Below are positions 1 to 64,000 of a stretch of DNA of 64,000 nt, in pieces. Each line of letters starts with the position of its first letter. Within the stretch, counting starts at the first letter, position 1. The translations under genes and the position numbers were made by a program. A model generated the notes under the pieces. The model saw nothing but the letters and a program-made list of their open reading frames with translations. It had not been told where the DNA came from and ran no database searches. Origin of the DNA: Scenedesmus sp. PABB004 (Eukaryota); contig CM026547.1 of NCBI GenBank assembly GCA_014905635.1, positions 2,852,001 to 2,916,000 on the forward strand, read 5' to 3'.

Positions 1-2576
1 GCGCGCGCCGCCGGGGCGCCCTCCTCCTCGACTCCCCTCTCGCGCGCTCCCCCGCGCGCGCGCGCCTGGTTGAAGCCGTCGTCCCAGGTGATCTGCACGG
101 CGTAGTTGCCGACCTGCGCAATGCTCAGCGGGCGCACGCCGTCGGGCACGGGCGCCGCGCCCGCGTCGGCCTCGCCCGTCCACTCGTTGAGGCTGCGCGC
201 GCTCGTGTCGTGCCGCCGCACGAGCGCAGGGTCCAGGTAGTACGGCGCGCTGGGCGCGCTGCCGCTGCCCGCCGCGCCGGGCAGCACGACGCGCAGCAGC
301 GCGGCGCCCTCGTCCCACGTCACGCCGTGGCGGTGCGACACTGCGAGCTTGGCCACCTCGCGCACCACCGTCGCGCCGAGCTCCATGAACGCCGCGCCCA
401 CCGGCCCCGCGGGGTCGCTCACCACCAGCGGCTGCCCGCCTGCGACCCAGCCGCGCGGCGCGGCGCGTCCGCCGCGCGCCGGCACCGGCGCCGCCCGCCC
501 GCGGCCGCTGCGCCCCCGTCGCGCCGCGCGCAGCGCCGCCGGGGCCCCCCGCCCCGCGCCCGCGCGCCCCGCGGCGCACCGTCGCCCGCGGCGGAGAGGT
601 CTGGCACGATGGGGAAGCGCACCAGGTGCTCGATGCCATAGTCGGCCTGGATGCGCGCGCCGCTGCCCTCGCCAAACGGCCGGTACCTGGCGCAGCGGTG
701 GCGGGGCGCGGCGGGGGCGGCGGCGGCGGGGCGCAGCGGGCTGTTTTGCGCGCGCGCACAGGGCGCAGGCAGGCGGCGGCGGCGGCGGCGGCGGCGGGCC
801 CCCGCGCGCTCGCGCGGGCGGCGCGCGGGGGCGCACCGCTTGCCGTCGTCGCCGTCGAAGAAGGCCATGTTCTCGACCACCGCGACGACGGGCACGGCGA
901 GCTTGGCAAACATGCGCACGCCCTTGGCGACGTCGACAAATGCGAGGCGCTGCGGCGTCGTGACGACGACGGCGGCGCTGAACGCGACGCTCTGGCAGAG
1001 CGTGAGCTGGATGTCGCCCGTGCCGGGGGGGAAGTCGACGACGAGGTAGTCCAGCGCGCCTTGTGCGAGTGTGCGTGTGTGTGGGGGGTGGGGGGTGGGG
1101 GGGGGGTGGTGTATGGTGGTCGGTGGAGGCGGCGGTGTGAAGGGAGGGGGGGGGCGGCGAGAGGAGGGAGGAGGCGCCTGCGGTGAGGGGGAGGGGCGGG
1201 CCGCCGCGGCCGCGCGCGGCGCCGCACCCCAGTCCGAGGTGGTGAGCAGCTGCTGGATGAGGCCCGAGACCATCGCGCCGCGCATGATCGCGCTGCCCTG
1301 GCCGGCGAAGCCAAAGCTCACGAGCTTGACCCCCAGGTACTCAGTCGGGCTGATCGCGCGCGTGGCGGGGTCCATCGCGAGGATGCGCAGCTCGGGGCGC
1401 ACCATCGTCGGCAGGCTGGGGCCGTACACGTCCGCGTCAAAGATGCCCACCTGCGCGCGGCGGCGGGGCCAGCGGCGCGGCGCGGGCGGCGCTTGAGCCG
1501 GCCGCGGCGGCGGCGGCCGCGGCTGCGCCGCGCCGGCCCCGCCCGGCCCCGCCCGGCCCTGCCCCGCCCCGTCCCGCCCTGCCCCCCCCCCCCCCCCCGC
1601 GCCGCGCCGCGCCGCGCCTTGGCCCCCATCTGCGCGAGCGTGTAGGCGAGGTTGACGGCGGTCGTGGACTTGCCGACGCCGCCCTTGCAGCTCGACACGG
1701 CGATCACGTGCCGCACGTCCTTCAGCCCCCCGGGGCGGCCGTTGTCGCCCGCGGTGATGGGCTTGGCCGGCTGGCTGCTGAGCTTGACGTCCACGCTCGT
1801 CACCCAGGGCAGCTCCTGCGCGGCCGCGCGCGCGCGCGGGCGGCGGTCGGCGCGGGGGGCGGCGACCCGCGGCGGCGGCGGGGCCAGCTGCCGCGCCGGC
1901 ACCGGCGCAACAACAGCGCCGGCTGCGAGGCGGCGGCGACTCACCCCCACGTACTGCGTCGCCTCGCGCTTGAACTGGTCCTTCACGGGGCAGGCGGGCG
2001 TGGTGAGCTCGAGCGTGAACGCGACCTCGCCCGACGCCGGCTCGACGCGCAGCGCCTTGACAAAGCCGCACGACACGATGTCCTCGCCAAAGTCGGGGTC
2101 GATGATGCGCCGCAGCGCGCCCAGCACCTCCTCCGCCGCGCCGCGCGCGTCCGGCTGCGGGCGCGGGCGCGCAAGGCGGGGCGGGGTGGGGCGCGGCGCG
2201 GGCGCGGCTGCAGCGCGGCGCCGCCGGGCCCGGCCAACAAACCGCCGGGGTCGCCGCCGCTCCCGCCGCCACGCAGCGCCGCCGCCGCTGCAGTTGCTGC
2301 TGCTGCTGCTGCTGCGGCCGCCCCGCGGGCGACGCCGGCGCCGACAGCGGCGCGGCGCAGGTGGTGCCCGCGCCTCGCCGCGCCGCCGCCGGCGCGGGCC
2401 TGCACCGCAGCTGCGTCACTGGAGCCACCTGAACCTGCAATTGAGCGCGGCGCGGCGGCGTCAGGCGGCGCGAGGCGGCGGCGGCAGCAGAGATGGCGCG
2501 CCGCGCCCGCCGCCGGGGCGCCACCGCGGCGCCTCACCGCGCGCAGCCCGGCTGGCCGCGCTCTGCGTAGCAGCAT
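1..2576 (-). CDS. HCF101: Chloroplast Fe-S cluster assembly factor HCF101 (DUF59 + Mrp/NBP35 P-loop ATPase + DUF971); multi-exon, 3' end runs off the window
   Basis: Exons encode LRRIIDPDFGEDIVSCGFVK...LELTTPACPVKD (DUF59), AVSSCKGGVGKSTTAVNLAY, DADVYGPSLP, DYLVVDFPPGTGDIQLTLCQ, VVENMAFF, and QVGNYAVQITWDDGFNQ near 65-115 (DUF971). Transit-peptide-like start MLLRRARPAGLRA at 2576. Confidence 0.93.
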
Positions 2577-2930
2577 GGTGCTCACGGCCACCGGCGTTGG
2601 CGCAGCCGGAGTGCGGTGGGGCAGCGGGGGCGCGAGTGCTGCTGCTGCTGCCCGCCGGCGCTGGCTGCGGGGCGCGACGGCGCGGGAGTCGAAGATCTGG
2701 TCGTCAACCGGCCCGCGTGATGCGTTTAGCCGGCTGCACCACGCTGACAAGTGAAGCTCGGCCGTCGCTGGCGCCCCCCCCCCGCACGCTGCCACCGCGA
2801 CGCGACTGTCCCACTCTGCCGCAAATCGCCGCAGGCGCAGCACCCGTGCGCACGCGGCCACACGCCGCGCCGCAGCAGCGCGGGCCCGCGGCGCCGCCGC
2901 TCCCTGCCCCGGCGGCCGCCGCCGCGCGCG

Positions 2931-5432
2931 ATGGAGCCGCTGGCGGACGCCTCCAACCTGCCGCCGCCGACTGCGGCGGAGCCGGCGGCCAAGCGCGCCC
3001 GGCTGTCGCAGCTCGGCGCGCCGACGTTTGAGCGCGTGGTGCGCGCGCGGCGCGCGCCGGCCGCGCCACGCGCCCCGGCGCTCGCCGCCGCAGCCCGTCG
3101 CGACCGCCGCCGGCGGCCCCGGCGCAGGTGGAGCGCGCGGGCATCCGGGGCCTGCTGCCGGGCGCCGGCGCCGGCGGCGCCGGCGGGCCGCCAGAGGTGG
3201 ACGACCCGCGCGCGGCGCGGCGGCAGCTCGCGGCCGACCTGGGCGCGCCGCCCGCGCGCGAGGCCTTCCTGGCCAGCCTGGGCGAGGCGCTGGCGGCGTC
3301 GGAGGAGCTGCTGCACCGCTGCCTGCTGCCCATCGCCGTCACCGTGCAGGCGTGCCGGCAGCGGCGGCGCGGCAGCGCGCGCGGCGCCGGCGCCGCCGCT
3401 CGAGCGCCGCCGCTTAAGCGCCGCTCGAGCGCCGCCCGAGCGCGCACGCCGTCGCCGCCGCCGCCGCCGCTGCGCGTGGCGCAGGTGACGTACGCGACCG
3501 GCGACAGCCTCATGCGCATGCTGCTCAACCTGCCGGCGCTGCAGCAGCCCGTGGCGACGCTGCTGCTGCACAAGCTGCCGGAGTTCAGCCAGGCAGAGTA
3601 CGACGAGCCCGGCGGCGCCGGCGGCAGCAGCAGCACGCCGGGCCTCATCCTCGGCCAGCTGCGCTGGTGCGCGCGCGGCGCGGGGGCGGCGCCGCGCGCG
3701 GCGGCGGCGCGGCGGCCCACGCCTGCGGCGCCTCGCCCGCGCGGCGCGGCGCGCAGGCTCGAGGTGGTGGCCGACCCGGCGGCGCTGACCGCGACGGTGC
3801 TGGAGGTGCTGCCCGTGTGCTCGCCGCCCGTGCAGCAGCAGCTCATCGGCTTCCTGCCGGAGGTGGTGCTGCCGAGCGACCACGAGGTGCGCCGCCGCCC
3901 CGCACTGCGAGGGCCGCGTGCCGCACAGCGCTCGCGTCCGCCGCCTGACGCCGCCGCCGCCGCCGCCGCCGCTGGCGCCCGCGTGGCGCAGCGCGTGGTA
4001 GAGCAGCTGCAGGGCCTGCTGGAGCAGGACCTGTCCTTCACGGCGGCCATCATCGACTGCGTCAGCAGCATGCAGCTCGAGCAGGCGCTGCAGGCACGCG
4101 CGCGGCCGCCGGGCGGGCGAGAAAAGGGCGGCGCGCCGCCCTCGGGCTGGCCGGCCGGCTGGCGCCGACGTGCGCGGCCGTCGTGCGGCTTGCAGGACCG
4201 CGTGCTGGCGCTGCTGCTCGCCGCGCTGCCGGCGGTGGAGGTGGAGGACGTGCCGGGCCTCGTGCGCTGCCTTGTCGGCAGCGCGACGCAGGCCAACGCG
4301 GAGCAGACGCTCGCGGCGATACGCTCGCACCTGCACTTTGTCAGCCCGTCGGACCCGCGCCTCGCAGGCGCGCCAGGGGCGGGCAGGGCCGGCTGGCAGG
4401 TCGCCGGCCGCCCCGCGAGCCTGCGCTGACGCGGGCGCGCCTGTGCCGCCGCGCCGCCGCTGCAGTGCCCGACCGCAAGCAGAAGGGTGCGGCGCGGCCC
4501 GGCGGCCGCAGCCCCGAGGCGCTGCTGGTCAAGGAGCTGGTCGCCGCGCTGCAGGGCAGCGAGCACGCCGCGGCCGCCTGCCTCAAGCTCGAGGCGGGCC
4601 TCACGGGTGGGCGCGCGCGGCGCGCTGGTCAGCACGCGGCGCCGCGAGGCTGGCGCGGCCGCTGACGCGCGCGCGCGAGCCGCCGGCGCCGCGCGCAGAG
4701 CCGGGCGCGCACCGCGTCTTCGACCTGGTCGCGCTGCTGGCGCTGCACGCCAAGGGCGGCGCGGCGCGCAAGGCGGCGGAGGCGTGCCTGCGCCGCAAGC
4801 TGGTCGACGGCCATGCCACGCCCGCCTGGCTGAGCCGCGCGCTGCACAACCACCAGGTGCGGGGCGGCGGGGGCGCCCCCGCTCGTGCGGCGCCGCCGCC
4901 GCCGCCGCCGCCGCCGCCCAGCGCGGGCGCCGCGCCCGCCGCGTCCGCCGCAGGCCAGCTACCAGGAGCTCTGGCCCTCCCTGCTCGCGCTCGCGGAGGG
5001 CTGGAGCCGCGCGCGCGAAGCGCCGCTGGGGGGCGCCGCGCAGACGCTGTACGTCAGCCTCTTTGTCGGCGCCGGCGCGAGCCTGGAGCGGCAGCAGGTG
5101 CTGCAGGCGCTGCACGGCCACCTCGGCTCGGGCGTGCCCGGGGAGCAGGACGTCGCGTTGCAGGTGGGCGCGCGCGCGCGGGCGCGCCGTGGCGCGCTGA
5201 GCCCGCCGCCGCGGGCGTGACCGCGCGACCGCGCCCGCGCCGCCGCCGTCGCACGCGCGCGCGCAGGCGCTGTCCACGCTCGCGACGTCGCACCGCGGGC
5301 TGCTGTCGGCGTACAGCAGCTACCTCGCCAACGTGCTGGACCACCTGGAGGGCTTCTCTGACGCGCAGCTGCGGCAGGTGTTTGGCATGTTTGCCGCGCT
5401 CACCGCGCTGCAGCCCGCGGGCAGCGGCGGCT

Positions 5433-5467
<35 letters not shown>

Positions 5468-8400
5468 GACGGCGGCACGCGGCTGCAGGACGAGCTGGTC
5501 ATTGTGCTCAATAAAGCCCTCGCCCAGGGCTGCGCCGCGTACAAGCGCATTGGCGTGGTCGGCAGCCTCGCGCTGCTGCGCCAGCAGGCCGCCGACTGGC
5601 ACCTCGTCGGCGACGCCGCCGGCGAGGCGGCGGGTGCGCGCGCGCGGCGGGGAGCCCGCCGCCGGCTGCGCCCGCGCGGAGGCCGCGCCCGCGCGGAGGC
5701 CGCGCCCGCGCGGGCTCACGCCGCCGCCCGTCCCCCGCTCGCCGCCAGGCGCGCTGCTGGACGCGTGGGTCGCGCGCGCCGAGGCGGTGTTTGCGCAGTG
5801 TGCGGGCCACCCGGGCGCGCTGGCGTTTGCGATGGACCAGTGGGCAGACATGCTCGAGGCGCCCGCCGCGCGCCCGCCCGGCGCCGCGCCCGGCGCGGGC
5901 GGCGCGGCCGCGCCCGCGTGGCCGCGGCCGATGCTGGACTGGCTGCACGACAAAGTCCAGGCGCGTGCGCACGGCTCCCGCTCCCGCCGCGCCGCGCCCG
6001 GCGCGCCGCGCCGCCCCCGCCGCCGACGCGCGCGTCTGCGCCCGCGTGCCCGCGCGCTCGTCCTGTCACCCCCCCCCCCCTTCGCCGCCTGCCTCGCAGG
6101 AGGTCATGAACGCCGTCTTCATCGCCGACCTCTGCCCGCCGGAGCTGAGCCAGGGCAGCGAGGCGGCGGAGGGCCCGCCGCCGGCGCCGGCCATCGAGCT
6201 CGCCGACCCCGCGCTGCGCGGCGCGCTGTGGGCCAACCTCGACGGCCGGTTCAGCCCCGTGTACCTGCAGGTGCTGCCGCTCGCGGTGTGCCCCGACCCC
6301 GGCCGGCGGCTGGCGCTCGCGTGGATGCCGGCGGGGCTGCGCCTGCTCGCGGCGGTGCTGCAGGCGGTGGAGCCGGGCAACCTGAGCGGCATCGACGCGC
6401 TGCTGGGCTGCCCGCTCGCGCTGCCGGACCCCGCGCACTTCACCGACGGCACCTGGGACGGCCTGCCCCTCGCGTCCAAGGCCGGCGCGCTCGCGGCGCT
6501 GCAGCACGCGGTCTGCTGGCTGCGCGAGGTCGTCGCCGTGTTTGCGCCGGGCGTGGGCGCGGGCGTCGCGGCGGCCGCGGCCGGCGGCGCCGACGCGACG
6601 CAGACCACGTGCGTGGCGCGGCGCGCGCGCGGGGCGTGGCGTGGCCGCGCAGGCGCGCGCGGGCGGCGCTCACCCCCTCCCCCTGCCTTGGCGCGCGGCG
6701 CGCAGGCTGGAGTGCGTGGCGGACACGCAGAACAAGCTGCTCATGCGCCTGTCCCAGCTGCGCATGCTGGAGGCGCTGTACGCCCACCTCGCCGTCACCT
6801 GCCCCGCTGCCGCGGCGGCGCTGCCCGACCTCTCGCGCCCGCTGCACGCCGCGCCCGGCGGCGCCGGCGCCGGCGCGGCGACCGTGGCGGCGGCCGCGGC
6901 GGCGCTCCGGCGGGCGGCCCCCGCCAGCGGCGCCGCCGGCGCGGGTGGCAAGGGCGGCAACGCGGCCGGCGGCGAGGCGCCCGCGGTGACGTGCGTTGCG
7001 CCGCGCGCGCGCGCGCGCGCGCGCGCGCGGGGAGGGGGCCAGGGAGGGGGCACGTGGGGGGCCCGCGCGGCGCGGCGGCTCGGCCGCAGCTCACGCGCCC
7101 CCCGCCCCGGCCCGGCCGCAGGGCCGCCGACGCGCTGGCGCGGCTGCGCTGCCTGCGCCCGGCGGCGGCGCACGCGCTCAACATGTGCCTGCCGCCCCAA
7201 ATGCTGCTCGCTGGCCTGCTGCCCGCCGCGCACCTCGCGGCCGACCTGCACGCAAAGCTCAAGCTCCTGGTCACCCGCGCGCGGCGGCCGGCGGGGCTCG
7301 GGCCGCCCGCGCCCGCGCCGCCGGGCGGCGGGGGCTTCCCGGGCCTGGGCGGCGCGCCCGGCGCGCGGCCGCCCGGCGGCGCGGCGGGCCCGCCCTGCCT
7401 GCAGGGCGTGGGCCTGCCCGCGCTGGTGGCGCAGCTGGCGCCGCTGCTGCCGGCGCTGGCGCAGCACCTGTCCACCGCGCTGACCGCCATCAGGCTGCCG
7501 CCAGCCAGCGACAGCGACTGCCTCTTTGACGGTGCGCCCGGGCGCCCCCGCCCCCTCCCCTCGGGCTGCCGCCGCGGGCGCGCCCCGCCACAGCGCGCGC
7601 CCGCTTGCCCACCCGCGCCCGGCCGCCGGCGGCCGCAGGCCTGCCCGGCGTGGGCGGCCCGGTCGAGGCGGCGCTGCTGCAGGTCCCCGCGGTGGCCGAG
7701 GTCGTGCAGCTCGGCCCCGCGGCGCACGCGCTGGCGCAGGCATGCCTGCAGTGCTTCACGCTGCTGCTGGGCTGCCGGCAGGAGCTGCAGCCCGCGCTCG
7801 TGCAGCAGGTGCTCACGGCGCTGGCGCCGCAGCACCAGGCGGCGGCGGGAACGGACGCGCAGCAGCAGGTGCGGCGGCGCCGCCGCCGATGGCGGCCCCG
7901 GCGGCGCGCTGGGCCGCTCGCCGCCGGCGCCGCTGCGCTCACACGCCAGACCCCCGGCCGCCGCCGGCGCCGCGGCAGGCCGCGCTGATCACGTCCGCCT
8001 TCAAGGCCTGCCGGCGCTTCTCCTGTCTGCGCAGCGGCGGCAGCACGCTGTCGCTCGAGCTGGGCGTGCTGCAGCTCGTGCAGGCCGTGACGGCCGCGGC
8101 GGCCGCGGCGGCGCTGCCGGCGGCGACGGTCGCCAAGATGGGTGAGAAGCTGTCAGAGGCGGCCGACAAGCTGCTGCAGGAGCGCTGGGCGCCGGAGGAC
8201 GAGGCCGCGGAGGGCGCCAAGGGTGCGCGCGCCGCGGCGCTGCCCGGCGTGCTGCCGCCCGCGGCCGGGCGCCGCGTGCGCGCCCGCCTCCGCGCGCCAG
8301 CCGCGGCCACACCGCGCCGCGCCCCCCGCGCAGGCGGCTTCAGCTGGAAGGGCCAGGCCCCCGCGATCACGCAGCTGCTGGGCGTGCTGGTCAGCTGCGC

Positions 8401-9149
8401 GCCCGACCCGTCGCAGCGGCTCGCCGCGCTCGCGGACGCCGTGCTGCCGCCGGTGCCGGCCAAGGCGCCCGCCAAGGACGCGCTGCAGCCCTGCTCCGGC
8501 TACCCGGCGCTCTGCTCCGCCACCTTTGTGACCTGGTACAAGTGAGGCCCGCGCGTGGGGCGCGGCGCGCGGGCGCACGTGGTCGGGGCCGCGGCGCGCG
8601 AGCGGCGCGGCGGGCGCGGGCCCCTGAGGAGCCCTGCGCGCGTGGCCTCCGCGCCAGGGTGGTGTTCGAGCAGCTCGTGGCGCACTGGGAGAAGCTGGTG
8701 GCGCGCGGCATGGCCGGCCTGCCCGGCGGCGTGGGCGGCGGCGGCGGGCGCGCCGGGCGGGGCGGCCCGCGCGGCGCGCCGCCCGGCACCCAGGGCGGCC
8801 CCGGCTGGGACGGCGCCGCCGGCGACGCGCTGCTCGCCGAGGCGGGGCGCTGCTGCGCGGTGTTTGCGGCGCTCGTGGGCCTCACGCGCGAGCACCACGC
8901 GCGCAGCGGGCTGCTCGCGGCCGCGGTGCGCAGCGGCGGCGCCTTCATCGACGGCCTGCTGCGGGGCATGCCCCTCTGGCGCGCCCTCTACGCGGGCGGG
9001 CACGCCGACGCGTTCACGGCGCTGCTGCGCGACGTGCAGCGCGGCACCAAGAAGCTGCAGGCGCGGCACGGGGCGCCGCGGGGGCGGGGCGGCGCGCAGG
9101 GCGCCCGCCGCCTGTGCGCGCGCCCGGCCCCTGCGCGCCGACCCACAGC

Positions 9150-9180
<31 letters not shown>

Positions 9181-9554
9181 GCGTCGGCGCACAGACCATC
9201 TGCAACGAGGGCAAGGCGCAGCGCGCGGGCGCGCTGCTGAGCCGCGCGCCCGCCGCGAAGCGCAGCCTCGAGCGCTTTGTGTTTGAGGTCAAGGCCTTCT
9301 TCCACGAGGCCGGCGCGCCGCACGCGTTCTGGTTCGGCAGCCTCAAGCACCGCGACCTCTCCGGCAACTGCGTCGGCTCCCAGGTGCGCAGCGGGGCGCC
9401 GCCCGCCGCCCCCCTGTGCGCGCGCGCGCGGGCCCGCGCCGCCGTGCTGAGGGGGCGCGGGCGGGGCTGCGCGCGGCCGCTGCGGCGGCGCGCCGCAGAT
9501 CTTCCCGCAGGACAACGACGACGAGGAGGACGAGGACGACGGCGGCGGCGGCTT

Positions 9555-9588
<34 letters not shown>

Positions 9589-9615
9589 GCGGACGAGGGC
9601 AGCGTCGCGGCGTGA
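2931..9615 (+). CDS. FANCD2: Fanconi anemia group D2 protein homolog; many exons
   Basis: Motifs LLLHKLPEF, LILGQLRWLE, QQLIGFLPEVV and DELVIVLNKALAQGCAAYKRIGVVG (resembles the region holding the monoubiquitinated Lys). C-terminal KRSLERFVFEVKAF...FWFGSLKHRDLSG, then an acidic tail and TGA at 9613-9615. Confidence 0.9.
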
Positions 9616-10206
9616 GGCGGTTAACACTGGCTGCGTGATGCGACGCGTGCACACACACACGCACACCATGCCCGCCGCGCACCCGCTGCCCGCGCGCCAG
9701 CATCGCAGAGTAGTGATCGGCCGTTGGTTGCCCGCGGCGGCGCGGCGCGTGCGCGCCCGTCGCTGCCCGCGTTCGCTCAGCCCTCGCGCGGGGGCGGCAG
9801 AATGTCGCCGCCCGCCCGGCCGCGCACTCCAGCTCGCGGGCACTGCCCGCAAATGCGTACGTACACACGGCTCGCCTCGCACCCTCAGAGCGCTGCCAAA
9901 AATGAGGCCCGCGTGCGTTCGTCCCACGTCCGCGCGGGGCCGGCACGTGCCCCGCCGGCCGCCACCGCAAGCCAAGTCGGTCAAACGCAGGGCCCTGCAC
10001 AACAACAACATGCAAGTGCTGCACACGCACGCGGCGAGAGCAACGCCCGGCGGCCCGTGGGCGGCCGAGCAGGGGTCGCACAGCAGCACAGAGAGAGACT
10101 GGGAACTCGGCCCGCGCGTCCGAACGGCCGCCGCCCCGCCCCGCCGCCCGCCATTCTTCCGGCCCGCCCGCCCCCGCGTCGAGGTGGCCGGCGCCGCGTG
10201 AGGCGC

Positions 10207-10422
10207 TCACGCGACGGTGAGCACGTTGACGGTGTTGCCCTCCTCGTCGTCCTCCGTGGGCCAGTCGGCGGCGAGGCGCCACTCGTTGTCCACCAGGAAC
10301 TTCACGCGGTAGCTGCCCGGACGCAGCGTCAGCGTGCCCTCAAACCTGGCGCGCGGCGGGCGGGCGTGGGCGCGGGCGCGGGCCGGAGAGCGCGGCGGCG
10401 CGGCGCGCCGCTGCGCAGCCGC

Positions 10423-10456
<34 letters not shown>

Positions 10457-12157
10457 GCACCTGCTGTAGACGCTGTCCGACGTGACGTCCTCTGCGCTGA
10501 GCTCGTGGCCGCGCGTCCAGTCGTCAAAGTCGCCCATCACCCGCACCTCGCTCGCGACGCCGATCCACTCCACCGGCACCTGCCGCGCGACGCGCAGCCC
10601 AAACTCCTGCCGCTGCTCCAGCACCGCCTGAGCGCGCGCGGGCGGGCGCGGGCGGGCGGGCGCGTCGGCGGCCGCGCCGGCAGCGCGCGCGCGCGCGTGG
10701 CGCGGCGCCGCCCCGCCCCGCCCCGCCCCGCGCCGCCCCGTCCCGCCGCGGCGCCGCACCTGCTCGAGCGTGCTGAGTCGCTCCTGGAGCTTGCTGATCT
10801 TGTCGAGCGCGTCCTGCGGGTCGACGCCAAACTGCACCGCCGCCGCGGTGCTCGCGGCGAGGCGGCTCGTGGTGCCAAACTCCATGGCGACCTGCTTGAG
10901 CAGCTCGTACGCGGCCATGAGGTCGCTGTTGGACCGCGCGAGCTGGGCCTCGACGACGTCGATGTGGGCGTTGGACTCGCCGAGGCGCTTGCTGAGCTTG
11001 TTGTGCGCGACCACGAGCTGGTCGTACATGCGGATGTCGATCGTCTTGGGCGCGTTAGCGTAGTAGGGGCTCGCCGGCGCGCTCGCCGCGACGAGCGCCT
11101 GGCGCGACACCGCCGACGCCGCCTGCAGCGCCTCGAGCTTCTCCCGCGCCGACAGCCCCGCGAGCTCCGCCGCGCCCGGCAGCGGCGGCGGCGCCGGCGC
11201 CGCCGGCGGCGGCGGCGGCTGCGGCGCCGCCGGCTGCGGCGGCGGCAGCGACGACTCCAGCGGCGGCAGCGACACCTCCGCCGGCGGCGGCGCGAGCGGC
11301 GCGGGCGCGGGCGCCGACGCGACGTCGGCGCTCGCGGCGGCGCGCGGCACGACGGTGCCGCCGTAGTCAAAGCCCGACGTCGGGCTCACGCCGTACGCGC
11401 GCAGCGGCGACGTCGCCATGCTGCCGCCGCCCATGCGCGCGCCGGCGCCGCCCGCGCCGATCGCGGCGGCCGAATAGGGCCCGCCCGCCGCGCCGCCGGT
11501 GCTGTACGCGGCGGCCGCGGCCGCGGCGGCCGCGGGCGGCACAAACGCCGCCGGCGCCGCGGCGCCGGCGGCGAGGCGCGACGGCGCCGCCGCGCCCGCG
11601 CGCGCGCCGCCCGGCGCCGCCGCCTGCTCTCGCGCGCGCCGCGCCGCCTGCATGCTGGGCAGGCGCGCCGCGAGCTCCGCGCTGGTGAAGCTGATGGACT
11701 CCTGGATGTACGTCTGCCGCGCGCCGCCGCCAGCCTCGCCGTCGCGCGAGGCGGTGGCCGGGCTCGCGCTCGCGCTCGCGCCGCGCGCGCCGCCGGGCAT
11801 GAACACCTGCGCGGGCCGCGGGGGTGGGCGGGGGCGGACGGGCAACGCGGCGCGGGTGAGGCGTGGGCGCGGGGGCGGCCCGGGGGCGGCGACGCGACGG
11901 CGCCGGCCGCGGCAGCAGCGGCGGATAGCGCCCCGCGCGCGCCGGCCGGCGCCGGGCCCCCTGGCGCACGGCGCGCCCCGCGGCGCCGTCCCGGGTCGCG
12001 CGCCGCGGCGGCCACGCACCTGGGCGCTCAGGTCGCGGGCGCGCGGCCGCCCGGGCGCCGCGCGGGCGGGCAGCGCGGGGCTGCTGCTGCCGGGCGCGCG
12101 CCGCGTCGGGCCGGCCGCCTGGGCCGGCCCGGGCGGGCGCGTGATGGCGCTGTGCAT
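10207..12157 (-). CDS. PTST1: PROTEIN TARGETING TO STARCH 1-like: coiled coil + C-terminal CBM48 (AMPK1_CBM)
   Basis: Coiled-coil segment (LVVAHNKLSKRL...ALDKISKLQERLSTLEQ), then VPVEWIGVASEVRVMGDFDDW...LTLRPGSYRVKFLVDNEWRL...NVLTVA. Transit-peptide-like N-terminus. Confidence 0.8.
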
Positions 12158-12556
12158 TGGAGGATGCGCGACGGGCGCTGGCGCTGGCCCAGGGCGCAGG
12201 GGGGGAGGCTTCGCGAGCTGGTGGGTTGCGCCTGCGCGTGCGCGCCGCAGGCCGATCCCGGCACGTAGGCCGCTTCCTGGAACCGTCAATGCACTGGGTC
12301 CGGGCGCAGGCCGGCGCGACGACGCCGGGACAGGCCGGTGTTGCGGTGGTGCGAGGCGGTGCTGCCGCGCGGGGCGTGGCGCCCGATAGCGGCGTGGCGC
12401 GGTGGCAGGTCGCTGTCGGTGACAGTGGCGCTCCCGGCGCGCGCGCGCGACGGCGCTTCGCGCTTCGCGCCGCGGATGAGGTGCAAGGCATCGGCCGCAG
12501 GTCTTCCCGCTGCGGCAATTGTGTCGCACACGGGACGGGCCAGTCGTGCCGCCGCG

Positions 12557-13333
12557 ATGCTGCTGTCACGTTCCGGGATGCTGCGACCGGCCGCGGCGCA
12601 GCAGCGCGCCGGGGCGGCGGCGCCGCTGCTGCGGCCGCCGCTGCCGCCGGCGCTCACGGCGCCGCCGCGCCGGCGGCGGGCCGCGCCCGTGTGCGGCGCG
12701 CGGCGGCGGAGCAGCCCGGTGTCGGAGGGGCTGGCGCTGGTGCTGGAGGACGAGCTCAAGGTGGAGAAGGAGCGCTACCGCACGCCCGACGCGGTGCTCG
12801 GCGGCCCGCCGTGCGGCTTTGAGCTCGAGGACCGCCCCAACTCCAACCTCTTGCTCCTCAGCCGCCGCTTCGGCGGCGAGGAGGTGCTGGTGGAGGTGGA
12901 CCTGGACGCGCAGCACGACGACGGCGACGAGGGCGAGTTTGGGGAGGAGGACGACGACGACGAGGACGGCGGCGCGCTGCCGCCGGTCACGTTCCTCGTC
13001 AGCATCGCCAAGGGCGGCGCGGTGCTGGGGTTCAGCTGCGAGACGGCGGGCGAGGACGTCGCGATCACGCACATCAGCCTCAACGACGCCCCGCTCGGCG
13101 GCGGCGAGGGCGAGGGCGAGGACGGCGAGGACGACGACGACGACGCGCCGCCGTACACGGGGCCGCTGTTCACGGAGCTCGACGACACGCTGCAGCAGGC
13201 GTTTGCCGACTACCTGGAGGAGCGCGGCGTGAACGCGGAGCTGGGCGCGTACCTGGTGGAGCTGGTGCACGACAAGCTCGAGGTCGAGTACATGAGCTGG
13301 CTCACGCGCGTGCAGGCGTTCGTGCAGGGCTGA
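12557..13333 (+). CDS. Mitochondrial acidic glycoprotein, MAM33/p32 family
   Basis: Arg-rich presequence, acidic body, and YTGPLFTELDDTLQQAFADYLEERGVNAELGAYL...EYMSWL C-terminus typical of MAM33. Confidence 0.88.
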   Translation: MLLSRSGMLRPAAAQQRAGAAAPLLRPPLPPALTAPPRRRRAAPVCGARRRSSPVSEGLALVLEDELKVEKERYRTPDAVLGGPPCGFELEDRPNSNLLLLSRRFGGEEVLVEVDLDAQHDDGDEGEFGEEDDDDEDGGALPPVTFLVSIAKGGAVLGFSCETAGEDVAITHISLNDAPLGGGEGEGEDGEDDDDDAPPYTGPLFTELDDTLQQAFADYLEERGVNAELGAYLVELVHDKLEVEYMSWLTRVQAFVQG

Positions 13334-13732
13334 GCCGGCGCGGCGCGCGCCGCGCGGCCGCGGGCGCGCGGCCGGCGGGCGCGCGGCCGGCGGCGGGCGG
13401 CAGCGGGCGGCAGCGGGCTCGGCGCCCCTCGGACGCGCGCGGCGCGCGCGGCGCGCGGGCAGCTGCTGCGACGGCAGCTGGGAGTGCTGGTGCGGAGGTC
13501 GCTCGCGGCCGCAGCGCACGGTCCGGTCGCTCCGAACAGGCGCGGGGCGGCGAGGTTTGCCAGAGCCGCGCCACGGAACCTCGGCTGGGGGCGGGTTTGG
13601 CGGCGCCATCCTGCGCTGCGCATGTGACTGACAGAGAGGCTCCGCTGTCGCCCTGCACCCCCGGGCAGCGTTCAACGAGCAGCACGCAGACCCAGCGCCC
13701 AGCAGCGCCCGCGATCACCGCGCACCAGCGCT

Positions 13733-13821
13733 TGCACACCAGCTCTGCACACCAGCTCTGCACACCAGCTCTGCACACCAGCTCTGCACACCAGCTCTGC
13801 ACACCAGCTCTGCACACCAGC
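13733..13821. repeat. 13-bp minisatellite (TGCACACCAGCTC) x6 plus one partial copy
   Basis: Perfect tandem copies read directly; lies between the convergent MAM33 and kinase 3' ends. Confidence 0.97.
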
Positions 13822-13892
13822 CCACCAGCTCACCATGGTGCTGGCCAGCACTTGCCTCGGCCGCCGGCAGCGCCGCACCAGCACCCCCGCGC

Positions 13893-16380
13893 TCACAGCA
13901 GCAGCCCCGGCGCCGCGCGCCGCCGCTTGGCCTGGGCCCAGAGCGGCAGCAGCTCTGGCGACTCGCCACCCGCCTCGCGCTCGCCGGCCGAGCTCATGAT
14001 GCAGCTGCCCCCGGCCGCCGCACCGTCGCAGGAGAGCGCTGCGCCCTCGCCGGCAGCGACGCTGCTACCGCTGTCCGTGGCGAGCGCGGCCGGCGCCTGC
14101 TGCGGCAGCGGGCGCTTGGGCGCCCGCCGCTCAGTTGGCGGCGACACCGGCGGCGACGCCGGCGCCGGCGCCGCGCGGGGCAGCACCGCGGACGCCGCCT
14201 CGCGCAGCTGCGCCAGCAGGGAGGCCGCCACCGACGCGAGGTCGAAGCGCGCGCCGCTGGCCGGCCAGCCCGCGTAGCGCCGGCGCCGCGGCGCGCGGCT
14301 GGGCGGCGCGCCGCTCGTGCCCGACTCCAGCACCTCCTGCAGCCACGCGTAGTCTGCGGGCGGTGGGGCCGCGGGGGCGGTGGGCCGGAGGGCATGGCAG
14401 CGCACAGCGCGCAGCGCGGCCCTGCGCGCACCCGGCACGTCCCAGGGCTCCAGGGAGGTGCAGTAGGCCTGGTAGGTGCGGACGTAGTCGGGGACCACGC
14501 CCTGCCCGCAGCACACGGTGTGGGTTGGGTGTGTGTGTGTGGGGGGGGGGGGGGGGGCGGCGCGGCGCGGCCGGCGGCCGGCGGGGCGCCGCGAGGCCCG
14601 CCGCCGCGACGCCGCACCTCGCGGCAGGCGCGCTGCCACGCGGCGGCCTTGAGCCGCGCCATGTCGAACAGCTTGGCGCTGCCCCAGCCGGCGGCCGCCT
14701 CGGACGCGGTCGTGAGCGCGCTGTTCCAGGGCAGGCGGCAGCCGGGCGCCTCCATCTCGGCCAGGCAGTACGCGAGCGCCTCGAGATCGTCGCGCGCCGT
14801 CTGCGGCAGCTGCTGCAGCGCCGCAATTGATGCATAGTTGGGTGTGCCTGCATAGTTGGGCGCGGCGCGGCAGGCGGGGGTGGGCCGCGCGCGGCGAGGC
14901 CGCGCGGGCAGCGGGCGCCGCGCAGCGGCGTGCGGGCGACGCGCACCCCAGAAGGACGCGCGCGGCGCCTTGTACTGCGTGAGGCAGTAGTGCCCTGCAC
15001 TCGGGGCGGGCGGGGCGGTTGGCGGCGGTGCGGCGGCGCGCGCCCGCCGGCCGGCGGCACACGCCCCGCGCCCCGCGCCGTGCGGCGCGCGCACCAAAGG
15101 CGGCGCGCGCGAAGCCGAGGTCAAGCGCGTACACGCCGCCGCCGTCGTCGCGGTCAAGGCAGAAGTTCTCGGTCTTGACGTCCCGGTGGATGATGCCCCT
15201 GGCGTGCAGCGCCGCCAGCGCCTGCGCCGGAGGGACGGCTGAGCCGCCGCGCCGCGCCGCGCCGCCGCGCCGCTGTGCCGCGCGGCGGGGCCCCGCCGCC
15301 CGCGCGCCGCGAGCGGGCGCCGCCGCGCGCCTGCAGCATGCCGACGGCGGCGCGCGCAATGAGCTCCCGGCTGGGCGGCACGTGCACGCTGAGCTTGATG
15401 GGCTCGCCCGTCTCCTCGTCGCACGCGACGCGCTCGGCGCGGCGGTGGCAGGCGGCCCAGACGCTGTCGCCCAGGCGCTGCATCGCTATGTACGACACCA
15501 GCACACACCCCCGCCCCGCGCCCGCGCCGCCGCGGCGGGGCATCAGGCGGTGCACGCCTTCGCGGCGCGGCGGGGCGGCGGCCGCCAGTGGCGCGCGCAG
15601 CACGCGGGCGCGCGTCGCTCGGCCGGCGGCGCGGCCTCAGCAGCGGTGCGGCCCCGCCCGCGGGCGGCACCGCGGTGCGGCGCGCGCACCCGCGGAGAAG
15701 ATCTGTGGGATGCCTGGCTGCGGCCGCGCGGCGCCGAGGCGCTCGTAGACGTCGAGCTCGTCCGCGAGGCTCTCGCTGAAGAGCTGCCCGCCGCCGCTCG
15801 TCGACACGCGCGCCTTGATGACCACCTGCGCACCGACCGGGGCCGGCGCTCGAAGCCTGCAGCTTGCAGGACGGGCGCGCGCGGCGGCGCGTGCGGCGGC
15901 GCACCTCCTTCAGCCCCTTGGTCAGGTCCCTGGCCACAAAGGCGGCGCCAAAGGAGCCCTGCGCGGGCGCGCGCGCGTGGGCCGGCCTGCTGGTGCGCAG
16001 GGCGCGCGGCGGCGCGCGGCGCGGCGCACCTTGCCGATGCGCGCGGCGATCTGGTAGCGGCCCTCGATGACCAGGCCCGCCCAGAGCTGCTCGTGCAGGG
16101 GCTGGCTGCCGAGGAAGTGGCGCTCGGGGTCATAGTCGGAGAGCGACAGCGCGCGCGCCTCCCACTGGCAGCCCAGCCCGTCGCCGGGGCCGCGCGGCGG
16201 CTCAGACGCGCAGGAGTCGGTGTCGGCCCCCGTGTCGGCGTCGTAGTGAGCGTAGTCGAGGGGCAGCGAGCCAAACGCGCCGCCGAGTTCGCAGGAGGCG
16301 CTGGCGCCCGCGGCCGCGTCGTCGCTGCTCGCCACGGCGTCGCAGCTCGCGCCCGGCTCGGCGCTCAGCAGCGACGCCAT
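13893..16380 (-). CDS. Divergent casein kinase 1-like Ser/Thr kinase (copy A)
   Basis: GRYQIAARIGK|GSFGAAF, VVIK, IHRDVKTENFCL, DLGFAR, GTPNYAS, RDDLEALAY: CK1-type motifs with no APE. Confidence 0.85.
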
Positions 16381-16990
16381 GGCGCGCGCGTCGCGTAGAA
16401 CCTGCAGGACCGGCGACCGGCGGCGGCGGGCGGGCTCAGCCGGCGGGACAGAGCAGCGGCGGGGCGGGGGCGGGGCGACAGCGGCGCGCGCGCGCGCAGC
16501 ACGGCCGGCGCCGCCCGTCCGGCGCAGCCGGGCGCCGGCAGGTGCCGCGCCGCGCCTCCCGTGCCTGGCCGCGTATGATACGCCCTGGGGCCAGCGTGCA
16601 GGCGGCCGCGGCGCCCGGGTCGCGCACCAGGGAGGGATGGATGGCGCGGCGCGCGCGGCGCCAGGCTGGGCGCAGGGCCCGCCGCAGGCCTGACGGCAGG
16701 GCGTGAAGACCGGCGTAGATGCGAAGGCTACGTTGAAGACCAGGAGGGCGGCCTTGTAGGCGCCGCACGCGCTGCTCAAACCCCGCAGCTGTCACTCCGC
16801 CCGCCCGCCCGCCCGCGGCTCTTGCGCCCCCCGCGCCGATATAAACGGTGCCATCAACGCCCTTGCACCCCGAACTCAGCGCCGCCAGCCCCACCGCGCG
16901 CTGGCCGGCCTGCGCCGCGCCGGCGACCTGCAGCACACGCCCGCCGCGGCTCGCAGCGCCACGCCCCAGGGCCGCCGCAGGCGCGTCACG

Positions 16991-19168
16991 ATGGTTTCGT
17001 CCGAAGGCGCCGCTCACGATCTCGCGGGGCAGCTCGCGGGCCTGCACCCGTGCATGCGGCAGCTCGTGCAGGCGCGCGCGCTGCTGGCCGGCCGCTTCCG
17101 CGTGGATGGCGTGCTCGACTGCGGCGGCTTCGCCACCGTGTTCCGCTGCACCGACACCAAGGCCGACAAGCAGGCGCGCGCTTCGCGCGCACCTGCACGG
17201 CGCCGGCGCGGCCGTGCCGCCGCGCGCCAGCTTGCAGGACGGCGCGCGCCGCGCACGCAGCAGCGCGTGGCGGCGGCAGGCGCGCGCCCGGCCTGCAGGG
17301 CGGCGCCAGCGCGCTCCACGCGCCCCGATGCAGCTGTCTGGGCACGCGCCCTGCCGCTCGCCGGGCCTCGGGCGCGCGCGGCGCGGGGGCGCGTCAGCAC
17401 CGCCGCCGCTCCCCCTCCCGCGCGCGCCCTCAGCGCCCGAGCGCCGCACCCGCCCGCCACACCCGCCCGCTGCCGTCGCCGCCGCCGCGGGCGCCGCGGG
17501 CGCGCGCGCGCGCAGGTGGTGGCCAAGGTGATGCTGGACATGGAGGTCGACGGCGCGCCGAGCGCGGAGCAGGTGCGGACGTACCAGGCGGGCATGAAGC
17601 ACGAGCACAAGGCCTACAAGGCGCTCAAGGGCGACGCGCCCGCCATGCCGCACGGCATCCCCGCGACCTACATCTCAGGCGTGCTGCGCGCCGCGCCGCC
17701 GCGCCGCGCTGCGCAGGGCGGCGGCGGCGGCGCGGCGCAGGGCAGGCGAGCCACGCGCGCCGCCGCCGCGCCGTGCCGCGCCGCGCCGCGCCGCGCCGCG
17801 CAGGCATCATGAAGGCCGCCGACGTGGCCGTGCCGTCGCGGCAGTACTACCTGAGCTTCATGGTCATGCAGCTGCTCGGGCCCTGCGTCGGCGCGCTCTC
17901 CACCGGCGCGCAGGCGTACAGGCACAACAAGCCGCTCCTGGTCAACCACGCGCTCTGCATGCTCAAGGCGCGCCAGGGCGCGCCGCGCCGCGCCGCGCCG
18001 CACTGGCCCGGGGCGCGCCGCGCCGCTCTCGACGCTCGCCCGCGGCCGGCCGCGCGCCGCGCCGCGCCGCGCCGCGCCGCGCCGGGGCGCAGTCGCTGCA
18101 GTCGCTGCACGCCGCGGGGTTCATCCACCGCGACGTCAAGCCCGACAACTTCTGCCTGCCCGCCGGCCACGACGCGTGCGCGCCCGCGCGCGCCGAGGTG
18201 GTGTACCTGCTCGACCTCGGCATGGCCATGCCCTGGCGCCACAGCGGTGGGCCCGCCCTGCGCGCGGCGCGGCGGCCGGCGCGCCGCCTGGGGCGGGGCG
18301 CGGCGGCTTGCAGGACAGCGGGCGACGCGCGCGGCGCGGCGCGCCGCCGCCGCCCCCGCCGCCAGGGTTCAGCTGGGAGGCGCGAGACTACACCTTCTGG
18401 GGCACCGTGGACTACAGCAGCGTGCGCGAGCTGCAGGGCTGCCACCCCACGCCGCGGGAGGACCTGGAAGGCCTGGCCTGCACCCTGCTGGAGATGGCCA
18501 CGGGTGCGCCGCGCCGCGCCGCACTGCCGCGCCGTCGCCGCCGCGCCCTGCGACGCGCCGGCGCTTGCCAGGCCGGGTGCCATTCGACCTGCTGCACGCG
18601 TCCGAGGAGGGCCAGCCGCTGCAGCAGGACCGGCTGCGGCAGATGGCGGTGCAGAAGGAGCGGCAGTGGGCCAAGCTGCTCGCCGACGTGCGCACGCGCG
18701 CGGCGGCCCGGCGGCAGAAGCTGGCTGGCTGCTCGCCGCCAAGCCGCGCGCGCCGCCGCCGCCGCCCGCCGCCGCCGCCGCCCGCCGCCGCCGCCGCCGC
18801 AGCCCGACACGCCCACCTTTGTGAAGCGCTGGATGCGGCACCTGCGCAGCCTGCCGCCGCGCGTCGTCCCGGGCGACGCCGACTACGAGGCGCTGCGCGC
18901 CATCCTCGCCTCGGCGCTGGCGGGCCCCACCTCGTCGGCCTGGAGCAGCGCCGCCGCGCTGCAGCAGCAGGGCGGCGCGCGGGGCGGCAAGCGCGGCGCG
19001 CCCGAGCCGTCGCGCGCGAGCAACGGGCTCAGCACCATGTCTGACACCGCGACCGCCGCGACGGCGGTGCAGTCCAAGCGCTTCCGCCTGCACGAGGCGG
19101 CGGGCGATGACGACGACGAGCTCAGCATGGCCTGCGGCATCACGCTCGCCGCCAGCCCGGGCGCATGA
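16991..19168 (+). CDS. Divergent casein kinase 1-like Ser/Thr kinase (copy B)
   Basis: GRFRVDGVLDCGGFATVF, VVAK, MVMQLLGP, IHRDVKPDNFCL, LLDLGMA, GTVDYSS, REDLEGLAC. Confidence 0.85.
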
Positions 19169-19400
19169 GCGGCGGTGCGGCGCGCCCGCCGGCGCCGGCA
19201 TGCGCCGGCAGCCCTGGCGGGCACACGAGCTGGGAGGTGGGCCAGGCAGTCGCGCCAGGTGGCGGCGCCGGCGGGAGGGGGCTGTTGCGCCGTGAACGGC
19301 TGACCACAAGCAGCGCTCCGCCCACCTGGGCCGGCCGGCGTTGCCGCGAGGGAGGGCTGACTCGTGATCCGGGCGGGGCGCTCGGCGGGGGCCAGGCAGG

Positions 19401-19405
19401 TTACA
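19401..19405 (-). promoter_or_regulatory. Putative TGTAA polyadenylation signal
   Basis: TTACA on + strand, 35 nt past the stop of the minus-strand gene ending at 19440; TGTAA is the known chlorophyte near-upstream element. Confidence 0.6.
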
Positions 19406-19439
19406 GCGTGCGCGCGCGCCGCCCCGCCCCGCCGCGGCG

Positions 19440-20129
19440 TCACGGGCCGTGCGCCAGCGCGCTCACCGCCGCCAGGCCGCCCAGCACGGCGCCGGTCGCG
19501 ACGATGGGGTTGTCCAGCGACCAGAAGGCTGGCTGCCTGTCGTCACCCTCCGCCGCCTCGCCCGCCGGCGCCGGCGCTGGCGCCGGCGCCGGCGCCGCGC
19601 CCTGCTGCGGGTCGCCGCCGCCGGCGCCGGCGCGCTTGGCCGCCGCGGCGGCCGCGAGCTGCTGGCGGCGCTCCAGCTGTCGCAGCCAGTCGGTGTAGAA
19701 CCAGCGCTCGAGCGGGCGGTCGCGCGAGGCCTGCAGCTCGTTGAGGAACTCGTTTAGCTCCCCCGTGCGCTTGTCCCGCGCCAGCGTGCGCCGCGCCGAG
19801 GGCACGAGCACAAACCACCAGTACAGTCCCGCGCCGCCGCACGCGGCGAGCACGAGCAGCTGGGCCGCGAGCACCGCGCCGTCGACGCGCGGCTCGAAGA
19901 CGGCCGGCGCGGCGGCCGCCGCTGCAGCCACAGCGCTGCCCGCGTCCGGCAGGGCCGCGCGGCAGGCGCTGCAGCGCCGCTGCTGCGCCGGCCAGGGCCG
20001 CGCGCCGCTGGCCACGGGTCGCCGCTGGCGGAGCCACTCGCGCGCGACCGGCGCCGCGGCGGCGCTTCCCCTCACGCGTGGCACGTGCCCAGCGCTGCGG
20101 CCTGCCGAGGCCTGGAGGGGCGCCGCCAT
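19440..20129 (-). CDS. Uncharacterised, probably plastid-targeted protein with two hydrophobic segments (single exon)
   Basis: Transit-like N-terminus MAAPLQASAG..., TM1 VLAAQLLVLAACGGAGLYWWFVLV, protein-like RPLERWFYTDWL, and FWSLDNP followed by TM2. Confidence 0.7.
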   Translation of the reverse strand: MAAPLQASAGRSAGHVPRVRGSAAAAPVAREWLRQRRPVASGARPWPAQQRRCSACRAALPDAGSAVAAAAAAAPAVFEPRVDGAVLAAQLLVLAACGGAGLYWWFVLVPSARRTLARDKRTGELNEFLNELQASRDRPLERWFYTDWLRQLERRQQLAAAAAAKRAGAGGGDPQQGAAPAPAPAPAPAGEAAEGDDRQPAFWSLDNPIVATGAVLGGLAAVSALAHGP

Positions 20130-20509
20130 CGCACGGGCGGCTGCGGACGAGGCGGCGACCGCTGCGCCGGCGGCGGCAGCGGCGCGTGCTGACGGCGGCG
20201 AGACGTGCGCGCGCTTGAAAAGGCGTAGGAGGCGCGAATGTAGCGCGGGAGCGGCGGCGTTGCGCGGCCTGGGCGGCGTCGCGCGGGGCGCGGCACCGCG
20301 GCGGCCGCGGCGCGGCGGTTGAGCCGCGATGCCGAGGAGGCTCGCCCTGCCTCCCGGCGCCGCCCACGACGCACCCACACCACGCACCTGCCCGCCGCGC
20401 GCTCCCGGCGCGCACCGCCGCCGCCAACCGCAACAGCTGAACAGCGGCCGCGCCGCCGCGCTGCATGGAGGTGTGAGCCGCCGCCCTGGGGCCTGCCGGC
20501 GTGGAGGCC

Positions 20510-22618
20510 ATGGAGGAGGGCGACTGCCCCATCGCGGAGGCGCAGCGGCGCGACCTGGAGGCGCGGCTGGTTGAGAACTTTTACGCGCTGCTGTTCCACC
20601 GCGAGGTGCGCCGCCGGCGCTGTCCCGGGCGGTGTCTGCGCGCCCAGCAGATGGCGGGGTGGCCGGCTGGCGGGCGTGCGGCCGCGCCCGCACCGCGGCG
20701 GCGGCGGCGCGGTGCCCGACGCAGCGCGCCGCCGCTCCGCCCGCGCGCCGCGCCGGCGCCAGGGCTACCGCCCCAGCGACGTGCCGCTGGAGGTGGCCGA
20801 GGAGATGGCGTTCATGGTGGAGGCGCGGGCCTGCTCGCACGTGGTGCGGCGCAGCGGCGCGCCGGCGCTGGCGCGCGCAGCAGCTCGCCGCGCCGCCGGC
20901 GCGCCTCCAACGCGCACCCACCCCCCCTCCCGCAGATGCGCGCGGCGGAGCTGGGCCTGAGCAGCCAGGCGGTGCTGCAGGCGTACGCCAAGGAGGCGTC
21001 GGCGCTGCTGCTGGCCGAGGTGGAGAAGCACTGCCTGCCGCTCGCGTCGGACGACGCCGCCGCGCCGCGCCGCGCCGCGGGGCAGCAGCCCCGCCCCAGC
21101 GCGCAGGTGGACCCGCAGCAGCTCTCGCTCAACGAGATCAGCGGCGGCCTGCGCAGCATCCAGACCGCGCCCACGACCGCGCAGCGCCCGGGCCGCGGCC
21201 GCGACGCGGCGTGGGGCTGGCTCGTGCCGGGTGGGTGCGCGGCGCGGGCGCGCGCGGGCGGGGCGCGGGGCGGGGCGGGGCAGACGGGCGGGGCGCGCCC
21301 CTCCTCGCGGCCGCGCCCGGCCGCCGCCGCCGGCCGCCGACCGCCGCCGGCGCGCGCGCGTGCAGGCTCGCGCGTGCTGCCGTACGTGGTGCTCAAGGGC
21401 GCGGGCGTCGCGATCGGGCGCGGCAAGGAGGCGCTCTGGGCGGTCGGCAGCGGCGGCAGCGCCGCGACGCCGCGCTCGGCGCTCGCGGGCGGCGGCGACC
21501 GCCAGCTGGGCGAGGTGCTGAAGCGCAACCTGGGGTTTGTCGAGGTCGCGGACGGCCGCGTGAGCCGGCTGCACTGCGTCATCAGCCTCGGCGCCGGCGG
21601 CGAGGCCGGCGGCGGCGGCGCGGTGCTGGAGGACTGCAGCAGCAACGGGACCTTCCTGAACCACAGCAAGCTCTCGCGCGGCGAGGTCGTGCCGCTGGTC
21701 GAGGGCGACCGCATCAGCCTCGTGCTCAGCGTCGCGCCGCTGGTGGAGCAGTTTTTCGTCTTCCGGGCGGGCGACCCGCGCGACCACGACGCCGCGGCGA
21801 GCGACGAGCAGAGCTGGGTCGGCTCCGCGCACAGCACGACCGGCGTCTTCTCGCCCGGCGCGGTGCACAGCGCGAGGTGCGCGGCCGGGCGCCGGCGCTC
21901 GCACCGCGGTGGCGGCGGCCGCAGCCCTGGCCCGCGCGCTCGCTGCGCGCGCGCACGGCCCTCTCTGCTGCGAGCCGCGCCGCTGCCGCCGCCACCGCCT
22001 CCGCCGCCGCAGCCCCGCCGGCGGCGCGCCCGCGTCGGCCATCTCCCGCACCGCCACCAGCCGCTACACCACGGCAGAGCAGTCGACGCTGGAGGACCTC
22101 AAGTGCCAGATCTGCCTCAACACGCTGAAGCAGTGCGTCGCGCTGGAGCCGTGCGGGCACAACTTTTGCGCGACCTGCCTCAGCCACCACCTCGGCAACC
22201 AGCTGCAGAGCGGGCTGCAGCTCTCCTGCCCCTTCAGGTGCGCCCGCGGCCCGCCAGGGCCACGGCGAGCCCCTCGCTGCCTCGGGGGCACAGCGGGGGC
22301 CGTCGCGCGCCGCGGGCTGACCGAGGTGCCGCCGCTGCCGCGGGCAGGTGCCCGCCGCCCGAGCGCATCATCATAAACTACGCTGTGCGCGCCTTGATTG
22401 ACCTGCTCGGAAGCAGCGGCCGCCAGCTGCACGCGTACCACCAGGCCGGCCGTGGCGGCGGCGCGGCGGCGGCCGCGGCCACGCGCGGCGCGCGCGGCGG
22501 GCGCGGGCTGCTGGGCGCGTTTGGGCCGGCTGCTGGCAGCACGAGCAGCCTGTCGGGCCTGGGCGGCACGGCGTCGCCGATGCTCAGCCCGGCGCAGGCA
22601 AACGGCGGCGGCGAGCAG

Positions 22619-22680
<62 letters not shown>

Positions 22681-23640
22681 GCCGGGCGGGCAGCCCGGCA
22701 GCGGCAACGGCGGCAGCGGCATGCCGCGCGCGGCGAGCGCCGCCTCGGCGAGCAGCTTCGACGCAGCGGCCGCGCTCGCGAGCGGGGTCGGGCCGGGCGC
22801 GGCGCTGCCGCTGCCGGGTCTGAGCGAGGCAGGCGGCCGCGGCCGGCAGCAGCGACCGGGCGACGCCTCGCGATCAGGTGAGCGCGCAGGCCCGCTGCTG
22901 GCGCCTGCCCTGGCCGCGCGTTGCCGCGGCCGCTGGCCCGCTGACGCCGTGCCGCCGGCCGCCGCACGCAGACATGGCGCGCGCCGAGTCGCTGGACCCC
23001 GACTACTTCACGCAGAGCATGAGCCTGCTGTGCCCGCTGGACGACGAGCACCTGCCCATGGAGGCAGCAAACCTCAAGACGCGCCAGGCGCGGCGCGCGC
23101 CGTGCGGCGCGCGAGCGGCGAGGGGCGCGCGCGCGGCGCCGGCCGCCCGCTCAGGGCGCCGCCACCGCCGCGCCGCAGGTCGAGGTCGCGCTGTCGCAGC
23201 TCAAGGTCGCGTCGCTGGGCGCGGAGGAGCACCTGGTGTGCCTGGAGGCGCTCGCGCGGCTGGCGTGGTCGGACGACGCGGTGCGCGAGGTCATCGCGTC
23301 GAGCGGCGGCGTGCGCGCGCTGGTCGACGCGATGACCCTGCACGCGCGCAGCGACGCGGTGCAGTGCCACGGTTGCCTCGCGCTCATGAGCCTCGTGCGC
23401 GGCGAGGGCGAGGTGTGCCAGAGCAACCAGTGGCACATCGCCAAGGCGGGAGCGATCGAGGCCATCGCGGCGGCGATGCAGGCGTTTGCCGGCAGCAGCA
23501 TGGTGCAGCTCAGCGTGCTGCTCTGCCTCATCCCGCTGGCCCTGGAGAACGCGATGATGCAGGCCCACGTCACGCAGGCGCGCCGCGCCGCGCGGCACCG
23601 TGCGGCACCGCGCGGCGGCGGCTGCGTGAGCACGCACGCA

Positions 23641-23671
<31 letters not shown>

Positions 23672-24594
23672 TGCGCTCTGCGCCGCGCCGCGCAGGAGTG
23701 CCTGTCCCACATCATCGCCGCGCTGGACCGCCACCCCGACGAGGTGGACATCCAGACCAAGGGCCTGGTGCTGCTGGGCGTGCTCATCCAGGCACGCCGG
23801 CCCGCGCCCCCGCGCCCCCGCGCGCCGCGCTCGTGCCAAGCCGCCCCGCTCGTGCCAAGCCGCCCCGCGGCGCGCGGCGCCGCTGAGGCCCGCGCGCGCG
23901 TCCGCCGCGCGCCCTGGTGGCACCCGCAGGGGGACGACGCGGTGCACGACGCGGTGCGCGTGCGCGAGCTCGAGGCGGGCGTGCCGCGCCGCGTCGTGGC
24001 CGCGCTGCGCGCGCACGGCGGCAACGACGACGTGCTCTGGGCGGCCCTGTTTGTGCTTGCGGTGCTCGTGCGCGACAGCAGCTGCGCGTTCGACCGCGCG
24101 ACGGCCGCGCTCGCGTGGGCGGGCGTGCTGCCGGTGCGCGCGCGCCGACGGCTGGCGGGGCGCGGCGCCGCCGCGCGGCGCGCCCCGCCCACGCGCACGC
24201 GCACGCGCCGCCGCGGTGGCCGCCGCAGGTGCTGCGCAGCGCGGTGGGCGCGTACCGGTCGGCGCATGAGGCCGCCGCGCTGGAGCCGGACGAGATGATC
24301 GTGAGCGCGGGGGACTACCTCGTGTCGGTGCTCGCGCCCGTGCACGCCGCGCTGAACCGCCGCAAGCTCGCGCTCGGCGCGGCGGGCGCGCTCGCGCTCG
24401 GCGCCGGCGCCGGCATCCTCGCGCACCGCCTCTGGCGCGGCGGGGACGGCGGCGGCGGGGACGGCGGCGGCGGCGGCGGCAGCGTGCGCGGCGGCGGCGG
24501 CGGCGGCGGAGGCTGGGCCGGCGCGGCGGGCGGCAGCAGCACAGCGGCACCGGGGGCGCTGGTCATGTCGGCGCTGCCGGCGGCGGGGCGTTGA
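20510..24594 (+). CDS. FHA + RING E3 ligase-like protein with polyQ, ARM-like repeats and a C-terminal hydrophobic segment
   Basis: FHA motifs IGR, VSRLHC, LEDCSSNGTFLN, LVEGDRI. C3HC4 RING CQICLNTLKQCVALEPCGHNFCATC...CPFRC. ARM-like SGGVRALVDAM...VQCHGCLALMSL, AGAIEAIAAAM. Tail LALGAAGALALGAGAGILAHRLW. Confidence 0.8.
22622..22678 (+). repeat. (CAG)19 coding microsatellite, polyQ
   Basis: Counted directly. Confidence 0.95.
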
Positions 24595-24749
24595 GTCGGG
24601 CGCAGAGGGCTTTGCTCATCGGGTCGGACTTGCGCGGTGAGACATCTGCGCAACACCTGGGTCGGCTTGTAGCTGCAAGCGGCCAGGACTCTGCCGCCGC
24701 CGCCGCCTGTTCGTGCGCTGCAGTTTGGCTGTTGCTCGAGTTGCCCCAG

Positions 24750-26067
24750 CTACGCGCCAGCTGCCGACGGCACGAGCGCCGCCGGCGCCACGCTCGCTGC
24801 GTCGCCAGCCAGCTTGGCCACGGGGCGGCGCTCGTCCAGCAGCACCTGCAGGTCCGCGCAGCTCGCCTGGTCGCTGGCGCGCGCCACGTCGCCGCCTGCA
24901 GGCGCCGCCCCCGCCGCCAGCGGCGCGCCCACTGCCGCCAGCTGCGGCAGCGCGGCCAGCACGGTGTGTCGCACGAGCGCCGCGACGGCCTCGCACTGGC
25001 GCTCCTCCATGCAAAAGGCGTGGCTGAGCCTGTCGTGCGCGTGCACCTCCGTGTCCGGCAGCTCGCTGCGCAGCTGCTCTACGTGGTGGTCGGGCAGCCA
25101 CATGTCGCGCGGCGCGCACACCACCGCCGCGCGGGCGCCCAGGCGGCGGAGCGGCTCCCAGTCGACCGGGCGGTCCAGGTCCCTGGGGGGGCCGCGGCCG
25201 CGCGCGACACGGCGACGCGTCAGGGCGGCGGCGGCCGCCGGGGCGGAGCGCGCGGGGCGGAGCGCGCGGGGCCCGCGCCGCGGGCTGCTCGCCGCACCGG
25301 AACTCGTGCGCTGCGAGGTGGAACGCGTTGTGCACGACGCCGCGCGCCATCAGCTGCCTGATGCTGTCCGCCGCGTGCGCCTCGACGCCCGGCTGCGTCA
25401 GCGCCAGCAGCGCGCGCTGCGCCCAGGCCGGCGCGGCGCCGACGGCGCCCGCGGCCGCCGCCAGGCGCGGCGCGTGCGCCGAGAGCCAGCGCAGCAGCCG
25501 CTGCCGGCGGGAGCCCCAGTCGGTGGCCAGGAACGGCATCAGCAGCACCACCTGCGCGGCGCGCAGGCGGCGACGCCCCTGCTCAGCGCGGGCTGCAGCG
25601 CGGCTGCCAGCAGGCCGGCGGCGGGCCCTCGGCGCGGCATCTCTCGCCTTTGGGAGGCGTGCCGGGTCGGCGCCCTGCGCCTCGGCGCGGCGGATGGCCT
25701 CCAGCATCATGAACGCGCCGATGCTGTGCCCCAGCACGACCGCCGGCGGCCGCCCCGGCGCGAGGACGTGCTGGCGCAGCAGCGCCACCTTGTGCTCGAT
25801 CTGGGCGTCCAGGCAGAACGCCGCGCCGTCCCCAGCGAGGCCCGCGCCGTCGTGGCCCAGGTGGCTGACCGCCTCGACGTCGGCGGCGCCCCCAAACGCG
25901 GCGTGCAGGCGGCGCAGCAGCACGCCGTAGAACGACGCCAGCCCCGGGTTGCCGGGCACGACCAGCAGCTGCAGCGCCGCGGCGCCGGCGCTCGCGGGGA
26001 GGCGCAGCAGCTCGGTGGGCGCCGGCACGCCGGCCAGCGCGAGCGTGGCGCGCGCCAGCGCCGGCAT
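24750..26067 (-). CDS. Lipid droplet-associated hydrolase (LDAH/DUF2305 alpha/beta hydrolase)
   Basis: VVPGNPGLASFY, nucleophile elbow GHSIG, LLMPF, DMWLP, SHAFC. Confidence 0.85.
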
Positions 26068-26323
26068 CGCGCAGCGCGCCGAGCGGAGCGGCGGCGGAGC
26101 GCGAGCAGCGGCGCCGGCGTGCGGGAGGGCGGCGGGCGAGCGCGCAGGTGCCGGACGCGGGCGGTGCGATCGGGGCGAGGGAATGCGGGCGGGGCAGCGC
26201 GGGTCGGTCCTCGCGGCTCAGCGCGCCGCGAGCAGTCGCGCGGGCGGGACCAGCCTGGCGCCGCCGGGCGCGCGCGCCCTCTTCTGCGCTGAGCGTGTGT
26301 CTCTGCGCGCGCCGAATTGCACG

Positions 26324-28324
<2,001 letters not shown>

Positions 28325-28808
28325 GAGTAATGCGGCGGCGCCGGGCGGCGCGGGGCGGCGCAGGGAGGGGGGGGGGGGCAGGGGGGCGGACGCGCGGACG
28401 CTGCGGGCGCAGGCGCTGGATGCTGCTGCAGCTGAGCACTGAGGGGCTTTGCTTTGGCCGCGTTGGCAGCTAGGCGGGCGGCTGCAACCTGCACTTTATG
28501 GACGCCGCCCCGCCGCCAACGCAGCGCCGGCCGGTCACCGTGCGCACAGCGCGCGCAGCAGCTGCTGCGCGCCTCCGCAGGACCGCACACACGGCCCACG
28601 GCGCCGCCGCGCCCGCTGATGGTACACTCGCTGCGGACGCGCCAGCCGCCCCCGCACGCCGCGCCAGCGCCGCGCGACGCGCGAGCTCGCGCGGGCCCCC
28701 GCCCCGCGCCCCCGCCCGCCCGCCCGCCCGCCCGCGGCCAGCCGCCGCCGCCAGCCCCGCCAGCCGCTGCTGGCGCCGCCGCGGTGCAGACTGCTCGCTG
28801 CTCGCTGC

Positions 28809-31155
28809 TCACTCCTGCGCGCCCTGCTCTGCGAGGCGTGGGTTCTTGGTGTCGAGGTCGAGGTCGTGCCCCGTGATGCGGCGGTACATGTCCAGCACGT
28901 CCTCCACGGTGCTCTCAAAGTGCGTGGTGGGGTCGTAGCCCTTGCTGATGAAGCAGCCGTCACTGAACGCCCGGCGGAGGGCGGAGGGCGGAGGGCGGGC
29001 GGAGGGCGGGGCGGCGGCGGCGCGCGGCGGGAGGGCGGGCGTCGGCGCCGCGCGGGGAGGGCGGGCGGGCGCGGGGGCGCGCGCAGGCGGCGGCGCGGCG
29101 CGGCGCGCGCGGCGCGCACGCGCTGCCGTCTGCCAGGGGCTCGTGGACGTCGACGATGCTGACAAACTTCTCGTCGATCGGCCCCAGCAGCGCGAGCCCG
29201 GGCGCGAGCTCCGCCTCGGGCGCGCTGCTCTCCACGGTCGTCGACACAAACGCGACCCACTTGTTGTTGGCCGCCACGTTGTGCGCGTAGGAGCAGCAGA
29301 AGACATACATGTCTGACGCCACGCGCCGGGGCGGGGGGCAGGGTGGGCGGGGCGAGCAGGCGCGCCGCGGGCGCAGGCGCGGCCCCGGCCGCCCAGGCCC
29401 CCGAGCGCGTCGGCGGCGCGGCGCGGCGGCCGCACCTGACCGCCGGCCGATCTGCTTCTGCGGTAGGATGATCTGCACGCTGTGCGCATTGTCGGTGTTG
29501 GGGATGGGGTGGCTGAGGATGCACACCGCGCGCACCACGCGCGACGTCGGCCGCGTCTTGCCCGGGAAGTAGCTGGGGTCGCCCACCTGCCGCGCCCCAC
29601 GCCGCCGCCGCACGTGCGGGCTGGGTCGGCGCGCGGGCGCGGCGCGGCACGGCGCGCGGGCCGCCCGCCGCCGCTGCCGTCGCCGCTGCCGCCGCTGCCG
29701 GCGCGCGGCAGGGCCGCTCGCTGCCGCTGCCGCTGCCGCCGCCCGCCCGCGCCCCCGCCGCGGCGCGCCGCCGCCGCACCACGAACTTGCACTGTGCGGT
29801 CTCGCCCTCGCTGCTCACGCCGACCGCGCGGCCGTCGTCGCCGTAGACCACCGCCGCGTCGGCCTTGTGCAGCATGTACGTCCCGCCGTACACCGCGCTC
29901 AGGCGAGCAAACGCCTGCGGCGCATGCGGCGCACGCAGCGCGCGCTCAGCCGGCGGGGCGCCCGCGCCCGCCCGCCGCGCTGCTGCGCCCGCCGCGCTGC
30001 GCCCGCTGCTCGCCGCCGGCGCGCTGCACGCCGGCGCGTCGCCGCCGCCGCCGCGCCTGGGGCAGCTCTCCGAGGCCGTAGCGCGGGTATATGTAGGGGC
30101 TGGTGAGGCCGTCGTAGCGCGTGAGCGAGTCGTGGTAGAGCTTGACCTTGAGCACCGTGGGCAGCGCGGGCGCGTCGAGGTAGGCGTCGTCGCGGTGCAG
30201 TGCGAGCGCGTGGCCGATGAACTCGACGGTCTGGCCGTCGAGGCCGTAGTACGCGTACAGCTGGGCCATGGTCATGGTGGCGAGGTCGAGGCCCTTGTGC
30301 GTGGTCGGGTCCTTGGGGTCGTAGTCCTGCACGTAGCTGCGTGCTCGCAGCGCGGCGCGGCGCGGCGTCCGCGGGCGCGCCCGTGGCATGCCCGCCGCCG
30401 CCGCCGCGCCGGCGGCCGGCGGCCAGCGCGCCGCGCGCGCGCCGCCCCCGGGCGTGCGCCGCCGCGGCGCCCGCGGCGGCGGCGCCCCGCCGCTCACATG
30501 AAGAAGTTGCGCGCGCGGCGCTTCTCGAACAGGCCCATGAGCGGCGAGCGCAGCGCCTCCATGTCGGTCGCGGGGACCTTGTACGCCTTGCCCTTGTTCA
30601 CGACGTAGCTGCCGTCGACGGCCTTGAACTCCAGGTACTTGGTGACGTCGGTGTAGATGAGCACGCGCACGAGCTTGCCGTTGGCCATCATGAACTTGGG
30701 CACCATGTCCACGTTGTAGTCGCGGCTCGCGCCCAGCTCCTTGGGCACCGCCTGCCCCGGCCGGAACTTCTCCCACAGCTGCCGGACGGCACGGGCGGCG
30801 CGGGGGCGGGCTGGCGGCGCGGCCGCGGCCCGCGCAGGGGGCGGGAGGGGCGGGAGGGGAGGGGAGGGGCCCACCCGACAGTCGGTTGCTGCTCCGCCCG
30901 CCCGCCGCACCTGGTTGAGGTTGAGGGACGCGGACTCGCCCCCGTAGTAGCTGTTGCGATCCATGTGCAGCACCTGCGCCCCGGGGGCGTGAGGCGCGCC
31001 CTGCACGCCGGCCGGGGCCGGGAGCTGCGGATGCGCGCGCCCCCGGCCGCGCCCGGCGCCGACCGCACCTTCAGCCCCGACACGCTGAGCAGGCCGCTGA
31101 TGATGCACTCCTTCAGCCCCGTCCCCAGCACGATGGCGTCGTACTCGCCGTCCAT
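28809..31155 (-). CDS. GDI1: Rab GDP dissociation inhibitor
   Basis: MDGEYDAIVLGTGLKECIISGLLSV, VLHMDRNSYYGGESASLNL, DYNVDMVPKFMMANG, SPYIYPRYGLGELPQ, YDPTTHFESTVEDV. Confidence 0.96.
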
Positions 31156-31356
31156 GGCGGCGCCGCTTGCTGCGCCTGCTGCTGCTGCTCCCTCGCGCGC
31201 AACAAGCCGCAGTGGCTGGGGTGGGGGGAAGCGGAGGCGGTGGAGTGGGCGGCGCTGGAGTGGGCGGCGCCAGGTGGGGAGGGCGGGGCGGGCTCGCGAC
31301 CGGAGAAACGCCGCCGCTGCACCGCCGCCGCGCCGCCGCACGCCGCCTCGCAAGAA

Positions 31357-31361
31357 TTACA
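31357..31361 (-). promoter_or_regulatory. Putative TGTAA polyadenylation signal for the RRM gene
   Basis: TTACA on + strand, about 430 nt downstream of the RRM stop. Confidence 0.45.
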
Positions 31362-31794
31362 GGGCGGGCCGCGCCGCCGGGCGTGAATGGCACGCCCACC
31401 GCGCGCGGCCGCCCGGCCGCAGGAGCAGCCTCGTGAAGCCCGACTGCCGCGGCGCGCGCGCACGCGGCAACGCACACACACAACGCGACGACGCCGCCGT
31501 GCACACAAAGCGAGACCGCCCTGAATAGCCTCAAAACTCAAGGCGGCGGCAGAGACGGCAGCCAGCCACGTCACACACGTCAGCGAGCAACGCACGCACA
31601 GCGCACACAAAAACGTCCGACCGTCGGTCGCCCCCACACCAGCACCACCACCGCGCCCCCGTGTCACGAAAGGGAGGAGTACACAGCCTGCCCTGCGTTG
31701 ATGAGCAGCAAGCAAGCACACGCGGCGCCGGCGCGGGCGCGCCCGCCGCGGCGCGCCGTTGGCGCCGCGGCGGCGCGCCGCCCGCGCCGGCGGC

Positions 31795-33033
31795 TCAGAA
31801 GCTGCGCGTCGAGACGCGCACGCTGATGCGCTGGTGCTGCAGGCGCGCGCCGTCGAGCTCGCGCTCCGCGCGCGCCGTGGCGGCGGGGCCGACGGCCTCG
31901 TGGAAGACCACAAAGCCGTACCCTAAGCTCAGCGCGGTCACGGGGTGGCGCACGATCCAGACCTTGCTGATCGGCCCCACACTCGAGAACAGCTCCACCA
32001 GCGCGCGCTCGCTCACGTCGCCGGGCAGCCCGCCGACAAAGACGCCGCGCGGACCGCCGCCCGGCGCCGCCGCGACGCCGCCGTGCTCCCACCCGCCCTC
32101 GCCGCGCGCGGCGCCCGCGTCGGCGGCGCCGTGCAGCGGCGACGGCGTGGGCGCGGAGCCGCACGACTCGCTGCCGCCGCCCCCGGACGGCGGCACGCGC
32201 CGCCCGCAGCGCCACGGCGAGTCGGGCGTCAGGGCGGCCGCGGACGCCGCCGCGCGCCGCGGGGGCGTGCCCTGCCCACCGCCGGCGCCAGCCGCATGCC
32301 GCCCTGGGCCGCGCGAGCGCGGCGCGTCCTCCTCGGGCGGCTGCGCGGCGCCCTGCCTGCCGTGGGAGGCGCGGCCGTGCGGGTGGTCGCGCGCGCCGAC
32401 GGCGCCGCCGCCGCCGCGGCCGCCGACCGCGCTGTGCGGGCGCTGCACGTGGAGGCTGCTGCAGGAGCTCAGGCTGTCGGCCACGCTCGCGGCGTCGTCG
32501 TCGTTGTCGGCGATGCTGTGCACCGTGGAGGGGGCGTCATACGACCAGCCGCGACCGACCGACGGCAGCGACTCGAGGAAGCGCGCCACCAGCGGGCGCA
32601 GCCCCTGGCCGCCGCCGCCGCCCTGGTCCGCGCCGCGGCCGCCGCTGGCGCCGCCGCGCGGGCTGTAGCAGGGGCTGCCCCGCTTGTTGAGCAGCGACAG
32701 CGCCGCGCTCAGCGACACGCGCACGGGCGTGAGCGCGCCCGCGGCCGAGCTGCCGGCGCGGCTGGGCAGCGTGTCCGGCTCGCCGCCGCCGCCGTCGGCG
32801 TCGCCCGGCTTGCCGGCCTGCGCCCGCGCACGAGCGCGCACGAGTCAGCTTCGAGCGGCCAGCGAGCGGTGCGCCGCTGGCGGCGGGCGCGCGGCGCGCG
32901 CCGCCGCGTCGTCTCCGGCCTCTGTCAATGGCCCAGCGGCGCCCCGGGGCCGCACCTGGGCCTCCGGCGCCGCATGCTCGCCACCGCTGCAGCTCAAACC
33001 TGGCTCAGTTGGTGAAAGCGGCGCTTGAAGCAT
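31795..33033 (-). CDS. Low-complexity protein with one C-terminal RRM
   Basis: VFVGGLP (RNP2), LVELFSSVGPISKVWIVRHPVT, LGYGFVVF (RNP1), ELDGARL. First exon inferred as MLQAPLSP...EAQ|AGKPG; an alternative start is possible at 33150. Confidence 0.8.
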
Positions 33034-33710
33034 CTGCGCAGCGCAGGCGGGTGTGTCAGGGGACGATCTCTGGCCGGGGAGCAGCGTGAGCGGGCCCGCA
33101 CGGGCGGCGGGCGGCTGTGCGGGGCGGGAGGGCGCTGAGAAGGTCGGCATGCGCCCTCCCCGCGCACCTGCAGGGCCCTGGCTGGGCGCGGCTCATTCCT
33201 GGCGGACAGGTGGCGGCCTCGGGAGACCGCCCGACCAGCTCGGTCGAGGCGCGGCCGTCCCTCGCGCACAGCTCGAGCACACAAACGCTCGCAACGGTCC
33301 CGGGCGAGCTGGGGGCGGGCGCGTGTGCTCTGCGTTCTACTGATTGTGTCGGGAGCACGGACACGCGCGCGCGCGCGCAGGCATGCCAAAGCCCCACGCG
33401 CAGGGATGCCAAAGCCCCGCTGCCCCGCTCCAGCCCCGCCCGTTCGCGCGCCGCGGCCGCACGCCGTGCACTCTGCAATCAGCCGCCCCGCTCCAGACGC
33501 CTGCCGCACCACGTCGCGGCTGAATTGCGCGGGTGGGTGCGCGCCCGGCGCCCGCCGCGGGCGTTCGCCGCTGGGGCTGCGGCAGGCGGCAGCGCAGATT
33601 GGGTCCAATCGATCGCGCCGCGCGCGCGCCGCTTGTAGGCGCGGAATCGGGGGCGCACCGCGCCACACCGCGCGCGCTGCTGCTGTCCTCACCCCGCAGG
33701 CACCGCCAGG

Positions 33711-35278
33711 ATGAGGCGCTCAGCTGTGCTGCTGCTGGCATTTGTGGTCCTCGCGGGTGCGCCGCGGCGGCGCGGCGCGGCGGGTCGGGCCGCCCTCCCC
33801 GCGCGCGGGGAGGCGGTTGATGCCATGCGCCCGCGCGCCCACGCCCGCCGCCGGGCCGGCGCACCGCGGCGCTCGGCCGGGCGTGTGCGCCAAAGCATTC
33901 TCACAGCAACTATGGCGCCGCGGCGGCCGGATCGCGTGCAGCGCCGCTGAACGCGCGCTGCGGGCGCGCCCTCACCCTCTCCCGCCCGCGCCCGCCCCGC
34001 AGGCGTGCAGGTGCGCGCGCGCGCCGCCGCGCTGGCGGGGGCCGGCGCGCTGGCGGGGGCACAACCGGGGCGCGGCGCAGCCGCGCCGCGCCGGCCGCCG
34101 CGCGCCCGGCCGCCGCGCGCCCGGCCGCGCCCCGGGCGGGCGCGCGCGCTGCGCCGCCCCCGCCCCACGCCGCGCCGCGCCGCGCCGCCGCGTTCCGCGC
34201 AGGCCGCGCCCAAGCAGGGCACCGACCCGCTGGAGGGCCTGGCGCCGCCGCCGGCGGCGCTGCCGCCGGGGCTGGAGACGCTCAACCTCACGCAGCTCGC
34301 GCCGATGCTGCCGCTGCTGAGCAACATCAACGCCGACATCGTGGCGAGCTGGATCCCCGTGCTGGAGCAGGTCGACGCGTCGCGGCTGGGCAAGTGGGGC
34401 CCTGTGCTCAACGCGATCAACGCGTCGACCGTCGAGGCGCTCATGGCGGCGCTGCCCTTCCTCGACCCGCTGTCCATGTTTGACCTCATCCCCGTGGTCA
34501 ACGCCATCCCCTCCAAGACGCTCGCGCAGTGGATCGTCATCGCCAGCAAGGCACGCGCGCGCGCGCGCCGCTCGCGCGGCGGGGCACGCGGCGCCGGCGG
34601 CGCGCCCGCGCGCGCAAGCCCCCTGCCCACGCGGCGCCCGCGCGGCCGCTGCTCACTGCGCCCGCGCCCGCGCGCGCGCAGCTGAACGCGACCATGGTGA
34701 AGGGCCTCGTGCCCGCGATCAACTCGCTCGACCCGGCGTGGGTGAACAAGGTCGTGCCCGCGCTCGCCGCGTTTGACCCCGACTACCTGGTCAAGCTCGC
34801 CAACGCGATCGCGCCGCCGCTGCAGAAGATCAACCCCGACCTCATCGTCAGCGTGCTGCCCGCGATGACGACGATTTCGACCTCCACCTGGGAGAAGCTC
34901 ATCGAGCTGCTCAACAAGCTCACGGCCGCGCAGCTCGACTTCCTGGTGCACCTGCTCGACGTGACGGGGCCGTACCTCGACAAGATGGTCCGCGTGCTCA
35001 ACTTTGTGCGCGGCGCGCTGCCGTTTGACGTCTCCACCGTCGCGGGCCGCACCACGGTCTTCACCAAGGCGCCCGGCACGGTCGGCATGTCGGACTCGAG
35101 CAAGGTCCTCGCGACCAAGGGCCACGTCACGAGCGAGCCCAACAACGGCGCGCCGCCCGCGCCGTCCGCGCCCGCGGTCGTGGTCGAGAACATCCCCAAG
35201 ACCATGAAGGAGGCCAACGCGATCCTCGCCAAGCGCGAGGCCGCCGCCAAGCCCGCCGGCAGGCGCTTCCTGCACTGA
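33711..35278 (+). CDS. Secreted protein with about 12 tandem 15-aa helical repeats; family not recognised
   Basis: Signal peptide MRRSAVLLLAFVVLAGVQA assembled from exons 33711-33756, 34003-34010 and 34203 onward; further exons 34203-34550 and 34682-35278. Confidence 0.8.
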
Positions 35279-35660
35279 GACGCTGCGGCCCGGGCCCGGG
35301 GCGCGCCGCGCGCGGCAGCGCGGCAGCCGCGATTGGGGCGCGGCGCTGCCGGGCGCGCCCTCGGCTGCGCACACGAATGGTCACCTTTCTTTGGGGCATG
35401 CATGGCGCGCTCGCAACGGGCTGGCATGTCGCACGATGCATTGCTGTCTGGTCTCGGGTCGATGATCTCCTCCCTTGCTTGCTGGGGCGCGCTGCGCGCT
35501 CCCCCCGACAGCATGGCACGCTGCCCACGCCATGCGGCCGCGGCACACCATGCGGGAGCGGCGGCGGCGGCCCGGGCCTCGGAACTGAGGCCGCGCGTGG
35601 GCGGGCGGCGGGCGGCGGGCGTCGCGAGTGATCCGAGGCTGGCCCGCGGCGGCGGGACGG

Positions 35661-35665
35661 TGTAA
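35661..35665 (+). promoter_or_regulatory. Putative TGTAA polyadenylation signal
   Basis: TGTAA about 380 nt after the repeat-protein stop. Confidence 0.5.
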
Positions 35666-35924
35666 GCGGGCGCCGCCGACAACTGAGGTCACAGAGGGAG
35701 GCAGGCGTGGGCAGACCGATCAGGGCCGCTCAGCCCGGCAATCGCTCACTCGCGCACGCAGGCACGCCAGCAAAACTCGCCGACAGCCGGCCGCGGTGCA
35801 TGTCTTGGGGGCACCGCCAAACGTTCGCCCGGCCGGCGATCGCACGCGCGCGCCTCGGGGCGGTCGCAGCCCCGGGCGGCGCGCGGCGCACTGGGGGGCC
35901 CTCGCCCCTCGTTCGTGAGGGCGT

Positions 35925-37018
35925 TTAACCCAGGTTGTTATTGTTCACCTTGGCCAGGCGGCGGTCGCTGCCGAGGTAGGCAGCCACGGCCGGCAGCGCC
36001 GCGACGCGCGCGTGGTGGCCGCACAGCAGCGGGTACTGCGGCGGCGCGCGGCGGCGGCGCGCGGGTCGGAGCGCGGCGCCCGCGGCGCGCCCGCCGCCCC
36101 CGCCGCCGGCGCCCCAGGCGCGCGCGCGGCGCGGGCGCGAGCGTGCGCACCGTGGCCTCCATCTCTGCCTTGAACACGCGCAGGTGCAGGTCGACGATCT
36201 CCCACACGCACAGGTCGGCCGCGGTCAGGCCCGCGCCGACCGCGTAGCCCGCGCCGCCGGCGTTGCGGCCGAGCAGCGCCTCCAGGTAGGCAAAGTGCGC
36301 GCCGCCGTTGCGGCCCGTGGCAGAGTCGGGCGCGCCGTGCTTCGACCAGTAGGCGGCCTTGGCCTCGGCGGCCTGCGCGCGGCGCGCCCGGCGGCGTCGG
36401 CGGCGCCGGCGGCGCGGCTGCCGGCGGCGCGGCTGCCGGCGGCGCGGCGGCGCGGCTGCTGCGCACCAGCTCGTCATTGTAGATCAGCGACACATACTTC
36501 ACGCGGATGTCCTGCGCCGGGCGGGGCGGCGGTGCGGTCGGTGCGCCGCGCGGCCGTGCGCCTGCCGCGCCGCGGCGGGGGGGCCGCGCCGGGCGTCACC
36601 TCCACGCCGTCGATGATCTGGTCCACCGCCGCCGCCTCGGCCTCGCCGCTGCCGTAGAGGCCGTGCTTGCGCGCGACGTGGCGGATGATCGCGTTGGACT
36701 GGCACATGTCGAGGTCACCGTCGACGAGGCGGGGGCACTGGCCAAAGGGGTACGTGGTGCGGTCGCCCTTCATGGCCGCGTAGTCCACGTCCTTGACCTG
36801 CGCGCGGCACGCAAGGAGGGGGGAGGGGCACGCCAGGGGGCAGAGGGGCCAGGCGGCGCGTGGGCGCGTGGGCGCGTGGGCGTGCGGTCGCGCGGCAGCG
36901 GCCGCCGCCGTGCGTGGCGGCCGCGCACCTCGTACTCGACGCCCTTCGCCTCAAACATGAGCTTGATCACCTCAGCGCGGCCGCGCAGCGGGAAGTAGAA
37001 GAGAGTGCACGGCGCCAT
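35925..37018 (-). CDS. Glutathione S-transferase (Tyr-type, sigma/pi-like)
   Basis: LFYFPLRGRAEVIKL, PFGQCPRLVDG, QSNAIIRHVARKHGLYG, VGAGLTAADLCVWE, VAALPAVAAYL; stop TAA at 35925-35927. Confidence 0.92.
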
Positions 37019-37385
37019 GGCAAAGGGCGGGTCGCGCGGCAAGGCGCGTCGCGCGGCTCCTCCGGAAGCAGCGGCGGCGGCGGCGGCGCGGCGGCGGGCG
37101 GCGGCGATCGGGCGCTGTCGCGATGGCGGCGTGGTTGTGGCGCAGCGCGGGCGCACGCTAAGCGGGGCGGGGCGATCGGCGCCCACGCGCTGCGCCGCCG
37201 CGCTTCTGACAGGCTGTTGCACGCTGCGGGTGACACCGCCGATCCCCCCGGCGGCCCCCAACCACGCGGTGCTCTTGCGACGTCCCGATCGCAGCGGCCG
37301 CCGCCGCCGCCGCGCACGCGCACGCCGCTGCTGCCGCCGCTCGAGCGGCGCCGCGGCTCGGAGCGGCGCGCGCCGCTGCCGCACC

Positions 37386-38783
37386 ATGGACGGCCGGTTC
37401 CCGCAGCCTCCCGCTTTCGGGCGCGCCGGCGGGCGCTCAGCGGAGGACGGTGCGCTCCGCCGCGGCCGCTGCTGCCACGCCGCTGCCGCCGCTGCCGCCG
37501 CTGCCGCCGCCGCCCGCCGACCCCGCTGCCGCCGGCCTGATGCCCTGCAGAGCACCCCGCCAGCCGGCTGCCGCCCTCGCTGCGCCAGCGCCTCTCGCTG
37601 TGAGCGCCGGCGCGGCGCGTGCGGCGGTTGCGCCGCCCGCCCCTTCCTCACCGCGCCCTGCCGCCGCTGCAGGCCCTTCGAGCGGCAGCAGCCTGCCGAC
37701 TGGCAGCGCGAGCGCGAGCGCGAGCGCGAGCGCGCCGGCCACGACGCGGCCTGGGGCAGCCGGCCCGGCCCCAGGCCCCCCAGCCCCGGGGGCCGGCCAG
37801 CGGCGCCTGGCGACCGGCTGCGCAGCGAGAGCCGGGGCGACCCCGGCGACCGGCGCGACGACGAACGCAAGCGCCCGCGCTCGCCGGCCTCCAGCCGCGG
37901 TGGCGGGCGCGCGGAGGGCGACGGTGCGCTCCGCGCGCGCGCTTCCGCCACGCAGCCGCTGCCGCCGCCCGCTGACCCCGCTGCCGCCCGCCCGGTGCGC
38001 CACAGAGCACCCCGCCAACCGGCTGCCGCCCTCGCTGCGCCAGCGCCTCTCGCTGTGAGTGCTGGCCGGCCCGCGCCAGCAGCGGCGCGGTTGAGCGGCC
38101 CCCTCATGCCCCCCGCCGCCGCTGCAGGCCCGACGAGCGGCACAGCGAGCGGCGGCCTGCCGACTGGGAGCGCGAGCGTGAGCGCGGGCGCGAGCGCGCC
38201 GGCTACGAGACGGGCAGGAGCGGCAGGCCTGACGCCAGGCCCCGCAGCCCGGTTGGCCAGCCAGCGGCTGGCGGTGCCGACCGGCTGCACAGTGAAAGCC
38301 GGGGCGACCGGCGCGGCAGCGGCGACGGCGACCGGCGCGGCGGCCACGACCGCAGCGACGGCAGCCGCGGCCGCGACCGCGACCGCCCAGCGCCAACCAC
38401 GGCGGCCAGGACTGACCGGCGTGAGGTGGCGGCGCCGCGCTTGCAGCAGCAGGGGCAGCAGGGGCACCAGCCGCAGCCGCAGCCGCAGCCACAGCCACAG
38501 CAGCAGCAGCCGCAGCCGCAGCCGCAGCCGCAGCCGCAGCAGCAGGAGTGGCACCACCAGCACCAGCACCAGCAGCACCAGCACCAGCAGCAGTATCAAG
38601 ACCACCACCAGCAGCCGCACTGGCACTGGCACCAGTACCCGCACCAGCAGCCGCAGCCACAGCCGCAGCATCAGCAGGGCCAGCACCAGCAGCAGCACTG
38701 GCACCGGCACCAGCACCAGCAGCCGCAGCCACAGCAGGACCAGCAGCTGCTGCAGCAGCCACAGCAGCAGCCACAGCCGCAAC

Positions 38784-38816
<33 letters not shown>

Positions 38817-38817
38817 T

Positions 38818-38853
<36 letters not shown>

Positions 38854-40037
38854 CAGCAAAGAGGCGCCACTGCAGAGCACGTACGCGGCGCTGGCCAGCC
38901 CCAACGGCGGCGCGCCGCCGCGGGCGCGCATCGAGTTCGCGCTGCAGGCGATTGAGGGCAGGGACCTCACGCCCCGTCGCAGCAAGCACGCCAGCGCCGG
39001 TAGCGCCGAGGCCGCCCAGGCCGCCGGCAGCACAAGCGGGGGCGCGGCGCCCCTGGCGCCAGGCGACAAGCGCGAGCACAACAGGGACGCGGAGCGGGCG
39101 GCCGACACAGCCCGCACGCACGAGGCCAAGCCCACCACGCCCTGCGCCGCCGCCGCGGGCGGCGACGGGGTGGCGGGGCCGCTGCAGCCGGCAGCGCACC
39201 CGGGCTCGCCGCCGCGGGCCAGCGGGGTGCTGGCCGCGGCCTCGCTAGGCAAGCTCGAGCCCAAAGACAAGGAGGCCAGCAGCAGGGACGCGGCGGCAGG
39301 CGGCGAGCAGGAGCGCGAGCACGAGCGGCAGCGGCAGCGCGACAGGGACAAGGAGCGGACGGCAGTGGCGGCCGCCGCCGCCCGCGCGGACGAGCCCGCG
39401 AGGCCCGCAGCGCCCCACGCCGCGGCGGAGGGCAGCCGCGGGGCGGCGGAGCCGCCGCGGCCGGCGGCGCGCACGGGCTCACCGCAGCGCGGCGGCCGCA
39501 GCGGCAAGGGCGTGCTGGGCGCCACCTCGCTGGGCATCCCTGAGCTGGACGCCAAGCTGGAGGCGGCCGCGGCGCGGCGGGCGCGGCGTGGGGGCGCGCT
39601 GCTGCGCAGCGTGCCGCTGAGCCGCCAGCTGAGCAGCGACGAGGTGTGGGCCGCTGCGTGCAAGGTGCGGCGGGCAGGGACGGCCCAGGCGCAGGGCGCC
39701 TGCGCGGGCCCCCGGCCGGGGCCGGCCACGCGTCGTGCCCACCGCTGCGCCTGCCCCGCAGCTGACCAAGGCCACGTCGGAGCTGCTGGACGGCGAGGCG
39801 GCTGCAGCGCGGCGGCGCAGCCGCGCTCAGCGGGAGCTGCCCGCGCGCCTGGGCGGGCGGCTGCTGGCGCAGGTGGACCCCGCAGCGCGGCTGCCCGCCG
39901 CCGGCGAGGCGCACACCCGGCAGATGCAGGCGGCGGCGGACGCGTTCCGCCGTCACATGGCGGCGCCGTGGGTCGCGGCGCTGCCTGGGGGCGGCAGCTT
40001 TTCGATGCCGGCTGAGCTCAGGGGTGTGCTGTGGTGA
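37386..40037 (+). CDS. Uncharacterised low-complexity (R/E-, Q/H-rich) protein with an internal duplicated exon pair
   Basis: ATG 37386, splice-compatible short exons, a long Q/H-rich open frame and a protein-like C-terminus (...SSDEVWAAACK|LTKATSELL...LRGVLW*). No domain recognised. Confidence 0.55.
37440..38340. repeat. Imperfect tandem duplication (period about 455-475 bp) of an intron-exon-intron-exon unit
   Basis: A 49-nt segment at 37551-37599 recurs at 38006-38054 with one mismatch; the flanking introns and the following exon are also similar. Confidence 0.88.
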
Positions 40038-40205
40038 CAGGGGCGTGCGGACGCGTGCGCCTGCGGTGACAACTCGCTGCCGCTCGCTCGAGCGACCGCG
40101 CCGACCCGCCCGTCACCGTGAACGCCGCCCCCGCGGCCGCGGCGGGCTCGACGGCGCGACTGCCGCCGCCCGCCCGTGTGCCGCCGCACGGCCGGCGCCC
40201 CGCGC

Positions 40206-42191
<1,986 letters not shown>

Positions 42192-43015
42192 GGCCGGCGC
42201 TCCGGGGCGCGGCGCCGCTGCTGCGACAGCAGCAGCTGCCCGCCGCCAACGCGGTGGGGCTCCCGCAGGCGCCCGGTGCGCGCGGAGAGTCTGTCAGGCG
42301 GGCCGCTCAAGCGCGCCTGGGTGCGGTGTGGCGCGAGCCGGCGGCGGGCGGCGCGCTGCTGCGCAGCAGTGCAGCGCGGCGGCGGGGTGCCGCGTGTGCG
42401 GGCGGGGGCGGCAGCGGGCTGCGTGTGCTGGCTGAGTGAAACAGGTGCATCACGCTGCGGCGGCAGCGCCGCGTCCCGCCGCGACGGGTCTTGGCCGCCG
42501 CTCAAACGCGGTCGGTCGCGGAGGGCATGGCTACGGGGCGCGCAGCTGCCCGGCACTCAGCGCCTCCGATCGACCGCGGCGCCAGGGAGGCGAGCGCGCC
42601 GCCGCACGCGCCAGCCGCGACGCGCACACCAACACCAGCGCTCGCAGGCGCCGCGCGCGCACCGCCGCCGCCGGCCGCCCTTCTTGCGCTGGACCGCGCC
42701 GGGACGACGATCAGCGGGCTCCGTTGCTCGCGCGCCGCCCCACGCGCCCGCGGCCGTGCGGGCGACGGGGCAGCAGAGCGGCGCGAGGCGACGGCGGCGG
42801 GCCCAGGTGCGCACCGGATGCCCTGCGCGCGGCCAGGATCCGCGGGCGCTGATGGGGATCGGCGGGCGTGGGGGCTGCCGGGCTGTCGGGGCGCGGCGCC
42901 CGCAACCGCCGCGGCCCGCCGCTGCTGCCGCACGCGCAGGCCCGCGCGGCGGCGCGTGAGCGCGGCGCTGCCCGGAGCGGCGCCAGCGGCTCCGGCGCGC
43001 CCCGACGCGCGCGCC

Positions 43016-44863
43016 ATGGCGATGGCGGCGCAGCATCAGCCGCCGCCGCCGCAGCCGCAGCAGCGGCCCGCGGCCGCGCTGCAGTACGCCACGGCGGCGG
43101 AGCTGCAGCAGGCGGCGTATGAGGCCGCGGCGGCGGCGTTCCAGACCGCCACCGGCGCGGCCGCGCTCGCGCGCGCCAGCGCCGGCGCCACGACCAGCTA
43201 CGCCGCCAGCACCGGCGGGCGCGCCGCGGACGCGCGCGCCGCGCGGCGCCCCGGCAGCTGCGAGCCCGGCTCCGAGCACGAGGCCGCGGCGGCCGCCGCC
43301 GCCGCAGCCGCCGCCGCGGCGGCGGCCAAGCGGCGGCGGCGCGAGGAGGCGGCGCAGCTCGCGGCGGCGCTCGGCACCGAGGCGCAGCTGCTGGTGCTGG
43401 GGCTGCTGTCGGCGCTGGTTGAGGACTGGGCCATGCTGCAGCAGTGCTACCTCTACGCGGCGCAGCTGCCCCCGGAGCAGGCGCGGCCCGCGCAGGAGGG
43501 CCGGCCGCGCATGGGTGTGCCGCAGACGTACCAGCTGCTGCAGAGCCTCTCCGCCGTGCTCCGGGGCCGGCGCGAGGCGGCGGCGGTGTGGCAGCTGCCG
43601 ACGCTGGCCTTCAACAGCGCGTGCTCGTGAGCGGGGCCCCAAGACGGGGGGGGGGGGGGGGGGGAGGGGGGCTGGCGCGCGCCGCGGCCATGCCCGCGCG
43701 CCGCCTGGCGGCAGGCCGAGCGCCCGCCTCGCGCCGCCGCCTGCGGCCGCCGCCCGCGGCCGCCCCTCGCAGCATGCTGGCGGCCGGCGGCATCATCACG
43801 GTGGCTGACGTCGTGCAGCGGGCCGCCGACGACGCCGTCGCCGCGCTCGCTGCGTTCAACTGCGAGGCCGCGGGCGTGAGCCGTGCCCTGCTGCAGGCGC
43901 AGGTGCGGGAGGGCGTGGGAGGGCGCGGGGCTGCCGCCACGGTCGGGGCCGTCGCTGCCGCGTGCCGGCGCCCCTCCGCGCGCGCAGCCGTCCCATGCGC
44001 CGCCGCGCCTCGCAGGTCGGCGCGCTGCCCGGGCTGCTGCGCGACACGCTGGACCAGCTGCTGGCAGAGTCGGGCCTCATGCCCGACGCGCACGCCGCGC
44101 GCGGCACGACCGCGCGGCCGCTGCCGCGGTGCGCACGCGCGCCGCCGCCGCCGCGCTCGCAGCGGCCGCCCCTGCCTCTCTCTCTCTCTCGTGCCCTCGC
44201 TCACGCGCCGCCGCCCACGCCGCGCCGCCGCGCCGCGCCAGGTGCATCCTGGACAACCGCGAGCCCTTTGCGCACAAGGAGTGGCGCAAGGAGCCGTACG
44301 AGCCGCGGCCCTACCGCGAGCTGGCTGACTACGCCATCACCACCAACGTGCCCGCAGAGGTGCGCCGGCACCAGCACCAGCGGCGGCGCGCCAGCGCCCG
44401 CGGCAGGCGCAGCGGCGGCGCCAGCGGCGGCGGCGGCGGTTGCGCATTGCGGCACGAGTGCGACGCGCGCACACGCGCCGCGTCGCCGCAGGCGGAGATG
44501 CTGCGCTGGAAGCTCACCACGCGGCGCCGCGACGGCGCGGGGGACGGCTTCCGCGTCAAGCACGCCGACCTGAGCGAGGCGGAGCTGCGTGAGAAGGAGG
44601 CGCACCTCGCGGACCAGGTCCGCGCGCCGCGCCGCGCTGCTGCGACTGCCGCCGCGGCTGCGCCGGCTGCGCGCGCCGCGCGGCCGACCCGCCGCGCCGG
44701 CCGCGCGTGCCGCGCAGGTGTTGCGGCGGCAGGCGCTCGTTCGGGGGCGGGACGTGCTGGAGGTTGACTGCTGGGGCATGGACTGCTACACGCGGCGCAA
44801 CGTGTACGATGCACTGCTCGGGGCGGGCGTGTTCCGCGCGGTCGCCCGCCAGGCGGCGCCGCC

Positions 44864-44919
<56 letters not shown>

Positions 44920-47900
44920 TGGTGCAGCAGCAGCAGCAGGTGCAGCAGCAGGTGCAGCAGCCGTCGCTGCCGTCGCTGCCGTCGCAGCAGCAGGTGCAGG
45001 TGCAGCAGCAGGAGCAGCAGCTGGCGAGCCCGCTGCAGGACCAGCGGCAGCAGCCAGACCAGCAGTCCGCCGCCCCCGGTCCGGCGGCGGCGGGCGGGGG
45101 CCAAGCCAAGGCCGAGGGCCAGCAGCAGCCGACGGAGGCAGCGGAGGCGCCGAGTATAGGCGGGCCTGCTGCGGCCGTCACGGCGGCGGCAGTGCCGCAG
45201 CAGCAGCCGCAGCCGCAGCCGCCGCCGCCGGCGCCGACGCCGACGCAGCAGCCGCAGCACGAGGGCGCGGCGCCGCCGGCGCAGGCGCAGCAGGCGCCGC
45301 CGCCCGGCGCCGCCAGCCAGGCGGAGGAGGATGCCGTCCACGAGTGAGGGGCGGCGGGGCGGTGCAGCGTTGGGCGGCGCGGCCAGAGGCCCGGCAGGCG
45401 CCGCGACGTCCGCGCCCACCGCGCCTGCCACGCGCACGGCTGACTGCCGCCGTGCCGCCGCCGCCGCCGCTGCCGCCGCCCCGCCAGGTGGATCGACGAG
45501 GTCTTCCTGCCCGCCGTCAACGCGGCGGGGCCGTGCGGGTGGGACATGGTCCACGTCACGCGCACCATACACGACCAGGCCGCCGCCGCCGGCGACCAGG
45601 CGCGCGCGCGCGCGGCGGCCGCGCCGCGCCCGCCAGGCCCCCTGGCCCCGCCACCGCGCGGCCGCCGCGGCGCCACGCTCACGCTGCGCGGCGCGGCCGC
45701 GGCCGCGCGCGCAGGTGAGCGTCGCGGCCACGGCCGCCATCCTGGGCCAGTTTGGCGCGAGCGGCTACCCCTGGTTCCGCCTGCACCCCAAGGGCCGCGG
45801 CGTCGTCGTCGTGCGCCCCGGCGGGCTGCGCGCGTTCAGCTTTGTGGAGGAGTACTTTGGGGAGCTGCACAGCGGTGCGCGGCGCACGCGCGCGCCCGCG
45901 CGGCACGCAACGCGCGGCGCGCACGCAGCACGCCGCGCACGGCGCGCGCGTGCCGACCCCGCGCCGCCCTCCCCCGCCGGCCCCTCGGCTCGCCCCCGCC
46001 GACCCCTCGCGCGCCTCGCGCGCAGGGTGGCGCTGGTTTGAGATCCAGGACGCGCTCAAGCGCCTGACCGGGAGTGAGCTGCCCGACTTTTACAACATCC
46101 TGCTCGAGCGCCCGACCGACGACCCCGACGGCTACGACCTGCTGTTTGTGGACGCCGCGTTCATGGGGTCGTTCGCCAGCCGCATGAGCCACTCCTGCAC
46201 GCCAAACTGCCAGGCGCGGCGCGGCGCGGCGCGGCGCGGCCCCGCGCGGGGCTGGAGGCGCGGGGGCAGGGGGCGGGGCCGCGGCGCGCGAGGGGGCGCG
46301 GGGGCGGCGCGAGGGGGAGGGCGCGGGGGCGGCGCCGTCGCCGCAACGCGCGCGCGGCGCGGCGCGCAGGCGGTGGTCGTGTCGTGCGGCGGCAAGCTCA
46401 CGGTCGCGCTGTACACCATCCGCGACGTGCGGCCGGGCGAGGAGCTGACGTTTGACTACAGCAGCGTCACCGAGAGCGAGGACGAGTTCAAGCAGGCCTT
46501 CTGCATGTGCTCCACGCGCCACTGCCGCGGCTCGTACCTCCACTACACCGGCGGCAAGGCCTACATGCAGGTGCGCACGCGCCGCGCCGGCGCGCGCACG
46601 CGCGCCGCGCCCGGCGCACGCACGCGCCGCCCGCCGGCGCGCGGGGAGATGCTCGCCGCGCCGCCCTGGCGCCGCGATCGCGCCGCCGCGGTCGCCCGCG
46701 CGCGCGCCCACCCTGCTCGCGCGCCCGCGGCGCAGGTGCTGGAGGCGCTGCACACCTTTCTCGACCGCCAGGTGCTGCTGCTGCGCTGCTGCACCGAGCC
46801 GGTGACCGAGGCCGACCGCGCGCGCCTCGGCGCGGCGGGGCTGCGCGGCAGCGCGCTCGGGCGTGCCGACGTGCCCGCCAACGCGGCGGTGCCGGACTGG
46901 CTCGCCAAGTGGGCGGCGCTGACGCTGGAGTTTGTGCAGCTGGAGCGCCAGCTGCTGCCAGAGGTGCGTGGGGGTCCGGGGCACGGGCGGCGTGCCGCGC
47001 CGACCTGCCGCCGTGCGCCGACCCCGCCGCCGCGCCGCCGCGCCGCCGCGCGCCGCCGCAGGAGCTGCAGGCGCTGCCGCCGCCGCTGACGCAGTCGGCC
47101 GCGGACAGCGTCGCCGCGGCGGTGGGCGTGGAGCTGAACCGGCTGCAGAACATCGTCATCTCCCTGGACAAGGCCAAGCACTGCCTGCGCCAGCCCGGCC
47201 AGGGCCGGGGGCCGCCGCTCGTGATGCTCAGCGACGACCAGGCCGCGGAGCACCTCTGGAACGGGCCGCGCAGCGTGGCCAAGCGCGCCGTGCGCGCCGC
47301 CGCGGCCGCGGTGCTCGGCGACGAGGTGCGCACGCGCGGCGCCCTGGCAGCCCGCCCGCCCGCACGCGCCGCGCCCTCTCCCGCGCGCGCCGCGCTGCAG
47401 CTCACCGCCCCCTCCCCTCCCTGCCCGCTGCCCCGCCCGCCAGGGCGCGCTCGGCGTGCTGACCGCGTCCTCGCCGGCCGAGTTTGAGGCCGCCGCCGCG
47501 GCGCTCGCGGCGTCATGCCCGCTGCTGGCGTCCCTCATTGACCAGGCGGCGCAGCCGGCGCGCGGGCGGCGGCCGCGCGGCGCGCGCTGGCGCGGCTCGT
47601 CGCGACGCTGCGCGAGGTGGACGTCGTGGCGGGCGGCGGCCACACGCGCGCGGCGGACGTGCTGCAGCTGTATGCGCACACGCAGGTGCAGCGCGGCGCG
47701 GCGCGGCGCGGCGCGGCGCGGGGCGCGGCGCCGCAGGTTGGGCGCCGCTCGCGCGACCCCTGCCCCGCTGCCCCCGCGCGGCGCCAGGTGTGGTTTGCCG
47801 CGGGCGGCGGCTACGTGAGCTTCAGCTCGCCGCCGCTGCAGCTGCACGACGAGCTGCTCTCAATGCACGGTGGCCTCGACGCCTCCGCCGCCCGCGGCGC

Positions 47901-49007
47901 CGCGGCCGGGGCGCGCCGGCCCGGCGCCGGCGCCGGCGCCGCGGCGGCCGACGGCGGCGCCGCCGCGGCGGCGCGCGCCGGCGCCGGCGCCGGCGACGGC
48001 GACGGCGACAGCGACGGCGAGGTCGAGGGGTGGGCCGACTGCGGCGACGACGCGGCCGGCGGCGCCGGGCGCGGCCGCGCCCGCGGCGGCGCGCGCGGCG
48101 GCAGCGCGCGCGGCATCAGCCGCAAGATCCTGGAGAAGCGGTGAGCCGGCGAGATAGGGTTTTGAGGGGGACGGAAGGGGGGGGGCTCGCCGCACGCTGT
48201 CGTCCGTGGGATGGCAGGCGGGCGGGCAGCACGGCTGCGCGCCTGCCGCGCCTGACAGCGCCCCCGCCGCCGCCGCCGCCGCCACCGCCCTGCCCCGCCC
48301 TGCCCCAGGTACGGTCCGCTGTACGTGTGGGCGCAGCTGAGCAGCTGGTACAAGCAGACGGTGTGCGACCCCGCCGCCAGCCTCTCCGCAGAGCGCCGCG
48401 GCACGCTGACCCTGCCGGACGTGGAGGCGTGCTACACCACGCGCGAGCGCTACGACGCGCAGGTGCGCGCCGCCGCGCGCCGCCGCCGCGCCGCCGCCGC
48501 GCCGTCGCCGCGCCGCCGCCGCGCCGCCGCCGCGCCGCCGCCGGCGGGAGACGCCGTGCCGCCCGCGGCGCGCGGGGCGGGGCCGACGCGCCGCGCGCCG
48601 CTGCGCCGCAGGACCGATCGCGGCTGATCGCGCGCCTTGTGGCGCAGCCGGAGCGGCCGTGGGGCGGCAGCGCGTGGTCGTTCAAGAACGAGGCACGCGT
48701 CTACGGCAGCCCCATGTTTGACGCACTCTGGGGCGAGGCCGTGGACGGCGTGCCGCGCGACGAGCCGCTGACGGACCTGGCCGACGCGCTGCGCGCCGCG
48801 GCGACGCCCTGGGGCGCGCGCACGGGCGAGCTCAGCGCGCCGCCGCGCGCCGCGAGCGCCGGCGCCGGCGCCGGCGGGCGCGGCGGCGGACCGGGGCGCG
48901 GCGGAGGGCCGGGCGCGGCGGCGGCGCCGCGAGCAGCGCCGCGAGCGGCGCGCTCAGCACCGCGGCCGGCGGCGAGTGGTGACGGCTGTGCAGAGAGGGC
49001 GCGGTGA
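43016..49007 (+). CDS. ATXR3: ATXR3/SDG2-like SET-domain histone H3K4 methyltransferase
   Basis: HPKGRGVV, FVEEYFGE, WRWFEIQD, PDFYNILLERPTDDPDGYDLLFVDA, ASRMSHSCTPNC, GEELTFDYSSVTESEDE, CMCSTRHCRGSYL, RRGTLTLPDV, VYGSPMFDA. The 5' exon structure is less certain. Confidence 0.88.
44865..44918 (+). repeat. (CAG)18 coding microsatellite, polyQ
   Basis: Counted directly. Confidence 0.93.
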
Positions 49008-49242
49008 GGGGGGGGCTGCGATCGGTCCGGGCGACGGCTGCCGCGCGCAGCTGGCGCGGGGCGGCGGCGCCTCGCGGGAACTCTCTCTCTAACAGAGTCA
49101 CCAAGCGAGCGCCACGTCTGGCGCCCCCGTCGTCGCCGCCTCGCGGCGGCCTCGAGGAGTCACATGGCGGTCAGCAGGCTGGCCCAAACCAGGCCGCAAT
49201 CCCCCCGCGTAAGAACAAATGGCAATCCACCGCCAGCAGCGC

Positions 49243-51754
49243 TCACGTGGCCGCCGCCAGCCCGACACCGCCGTGCGCGAGCCGCCGCGCTGCGCGGTAC
49301 GGCGCGCCGTCGGTGAGGCGCAGCGCCTCCAGCGCGCCGCACGCGGCGCCCAGCTGCGCGTCGCTCGCGAGCAGCAGCTTGCCGTGCAGCGCGCGCGCGG
49401 CGTCGCCCGCCAGCGCGGCGTGGGTGTAGGCGGCGGGCCCGCCCGCCGCGGCGGACAGGGCCTGGAGCACGTCGACAAGCGTCTGCACGCCGCACTGCCC
49501 CAGGCGGCCGCGCAGCTCCTCCGCGTACGCCTCCGCGAGCGCCGGCTCGTGCAGCGGCGGCGCCGCGTGGACGCGCAGCAGCGCCAGCAGCGCGGGCGGC
49601 GGCCAGTGGCCCAGCTGCTCCAGCGCGAGGTCGGCGAGGCCGCGCAGCACGCGCGGGCCGACGCCGGCGGGGTGCGCAGGCGGTCGCGGGCGCGCTGCCG
49701 CGCCGCCCGCCCCGCCGCCCGCATCGCCGCCCGCATCGCCGCCGCCGCTGCGCTGCAGCTCCACCGCCGCCTCCAGCAGGCGGGGCAGCAGCGGCAGTGG
49801 CAGGGCCTGCGGGTGCGACAGCACCGCCGACGCCAGCCGCGGCAGCAGGCGGTGCAGCTGCCGGTCGAGCAGCTGCGCCGCGCGGTGCGCGTCGCCGCCG
49901 CAGCCCTGCTGCCGCGCGACCGCGCCGCACAGCCAGCTCGCGGCCGCCGCCAGCTGCACCAGCTCCGGGAGGTCCAGCGCGGCCTGCTCCGCCGCCGCGT
50001 CGGCCGCCAGCGCCAGCAGGTCACGCAGCACCGCCGCGTCGGCGGCGCCGCCGCTCGCGGCCGCGGCGCCGAGCAGCAGCAGCCGCTCGCGCGCCGCCAG
50101 CCCGCCCGCCGCCAGCCCCGGCAGCAACGCCGCCCAGAGCGCCGGCGCGGGGTGCCGGAAGCGCGCGCACACGCAGAGCAGCTGCATCGCCTGCGCCCGC
50201 AAGAACGGCGCCGCGCCCGCCGGCTCTGCGCCCGCCGCGGCGGCTGCGGCCGCGGCGGCCAGGCGCGCGTAGAGGCGGGGGTCGTAGTAGCCCAGCCCTG
50301 CGAGGCCCGCCACGATGGCGTGCAGCGTGGCCGGGCGCGTGGCGCCGAGCTGGCCCGCCAGGTGGCGCGACATCTCGCGCAGCAGCGGGCTGAGCTGGCG
50401 CACGTCCAGCGGCTCGGCCGCGCCGCGCCGCGGCGGCGCGCTGCCGGCGTCGCCGCCGGCGGGCGGCCGGGCGAGCTCCGCCAGCGCGCGCAGCAGCGTG
50501 GCGACGCCGACGGGCTGCAGCTCCGGCAGGCGCTCCATGGCCGCCTGCAGCGCGCCGCCCAGCAGCCAGTCGCGGTGCTGCTGCAGCAGGCCCAGCTCGC
50601 TGAGCCCCCACACGACGTTGGCGAGCTCCCGCCCGCCCAGCGCGCCGGCGGCCGCGTGCTGCTTGGCCGCCTGCAGCAGCTGCGCCACCGCGCGCGGGTC
50701 GGCCGCGTGCCGCAGCCGCCCCGCCGCCCACAGCAGCAGCGCCACGCCCTGGGGGCGCAGCGCCCGCCGCACCACGACGCCGCGCCAGAGCAGGCGCGCC
50801 AGCAGCGCCTGGTCGTGGTGGCCCAGCGCCGCGCAGGCCCAGACCACCACGACGACCTGCTGCGAGCGCAGCGCCGCGCAGTAGTTGGAGCCAGCGCGCG
50901 CGACCAGCGCGGCAAAGAGCGCCGGCGCGGGGCGGCGCAGGCGGGCAAAGCCCCACAGGCTGCAGGCGATGGACGCCCCGTCGGGGCGGCGGCCGGTCAG
51001 CGCGGCGCAGGCCGCCGCCTCGAGCTGCGCCAGCGCGGCCTCGCGCGGCGCCGGCAGCAGCGTCGCCGCGTCCATCACCCGCGCCAGCCGCCCCAGCGCC
51101 CACAGCGTGTTGCCGACGTCGGTCGCGCTGCCGGCCGCCAGGCGCGTCGCCGGCGGCGCCGGCGGCGGCCGCCCCTGCTGCTGCCCCTGCTGCTGCTCCT
51201 GCTGCTGCTGCGTATGCTGCTGCCCCAGCGGCTGCTGCCGGCGCGTGTCGCCGGGGGGCTCCGGCGGCGCCAGCAGCTCGGCCAGGAGCGCCGCCGTCGC
51301 CCGCTGCAGCGCCGCGCTGCCCGGCACCGCCTGGGCGAAGACGCCGACCGACCACAGGCAGCTGCTGAGCTGCCGCGGCGCCGCGGCGCGCAGGTGGCGG
51401 CCCGCCACGGCGCTGAGCAGCGCCTCCAGCAGGCCCACCGCCGCGCGCCAGCGCTGCCGCGCCCGCTCCTGCTGCTGCTCGGCGCCGCCGCCGCCGCGCG
51501 CGCCGCGCTGGCTGTGCCGCCAGGCGTGGGCGAGGCGGTTGAGCATGCTGGCGCAGTGCAGCAGGTCCATGCGCTGCGCGGCGGACGCGTGCAGCGCGGC
51601 CAGCGCCTCCACGCTGCGCGCCGCGCGGATGTCCCGCATCAGCGCCGCCGCCTCGCCGCCCGCGCGCTCAGCGACAAAAACAGCGGCGCCGTGCTGCGGC
51701 GGCCGCGGCCCCGCCGCCGCCGGCGGCCGCTGCGGGCCTGGCTGCTGCGGGCCT

Positions 51755-51811
<57 letters not shown>

Positions 51812-52202
51812 GCGCTGGGCCGCGGGCGCAGCGTGGGCGCCGCAATGAGCAGGCCGCCCCAGTCGCCGCCGCCGGCGAAGCGCGGCAGGCCGGGCGCGAG
51901 CGCCGGCGGGTCGACCGCGGCCGCGCGCGCGCCGGCCTGGCGCTGCCAGCGCGCCGCCAGCCATGCGCGCGGCGTCAGGCCGGCGGCGGCGCGCGCCGGC
52001 GGCGCCTGCGGCAGCGGCGGCGGCAGCGGCGCACGGCCGGCGGCGCACACGGTCGGCGGCAGCGCAGAGGCCGCGGGCGCGGCGCGTCGCGCGCTGGTCG
52101 GACAGCCCAGGGCGCGCACTGGCGCGGGAGACAGCCGCGCCAGGCGGCCACCGGGCGCCGCACCTTGCTGGCCGCACGCCCGGCGGCGGTCGCGCCGGCC
52201 AT
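49243..52202 (-). CDS. Octatricopeptide-repeat (OPR)-like organellar RNA-binding protein
   Basis: Recurrent degenerate helical repeats: APRQLSSCLWSVG, SATDVGNTLWALGRL, IACSLWGFARLR, VVWACAALGH, RPQGVALLLWAAGRLR, GRELANVVWGLSELG. Mostly one long exon; first exon uncertain. Confidence 0.78.
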
Positions 52203-52591
52203 GTGACGCCACACGCGCTACCGTCCGAGGTGCCGCTACCCCCTGAGCATTGCCCCAGCGGCGCGCGCTGCCTCTGCTGCCCGCGCTGCTGCGCGGGGCC
52301 GCGCTGGGGCGTCTGTTGCTCGCGCGGCGGCCCGAACAGCGTCGTTCTGGATGCCAGTGTGGCGTTGGTCGCGGCGTGGGCGGCGACGGGCAGCGAGCGC
52401 GCGGCAGCAGTCACAAAACAATGACAAGCGCGTAGGTGCTTAGCCTGGCGGCGGCGCGGCCGGCGCACAGGCACGGCCACCTGCTCCGGCACGCGCACCA
52501 CCATCGCCGCCGCCGCCGTCGCAGCCGCCGACCGCCGCCCCGTCGCCGCTGCTGCCGCCGCTGCCGCACGCCGCACGGCGCCGCCGCCGCC

Positions 52592-54194
52592 ATGGCCAGC
52601 GCGGCGGCGTGCAGCATCGAGCTGCCGGAGCAGCCCATGGTGGGCGCCAGGGGCTGGTGGCGCGGGGCGGCGCCGGCCGCCGCTCGCGCGCCAGCCGCCG
52701 CCCACGCGCGCCCGCGCGCGGCGCAGGACTGCGCCATCTCGCCCGCCGCGCCGCTGCTGGCGTCGGGCCTGGTCAACGGGGGCGTGGTGCTGCACCGCTA
52801 CGAGCCGGCCGACGGCGCCGCGCCCGCGCCCGACAGCGACGACGAGGACAACACGGGCGGGCACGAGGCCGCCACCGGCGGCGCGGGCGGGGGCGGCGCC
52901 CAGCAGCAGCCGCGCCCGGCGTACGTCGCGCGCGAGGTGCTGTCGCGGCCGAGCAAGAAGGGCGCGTCGTGCCGCGCGCTCGCGTGGGCGGCCGGCGGCG
53001 GCGGCCTCGCGGCGGGCTTTGCCACGGGCACGCTGCTCTCGCTCGACCCGGCCAGCGGCCGGCCGGCCGCGCGGCTCACGCGCGCGCACGGCGCGGGCGT
53101 GACGCGGCTGCTGGGCCTGCCGGAGCAGCCGGCGCTGCTCGCGGCGGGCGACGACGACGGCGCCCTGTGCGTGTGGGACCTCCGCGCGCCGGCCGCGCCG
53201 GCGCGGCGCTACGACGCGCACAGCGACTTTGTGTCGGGCCTGGCCTGCGCGCCGCGCGCGCACGCGCTGCTCGCGGTCAGCGGCGACGGCACGCTCAGCG
53301 CCCACGACCTGCGCGGGGGCAAGACGCTGGGGCACAGCGAAACGGACGCCGACGACGAGCTGCTCTCGGGTGCGCGGCGGCGGGGCGGCGCCGCGGCGCG
53401 CTCGCAGGCGGCTGGGCAGGCGGCAGCGGCGGGCAGGGGGCGGCGGCGGGCGCGCGCGCGCGCGCGGCCGCAGCCCACGGCCGCCGCCCCGCCCCGCCCC
53501 GCCGCCCACGGCCGCCGCCCCGCCCCGCCCCGCCGCGCCGCGCGCGCGTGCGGCGCCAGTCGCGGTGGTCAAGGGCGGCAAGAAGGTCGTGTGCGGCGGG
53601 CAGAGCGGCGTGCTGGCGCTGTGGAGCTGGGGCTACTGGGCGGACTGCAGCGACCGCTTCCCGGGGCACCCCGAGAGCGTCGACGCGCTCGCGGCGTTTG
53701 ACGACGACACGCTCATCACCGGCAGCAGCGACGGCGCGCTGCGCATCGTGAGCGTGCTGCCCAACCGCCTCGTCGGCGTGCTCGGCACGCACCCGGGCGG
53801 GCTGCCCGTGGAGCGGCTCGCGCTGTCCGACGACCGCGCCGTGCTCGCGAGCACGGGGCACGACGCGGTGGTGAAGCTGTGGGACCTCGCTGTGCTGCGC
53901 GACGACGACGGCGAGGAGGAGGAGGAGGAGGAGCAGGGCGAGCAGGAGCCGGCGGCAGCGGAGGAGCAGCAACAGCAGCAGGCGCCCGCAGCGGCCGGCG
54001 CCGCCGCTGCAGCGGGTGCCAAGCGGCGAAAGCAGGGCGGCGGCGGCGGCGGCAGCAGCAGCGGCGACGACGACAGCGACAGCGACGGCGACGCGCCACG
54101 CGGCGGCAGGAAGAAGCGGCAGCCGCGCGAGAAGACGGCGATGCGGCGTGGCAAGGCCGGCGGCGGCGCCAACTTCTTTGCCGACATGCTCTGA
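52592..54194 (+). CDS. WDR55: WD40-repeat protein 55 (Jip5-like)
   Basis: AAGDDDGALCVWDLR, AHSDFVSG, AVSGDGTLSAHDLR, DDELLS|VAVVKGGKKVVCG, DCSDRFPGHPESVD, acidic/basic tail ending NFFADML. Confidence 0.9.
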
Positions 54195-54367
54195 CCGCTC
54201 GCCGCGGGCTGTCTGTGTGCGCGGGTCGCGCCGCGCTGCGACGAGCTCCCACGTTGCAACCGCAGCGCATTGCAACCGCAGCCCGCCGCTAGCGGCCCGT
54301 TGCAGCGCCGCGCCAAAACAATCGTCAATCAGGCAGGGCCGGCCCCGCCCGTCACTGCACGGGCTCA

Positions 54368-54455
54368 TCACTGCACGGGGCAGTTCTTGAGCTCCGGCGG
54401 CAGGTCGCCGAGCGCGCCGATGTCGAGCGCGTCAAAGTCGAGGTCGCCCAGACCC

Positions 54456-54490
<35 letters not shown>

Positions 54491-56085
54491 CTCCGGCAGG
54501 TCGGCCGCGATCGCGCTGCTCATCTCCGCCACGATGTCGGGCGGCGGCTCCCCGCACGCCTGCATCTGCGCGCGCGGGCACGGCCGGCGCGGCCGCGGGC
54601 GCGGTCGCGGGGGAGCCTGCGGCGGCGCGACCGCCAGCGGCGCGCGCGCCCGCCCCGTCCGCGCCGGCGCCGGCAGCGGCGCGCCGCACCTCCTGCAGCA
54701 GCGCCATGATGCGTGGCGTGTTGTGCGGCTCGTCGTCGTACGCGGCCACGAGCCGCACGATCGCCGCGTGCTGCGCGCGGTAGCGCTCGAGCTCGTCGGC
54801 GCCCACGCCGCTCCCCGGCGGCGCCGCCGCCTGGGCCTCCAGCCAGGGCGGGTACTTGGCAGCGATCTCCTGCGCGGGAGCGGGGCGCGCGCTCGGTCAG
54901 GGCGGGGCAGCGAGCAGCACGCGGCTCGCTCGCTCGCCGCGGGGCGCTCGCGCGCCTCCCGCCGCGCAGCGCAGCAGCAGCAGCATGCACACGCCTCGCC
55001 CGCCCGCCCGCCCGCCTCCCCCGCCGCCCGCCCCGGCGCGCCTTCATGGGCGTGTAGAGCACGTCCTTGCTCAGCAGGTGCTGCATCACCACGTCCACGA
55101 TCGCGCTCATGCCTGGGTCGCCAGCCGCGCCGTCGCCGCCCAGCGCGGCCGCGGCGGCGGCCGCGGCGCCCGCGGGCGTCGGCCGCGCGCGGCTCTGCTC
55201 CGCGACCGTGCGCTGCGTCTGCTCCGCCAGCGCCGCGAGCACGGACGAGCCGCCGCCGCGCGGCGCGGCGCCGCCGGGCTCGCCGGGCGGCGCGTCGGCG
55301 TCGCCCTCCGGGTGCAGCGCTGCGCGGCGCGGCGTCGGGCGGGCGGGCGGGCGGGCGGTCGGGCGGCGCCCTCCCCGGCGTGCGCGCCGCGCGCCGCCCC
55401 GCCCGCGGCGGGCGCGCGCGCACCCGACGACCACTCGCTGACCAGCTTGGCGAGGTCCTCCTGCAGCTGGTGCACCTGCGGCGTCAGCGCCGGCCGCGCC
55501 GCGCCGCCGCCGCCGCCGGGCTTGGCCTTCCGGCGCTTGAGCGGGTCAAACTGCAGGCTGCCCTTGGGCGGCGCGGGCCCCGCCGCACTGGCCGCGCTGC
55601 TGCTGGCCGGGCCGGGCTGGGCGTCGCCTGCCGGCTGCCGCGCCTGCTGCTGCTGCTGCGGCGGCGGCTGCGGCTGCGCCGGCGACTGCGGCTGCTGCTG
55701 CTGCGGCGGCGGCTGCTGCGGCGGCTGCTGCGGCGGCGCTTGTTGGCTGCGAACGGCGGTGGCAGCGGGCGGCGCAGGGGTGGGTGGGCGGCGCACGCCG
55801 CGGCCCCGCGCGGCCCTTGCGCATGCACGCGCGCGCCGGGCAGCAGCAGCAGCGGCGGCGCCGGCTCCCGCGCGCGCCCCGCACCTGCTGCTCGGCCGCT
55901 GCGGCTGCGGCGGGCTGAAGCTGAAGTCGTCGCCGGCGTCGTCGCCGTCGTCGTCGAAGCCCGCCAAGGCATCTGCGGCGGCCCGGCGGCCGCGCGTGGG
56001 CCCGGCGAGCGCCGGCGCCGCTGCCGCCGGCGCCGCGTGCGTTGCGCGCCGCCGCACCCTCCAGCACCGCGTCCAGACGGCTCAT
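54368..56085 (-). CDS. PEX19: Peroxin 19 (peroxisomal membrane protein chaperone) with CaaX end
   Basis: VMQHLLSKDVLYTPMK|EIAAKYPPWLE, ELERYRAQ, IMALLQE|MQACGEPPPDIV, C-terminal CPVQ*. Confidence 0.92.
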
Positions 56086-56530
56086 GGCGTCGGTGGGCGT
56101 CGTGGGACGCACGCAGCGGCGGGCTTGCGCTCGGCGCCGGAGGCGAGTGCGGCCTCGGCCAACAGAATGCTGTCGTGAAGGGCACCGCGGCGCGCGGCGG
56201 GGCCTGGCTGCGCGGTCGTGATGCCGTGCGAGCGATCACTGACGGCAGGTTGCGGCGGGTCAACTTGCGCGGCCGTGGGGTTCGAGGGACTCGGGCGTGT
56301 GCAGGCACGCCTCCACGACTTTGCTCCGGCCGCGCCGCCGTGACCGGTGCGCCACCCCCTGGGCTATCGCGCACCTTCAGCAGTCCCCCCGGCACCGCAC
56401 CGCCATCCCCGCGTGCCCCCACAGCCACGGGCACACTCCCCATCTCGCGAGGCTGCCCGCCGTCTCCCGCGCGCCCTGCGCCGCGCCGGCCCGCCGCACG
56501 CCTCTCACAGCGTCCAGGAACCTTTCCGCC

Positions 56531-57918
56531 ATGCACCTGACCCGCCAGCACGTCGCCAGCGGCGCCTGCCAGGCCAGGCGGGCGCGTGCTGCTGTCGTGG
56601 CCGCCCCCGGGGGGCGGCCTCGACACGCGGCCCGGCCGCCCGCCGCGACGGCGGCGCCCGAGGGGCTCAGCTACAAGGCGGCGGGCGTGGACATCGCCGC
56701 GGGCGACGAGCTCGTGCGCCGCATCCAGAAGCTCAACCCGAGCATCGGCGGCTTCAGCGGGCTCGTGCCCTTTGGCGACTCCTTCCTCGTCGCCGGCACC
56801 GACGGCGTCGGCACGAAGCTCAAGCTCGCGTTCGACATGAACAAGCACGACACGGTCGGCATCGACCTCGTGGCCATGAGCGTGAACGACATCGTGACCA
56901 GCGGCGCCGCGCCGATGTTCTTCCTCGACTACTACGCCACCGGCGCGCTCGACGTCGACGCCGCGGAGCAGGCACGCACCGACGCGCCGGGCGGTGGCGC
57001 CGCGCGCCGCGCGCGCTGCGCGCCACGCCCTGCGCGCTGCGCGCCCCAGCCTGGCCGCCCGCCGCGGCGGGCCGCCAGCCGCCGCCCGCCGCTCACAGCC
57101 GCCCCCCCCGCCCTTCCTCTCCCCCCCCCTCCCCAGGTCATCAAGGGCATCGTGGAGGGCTGCCGCCAGTCGGGGTGCCAGCTGCTGGGCGGCGAGACGG
57201 CGGAGATGCCCGGCTTTTACGCGGCGGGCGAGTACGACCTCGCAGGCTTTGCCGTCGGCAGCGTGAAGCAGGACCGCGTCATCGACGGCAAGTCCATCGC
57301 CCCCGGCGACGTCGTGCTCGGCATGGCCTCGAGCGGCGTGCACAGCAACGGCTTCAGCCTCGTGCGCAAGGTGCTCGAGGTCTCGGGCACGAGCCTGCAC
57401 GACCCCGCGCCCTGGGGCGGCGGCATCACCGCGGGCGCCGCGCTGCTGGAGCCGACCGTCATCTACGTCAAGCGCGTGCTCGCGCTGCACGACAAGGCAC
57501 GCGCCCGACGCCGCCGCCGCCGCCGCCGCCGCGCCACGCTGCGTGCTGGCGCCGGCCCGCCGTGCCTCACCCCGCCTCGCCCCGCCCGCGCCCGCGCCCG
57601 CGCCCGCGCGGCCGCCAGGTGCCGGTGAAGGGCCTCGTGCACATCACTGGCGGCGGCATGACCGAGAACATCCCGCGCGTCATCCCCAAGGGCCTGGGCG
57701 TGCAGATCTCGACGTCGGCGTGGGCGCTGCCGCCGATGTTCCAGTGGATCCAGGAGAGCGGGCGCATCAGCGACGCCGAGATGCGGCGCACGTTCAACTG
57801 CGGCATCGGCATGGTCGCGGTCGTCCCGCCCGAGGCGGTCGCCGCCGCGAAGCAGGCCGACCCGGGGCTGTTCGAGCTCGGCAAGGTCGTGACCGGCAGC
57901 GGCGTGACCTACGTCTGA
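56531..57918 (+). CDS. purM: Phosphoribosylformylglycinamidine cyclo-ligase (AIR synthetase), organelle-targeted
   Basis: [79 protein letters not shown]. Confidence 0.96.
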
Positions 57919-58693
57919 GCCGCACCTGCAGGCGGCGCACGCACTGCGCACGCGGCGCGCAGCGCGACGCGCGCGCCTGTGGTCGGCGCCCGGGGGCCGC
58001 GGGCGCATCACGCCCAGCAGGGTGGGCTGGCCTTGTGTGTGCTCCCGGCCAGGCGTGTGACTGTGTACATGAAACTCTGTTGGGGGAGCTGGGCGTTGCG
58101 CCCGTCCCTGCTGCCGCTGCTGCGCGGCGGGGCGGCGCCTGCTGTGACCGTCGGCTGGCCTCGACCTTGTGTGCGATCGCGCTCGCGAGCCGATCCGCCG
58201 ACCGCCGTTACCTCGAGCAGCAGGCGCCTCGAGCGCGCCGCCCAGAGCCGCTGGTCAAGGCAGTGCGTCACACACCGCAGTGCGCGGCGGCAGCTGAAGG
58301 GCAGCTGCCGCAGAGAGAGGCTAGTCTAGGATGGCGTCATGCACGACTAGCGTCAGCTGCCCAAGTGGTGTGCCGCCCCCGCCCGCGCTGGGGGGCGTCA
58401 GTCAGTCGCCGGCGCACGCGCGTGCTTGCAAGGGGCAAAGCACGCGCGCGCCGCTCCACCCGCGTCAGGTCAAAGCGCGTGCGCGCACGCACACACGCGC
58501 ACCCATTCACGCTGCGGTCAATGTACTCTACAGGAGTGGCGCGGCTCCCAGGATGGGGAGCGGCGGGCAGAGGAGGGATAACCACGCCGCACACGCACAC
58601 AAACACACACGCACTCCCCCACCCACCCCCTCCTGCCACGCCTGCACGCTGCGTCGCCGGCCCCGGGCCGCGCGCGGCGCCGGCGCGGGCGCC

Positions 58694-59164
58694 TCAGAAC
58701 GGGCAGACCGCGCTTGCGAGGCGCACGAGGCCGCGCGGGCACATGCTGGGGTGGTCGCTCACCTCCTCGCGCTGCGTGACGCAGGCGAGGATGGTGTCAG
58801 TCAGCACGTCCCGCCCGCCCCCGAGCCCGTCCTCGAGCAGCAGGTCGGTGTGCGTCTTGCCCGGCAGCAGCGCGACGTGGCTCGCCACGCCCGCCGCGCT
58901 CAGCGCGTCGCTCAGCAGCAGGCTGCTCGACGCCGGCACCGACTTGTCCGCAGTGCCGTGCAGCAGCAGCACGGGCGGCATGAACGCGGCGACCCCCGGC
59001 GGCGCGGCGCGCGCAGCGTGCAGCGGCGACAGCAGCTCGTACGCGACCTGCGCCCGCGGCGCGGCCGGGGGCCGGGGGTGAGTGGGCCGGGCCGCCCCTG
59101 CTCCCCGCCGAGCGGCCGCGCGGCGGGGAGGCGGTCCGCCGCCCGCCTCCCCTCCCCGGGCGGG

Positions 59165-59200
<36 letters not shown>

Positions 59201-60484
59201 GCCGCGGGCCGCACCCGGCCGTCGACGCTCATGATGGTGTCCAGCAGCTCCTTGTACAGCCCCCGCGCGTGCAGGTGCGCGGCGAGGCCCTCCAGGTCGT
59301 AGGCGCCGCTCACGCCCACAAACCCCGCGAGCGCCGCCGGGTGCCACAGCGGCGCGCCGCCGAGCACCGCCGCGCCGGTCGCGGCCTGCGCCGCCTGGCT
59401 GAGCAGCGCGCGCATCGCGAGCTGCCCACCCGCGCTCTGCCCGACCAGCCACACGCGCTCCGGGTCGCCGCCGCGGCGCTCAATCTTGCGCAGCACCCAC
59501 GCGATGCCGGTGTTGACGTCCTCGAGCATGTCCAGCGCGCTGCCCTGCGGCGCCGCCGCGCGCGCGGCGGCGACAACAACGCGGCGGCGTCAACGCGGCG
59601 GCGACAGCGCGGCGGCGTCAGCGCCGCGGCGGCAGCGGCGGCGCAGGGCGGGGCGTCGCCCGGGGGACGTGGGCGCGGCCGCGGGGGCGGGGGCGCCTGC
59701 GGGCGCGCGCCTGCGGGAAGTTCCTGTAGTCGAGGCAGGCTGTGATGACGCCCGCGTCGCACAGGCGGCGGCCGAGCAGCGCGCCCCAGGCGCGGTAGCC
59801 GATCGTCCACGCGCCGCCCGTGACAAACACGACCACCGGCAGCGCCGCGCCGCCGGCGCCGGCGGTCTTGGGCAGGTAGAGGTCGAGGGCCTGCCGCGGC
59901 TGCGGCGGGGCGGCGGGCGGCGCGTCGGGGCCGCGCCGCCGGCGGGGCGGCGGGCGGCGAGCCAGCCGCGCGGCGCCGGCCAGCCGCGCGCGCGGGGCGC
60001 GGCCGGCGGCGGCGCACCTTGCGGCCGTACGCGACGCCGCGCGTGACGCGCGGGCTGGTGGCGTAGTAGTGTATCATTTGCAGGAAGCCGGGCAGCAGGA
60101 AGAGCGCGTACAGCGCCAGCCGCGCCGCCTGCGCGAGCCAGAGCCAGCCGAAGCGCAGGTACCTGCGCCGCGCGGCGCGCGGGCGGCGGCGAGCGCGGCG
60201 GCGTGTGCGCTGCGCCGGCGCCGCCCAGTGCGGCGTGCGCCCGCCCGCGCCGCTGTGCCGCCCACGGCCGCGCTGCGGCGCACGCACGTCCAAAGGCGCA
60301 GCGCGAGGCCCGCCAGCTCCCAGGCCTTGAGCACCGCCGCCTCCACCCACTGCACCGGGCTCAGGGCCACGGCCAGGTCGGCAAGCGAGTCGCCGCTGAT
60401 GCTGTGCAGGCGCCTGTGCCGCGCGACGCCGCCGCCACTGCTCTGCCGCGCCGAGAGCAGCAGCGCGCGCGTGGGCGCCGCCAT
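58694..60484 (-). CDS. ICME: Isoprenylcysteine alpha-carbonyl methylesterase (ICME/ICMEL family)
   Basis: [61 protein letters not shown], ends VCPF like plant ICME proteins. Confidence 0.9.
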
Positions 60485-60814
60485 GGCGGCGGACCCTGCC
60501 CACGCCGGACGGCAAGGACACCCGGCGCACGCCGGAAGGCCGTGCGCGGCGCTGGGGCACGCGGTGCGGTGCGCGGGCGAGAGGGCGCGCGATTGCCAAC
60601 AACGTCTGACGGGGGCCGAGGCCGGACAGACGCGGCCCGCCCGCTCCGCTGTCGGCGGCGGATGCCGCGGGAGTGGCGCGCGGGAGGGGGGCGGCGGTCA
60701 GGGCCTGGGCGCGTCGGTGAAGTGACGGCGGCGGTTGCGCGGGGCGCGGCGGCGGGTGTGCGCGCGCCGTCAGGCCTGGCCCGAGTTGCACAGCTCCCAG
60801 GCGTCCAGGCCAGC

Positions 60815-63246
60815 TCACCCAGCGCCACCGCCGAGCTCCCCGAGCTCCTCGCCCGCCGGCTCGAACGCGCCCGGGTCCAGGCCGCCGTGCCGCGCGCGCT
60901 CTGAGACTCGCCGCGCGGCCCAGCTCACGCCGCACGCCGCCTCAAACTCCGCCAGGCTCACCGCCGTGCCCAGGCCCCACACGCCGCCGGGCGCCCAGTC
61001 CGCCTCGCACGGCGGCGCGGCCGCCGGCGCCGGCGCCGGTTCCGGCGCGCCGCCGCCAGCCCCGCCCGCCGCCTCGCCGCGCAGCACCTGCAGCACGCGC
61101 GCCTGCGACGCGGCGCGCGCCGCCGCGTCGACACAGCCGCTGCCCTGGTAGCTCGCGGCGCGCGCGCTGCGCTCCCACTGGTGGAACGCGAGCGGCAGCG
61201 CGGGCGCCGCGACGCGCCAGCCGCGCGTGGCCATGCGGGCGAGCATGTAGGACTCCTCCCCGAAGAACAGGTGCGGCAGGTGGGGGCAGTACGGCACCTC
61301 CGCCAGCCACGCCGACGACGCAAAGCTGAAGCCCGCCGCCCAGAACAGGCTCGGCACCGGGCCGGCCGGGCGGCGGCGCAGCGTGCTGCGGGCAGGGGGT
61401 GGGGCGAGGGGTGAGGGGGAGGCGCGGCGGGTGGGCGGCGCGCGCACGCCAGGGCGGCCGGGCGCCGCGCCGCGCGCCGCACCGCGCGCGGATGCGCAGC
61501 AGCCCGTCGCCGTCAAAGCCGCTCGCACACAGCAGCGTCGCGGGGGCGTCCTCTGGCGCGGCCGCCGCGGCGCCGTCGCCGCTGTAGCCGGGCGGGTAGG
61601 TCGAGAGCGACACGCGGGCGCTGCCCGCGGCCGCCTGCGCCGCGGCGAGCTGCTGCAGGCAGAGCTCGTCCCAGTGGCGCGCGAAGCGCATGTGCGCGTC
61701 GACCTGCAACACAAACTCCTCGCCGCCCCACAGCGCCGCCGCGAGGGCGCGCGCGGCGACGGGCCCCGCGGCGGCGCGCCAGTGCAGCCGCGCCTCGCGC
61801 ACCTGCGCGTGCGACCGCGCGTGGCAGCGGCGTGGGCGCGCGCGCGGCAGCTCCCGCCCAGAGCGCCCCACCGCGGCCGCGGCGCGCGCGGGCACCTGGT
61901 GGCGGAACGGCGCGGTGCTCGCGCCGCCCGCGACGCGCGTGAGGTGCGCGTCGGCGTCGGGGTCGACCTGCCACACCACACCGACGGTCACGCGCTCGGG
62001 GCGCGCGGCCTGGCGGAAGAGGTCGCGCAGCGTCCACTGCGTCTCGGGGTCGCGGAACGACGCCACGCTCACAAAGATGCGCGGCGCCGCAGGGCCCCCG
62101 GGCGGCGGCGCGCGGGGTGCGGGCAGCGGCGGCGCGGCCGCGAGCGGCAGTGCCGCGCCGCCGCGCTCGCCGCCCTCGCCGCCCTCGCCCGCCGCGCCCG
62201 CGCCGCCGCCGGAGCCCGCGCCGCCGGCGGCGTAGAAGAAGGCGGTGATGGAGTAGCGGTGCCGGTGCGCGGGCAGCACCTCGTGCTGCAGGCCGGCCTC
62301 AAACACGAGGACCCGCCCCGCCAGCGGCGCCACGAGCGTGGCGGGCTCGCCGCGCAGGTGCCCGAGCGGCTCGCCGCCGCCGCCGCTGTCGCCGTGCGTC
62401 GCGTGGGCCGCGTTGTACAGCGCCAGCGCCCCGCCGTCGCGCTGCGGGTCCCAGCCGAGGTTGAGGTACAACAGCGCCGTCACGCTGCGCCCCGGCACCG
62501 CGGCCGACGCGTCCGCGTGGCGCACGTAGCGCGCGCCGCCGCCGGGGTAGCACGCGACCTGCACGCTCACCCGCCCGCCCACGTCGTAGCTGCGGCGCGG
62601 CGCGGCGCGTCGGCGGGCGCGGCGGGAGCGGCCGCCGGGCGCGGCCCGCGCGGCGCGCGGCCGCGCAGACCCACCCCTGCTGCTGCAGCTGCGACCGCAG
62701 GCCGTCCAGCATCGCCACCGCCGCCGCCAGCAGCGGCGCGCCGCCCGCGGCGAGCTCGTCGGCGCTGGCCCAGCTCGCGACGTCGCCGCGCGCCGCGGCG
62801 TCGGCCCAGCGCCCCCCGGCCGCCGCTGCGCCCATGCCCGGGCGCCGCCCCCGTGCCGCGAGCCAAGCCTCCGCCGCGGCCGCCACGGCCTGCGGCGCGC
62901 GGCGGCGGCGGCGGCGTCTGAGCCGCGTGCGGCGGAGAGGAGCGGGCGCGCCGCCGGCAGCGAGCAGCGGTGCCCGACGTGCGCGCGCCTGCGCCTCGCC
63001 CTCCGACAGCGCGCCGTCCAGGACGCACGCCCGGGCGTCGCCCAGGAGCGGCAGCACGAGGCGCCGCCGGGCGATGGCCGTGGCCGCCGCCCCGGGCGGC
63101 ACCGCCGCGCCCGCGCTCGGCGCAGCGCCGCGCGGCGACCGCGGCGTCGCGGCGACGGCCGACGCCCCGTCGGCCGCCGCAGCGCTGACGATCTTGCGCT
63201 TGACGTTGTCGGGGAGCAGCGCCGCCAGCGCCGCGAGGTCGTCCAT
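60815..63246 (-). CDS. Fusion: EGLN/PhyA-type 2OG-Fe(II) prolyl 4-hydroxylase + GT60 Gnt1-like hydroxyproline GlcNAc-transferase
   Basis: P4H: RGDVASW, VACYPGGGARYVRHAD, TALLYLNLGW, GGAL, PLAGRVLVF, HEVLPAHRHRYSITAFF. GT60: IFVSVASFRDPE, LQVDAHMRF, LSTYPPGY, FWAAGFSF, EVPYCPHLPHLFFGEE, FHQWER. The two domains are contiguous in ORF 60942..62582. Confidence 0.85.
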
Positions 63247-64000
63247 GGCCGCGCAGCGCGCGCGCCGACAGCAGCAGCGGGCGGCGCGGGCGGCGCGGGC
63301 GGCGCGGGCGGCGCGGGCGGCGCGGGCGCGGGCGCCAGCCACGAGGCGTGGGTCGCGGCGCAGAGCTAGGCGGCCGAGCGTGGGGCCCGACTTTTCTCCG
63401 CGCGCGCGCGACCCGCCGGCGGTTGCGGCGTGACGAGCGGCACAGCGGCGCCGCGCCGCCGCCGCCGTCCAGAGGCCTCGCCCGCCCGCGCGGAGCCCTC
63501 ATTTGTGTTCCTCCGCTGCGTCGACCGCGCCCGCCCTCGCGCCGCGACCGAGGGCAGCAGAAACGCCGAAACGCAGGCCAACGCGCCCCGCCCGGGCCAA
63601 TCCGGCGACGCCCAGCACGCGTTAGCGACTACCCCGGTCCCGACGCCGCCGCGGGCGCGCGCGCGCGCCCGGAGCAGCACCCGAGCGCTCGAGCGCGCGG
63701 CGCCGCCGCCGCCGGCGATGCGGGCATGAGGGCGCCCCGCGCCGCGGGCCAGGACACGCAGAGGTGGGCGGGGGCTCTGGGGGAGCAGCCAGCCCGCGCG
63801 GCCGCCGCCGCGGCGCGCGCCGAGCTGCAGCCAGCCCCGCGCCGGCGGCGCTGCCCCCCGCCGCCGGCGGCCGCGCCCCGGTCGCCGGCTGCCCGCGCGC
63901 GCGCGCCCCCAGCTCGCGCTCCGCGTCAGAAGCTCGGGTGCGTGCCGCGCCAGCTCACGCGCCGCGCGGCGGGGGGCCGCAGGTGCGGGCGCGATGCCTC

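Follow-up and report, generated by a model that had tools for sequence, protein, structure and literature searches.

A probable PhyA-type prolyl hydroxylase joined to a GT60 glycosyltransferase in the green alga Scenedesmus sp. PABB004, a further example of an already published fused enzyme

The hydroxylase PhyA and the glycosyltransferase Gnt1 of Dictyostelium and Toxoplasma are two separate polypeptides, and the locus described here raises the question of whether a green alga carries the same two activities on one polypeptide and, if so, on which protein such an enzyme would act. The locus occupies positions 60,815 to 63,246, on the minus strand, of a 64,000-nucleotide stretch of contig CM026547.1 of Scenedesmus sp. 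PABB004 (the window), and it represents a single nuclear gene of a chlorophycean green alga with very high GC content. The NCBI entry that matches it, from the same organism, bears only the label "hypothetical protein". We give a probability of roughly 0.78 to the reading that this one gene encodes a PhyA-type hydroxylase, a linker and a GT60 transferase in a single enzyme, which by inference hydroxylates Skp1 and then modifies it with GlcNAc. The window is about 80% GC and contains 346 stop-to-stop frames of at least 120 aa, so an open frame by itself is weak evidence and the case has to be built from the domains, the gene structure and the relatives. Across positions 1-59078 of the window, a Pfam scan of the 95 long frames of at least 330 aa, a length cut that would miss short genes such as Skp1, gave unrelated housekeeping genes only.

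The derived gene model comprises four exons running from the ATG at 63246 to the TGA at 60817-60815, and its product has 718 residues. The exons are separated by three GT..AG introns of 85, 93 and 97 nt and, consequently, the gene is not a single open reading frame; with this qualification, the one-gene fusion proposed in an earlier note is confirmed, both domains lying on one polypeptide. The motifs quoted in that note, namely MDDLAALAALLPDNVKRK at the start codon, YVRHAD, HEV, HRYSIT, IFVSVASFRDPE, QVDAHMRF, LFFGEE and the terminal TGA, were all recovered on the minus strand where it had placed them, both by three-frame translation and in the DNA. As it had also described, the hydroxylase core passes through a Gly/Ala/Pro linker into GT60 sequence in one frame without a stop (positions 61485-62588 of the window, minus strand, 368 aa), and this uninterrupted stretch continues until 60% of the GT60 domain has been encoded.

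Exon 1 (62675..63246; minus strand, as for all features given below) begins with the start codon and encodes residues 1-190 and two bases of codon 191, which take in an N-terminal motif, low-complexity sequence and the first half of the hydroxylase domain. It is the same as in the deposited model (P0151), and the N-termini of homologues match. Intron 1 (62590..62674, 85 nt) changes the frame and splits the hydroxylase domain, and its removal restores the PHD-type stretch upstream of the HxD motif in an alignment with EGLN2. Exon 2 (61896..62589) carries, without a change of frame, the catalytic core of the hydroxylase, the linker and the beginning of the GT60 domain. It is followed by intron 2 (61803..61895, 93 nt), which is in frame and is also spliced out in the deposited model; its removal gives a spacing, read from the sequences, nearly as in the Pleodorina homologue P0152. 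Exon 3 (61483..61802) encodes the central part of the GT60 domain, including the DxH motif Asp457-Ala-His459 at 61700-61692, and intron 3 (61386..61482, 97 nt) changes the frame and splits this domain, the match to Pfam PF11397 ending at profile position 198 before it and restarting at 207 after it. Exon 4 (60815..61385) encodes the C-terminal part from LFFGEE onward (PF11397 positions 207-349, E 7.7e-20) and the stop codon. Over residues 1-718 this independently derived exon structure is identical to that of P0151. Splicing and a single mRNA across both domains are predicted from sequence logic and homology.

The hydroxylase domain (approximately residues 50-311) is a PHD/PhyA-type Fe(II)/2-oxoglutarate dioxygenase with the full set of active-site residues. 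The Fe(II) ligands His215-x-Asp217 (HAD) are encoded at 62511..62519, with the distal His293 and the 2-oxoglutarate-binding Arg302 downstream in the same exon, and these four residues, as well as Asp457 and His459 of the transferase, fall in columns conserved to at least 90% in an alignment of 79 sequences (A1). According to the accessible text of PMC7864055, they correspond in the Dictyostelium enzyme (DdPhyA) to His191, Asp193, His266 and Arg276. Assignment to the PHD/PhyA-type hydroxylases, as opposed to the secretory enzymes of the collagen type, was borne out by a sequence search of the PDB. This search returned EGLN2 (E 2.4e-16), Pseudomonas PPHD (2.2e-11) and DdPhyA (6T8M, 3.4e-06), and its 39 matches at E<=1 included none named as a collagen-type prolyl 4-hydroxylase. 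Furthermore, in a Foldseek search with the AF2 model all of the matches listed were of the PHD type (target TM-scores 0.61-0.79; 6T8M, E 5.4e-11). The best matches in both sequence and fold are the animal EGLN1-3/PHD1-3, which, unlike the algal protein, have no GT60 partner, in many cases bear an N-terminal MYND zinc finger (seen as an alignment block) and act on HIF-alpha. Because animal PHDs outscore DdPhyA against the hydroxylase domain by sequence, the PhyA identity is supported chiefly by the fusion to GT60 and by kinship to a published Volvox entry. In addition, the domain stops directly after its last strand, as DdPhyA does, its final Tyr310 aligning with the final residue of the DdPhyA chain; a short C-terminus is called distinctive of DdPhyA in the accessible text of PMC7864055.

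The GT60 domain (approximately residues 360-705) is a glycosyltransferase domain with a DxH metal motif, and the DxH variant is a hallmark of Gnt1. Its two PF11397 matches, at 120.9 and 72.1 bits against a curated cut-off of 21, together cover profile positions 2-198 and 207-349 of 352 and, with the DxH present, confirm the GT60 identity assigned in the earlier note. Both profiles, PF13640 (2OG-FeII_Oxy_3, E 4.5e-17) and PF11397 (GlcNAc, E 1.1e-34), match the same single translation. One relative bears the automatic JGI name [quoted passage not shown] and is the sole match so named. Homologue searches made to obtain named Gnt1, PhyA and Golgi GT60 references gave 9, 7 and 12 proteins, almost none of them with a name, low-complexity words probably crowding the candidates, and a phmmer search of the PDB with the N-terminal half of the GT60 domain gave a single match at chance level (E 1).

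The two domains are connected by a Gly/Ala/Pro-rich linker (residues 312-359; 62085..62228). Its approximately 48 residues are predicted to be disordered, with pLDDT below 50 at residues 316-355 of the AF2 model, in which pLDDT is mostly above 90 in the hydroxylase and GT60 domains. The protein as a whole is very rich in Ala, Gly and Arg, Ala making up 24%. It appears to have neither signal peptide nor anchor, in agreement with the earlier reading, as judged by a Kyte-Doolittle scan only: the N-terminus is acidic, and the maximum in a 19-residue window over residues 1-718 is 1.65, at an Ala-rich stretch (residues 165-183) inside the hydroxylase domain that AF2 models largely as helices. By the same measure an N-terminal anchor was found in 0 of 17 single-copy GT60 relatives.

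The novelty that the earlier note had implied for such a fusion does not hold, since the architecture is already in print (text and table of PMC6437050; PMC8724618; title of van der Wel et al. 2019); the algal gene is a further example of this published fused enzyme. The table of Florimond et al. (PMC6437050) lists nine phyA-gnt1 fusions, in Pythium, Stylonychia, Ectocarpus, Guillardia, Rhizoclosmatium, Naegleria, Emiliania, Volvox carteri and Symbiodinium. The Pythium enzyme, called "dual function" in the title of the paper on it (van der Wel, Gas-Pascual and West 2019, Glycobiology 29:705), likewise places a PHD-type hydroxylase ahead of a GT60 domain within a single polypeptide; in the Pythium ultimum row of Fig. 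S2 of PMC6437050 the hydroxylase block ends with the remark "rest is gnt1". Pythium, however, is an oomycete and so belongs to another supergroup than the green alga, and the extreme Ala/Gly/Arg richness is a feature of the algal protein. The Volvox carteri protein XP_002955656.1 ("phyA-gnt1" in PMC6437050, recorded there solely as a database sequence without experiment) shares with the algal protein the class Chlorophyceae and the architecture, although Volvox is placed in the Volvocales and the present alga in the Sphaeropleales. One homologue, P0013, matches exon 2 with E 4.8e-59 and 56% identity, has the N-terminal motif in common with the algal protein and is identical in its first 28 residues to the Volvox row of the published alignment; from sequence it is the likely counterpart of XP_002955656.1. 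Relatives that carry names include those of Pleodorina, Edaphochlamys and Chlamydomonas incerta.

The function proposed for the algal enzyme is modelled on those of Dictyostelium, Toxoplasma and Pythium. The Dictyostelium and Toxoplasma PhyA and Gnt1 have the same catalytic residues and carry out the two chemistries that the algal domains would share by analogy, but as separate polypeptides, whereas in the alga the domains are joined through the linker. The hydroxylase domain would use O2 and 2-oxoglutarate to form 4-hydroxyproline at a conserved Pro in the C-terminal region of Skp1, and the GT60 domain would then transfer alpha-GlcNAc from UDP-GlcNAc onto that hydroxyproline; the glycan so begun would shift the pairing of Skp1 with F-box proteins in SCF ubiquitin ligases. 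A Skp1 target, oxygen sensing and substrate channelling, all proposed in the earlier note, are putative features of the algal enzyme. Most likely the linkage holds both activities at a 1:1 ratio and commits both to the same substrate, neither of which needs true channelling. Kinetics of the Pythium fusion protein reportedly gave no evidence for processive handling and, if this is right, channelling is the least secure element of the proposed function.

Three other explanations of the locus have to be weighed, two of which concern the gene itself. Open frames are cheap at 80% GC, and one older gene model of Chlamydomonas reinhardtii is entered as PhyA only, so that the fusion might be merely apparent and two separate proteins might arise from adjacent genes or alternative transcripts. 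In the translation of the gene model, however, neither a stop codon nor a Met lies between the domains, there being no stop past the hydroxylase domain and no Met from there to the DxH motif at which a transferase might begin. The hydroxylase also precedes GT60 on one polypeptide in 104 of 159 collected relatives, a set skewed to fused proteins because the query contained both domains; linkers in 97 homologues range from 9 to 172 residues (median 59). The Pythium fusion protein, moreover, is said to have been expressed and to be active, and separate proteins seem the least probable account. It is scarcely more probable that the gene is longer and that its stop is spliced out, in which case it would extend into an alpha/beta-hydrolase (isoprenylcysteine methylesterase-like) domain to give a fusion of three enzymes, as in the deposited model of 1098 residues. 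The TGA does lie within a good donor-like site (GG|GTGAGC), which P0151 uses; against this, the resulting "intron" would be 405 nt, compared with 85-167 nt for the seven others of that model, and the hydrolase part occurs in 1 of 165 proteins, P0151 itself. The homologues P0152, P0153 and P0008 end where the 718-residue model ends, 2-3 residues past a common AFE/AFL position, the junction (residues 708-732) has pLDDT below 50 in the AF2 model, and the downstream frame is opened by an ATG of its own at 60484. P0151 therefore probably merges two genes.

The remaining explanation accepts the fused enzyme and assigns it a main substrate other than Skp1 in the cytosol, which we regard as unlikely, if less so than the two preceding accounts. 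It has in its favour that the hydroxylase domain is about equally close to animal HIF hydroxylases, the bacterial EF-Tu hydroxylase and DdPhyA, and that enzymes of this hydroxylase clade differ in their substrates, as far as the accessible text of PMC7864055 goes. Skp1, however, is the substrate in every organism for which the accessible text reports a test of the PhyA/Gnt1 pair, and a green-alga fusion falls inside the published PHYa clade. The target site NDFTPEEE, moreover, is widespread in the eukaryote Skp1 sequences recovered, one of them on a contig of 78% GC. A fused PhyA-Gnt1-type enzyme acting on Skp1 is thus the preferred reading.

How such an enzyme might find Skp1 is suggested by the conserved N-terminal motif (residues 10-21, LLPDNVKRKIVS; 63184..63219), which is predicted to form a helix, an LP turn and a second helix (H2-9 and H13-28 in the AF2 model, pLDDT 53-63). 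It occurs in most relatives of the PhyA family with the consensus (M)D...(L/V)(S/A)xLP(D/E)x(V/L)(K/Q)(R/L)xI(L/V)S, or LPxx(V/L)xxxI(L/V) in short form. The pattern LPxx[VLIAM]xxx[IVL][LVIAG] was found within the first 45 residues of 30 of 51 homologues, against a mean of 0.49 and a maximum of 4 in 1000 shuffles. The motif resembles the LP turn and first helix of an F-box, and in the place of F-box helices 2 and 3 low-complexity sequence follows. We tentatively suggest, at rather long odds, that it is a mini F-box by which the enzyme might dock where free Skp1 binds F-boxes, so that the disordered C-terminal tail with the target Pro stays accessible to the active sites. Such docking, if true, would account for two statements in the accessible text of PMC7864055, that peptides make poor substrates and that determinants of recognition lie beyond the active site. 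Alternatively, the motif could be UBM-like and bind ubiquitin, UBM having given weak sub-threshold Pfam matches in 2 of 25 homologues (E 0.044 and 0.12). F-box Pfam families matched 0 of 25 homologues at E<=10; in the algal protein itself, the first 35 residues matched neither F-box nor UBM families at E<=10, and exon 1 matched no Pfam family at E<=0.1. Fig. S2 of PMC6437050 shows the motif in its Dictyostelium and Volvox rows, and the passages of the literature that were searched offered no interpretation of it; it is possibly a new detail.

Since the fusion is in print and a member of the group has already been characterised, the locus adds little on the architecture of the enzyme. A database entry called "hypothetical protein" gains a functional name and, in its deposited form, is probably shown to be a merger of two genes. 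In addition, the range of the Skp1 hydroxylation and glycosylation pathway, inferred here from the gene, is extended to the Sphaeropleales, a group that includes biomass algae. Oxygen sensing in a self-oxygenating cell would, if true, be of physiological interest, and the same question applies to Chlamydomonas and Volvox and is not specific to this locus. The N-terminal motif is the sole lead that could newly inform how enzymes of this kind find Skp1.

The gene under study is read on the minus strand as four exons, and its spliced model, derived from the DNA, gives a fusion product of 718 residues. Exon 1 (63246-62675) begins with ATG and is followed by exon 2 (62589-61896), exon 3 (61802-61483) and exon 4 (61385-60815), which ends in TGA at 60817-60815. 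They are separated by three GT..AG introns, that is, intron 1 (62674-62590, 85 nt), intron 2 (61895-61803, 93 nt) and intron 3 (61482-61386, 97 nt); intron 2 is in frame, and introns 1 and 3 change the frame, so the gene is not one open frame. The earlier note had described the two domains as running in frame, and this is true of the stretch from the hydroxylase core through the linker into the beginning of GT60, which shares one uninterrupted exon, but not of the whole gene. The motifs it quoted were all found on the minus strand in a three-frame translation of 60500-63600, and its coordinates for the gene ends are exact. Just 5' of the ATG, at 63262-63330 on the minus strand, a GC-only 12-mer (gcc gcc cgc gcc) is repeated in tandem about five times, presumably within the 5' untranslated region.

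The G+C content is about 80% across the whole window, which contains 346 stop-to-stop frames of at least 120 aa, and at such G+C content a bare open frame proves little about a fusion. The assignment of both domains is borne out by Pfam in one translation (window:61485-62588:-), with 2OG-FeII_Oxy_3 at residues 9-119 (E 4.5e-17) and GlcNAc/PF11397 at residues 171-367 (profile 2-198 of 352, E 1.1e-34); the remainder of PF11397 (profile 207-349, E 7.7e-20) is in the last exon. The model translation has no stop codon after the hydroxylase domain and, between this domain and the DxH motif, no Met able to start a separate transferase. In addition, the protein deposited at NCBI, P0151 ("hypothetical protein HT031_000571 [Scenedesmus sp. 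PABB004]"), is identical to the derived model over residues 1-718, and therefore an independent gene call picked the same four exons.

Past residue 718, P0151 bypasses the TGA by means of a donor-like GG|GTGAGC that itself contains the TGA, and resumes after a 405-nt gap in an alpha/beta-hydrolase coded at 60412-58697. The alpha/beta-hydrolase gene lies directly 3' of the fusion gene (58697-60484, minus); its precomputed Pfam families in P0151 are COesterase, Peptidase_S9, Abhydrolase_3 and BD-FAE, and its hydrophobic N-terminal segment is like that of isoprenylcysteine methylesterases. P0151 is probably an over-extended merge of two genes, because the 405-nt gap contrasts with 85-167 nt in the other seven introns of its model, the hydrolase part occurs in only one of 165 proteins (P0151 itself), three algal homologues end at the same place as the 718-residue model and the junction has an AlphaFold2 pLDDT <50. 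Pfam applied to frames of at least 330 aa in positions 1-59078 of the window detected a NUBPL/ParA Fe-S protein (422-2533), FancD2 (3032-4426), MAM33 (12269-13330), FHA (20477-23332), a lipid-droplet hydrolase (24619-26217), aspartate-semialdehyde dehydrogenase (25869-28439), Rab GDI (28538-31537), RRM (31798-32844), a protein kinase (39956-42556), SET/SDG2 (45719-47086), WDR55 (52436-54191) and AIR synthase (56243-57915). By its predicted gene content, this region is an ordinary nuclear gene neighbourhood, and no further Skp1-pathway gene was seen among these frames.

The N-terminal 314 residues, searched against PDB sequences, match EGLN2 (E 2.4e-16), a Trichoplax PHD (E 4.7e-15), EGLN1 in many entries (E about 1e-14), Pseudomonas PPHD (E 2.2e-11) and Dictyostelium PhyA (DdPhyA, 6T8M, E 3.4e-06), and none of the 39 matches to this region at E<=1 is a collagen-type P4H by name. 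In an AlphaFold2 model built on a 79-sequence alignment, residues 50-311 have pLDDT mostly >90, and solely PHD-type enzymes are found among the top Foldseek matches listed from the PDB, one of them 6T8M (E 5.4e-11, target TM-score 0.70). His215, Asp217, His293 and Arg302 are in alignment columns conserved to at least 90% and correspond to His191, Asp193, His266 and Arg276 of DdPhyA, as named in passages of PMC7864055. According to the same passages, DdPhyA is unusual in that its chain stops directly past the last strand. In the PDB alignment, the end of the algal domain, Tyr310, aligns with the final residue of that chain, and it is at this equivalent point that the algal linker starts.

The linker is Gly/Ala/Pro-rich at residues 312-359, with pLDDT <50 at 316-355, and is ordinary for the fusion family, in which its length is 9-172 residues (median 59; n=97 with both domain edges placeable). 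The GT60 domain, about residues 360-705, has pLDDT 90-98 and a conserved Asp457-Ala-His459 in the alignment; no relative of it was found in the PDB by sequence. With regard to subcellular location, the protein has an acidic N-terminus, and the highest 19-residue Kyte-Doolittle value in residues 1-718 is 1.65, at residues 165-183, which are inside the hydroxylase domain and largely helices in the model. Of the GT60 copies in the collected relatives, 59 follow a hydroxylase domain, 73 belong to multi-copy proteins and five are in the reverse order; Kyte-Doolittle analysis gave no N-terminal anchor in any of the 17 single-copy GT60 proteins, several of which are clearly truncated fusion models. 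This bears only indirectly on a grouping with Golgi-type GT60, which the earlier note had named as a refuting outcome. The fusion protein is thus predicted to be one soluble polypeptide, and its two catalytic domains are intact and belong to the expected families.

With the 368-residue exon translation as query, a full HMMER search over 1.84 billion representatives gave 4126 proteins at E<=0.001, including 122 at E<=1e-30. The 150 matches listed and nine from a word-indexed search form a set of 159 relatives, which is skewed to fusions, since both domains were present in the query; in this skewed set, 104 relatives have the hydroxylase-then-GT60 order of the window protein, 47 show GT60 alone (many of them with multiple copies in tandem), five have GT60 then hydroxylase and three have hydroxylase only. 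Named relatives with both Pfam families are Pleodorina starrii, Edaphochlamys debaryana and Chlamydomonas incerta, and Gonium pectorale and Astrephomene gubernaculifera have partial models. The five reverse-order proteins (P0072, P0090, P0092, P0113 and P0132) mean that both orientations of domain joining have occurred. The top-scoring matches (P0001-P0004, P0009, P0010, P0015, P0017 and others) are long proteins, the longest of 2461 aa, in which GT60 is repeated in tandem three, four or more times and phmmer detected no hydroxylase domain.

The observation of the fusion is confirmed and its reading as hydroxylase plus GT60 is right; its implied novelty, however, does not stand, since the architecture has been published. 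The supplementary table of Florimond et al. (PMC6437050) has "phyA-gnt1" entries for Pythium ultimum, Stylonychia lemnae, Ectocarpus siliculosus, Guillardia theta, Rhizoclosmatium globosum, Naegleria gruberi, Emiliania huxleyi, Symbiodinium microadriaticum and the green alga Volvox carteri (XP_002955656.1); for Chlamydomonas reinhardtii, on the basis of an old gene model, it lists only PhyA. In the relative P0013, residues 1-28 are identical to the Volvox row of Fig. S2 (PMC6437050), and therefore the window protein is related to a published green-alga fusion. Before that, a passage of PMC3515798 had counted green algae (Chlamydomonas) as one of the groups with Skp1-modification-like genes in their genomes.

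Residues 10-21 (LLPDNVKRKIVS) are part of a motif at the extreme start of most relatives. Of 51 proteins with an initial Met whose first domain is the hydroxylase, 30 have LPxx[VLIAM]xxx[IVL][LVIAG] in their first 45 residues, an exact count that is generous in that the pattern was composed after inspecting the data; 1000 shuffles averaged 0.49 (maximum 4), and outside this region these proteins contain the pattern nine times in 30,481 residues. The N-terminal enrichment is large. AlphaFold2 folds the motif, at low confidence (pLDDT 53-63), as a helix at 2-9, an LP turn and a helix at 13-28. The F-box is a module that binds Skp1, and we take the motif, by eye, to resemble the LP turn and first helix of its consensus. 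It may be hypothesized that the motif is an F-box-like Skp1-binding element. In 25 homologues, Pfam gave no F-box at E<=10 and weak UBM matches in two, and the N-terminus of the window protein matches neither family. Fig. S2 of PMC6437050 likewise shows the motif for Dictyostelium, Rhizoclosmatium, Emiliania and Volvox. Passages of PMC7864055 place Skp1 recognition determinants outside the active site and describe a DdPhyA crystal construct without residues 1-59; no interpretation of the motif was found in the passages returned by literature searches, including those of that paper.

As to the target, the peptide pattern NDFTPEEE, a weak proxy for the alga's own Skp1, was found in 117 metagenome loci, many of which encode plain Skp1, such as L078 with Pfam Skp1 and Skp1_POZ. 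L036, a 64-kb metagenome contig of 78% G+C, carries on its minus strand around 1464-1700 the last Skp1 exons, ending in the NDFTPEEE site, and therefore the target Pro is kept in at least one extremely GC-rich eukaryote. L084 (74% G+C) is a similar Skp1 locus. By analogy with work on Dictyostelium, Toxoplasma and Pythium, the first domain would hydroxylate a Skp1 proline with O2 and 2-oxoglutarate, the second would add alpha-GlcNAc to the new hydroxyl, and the glycan may then alter the F-box partners of Skp1. The fused Pythium enzyme is reportedly active on Pythium Skp1, and its kinetics reportedly gave no sign of processive handling. Substrate channelling, which the earlier note had proposed for the algal enzyme, is unsupported; a putative oxygen-sensing role is plausible. 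Scenedesmus sp. PABB004 belongs to the Sphaeropleales, an order of chlorophycean algae, and its fusion gene adds a member to a published enzyme architecture, now in a new algal order, with the N-terminal LP motif as a modest lead.
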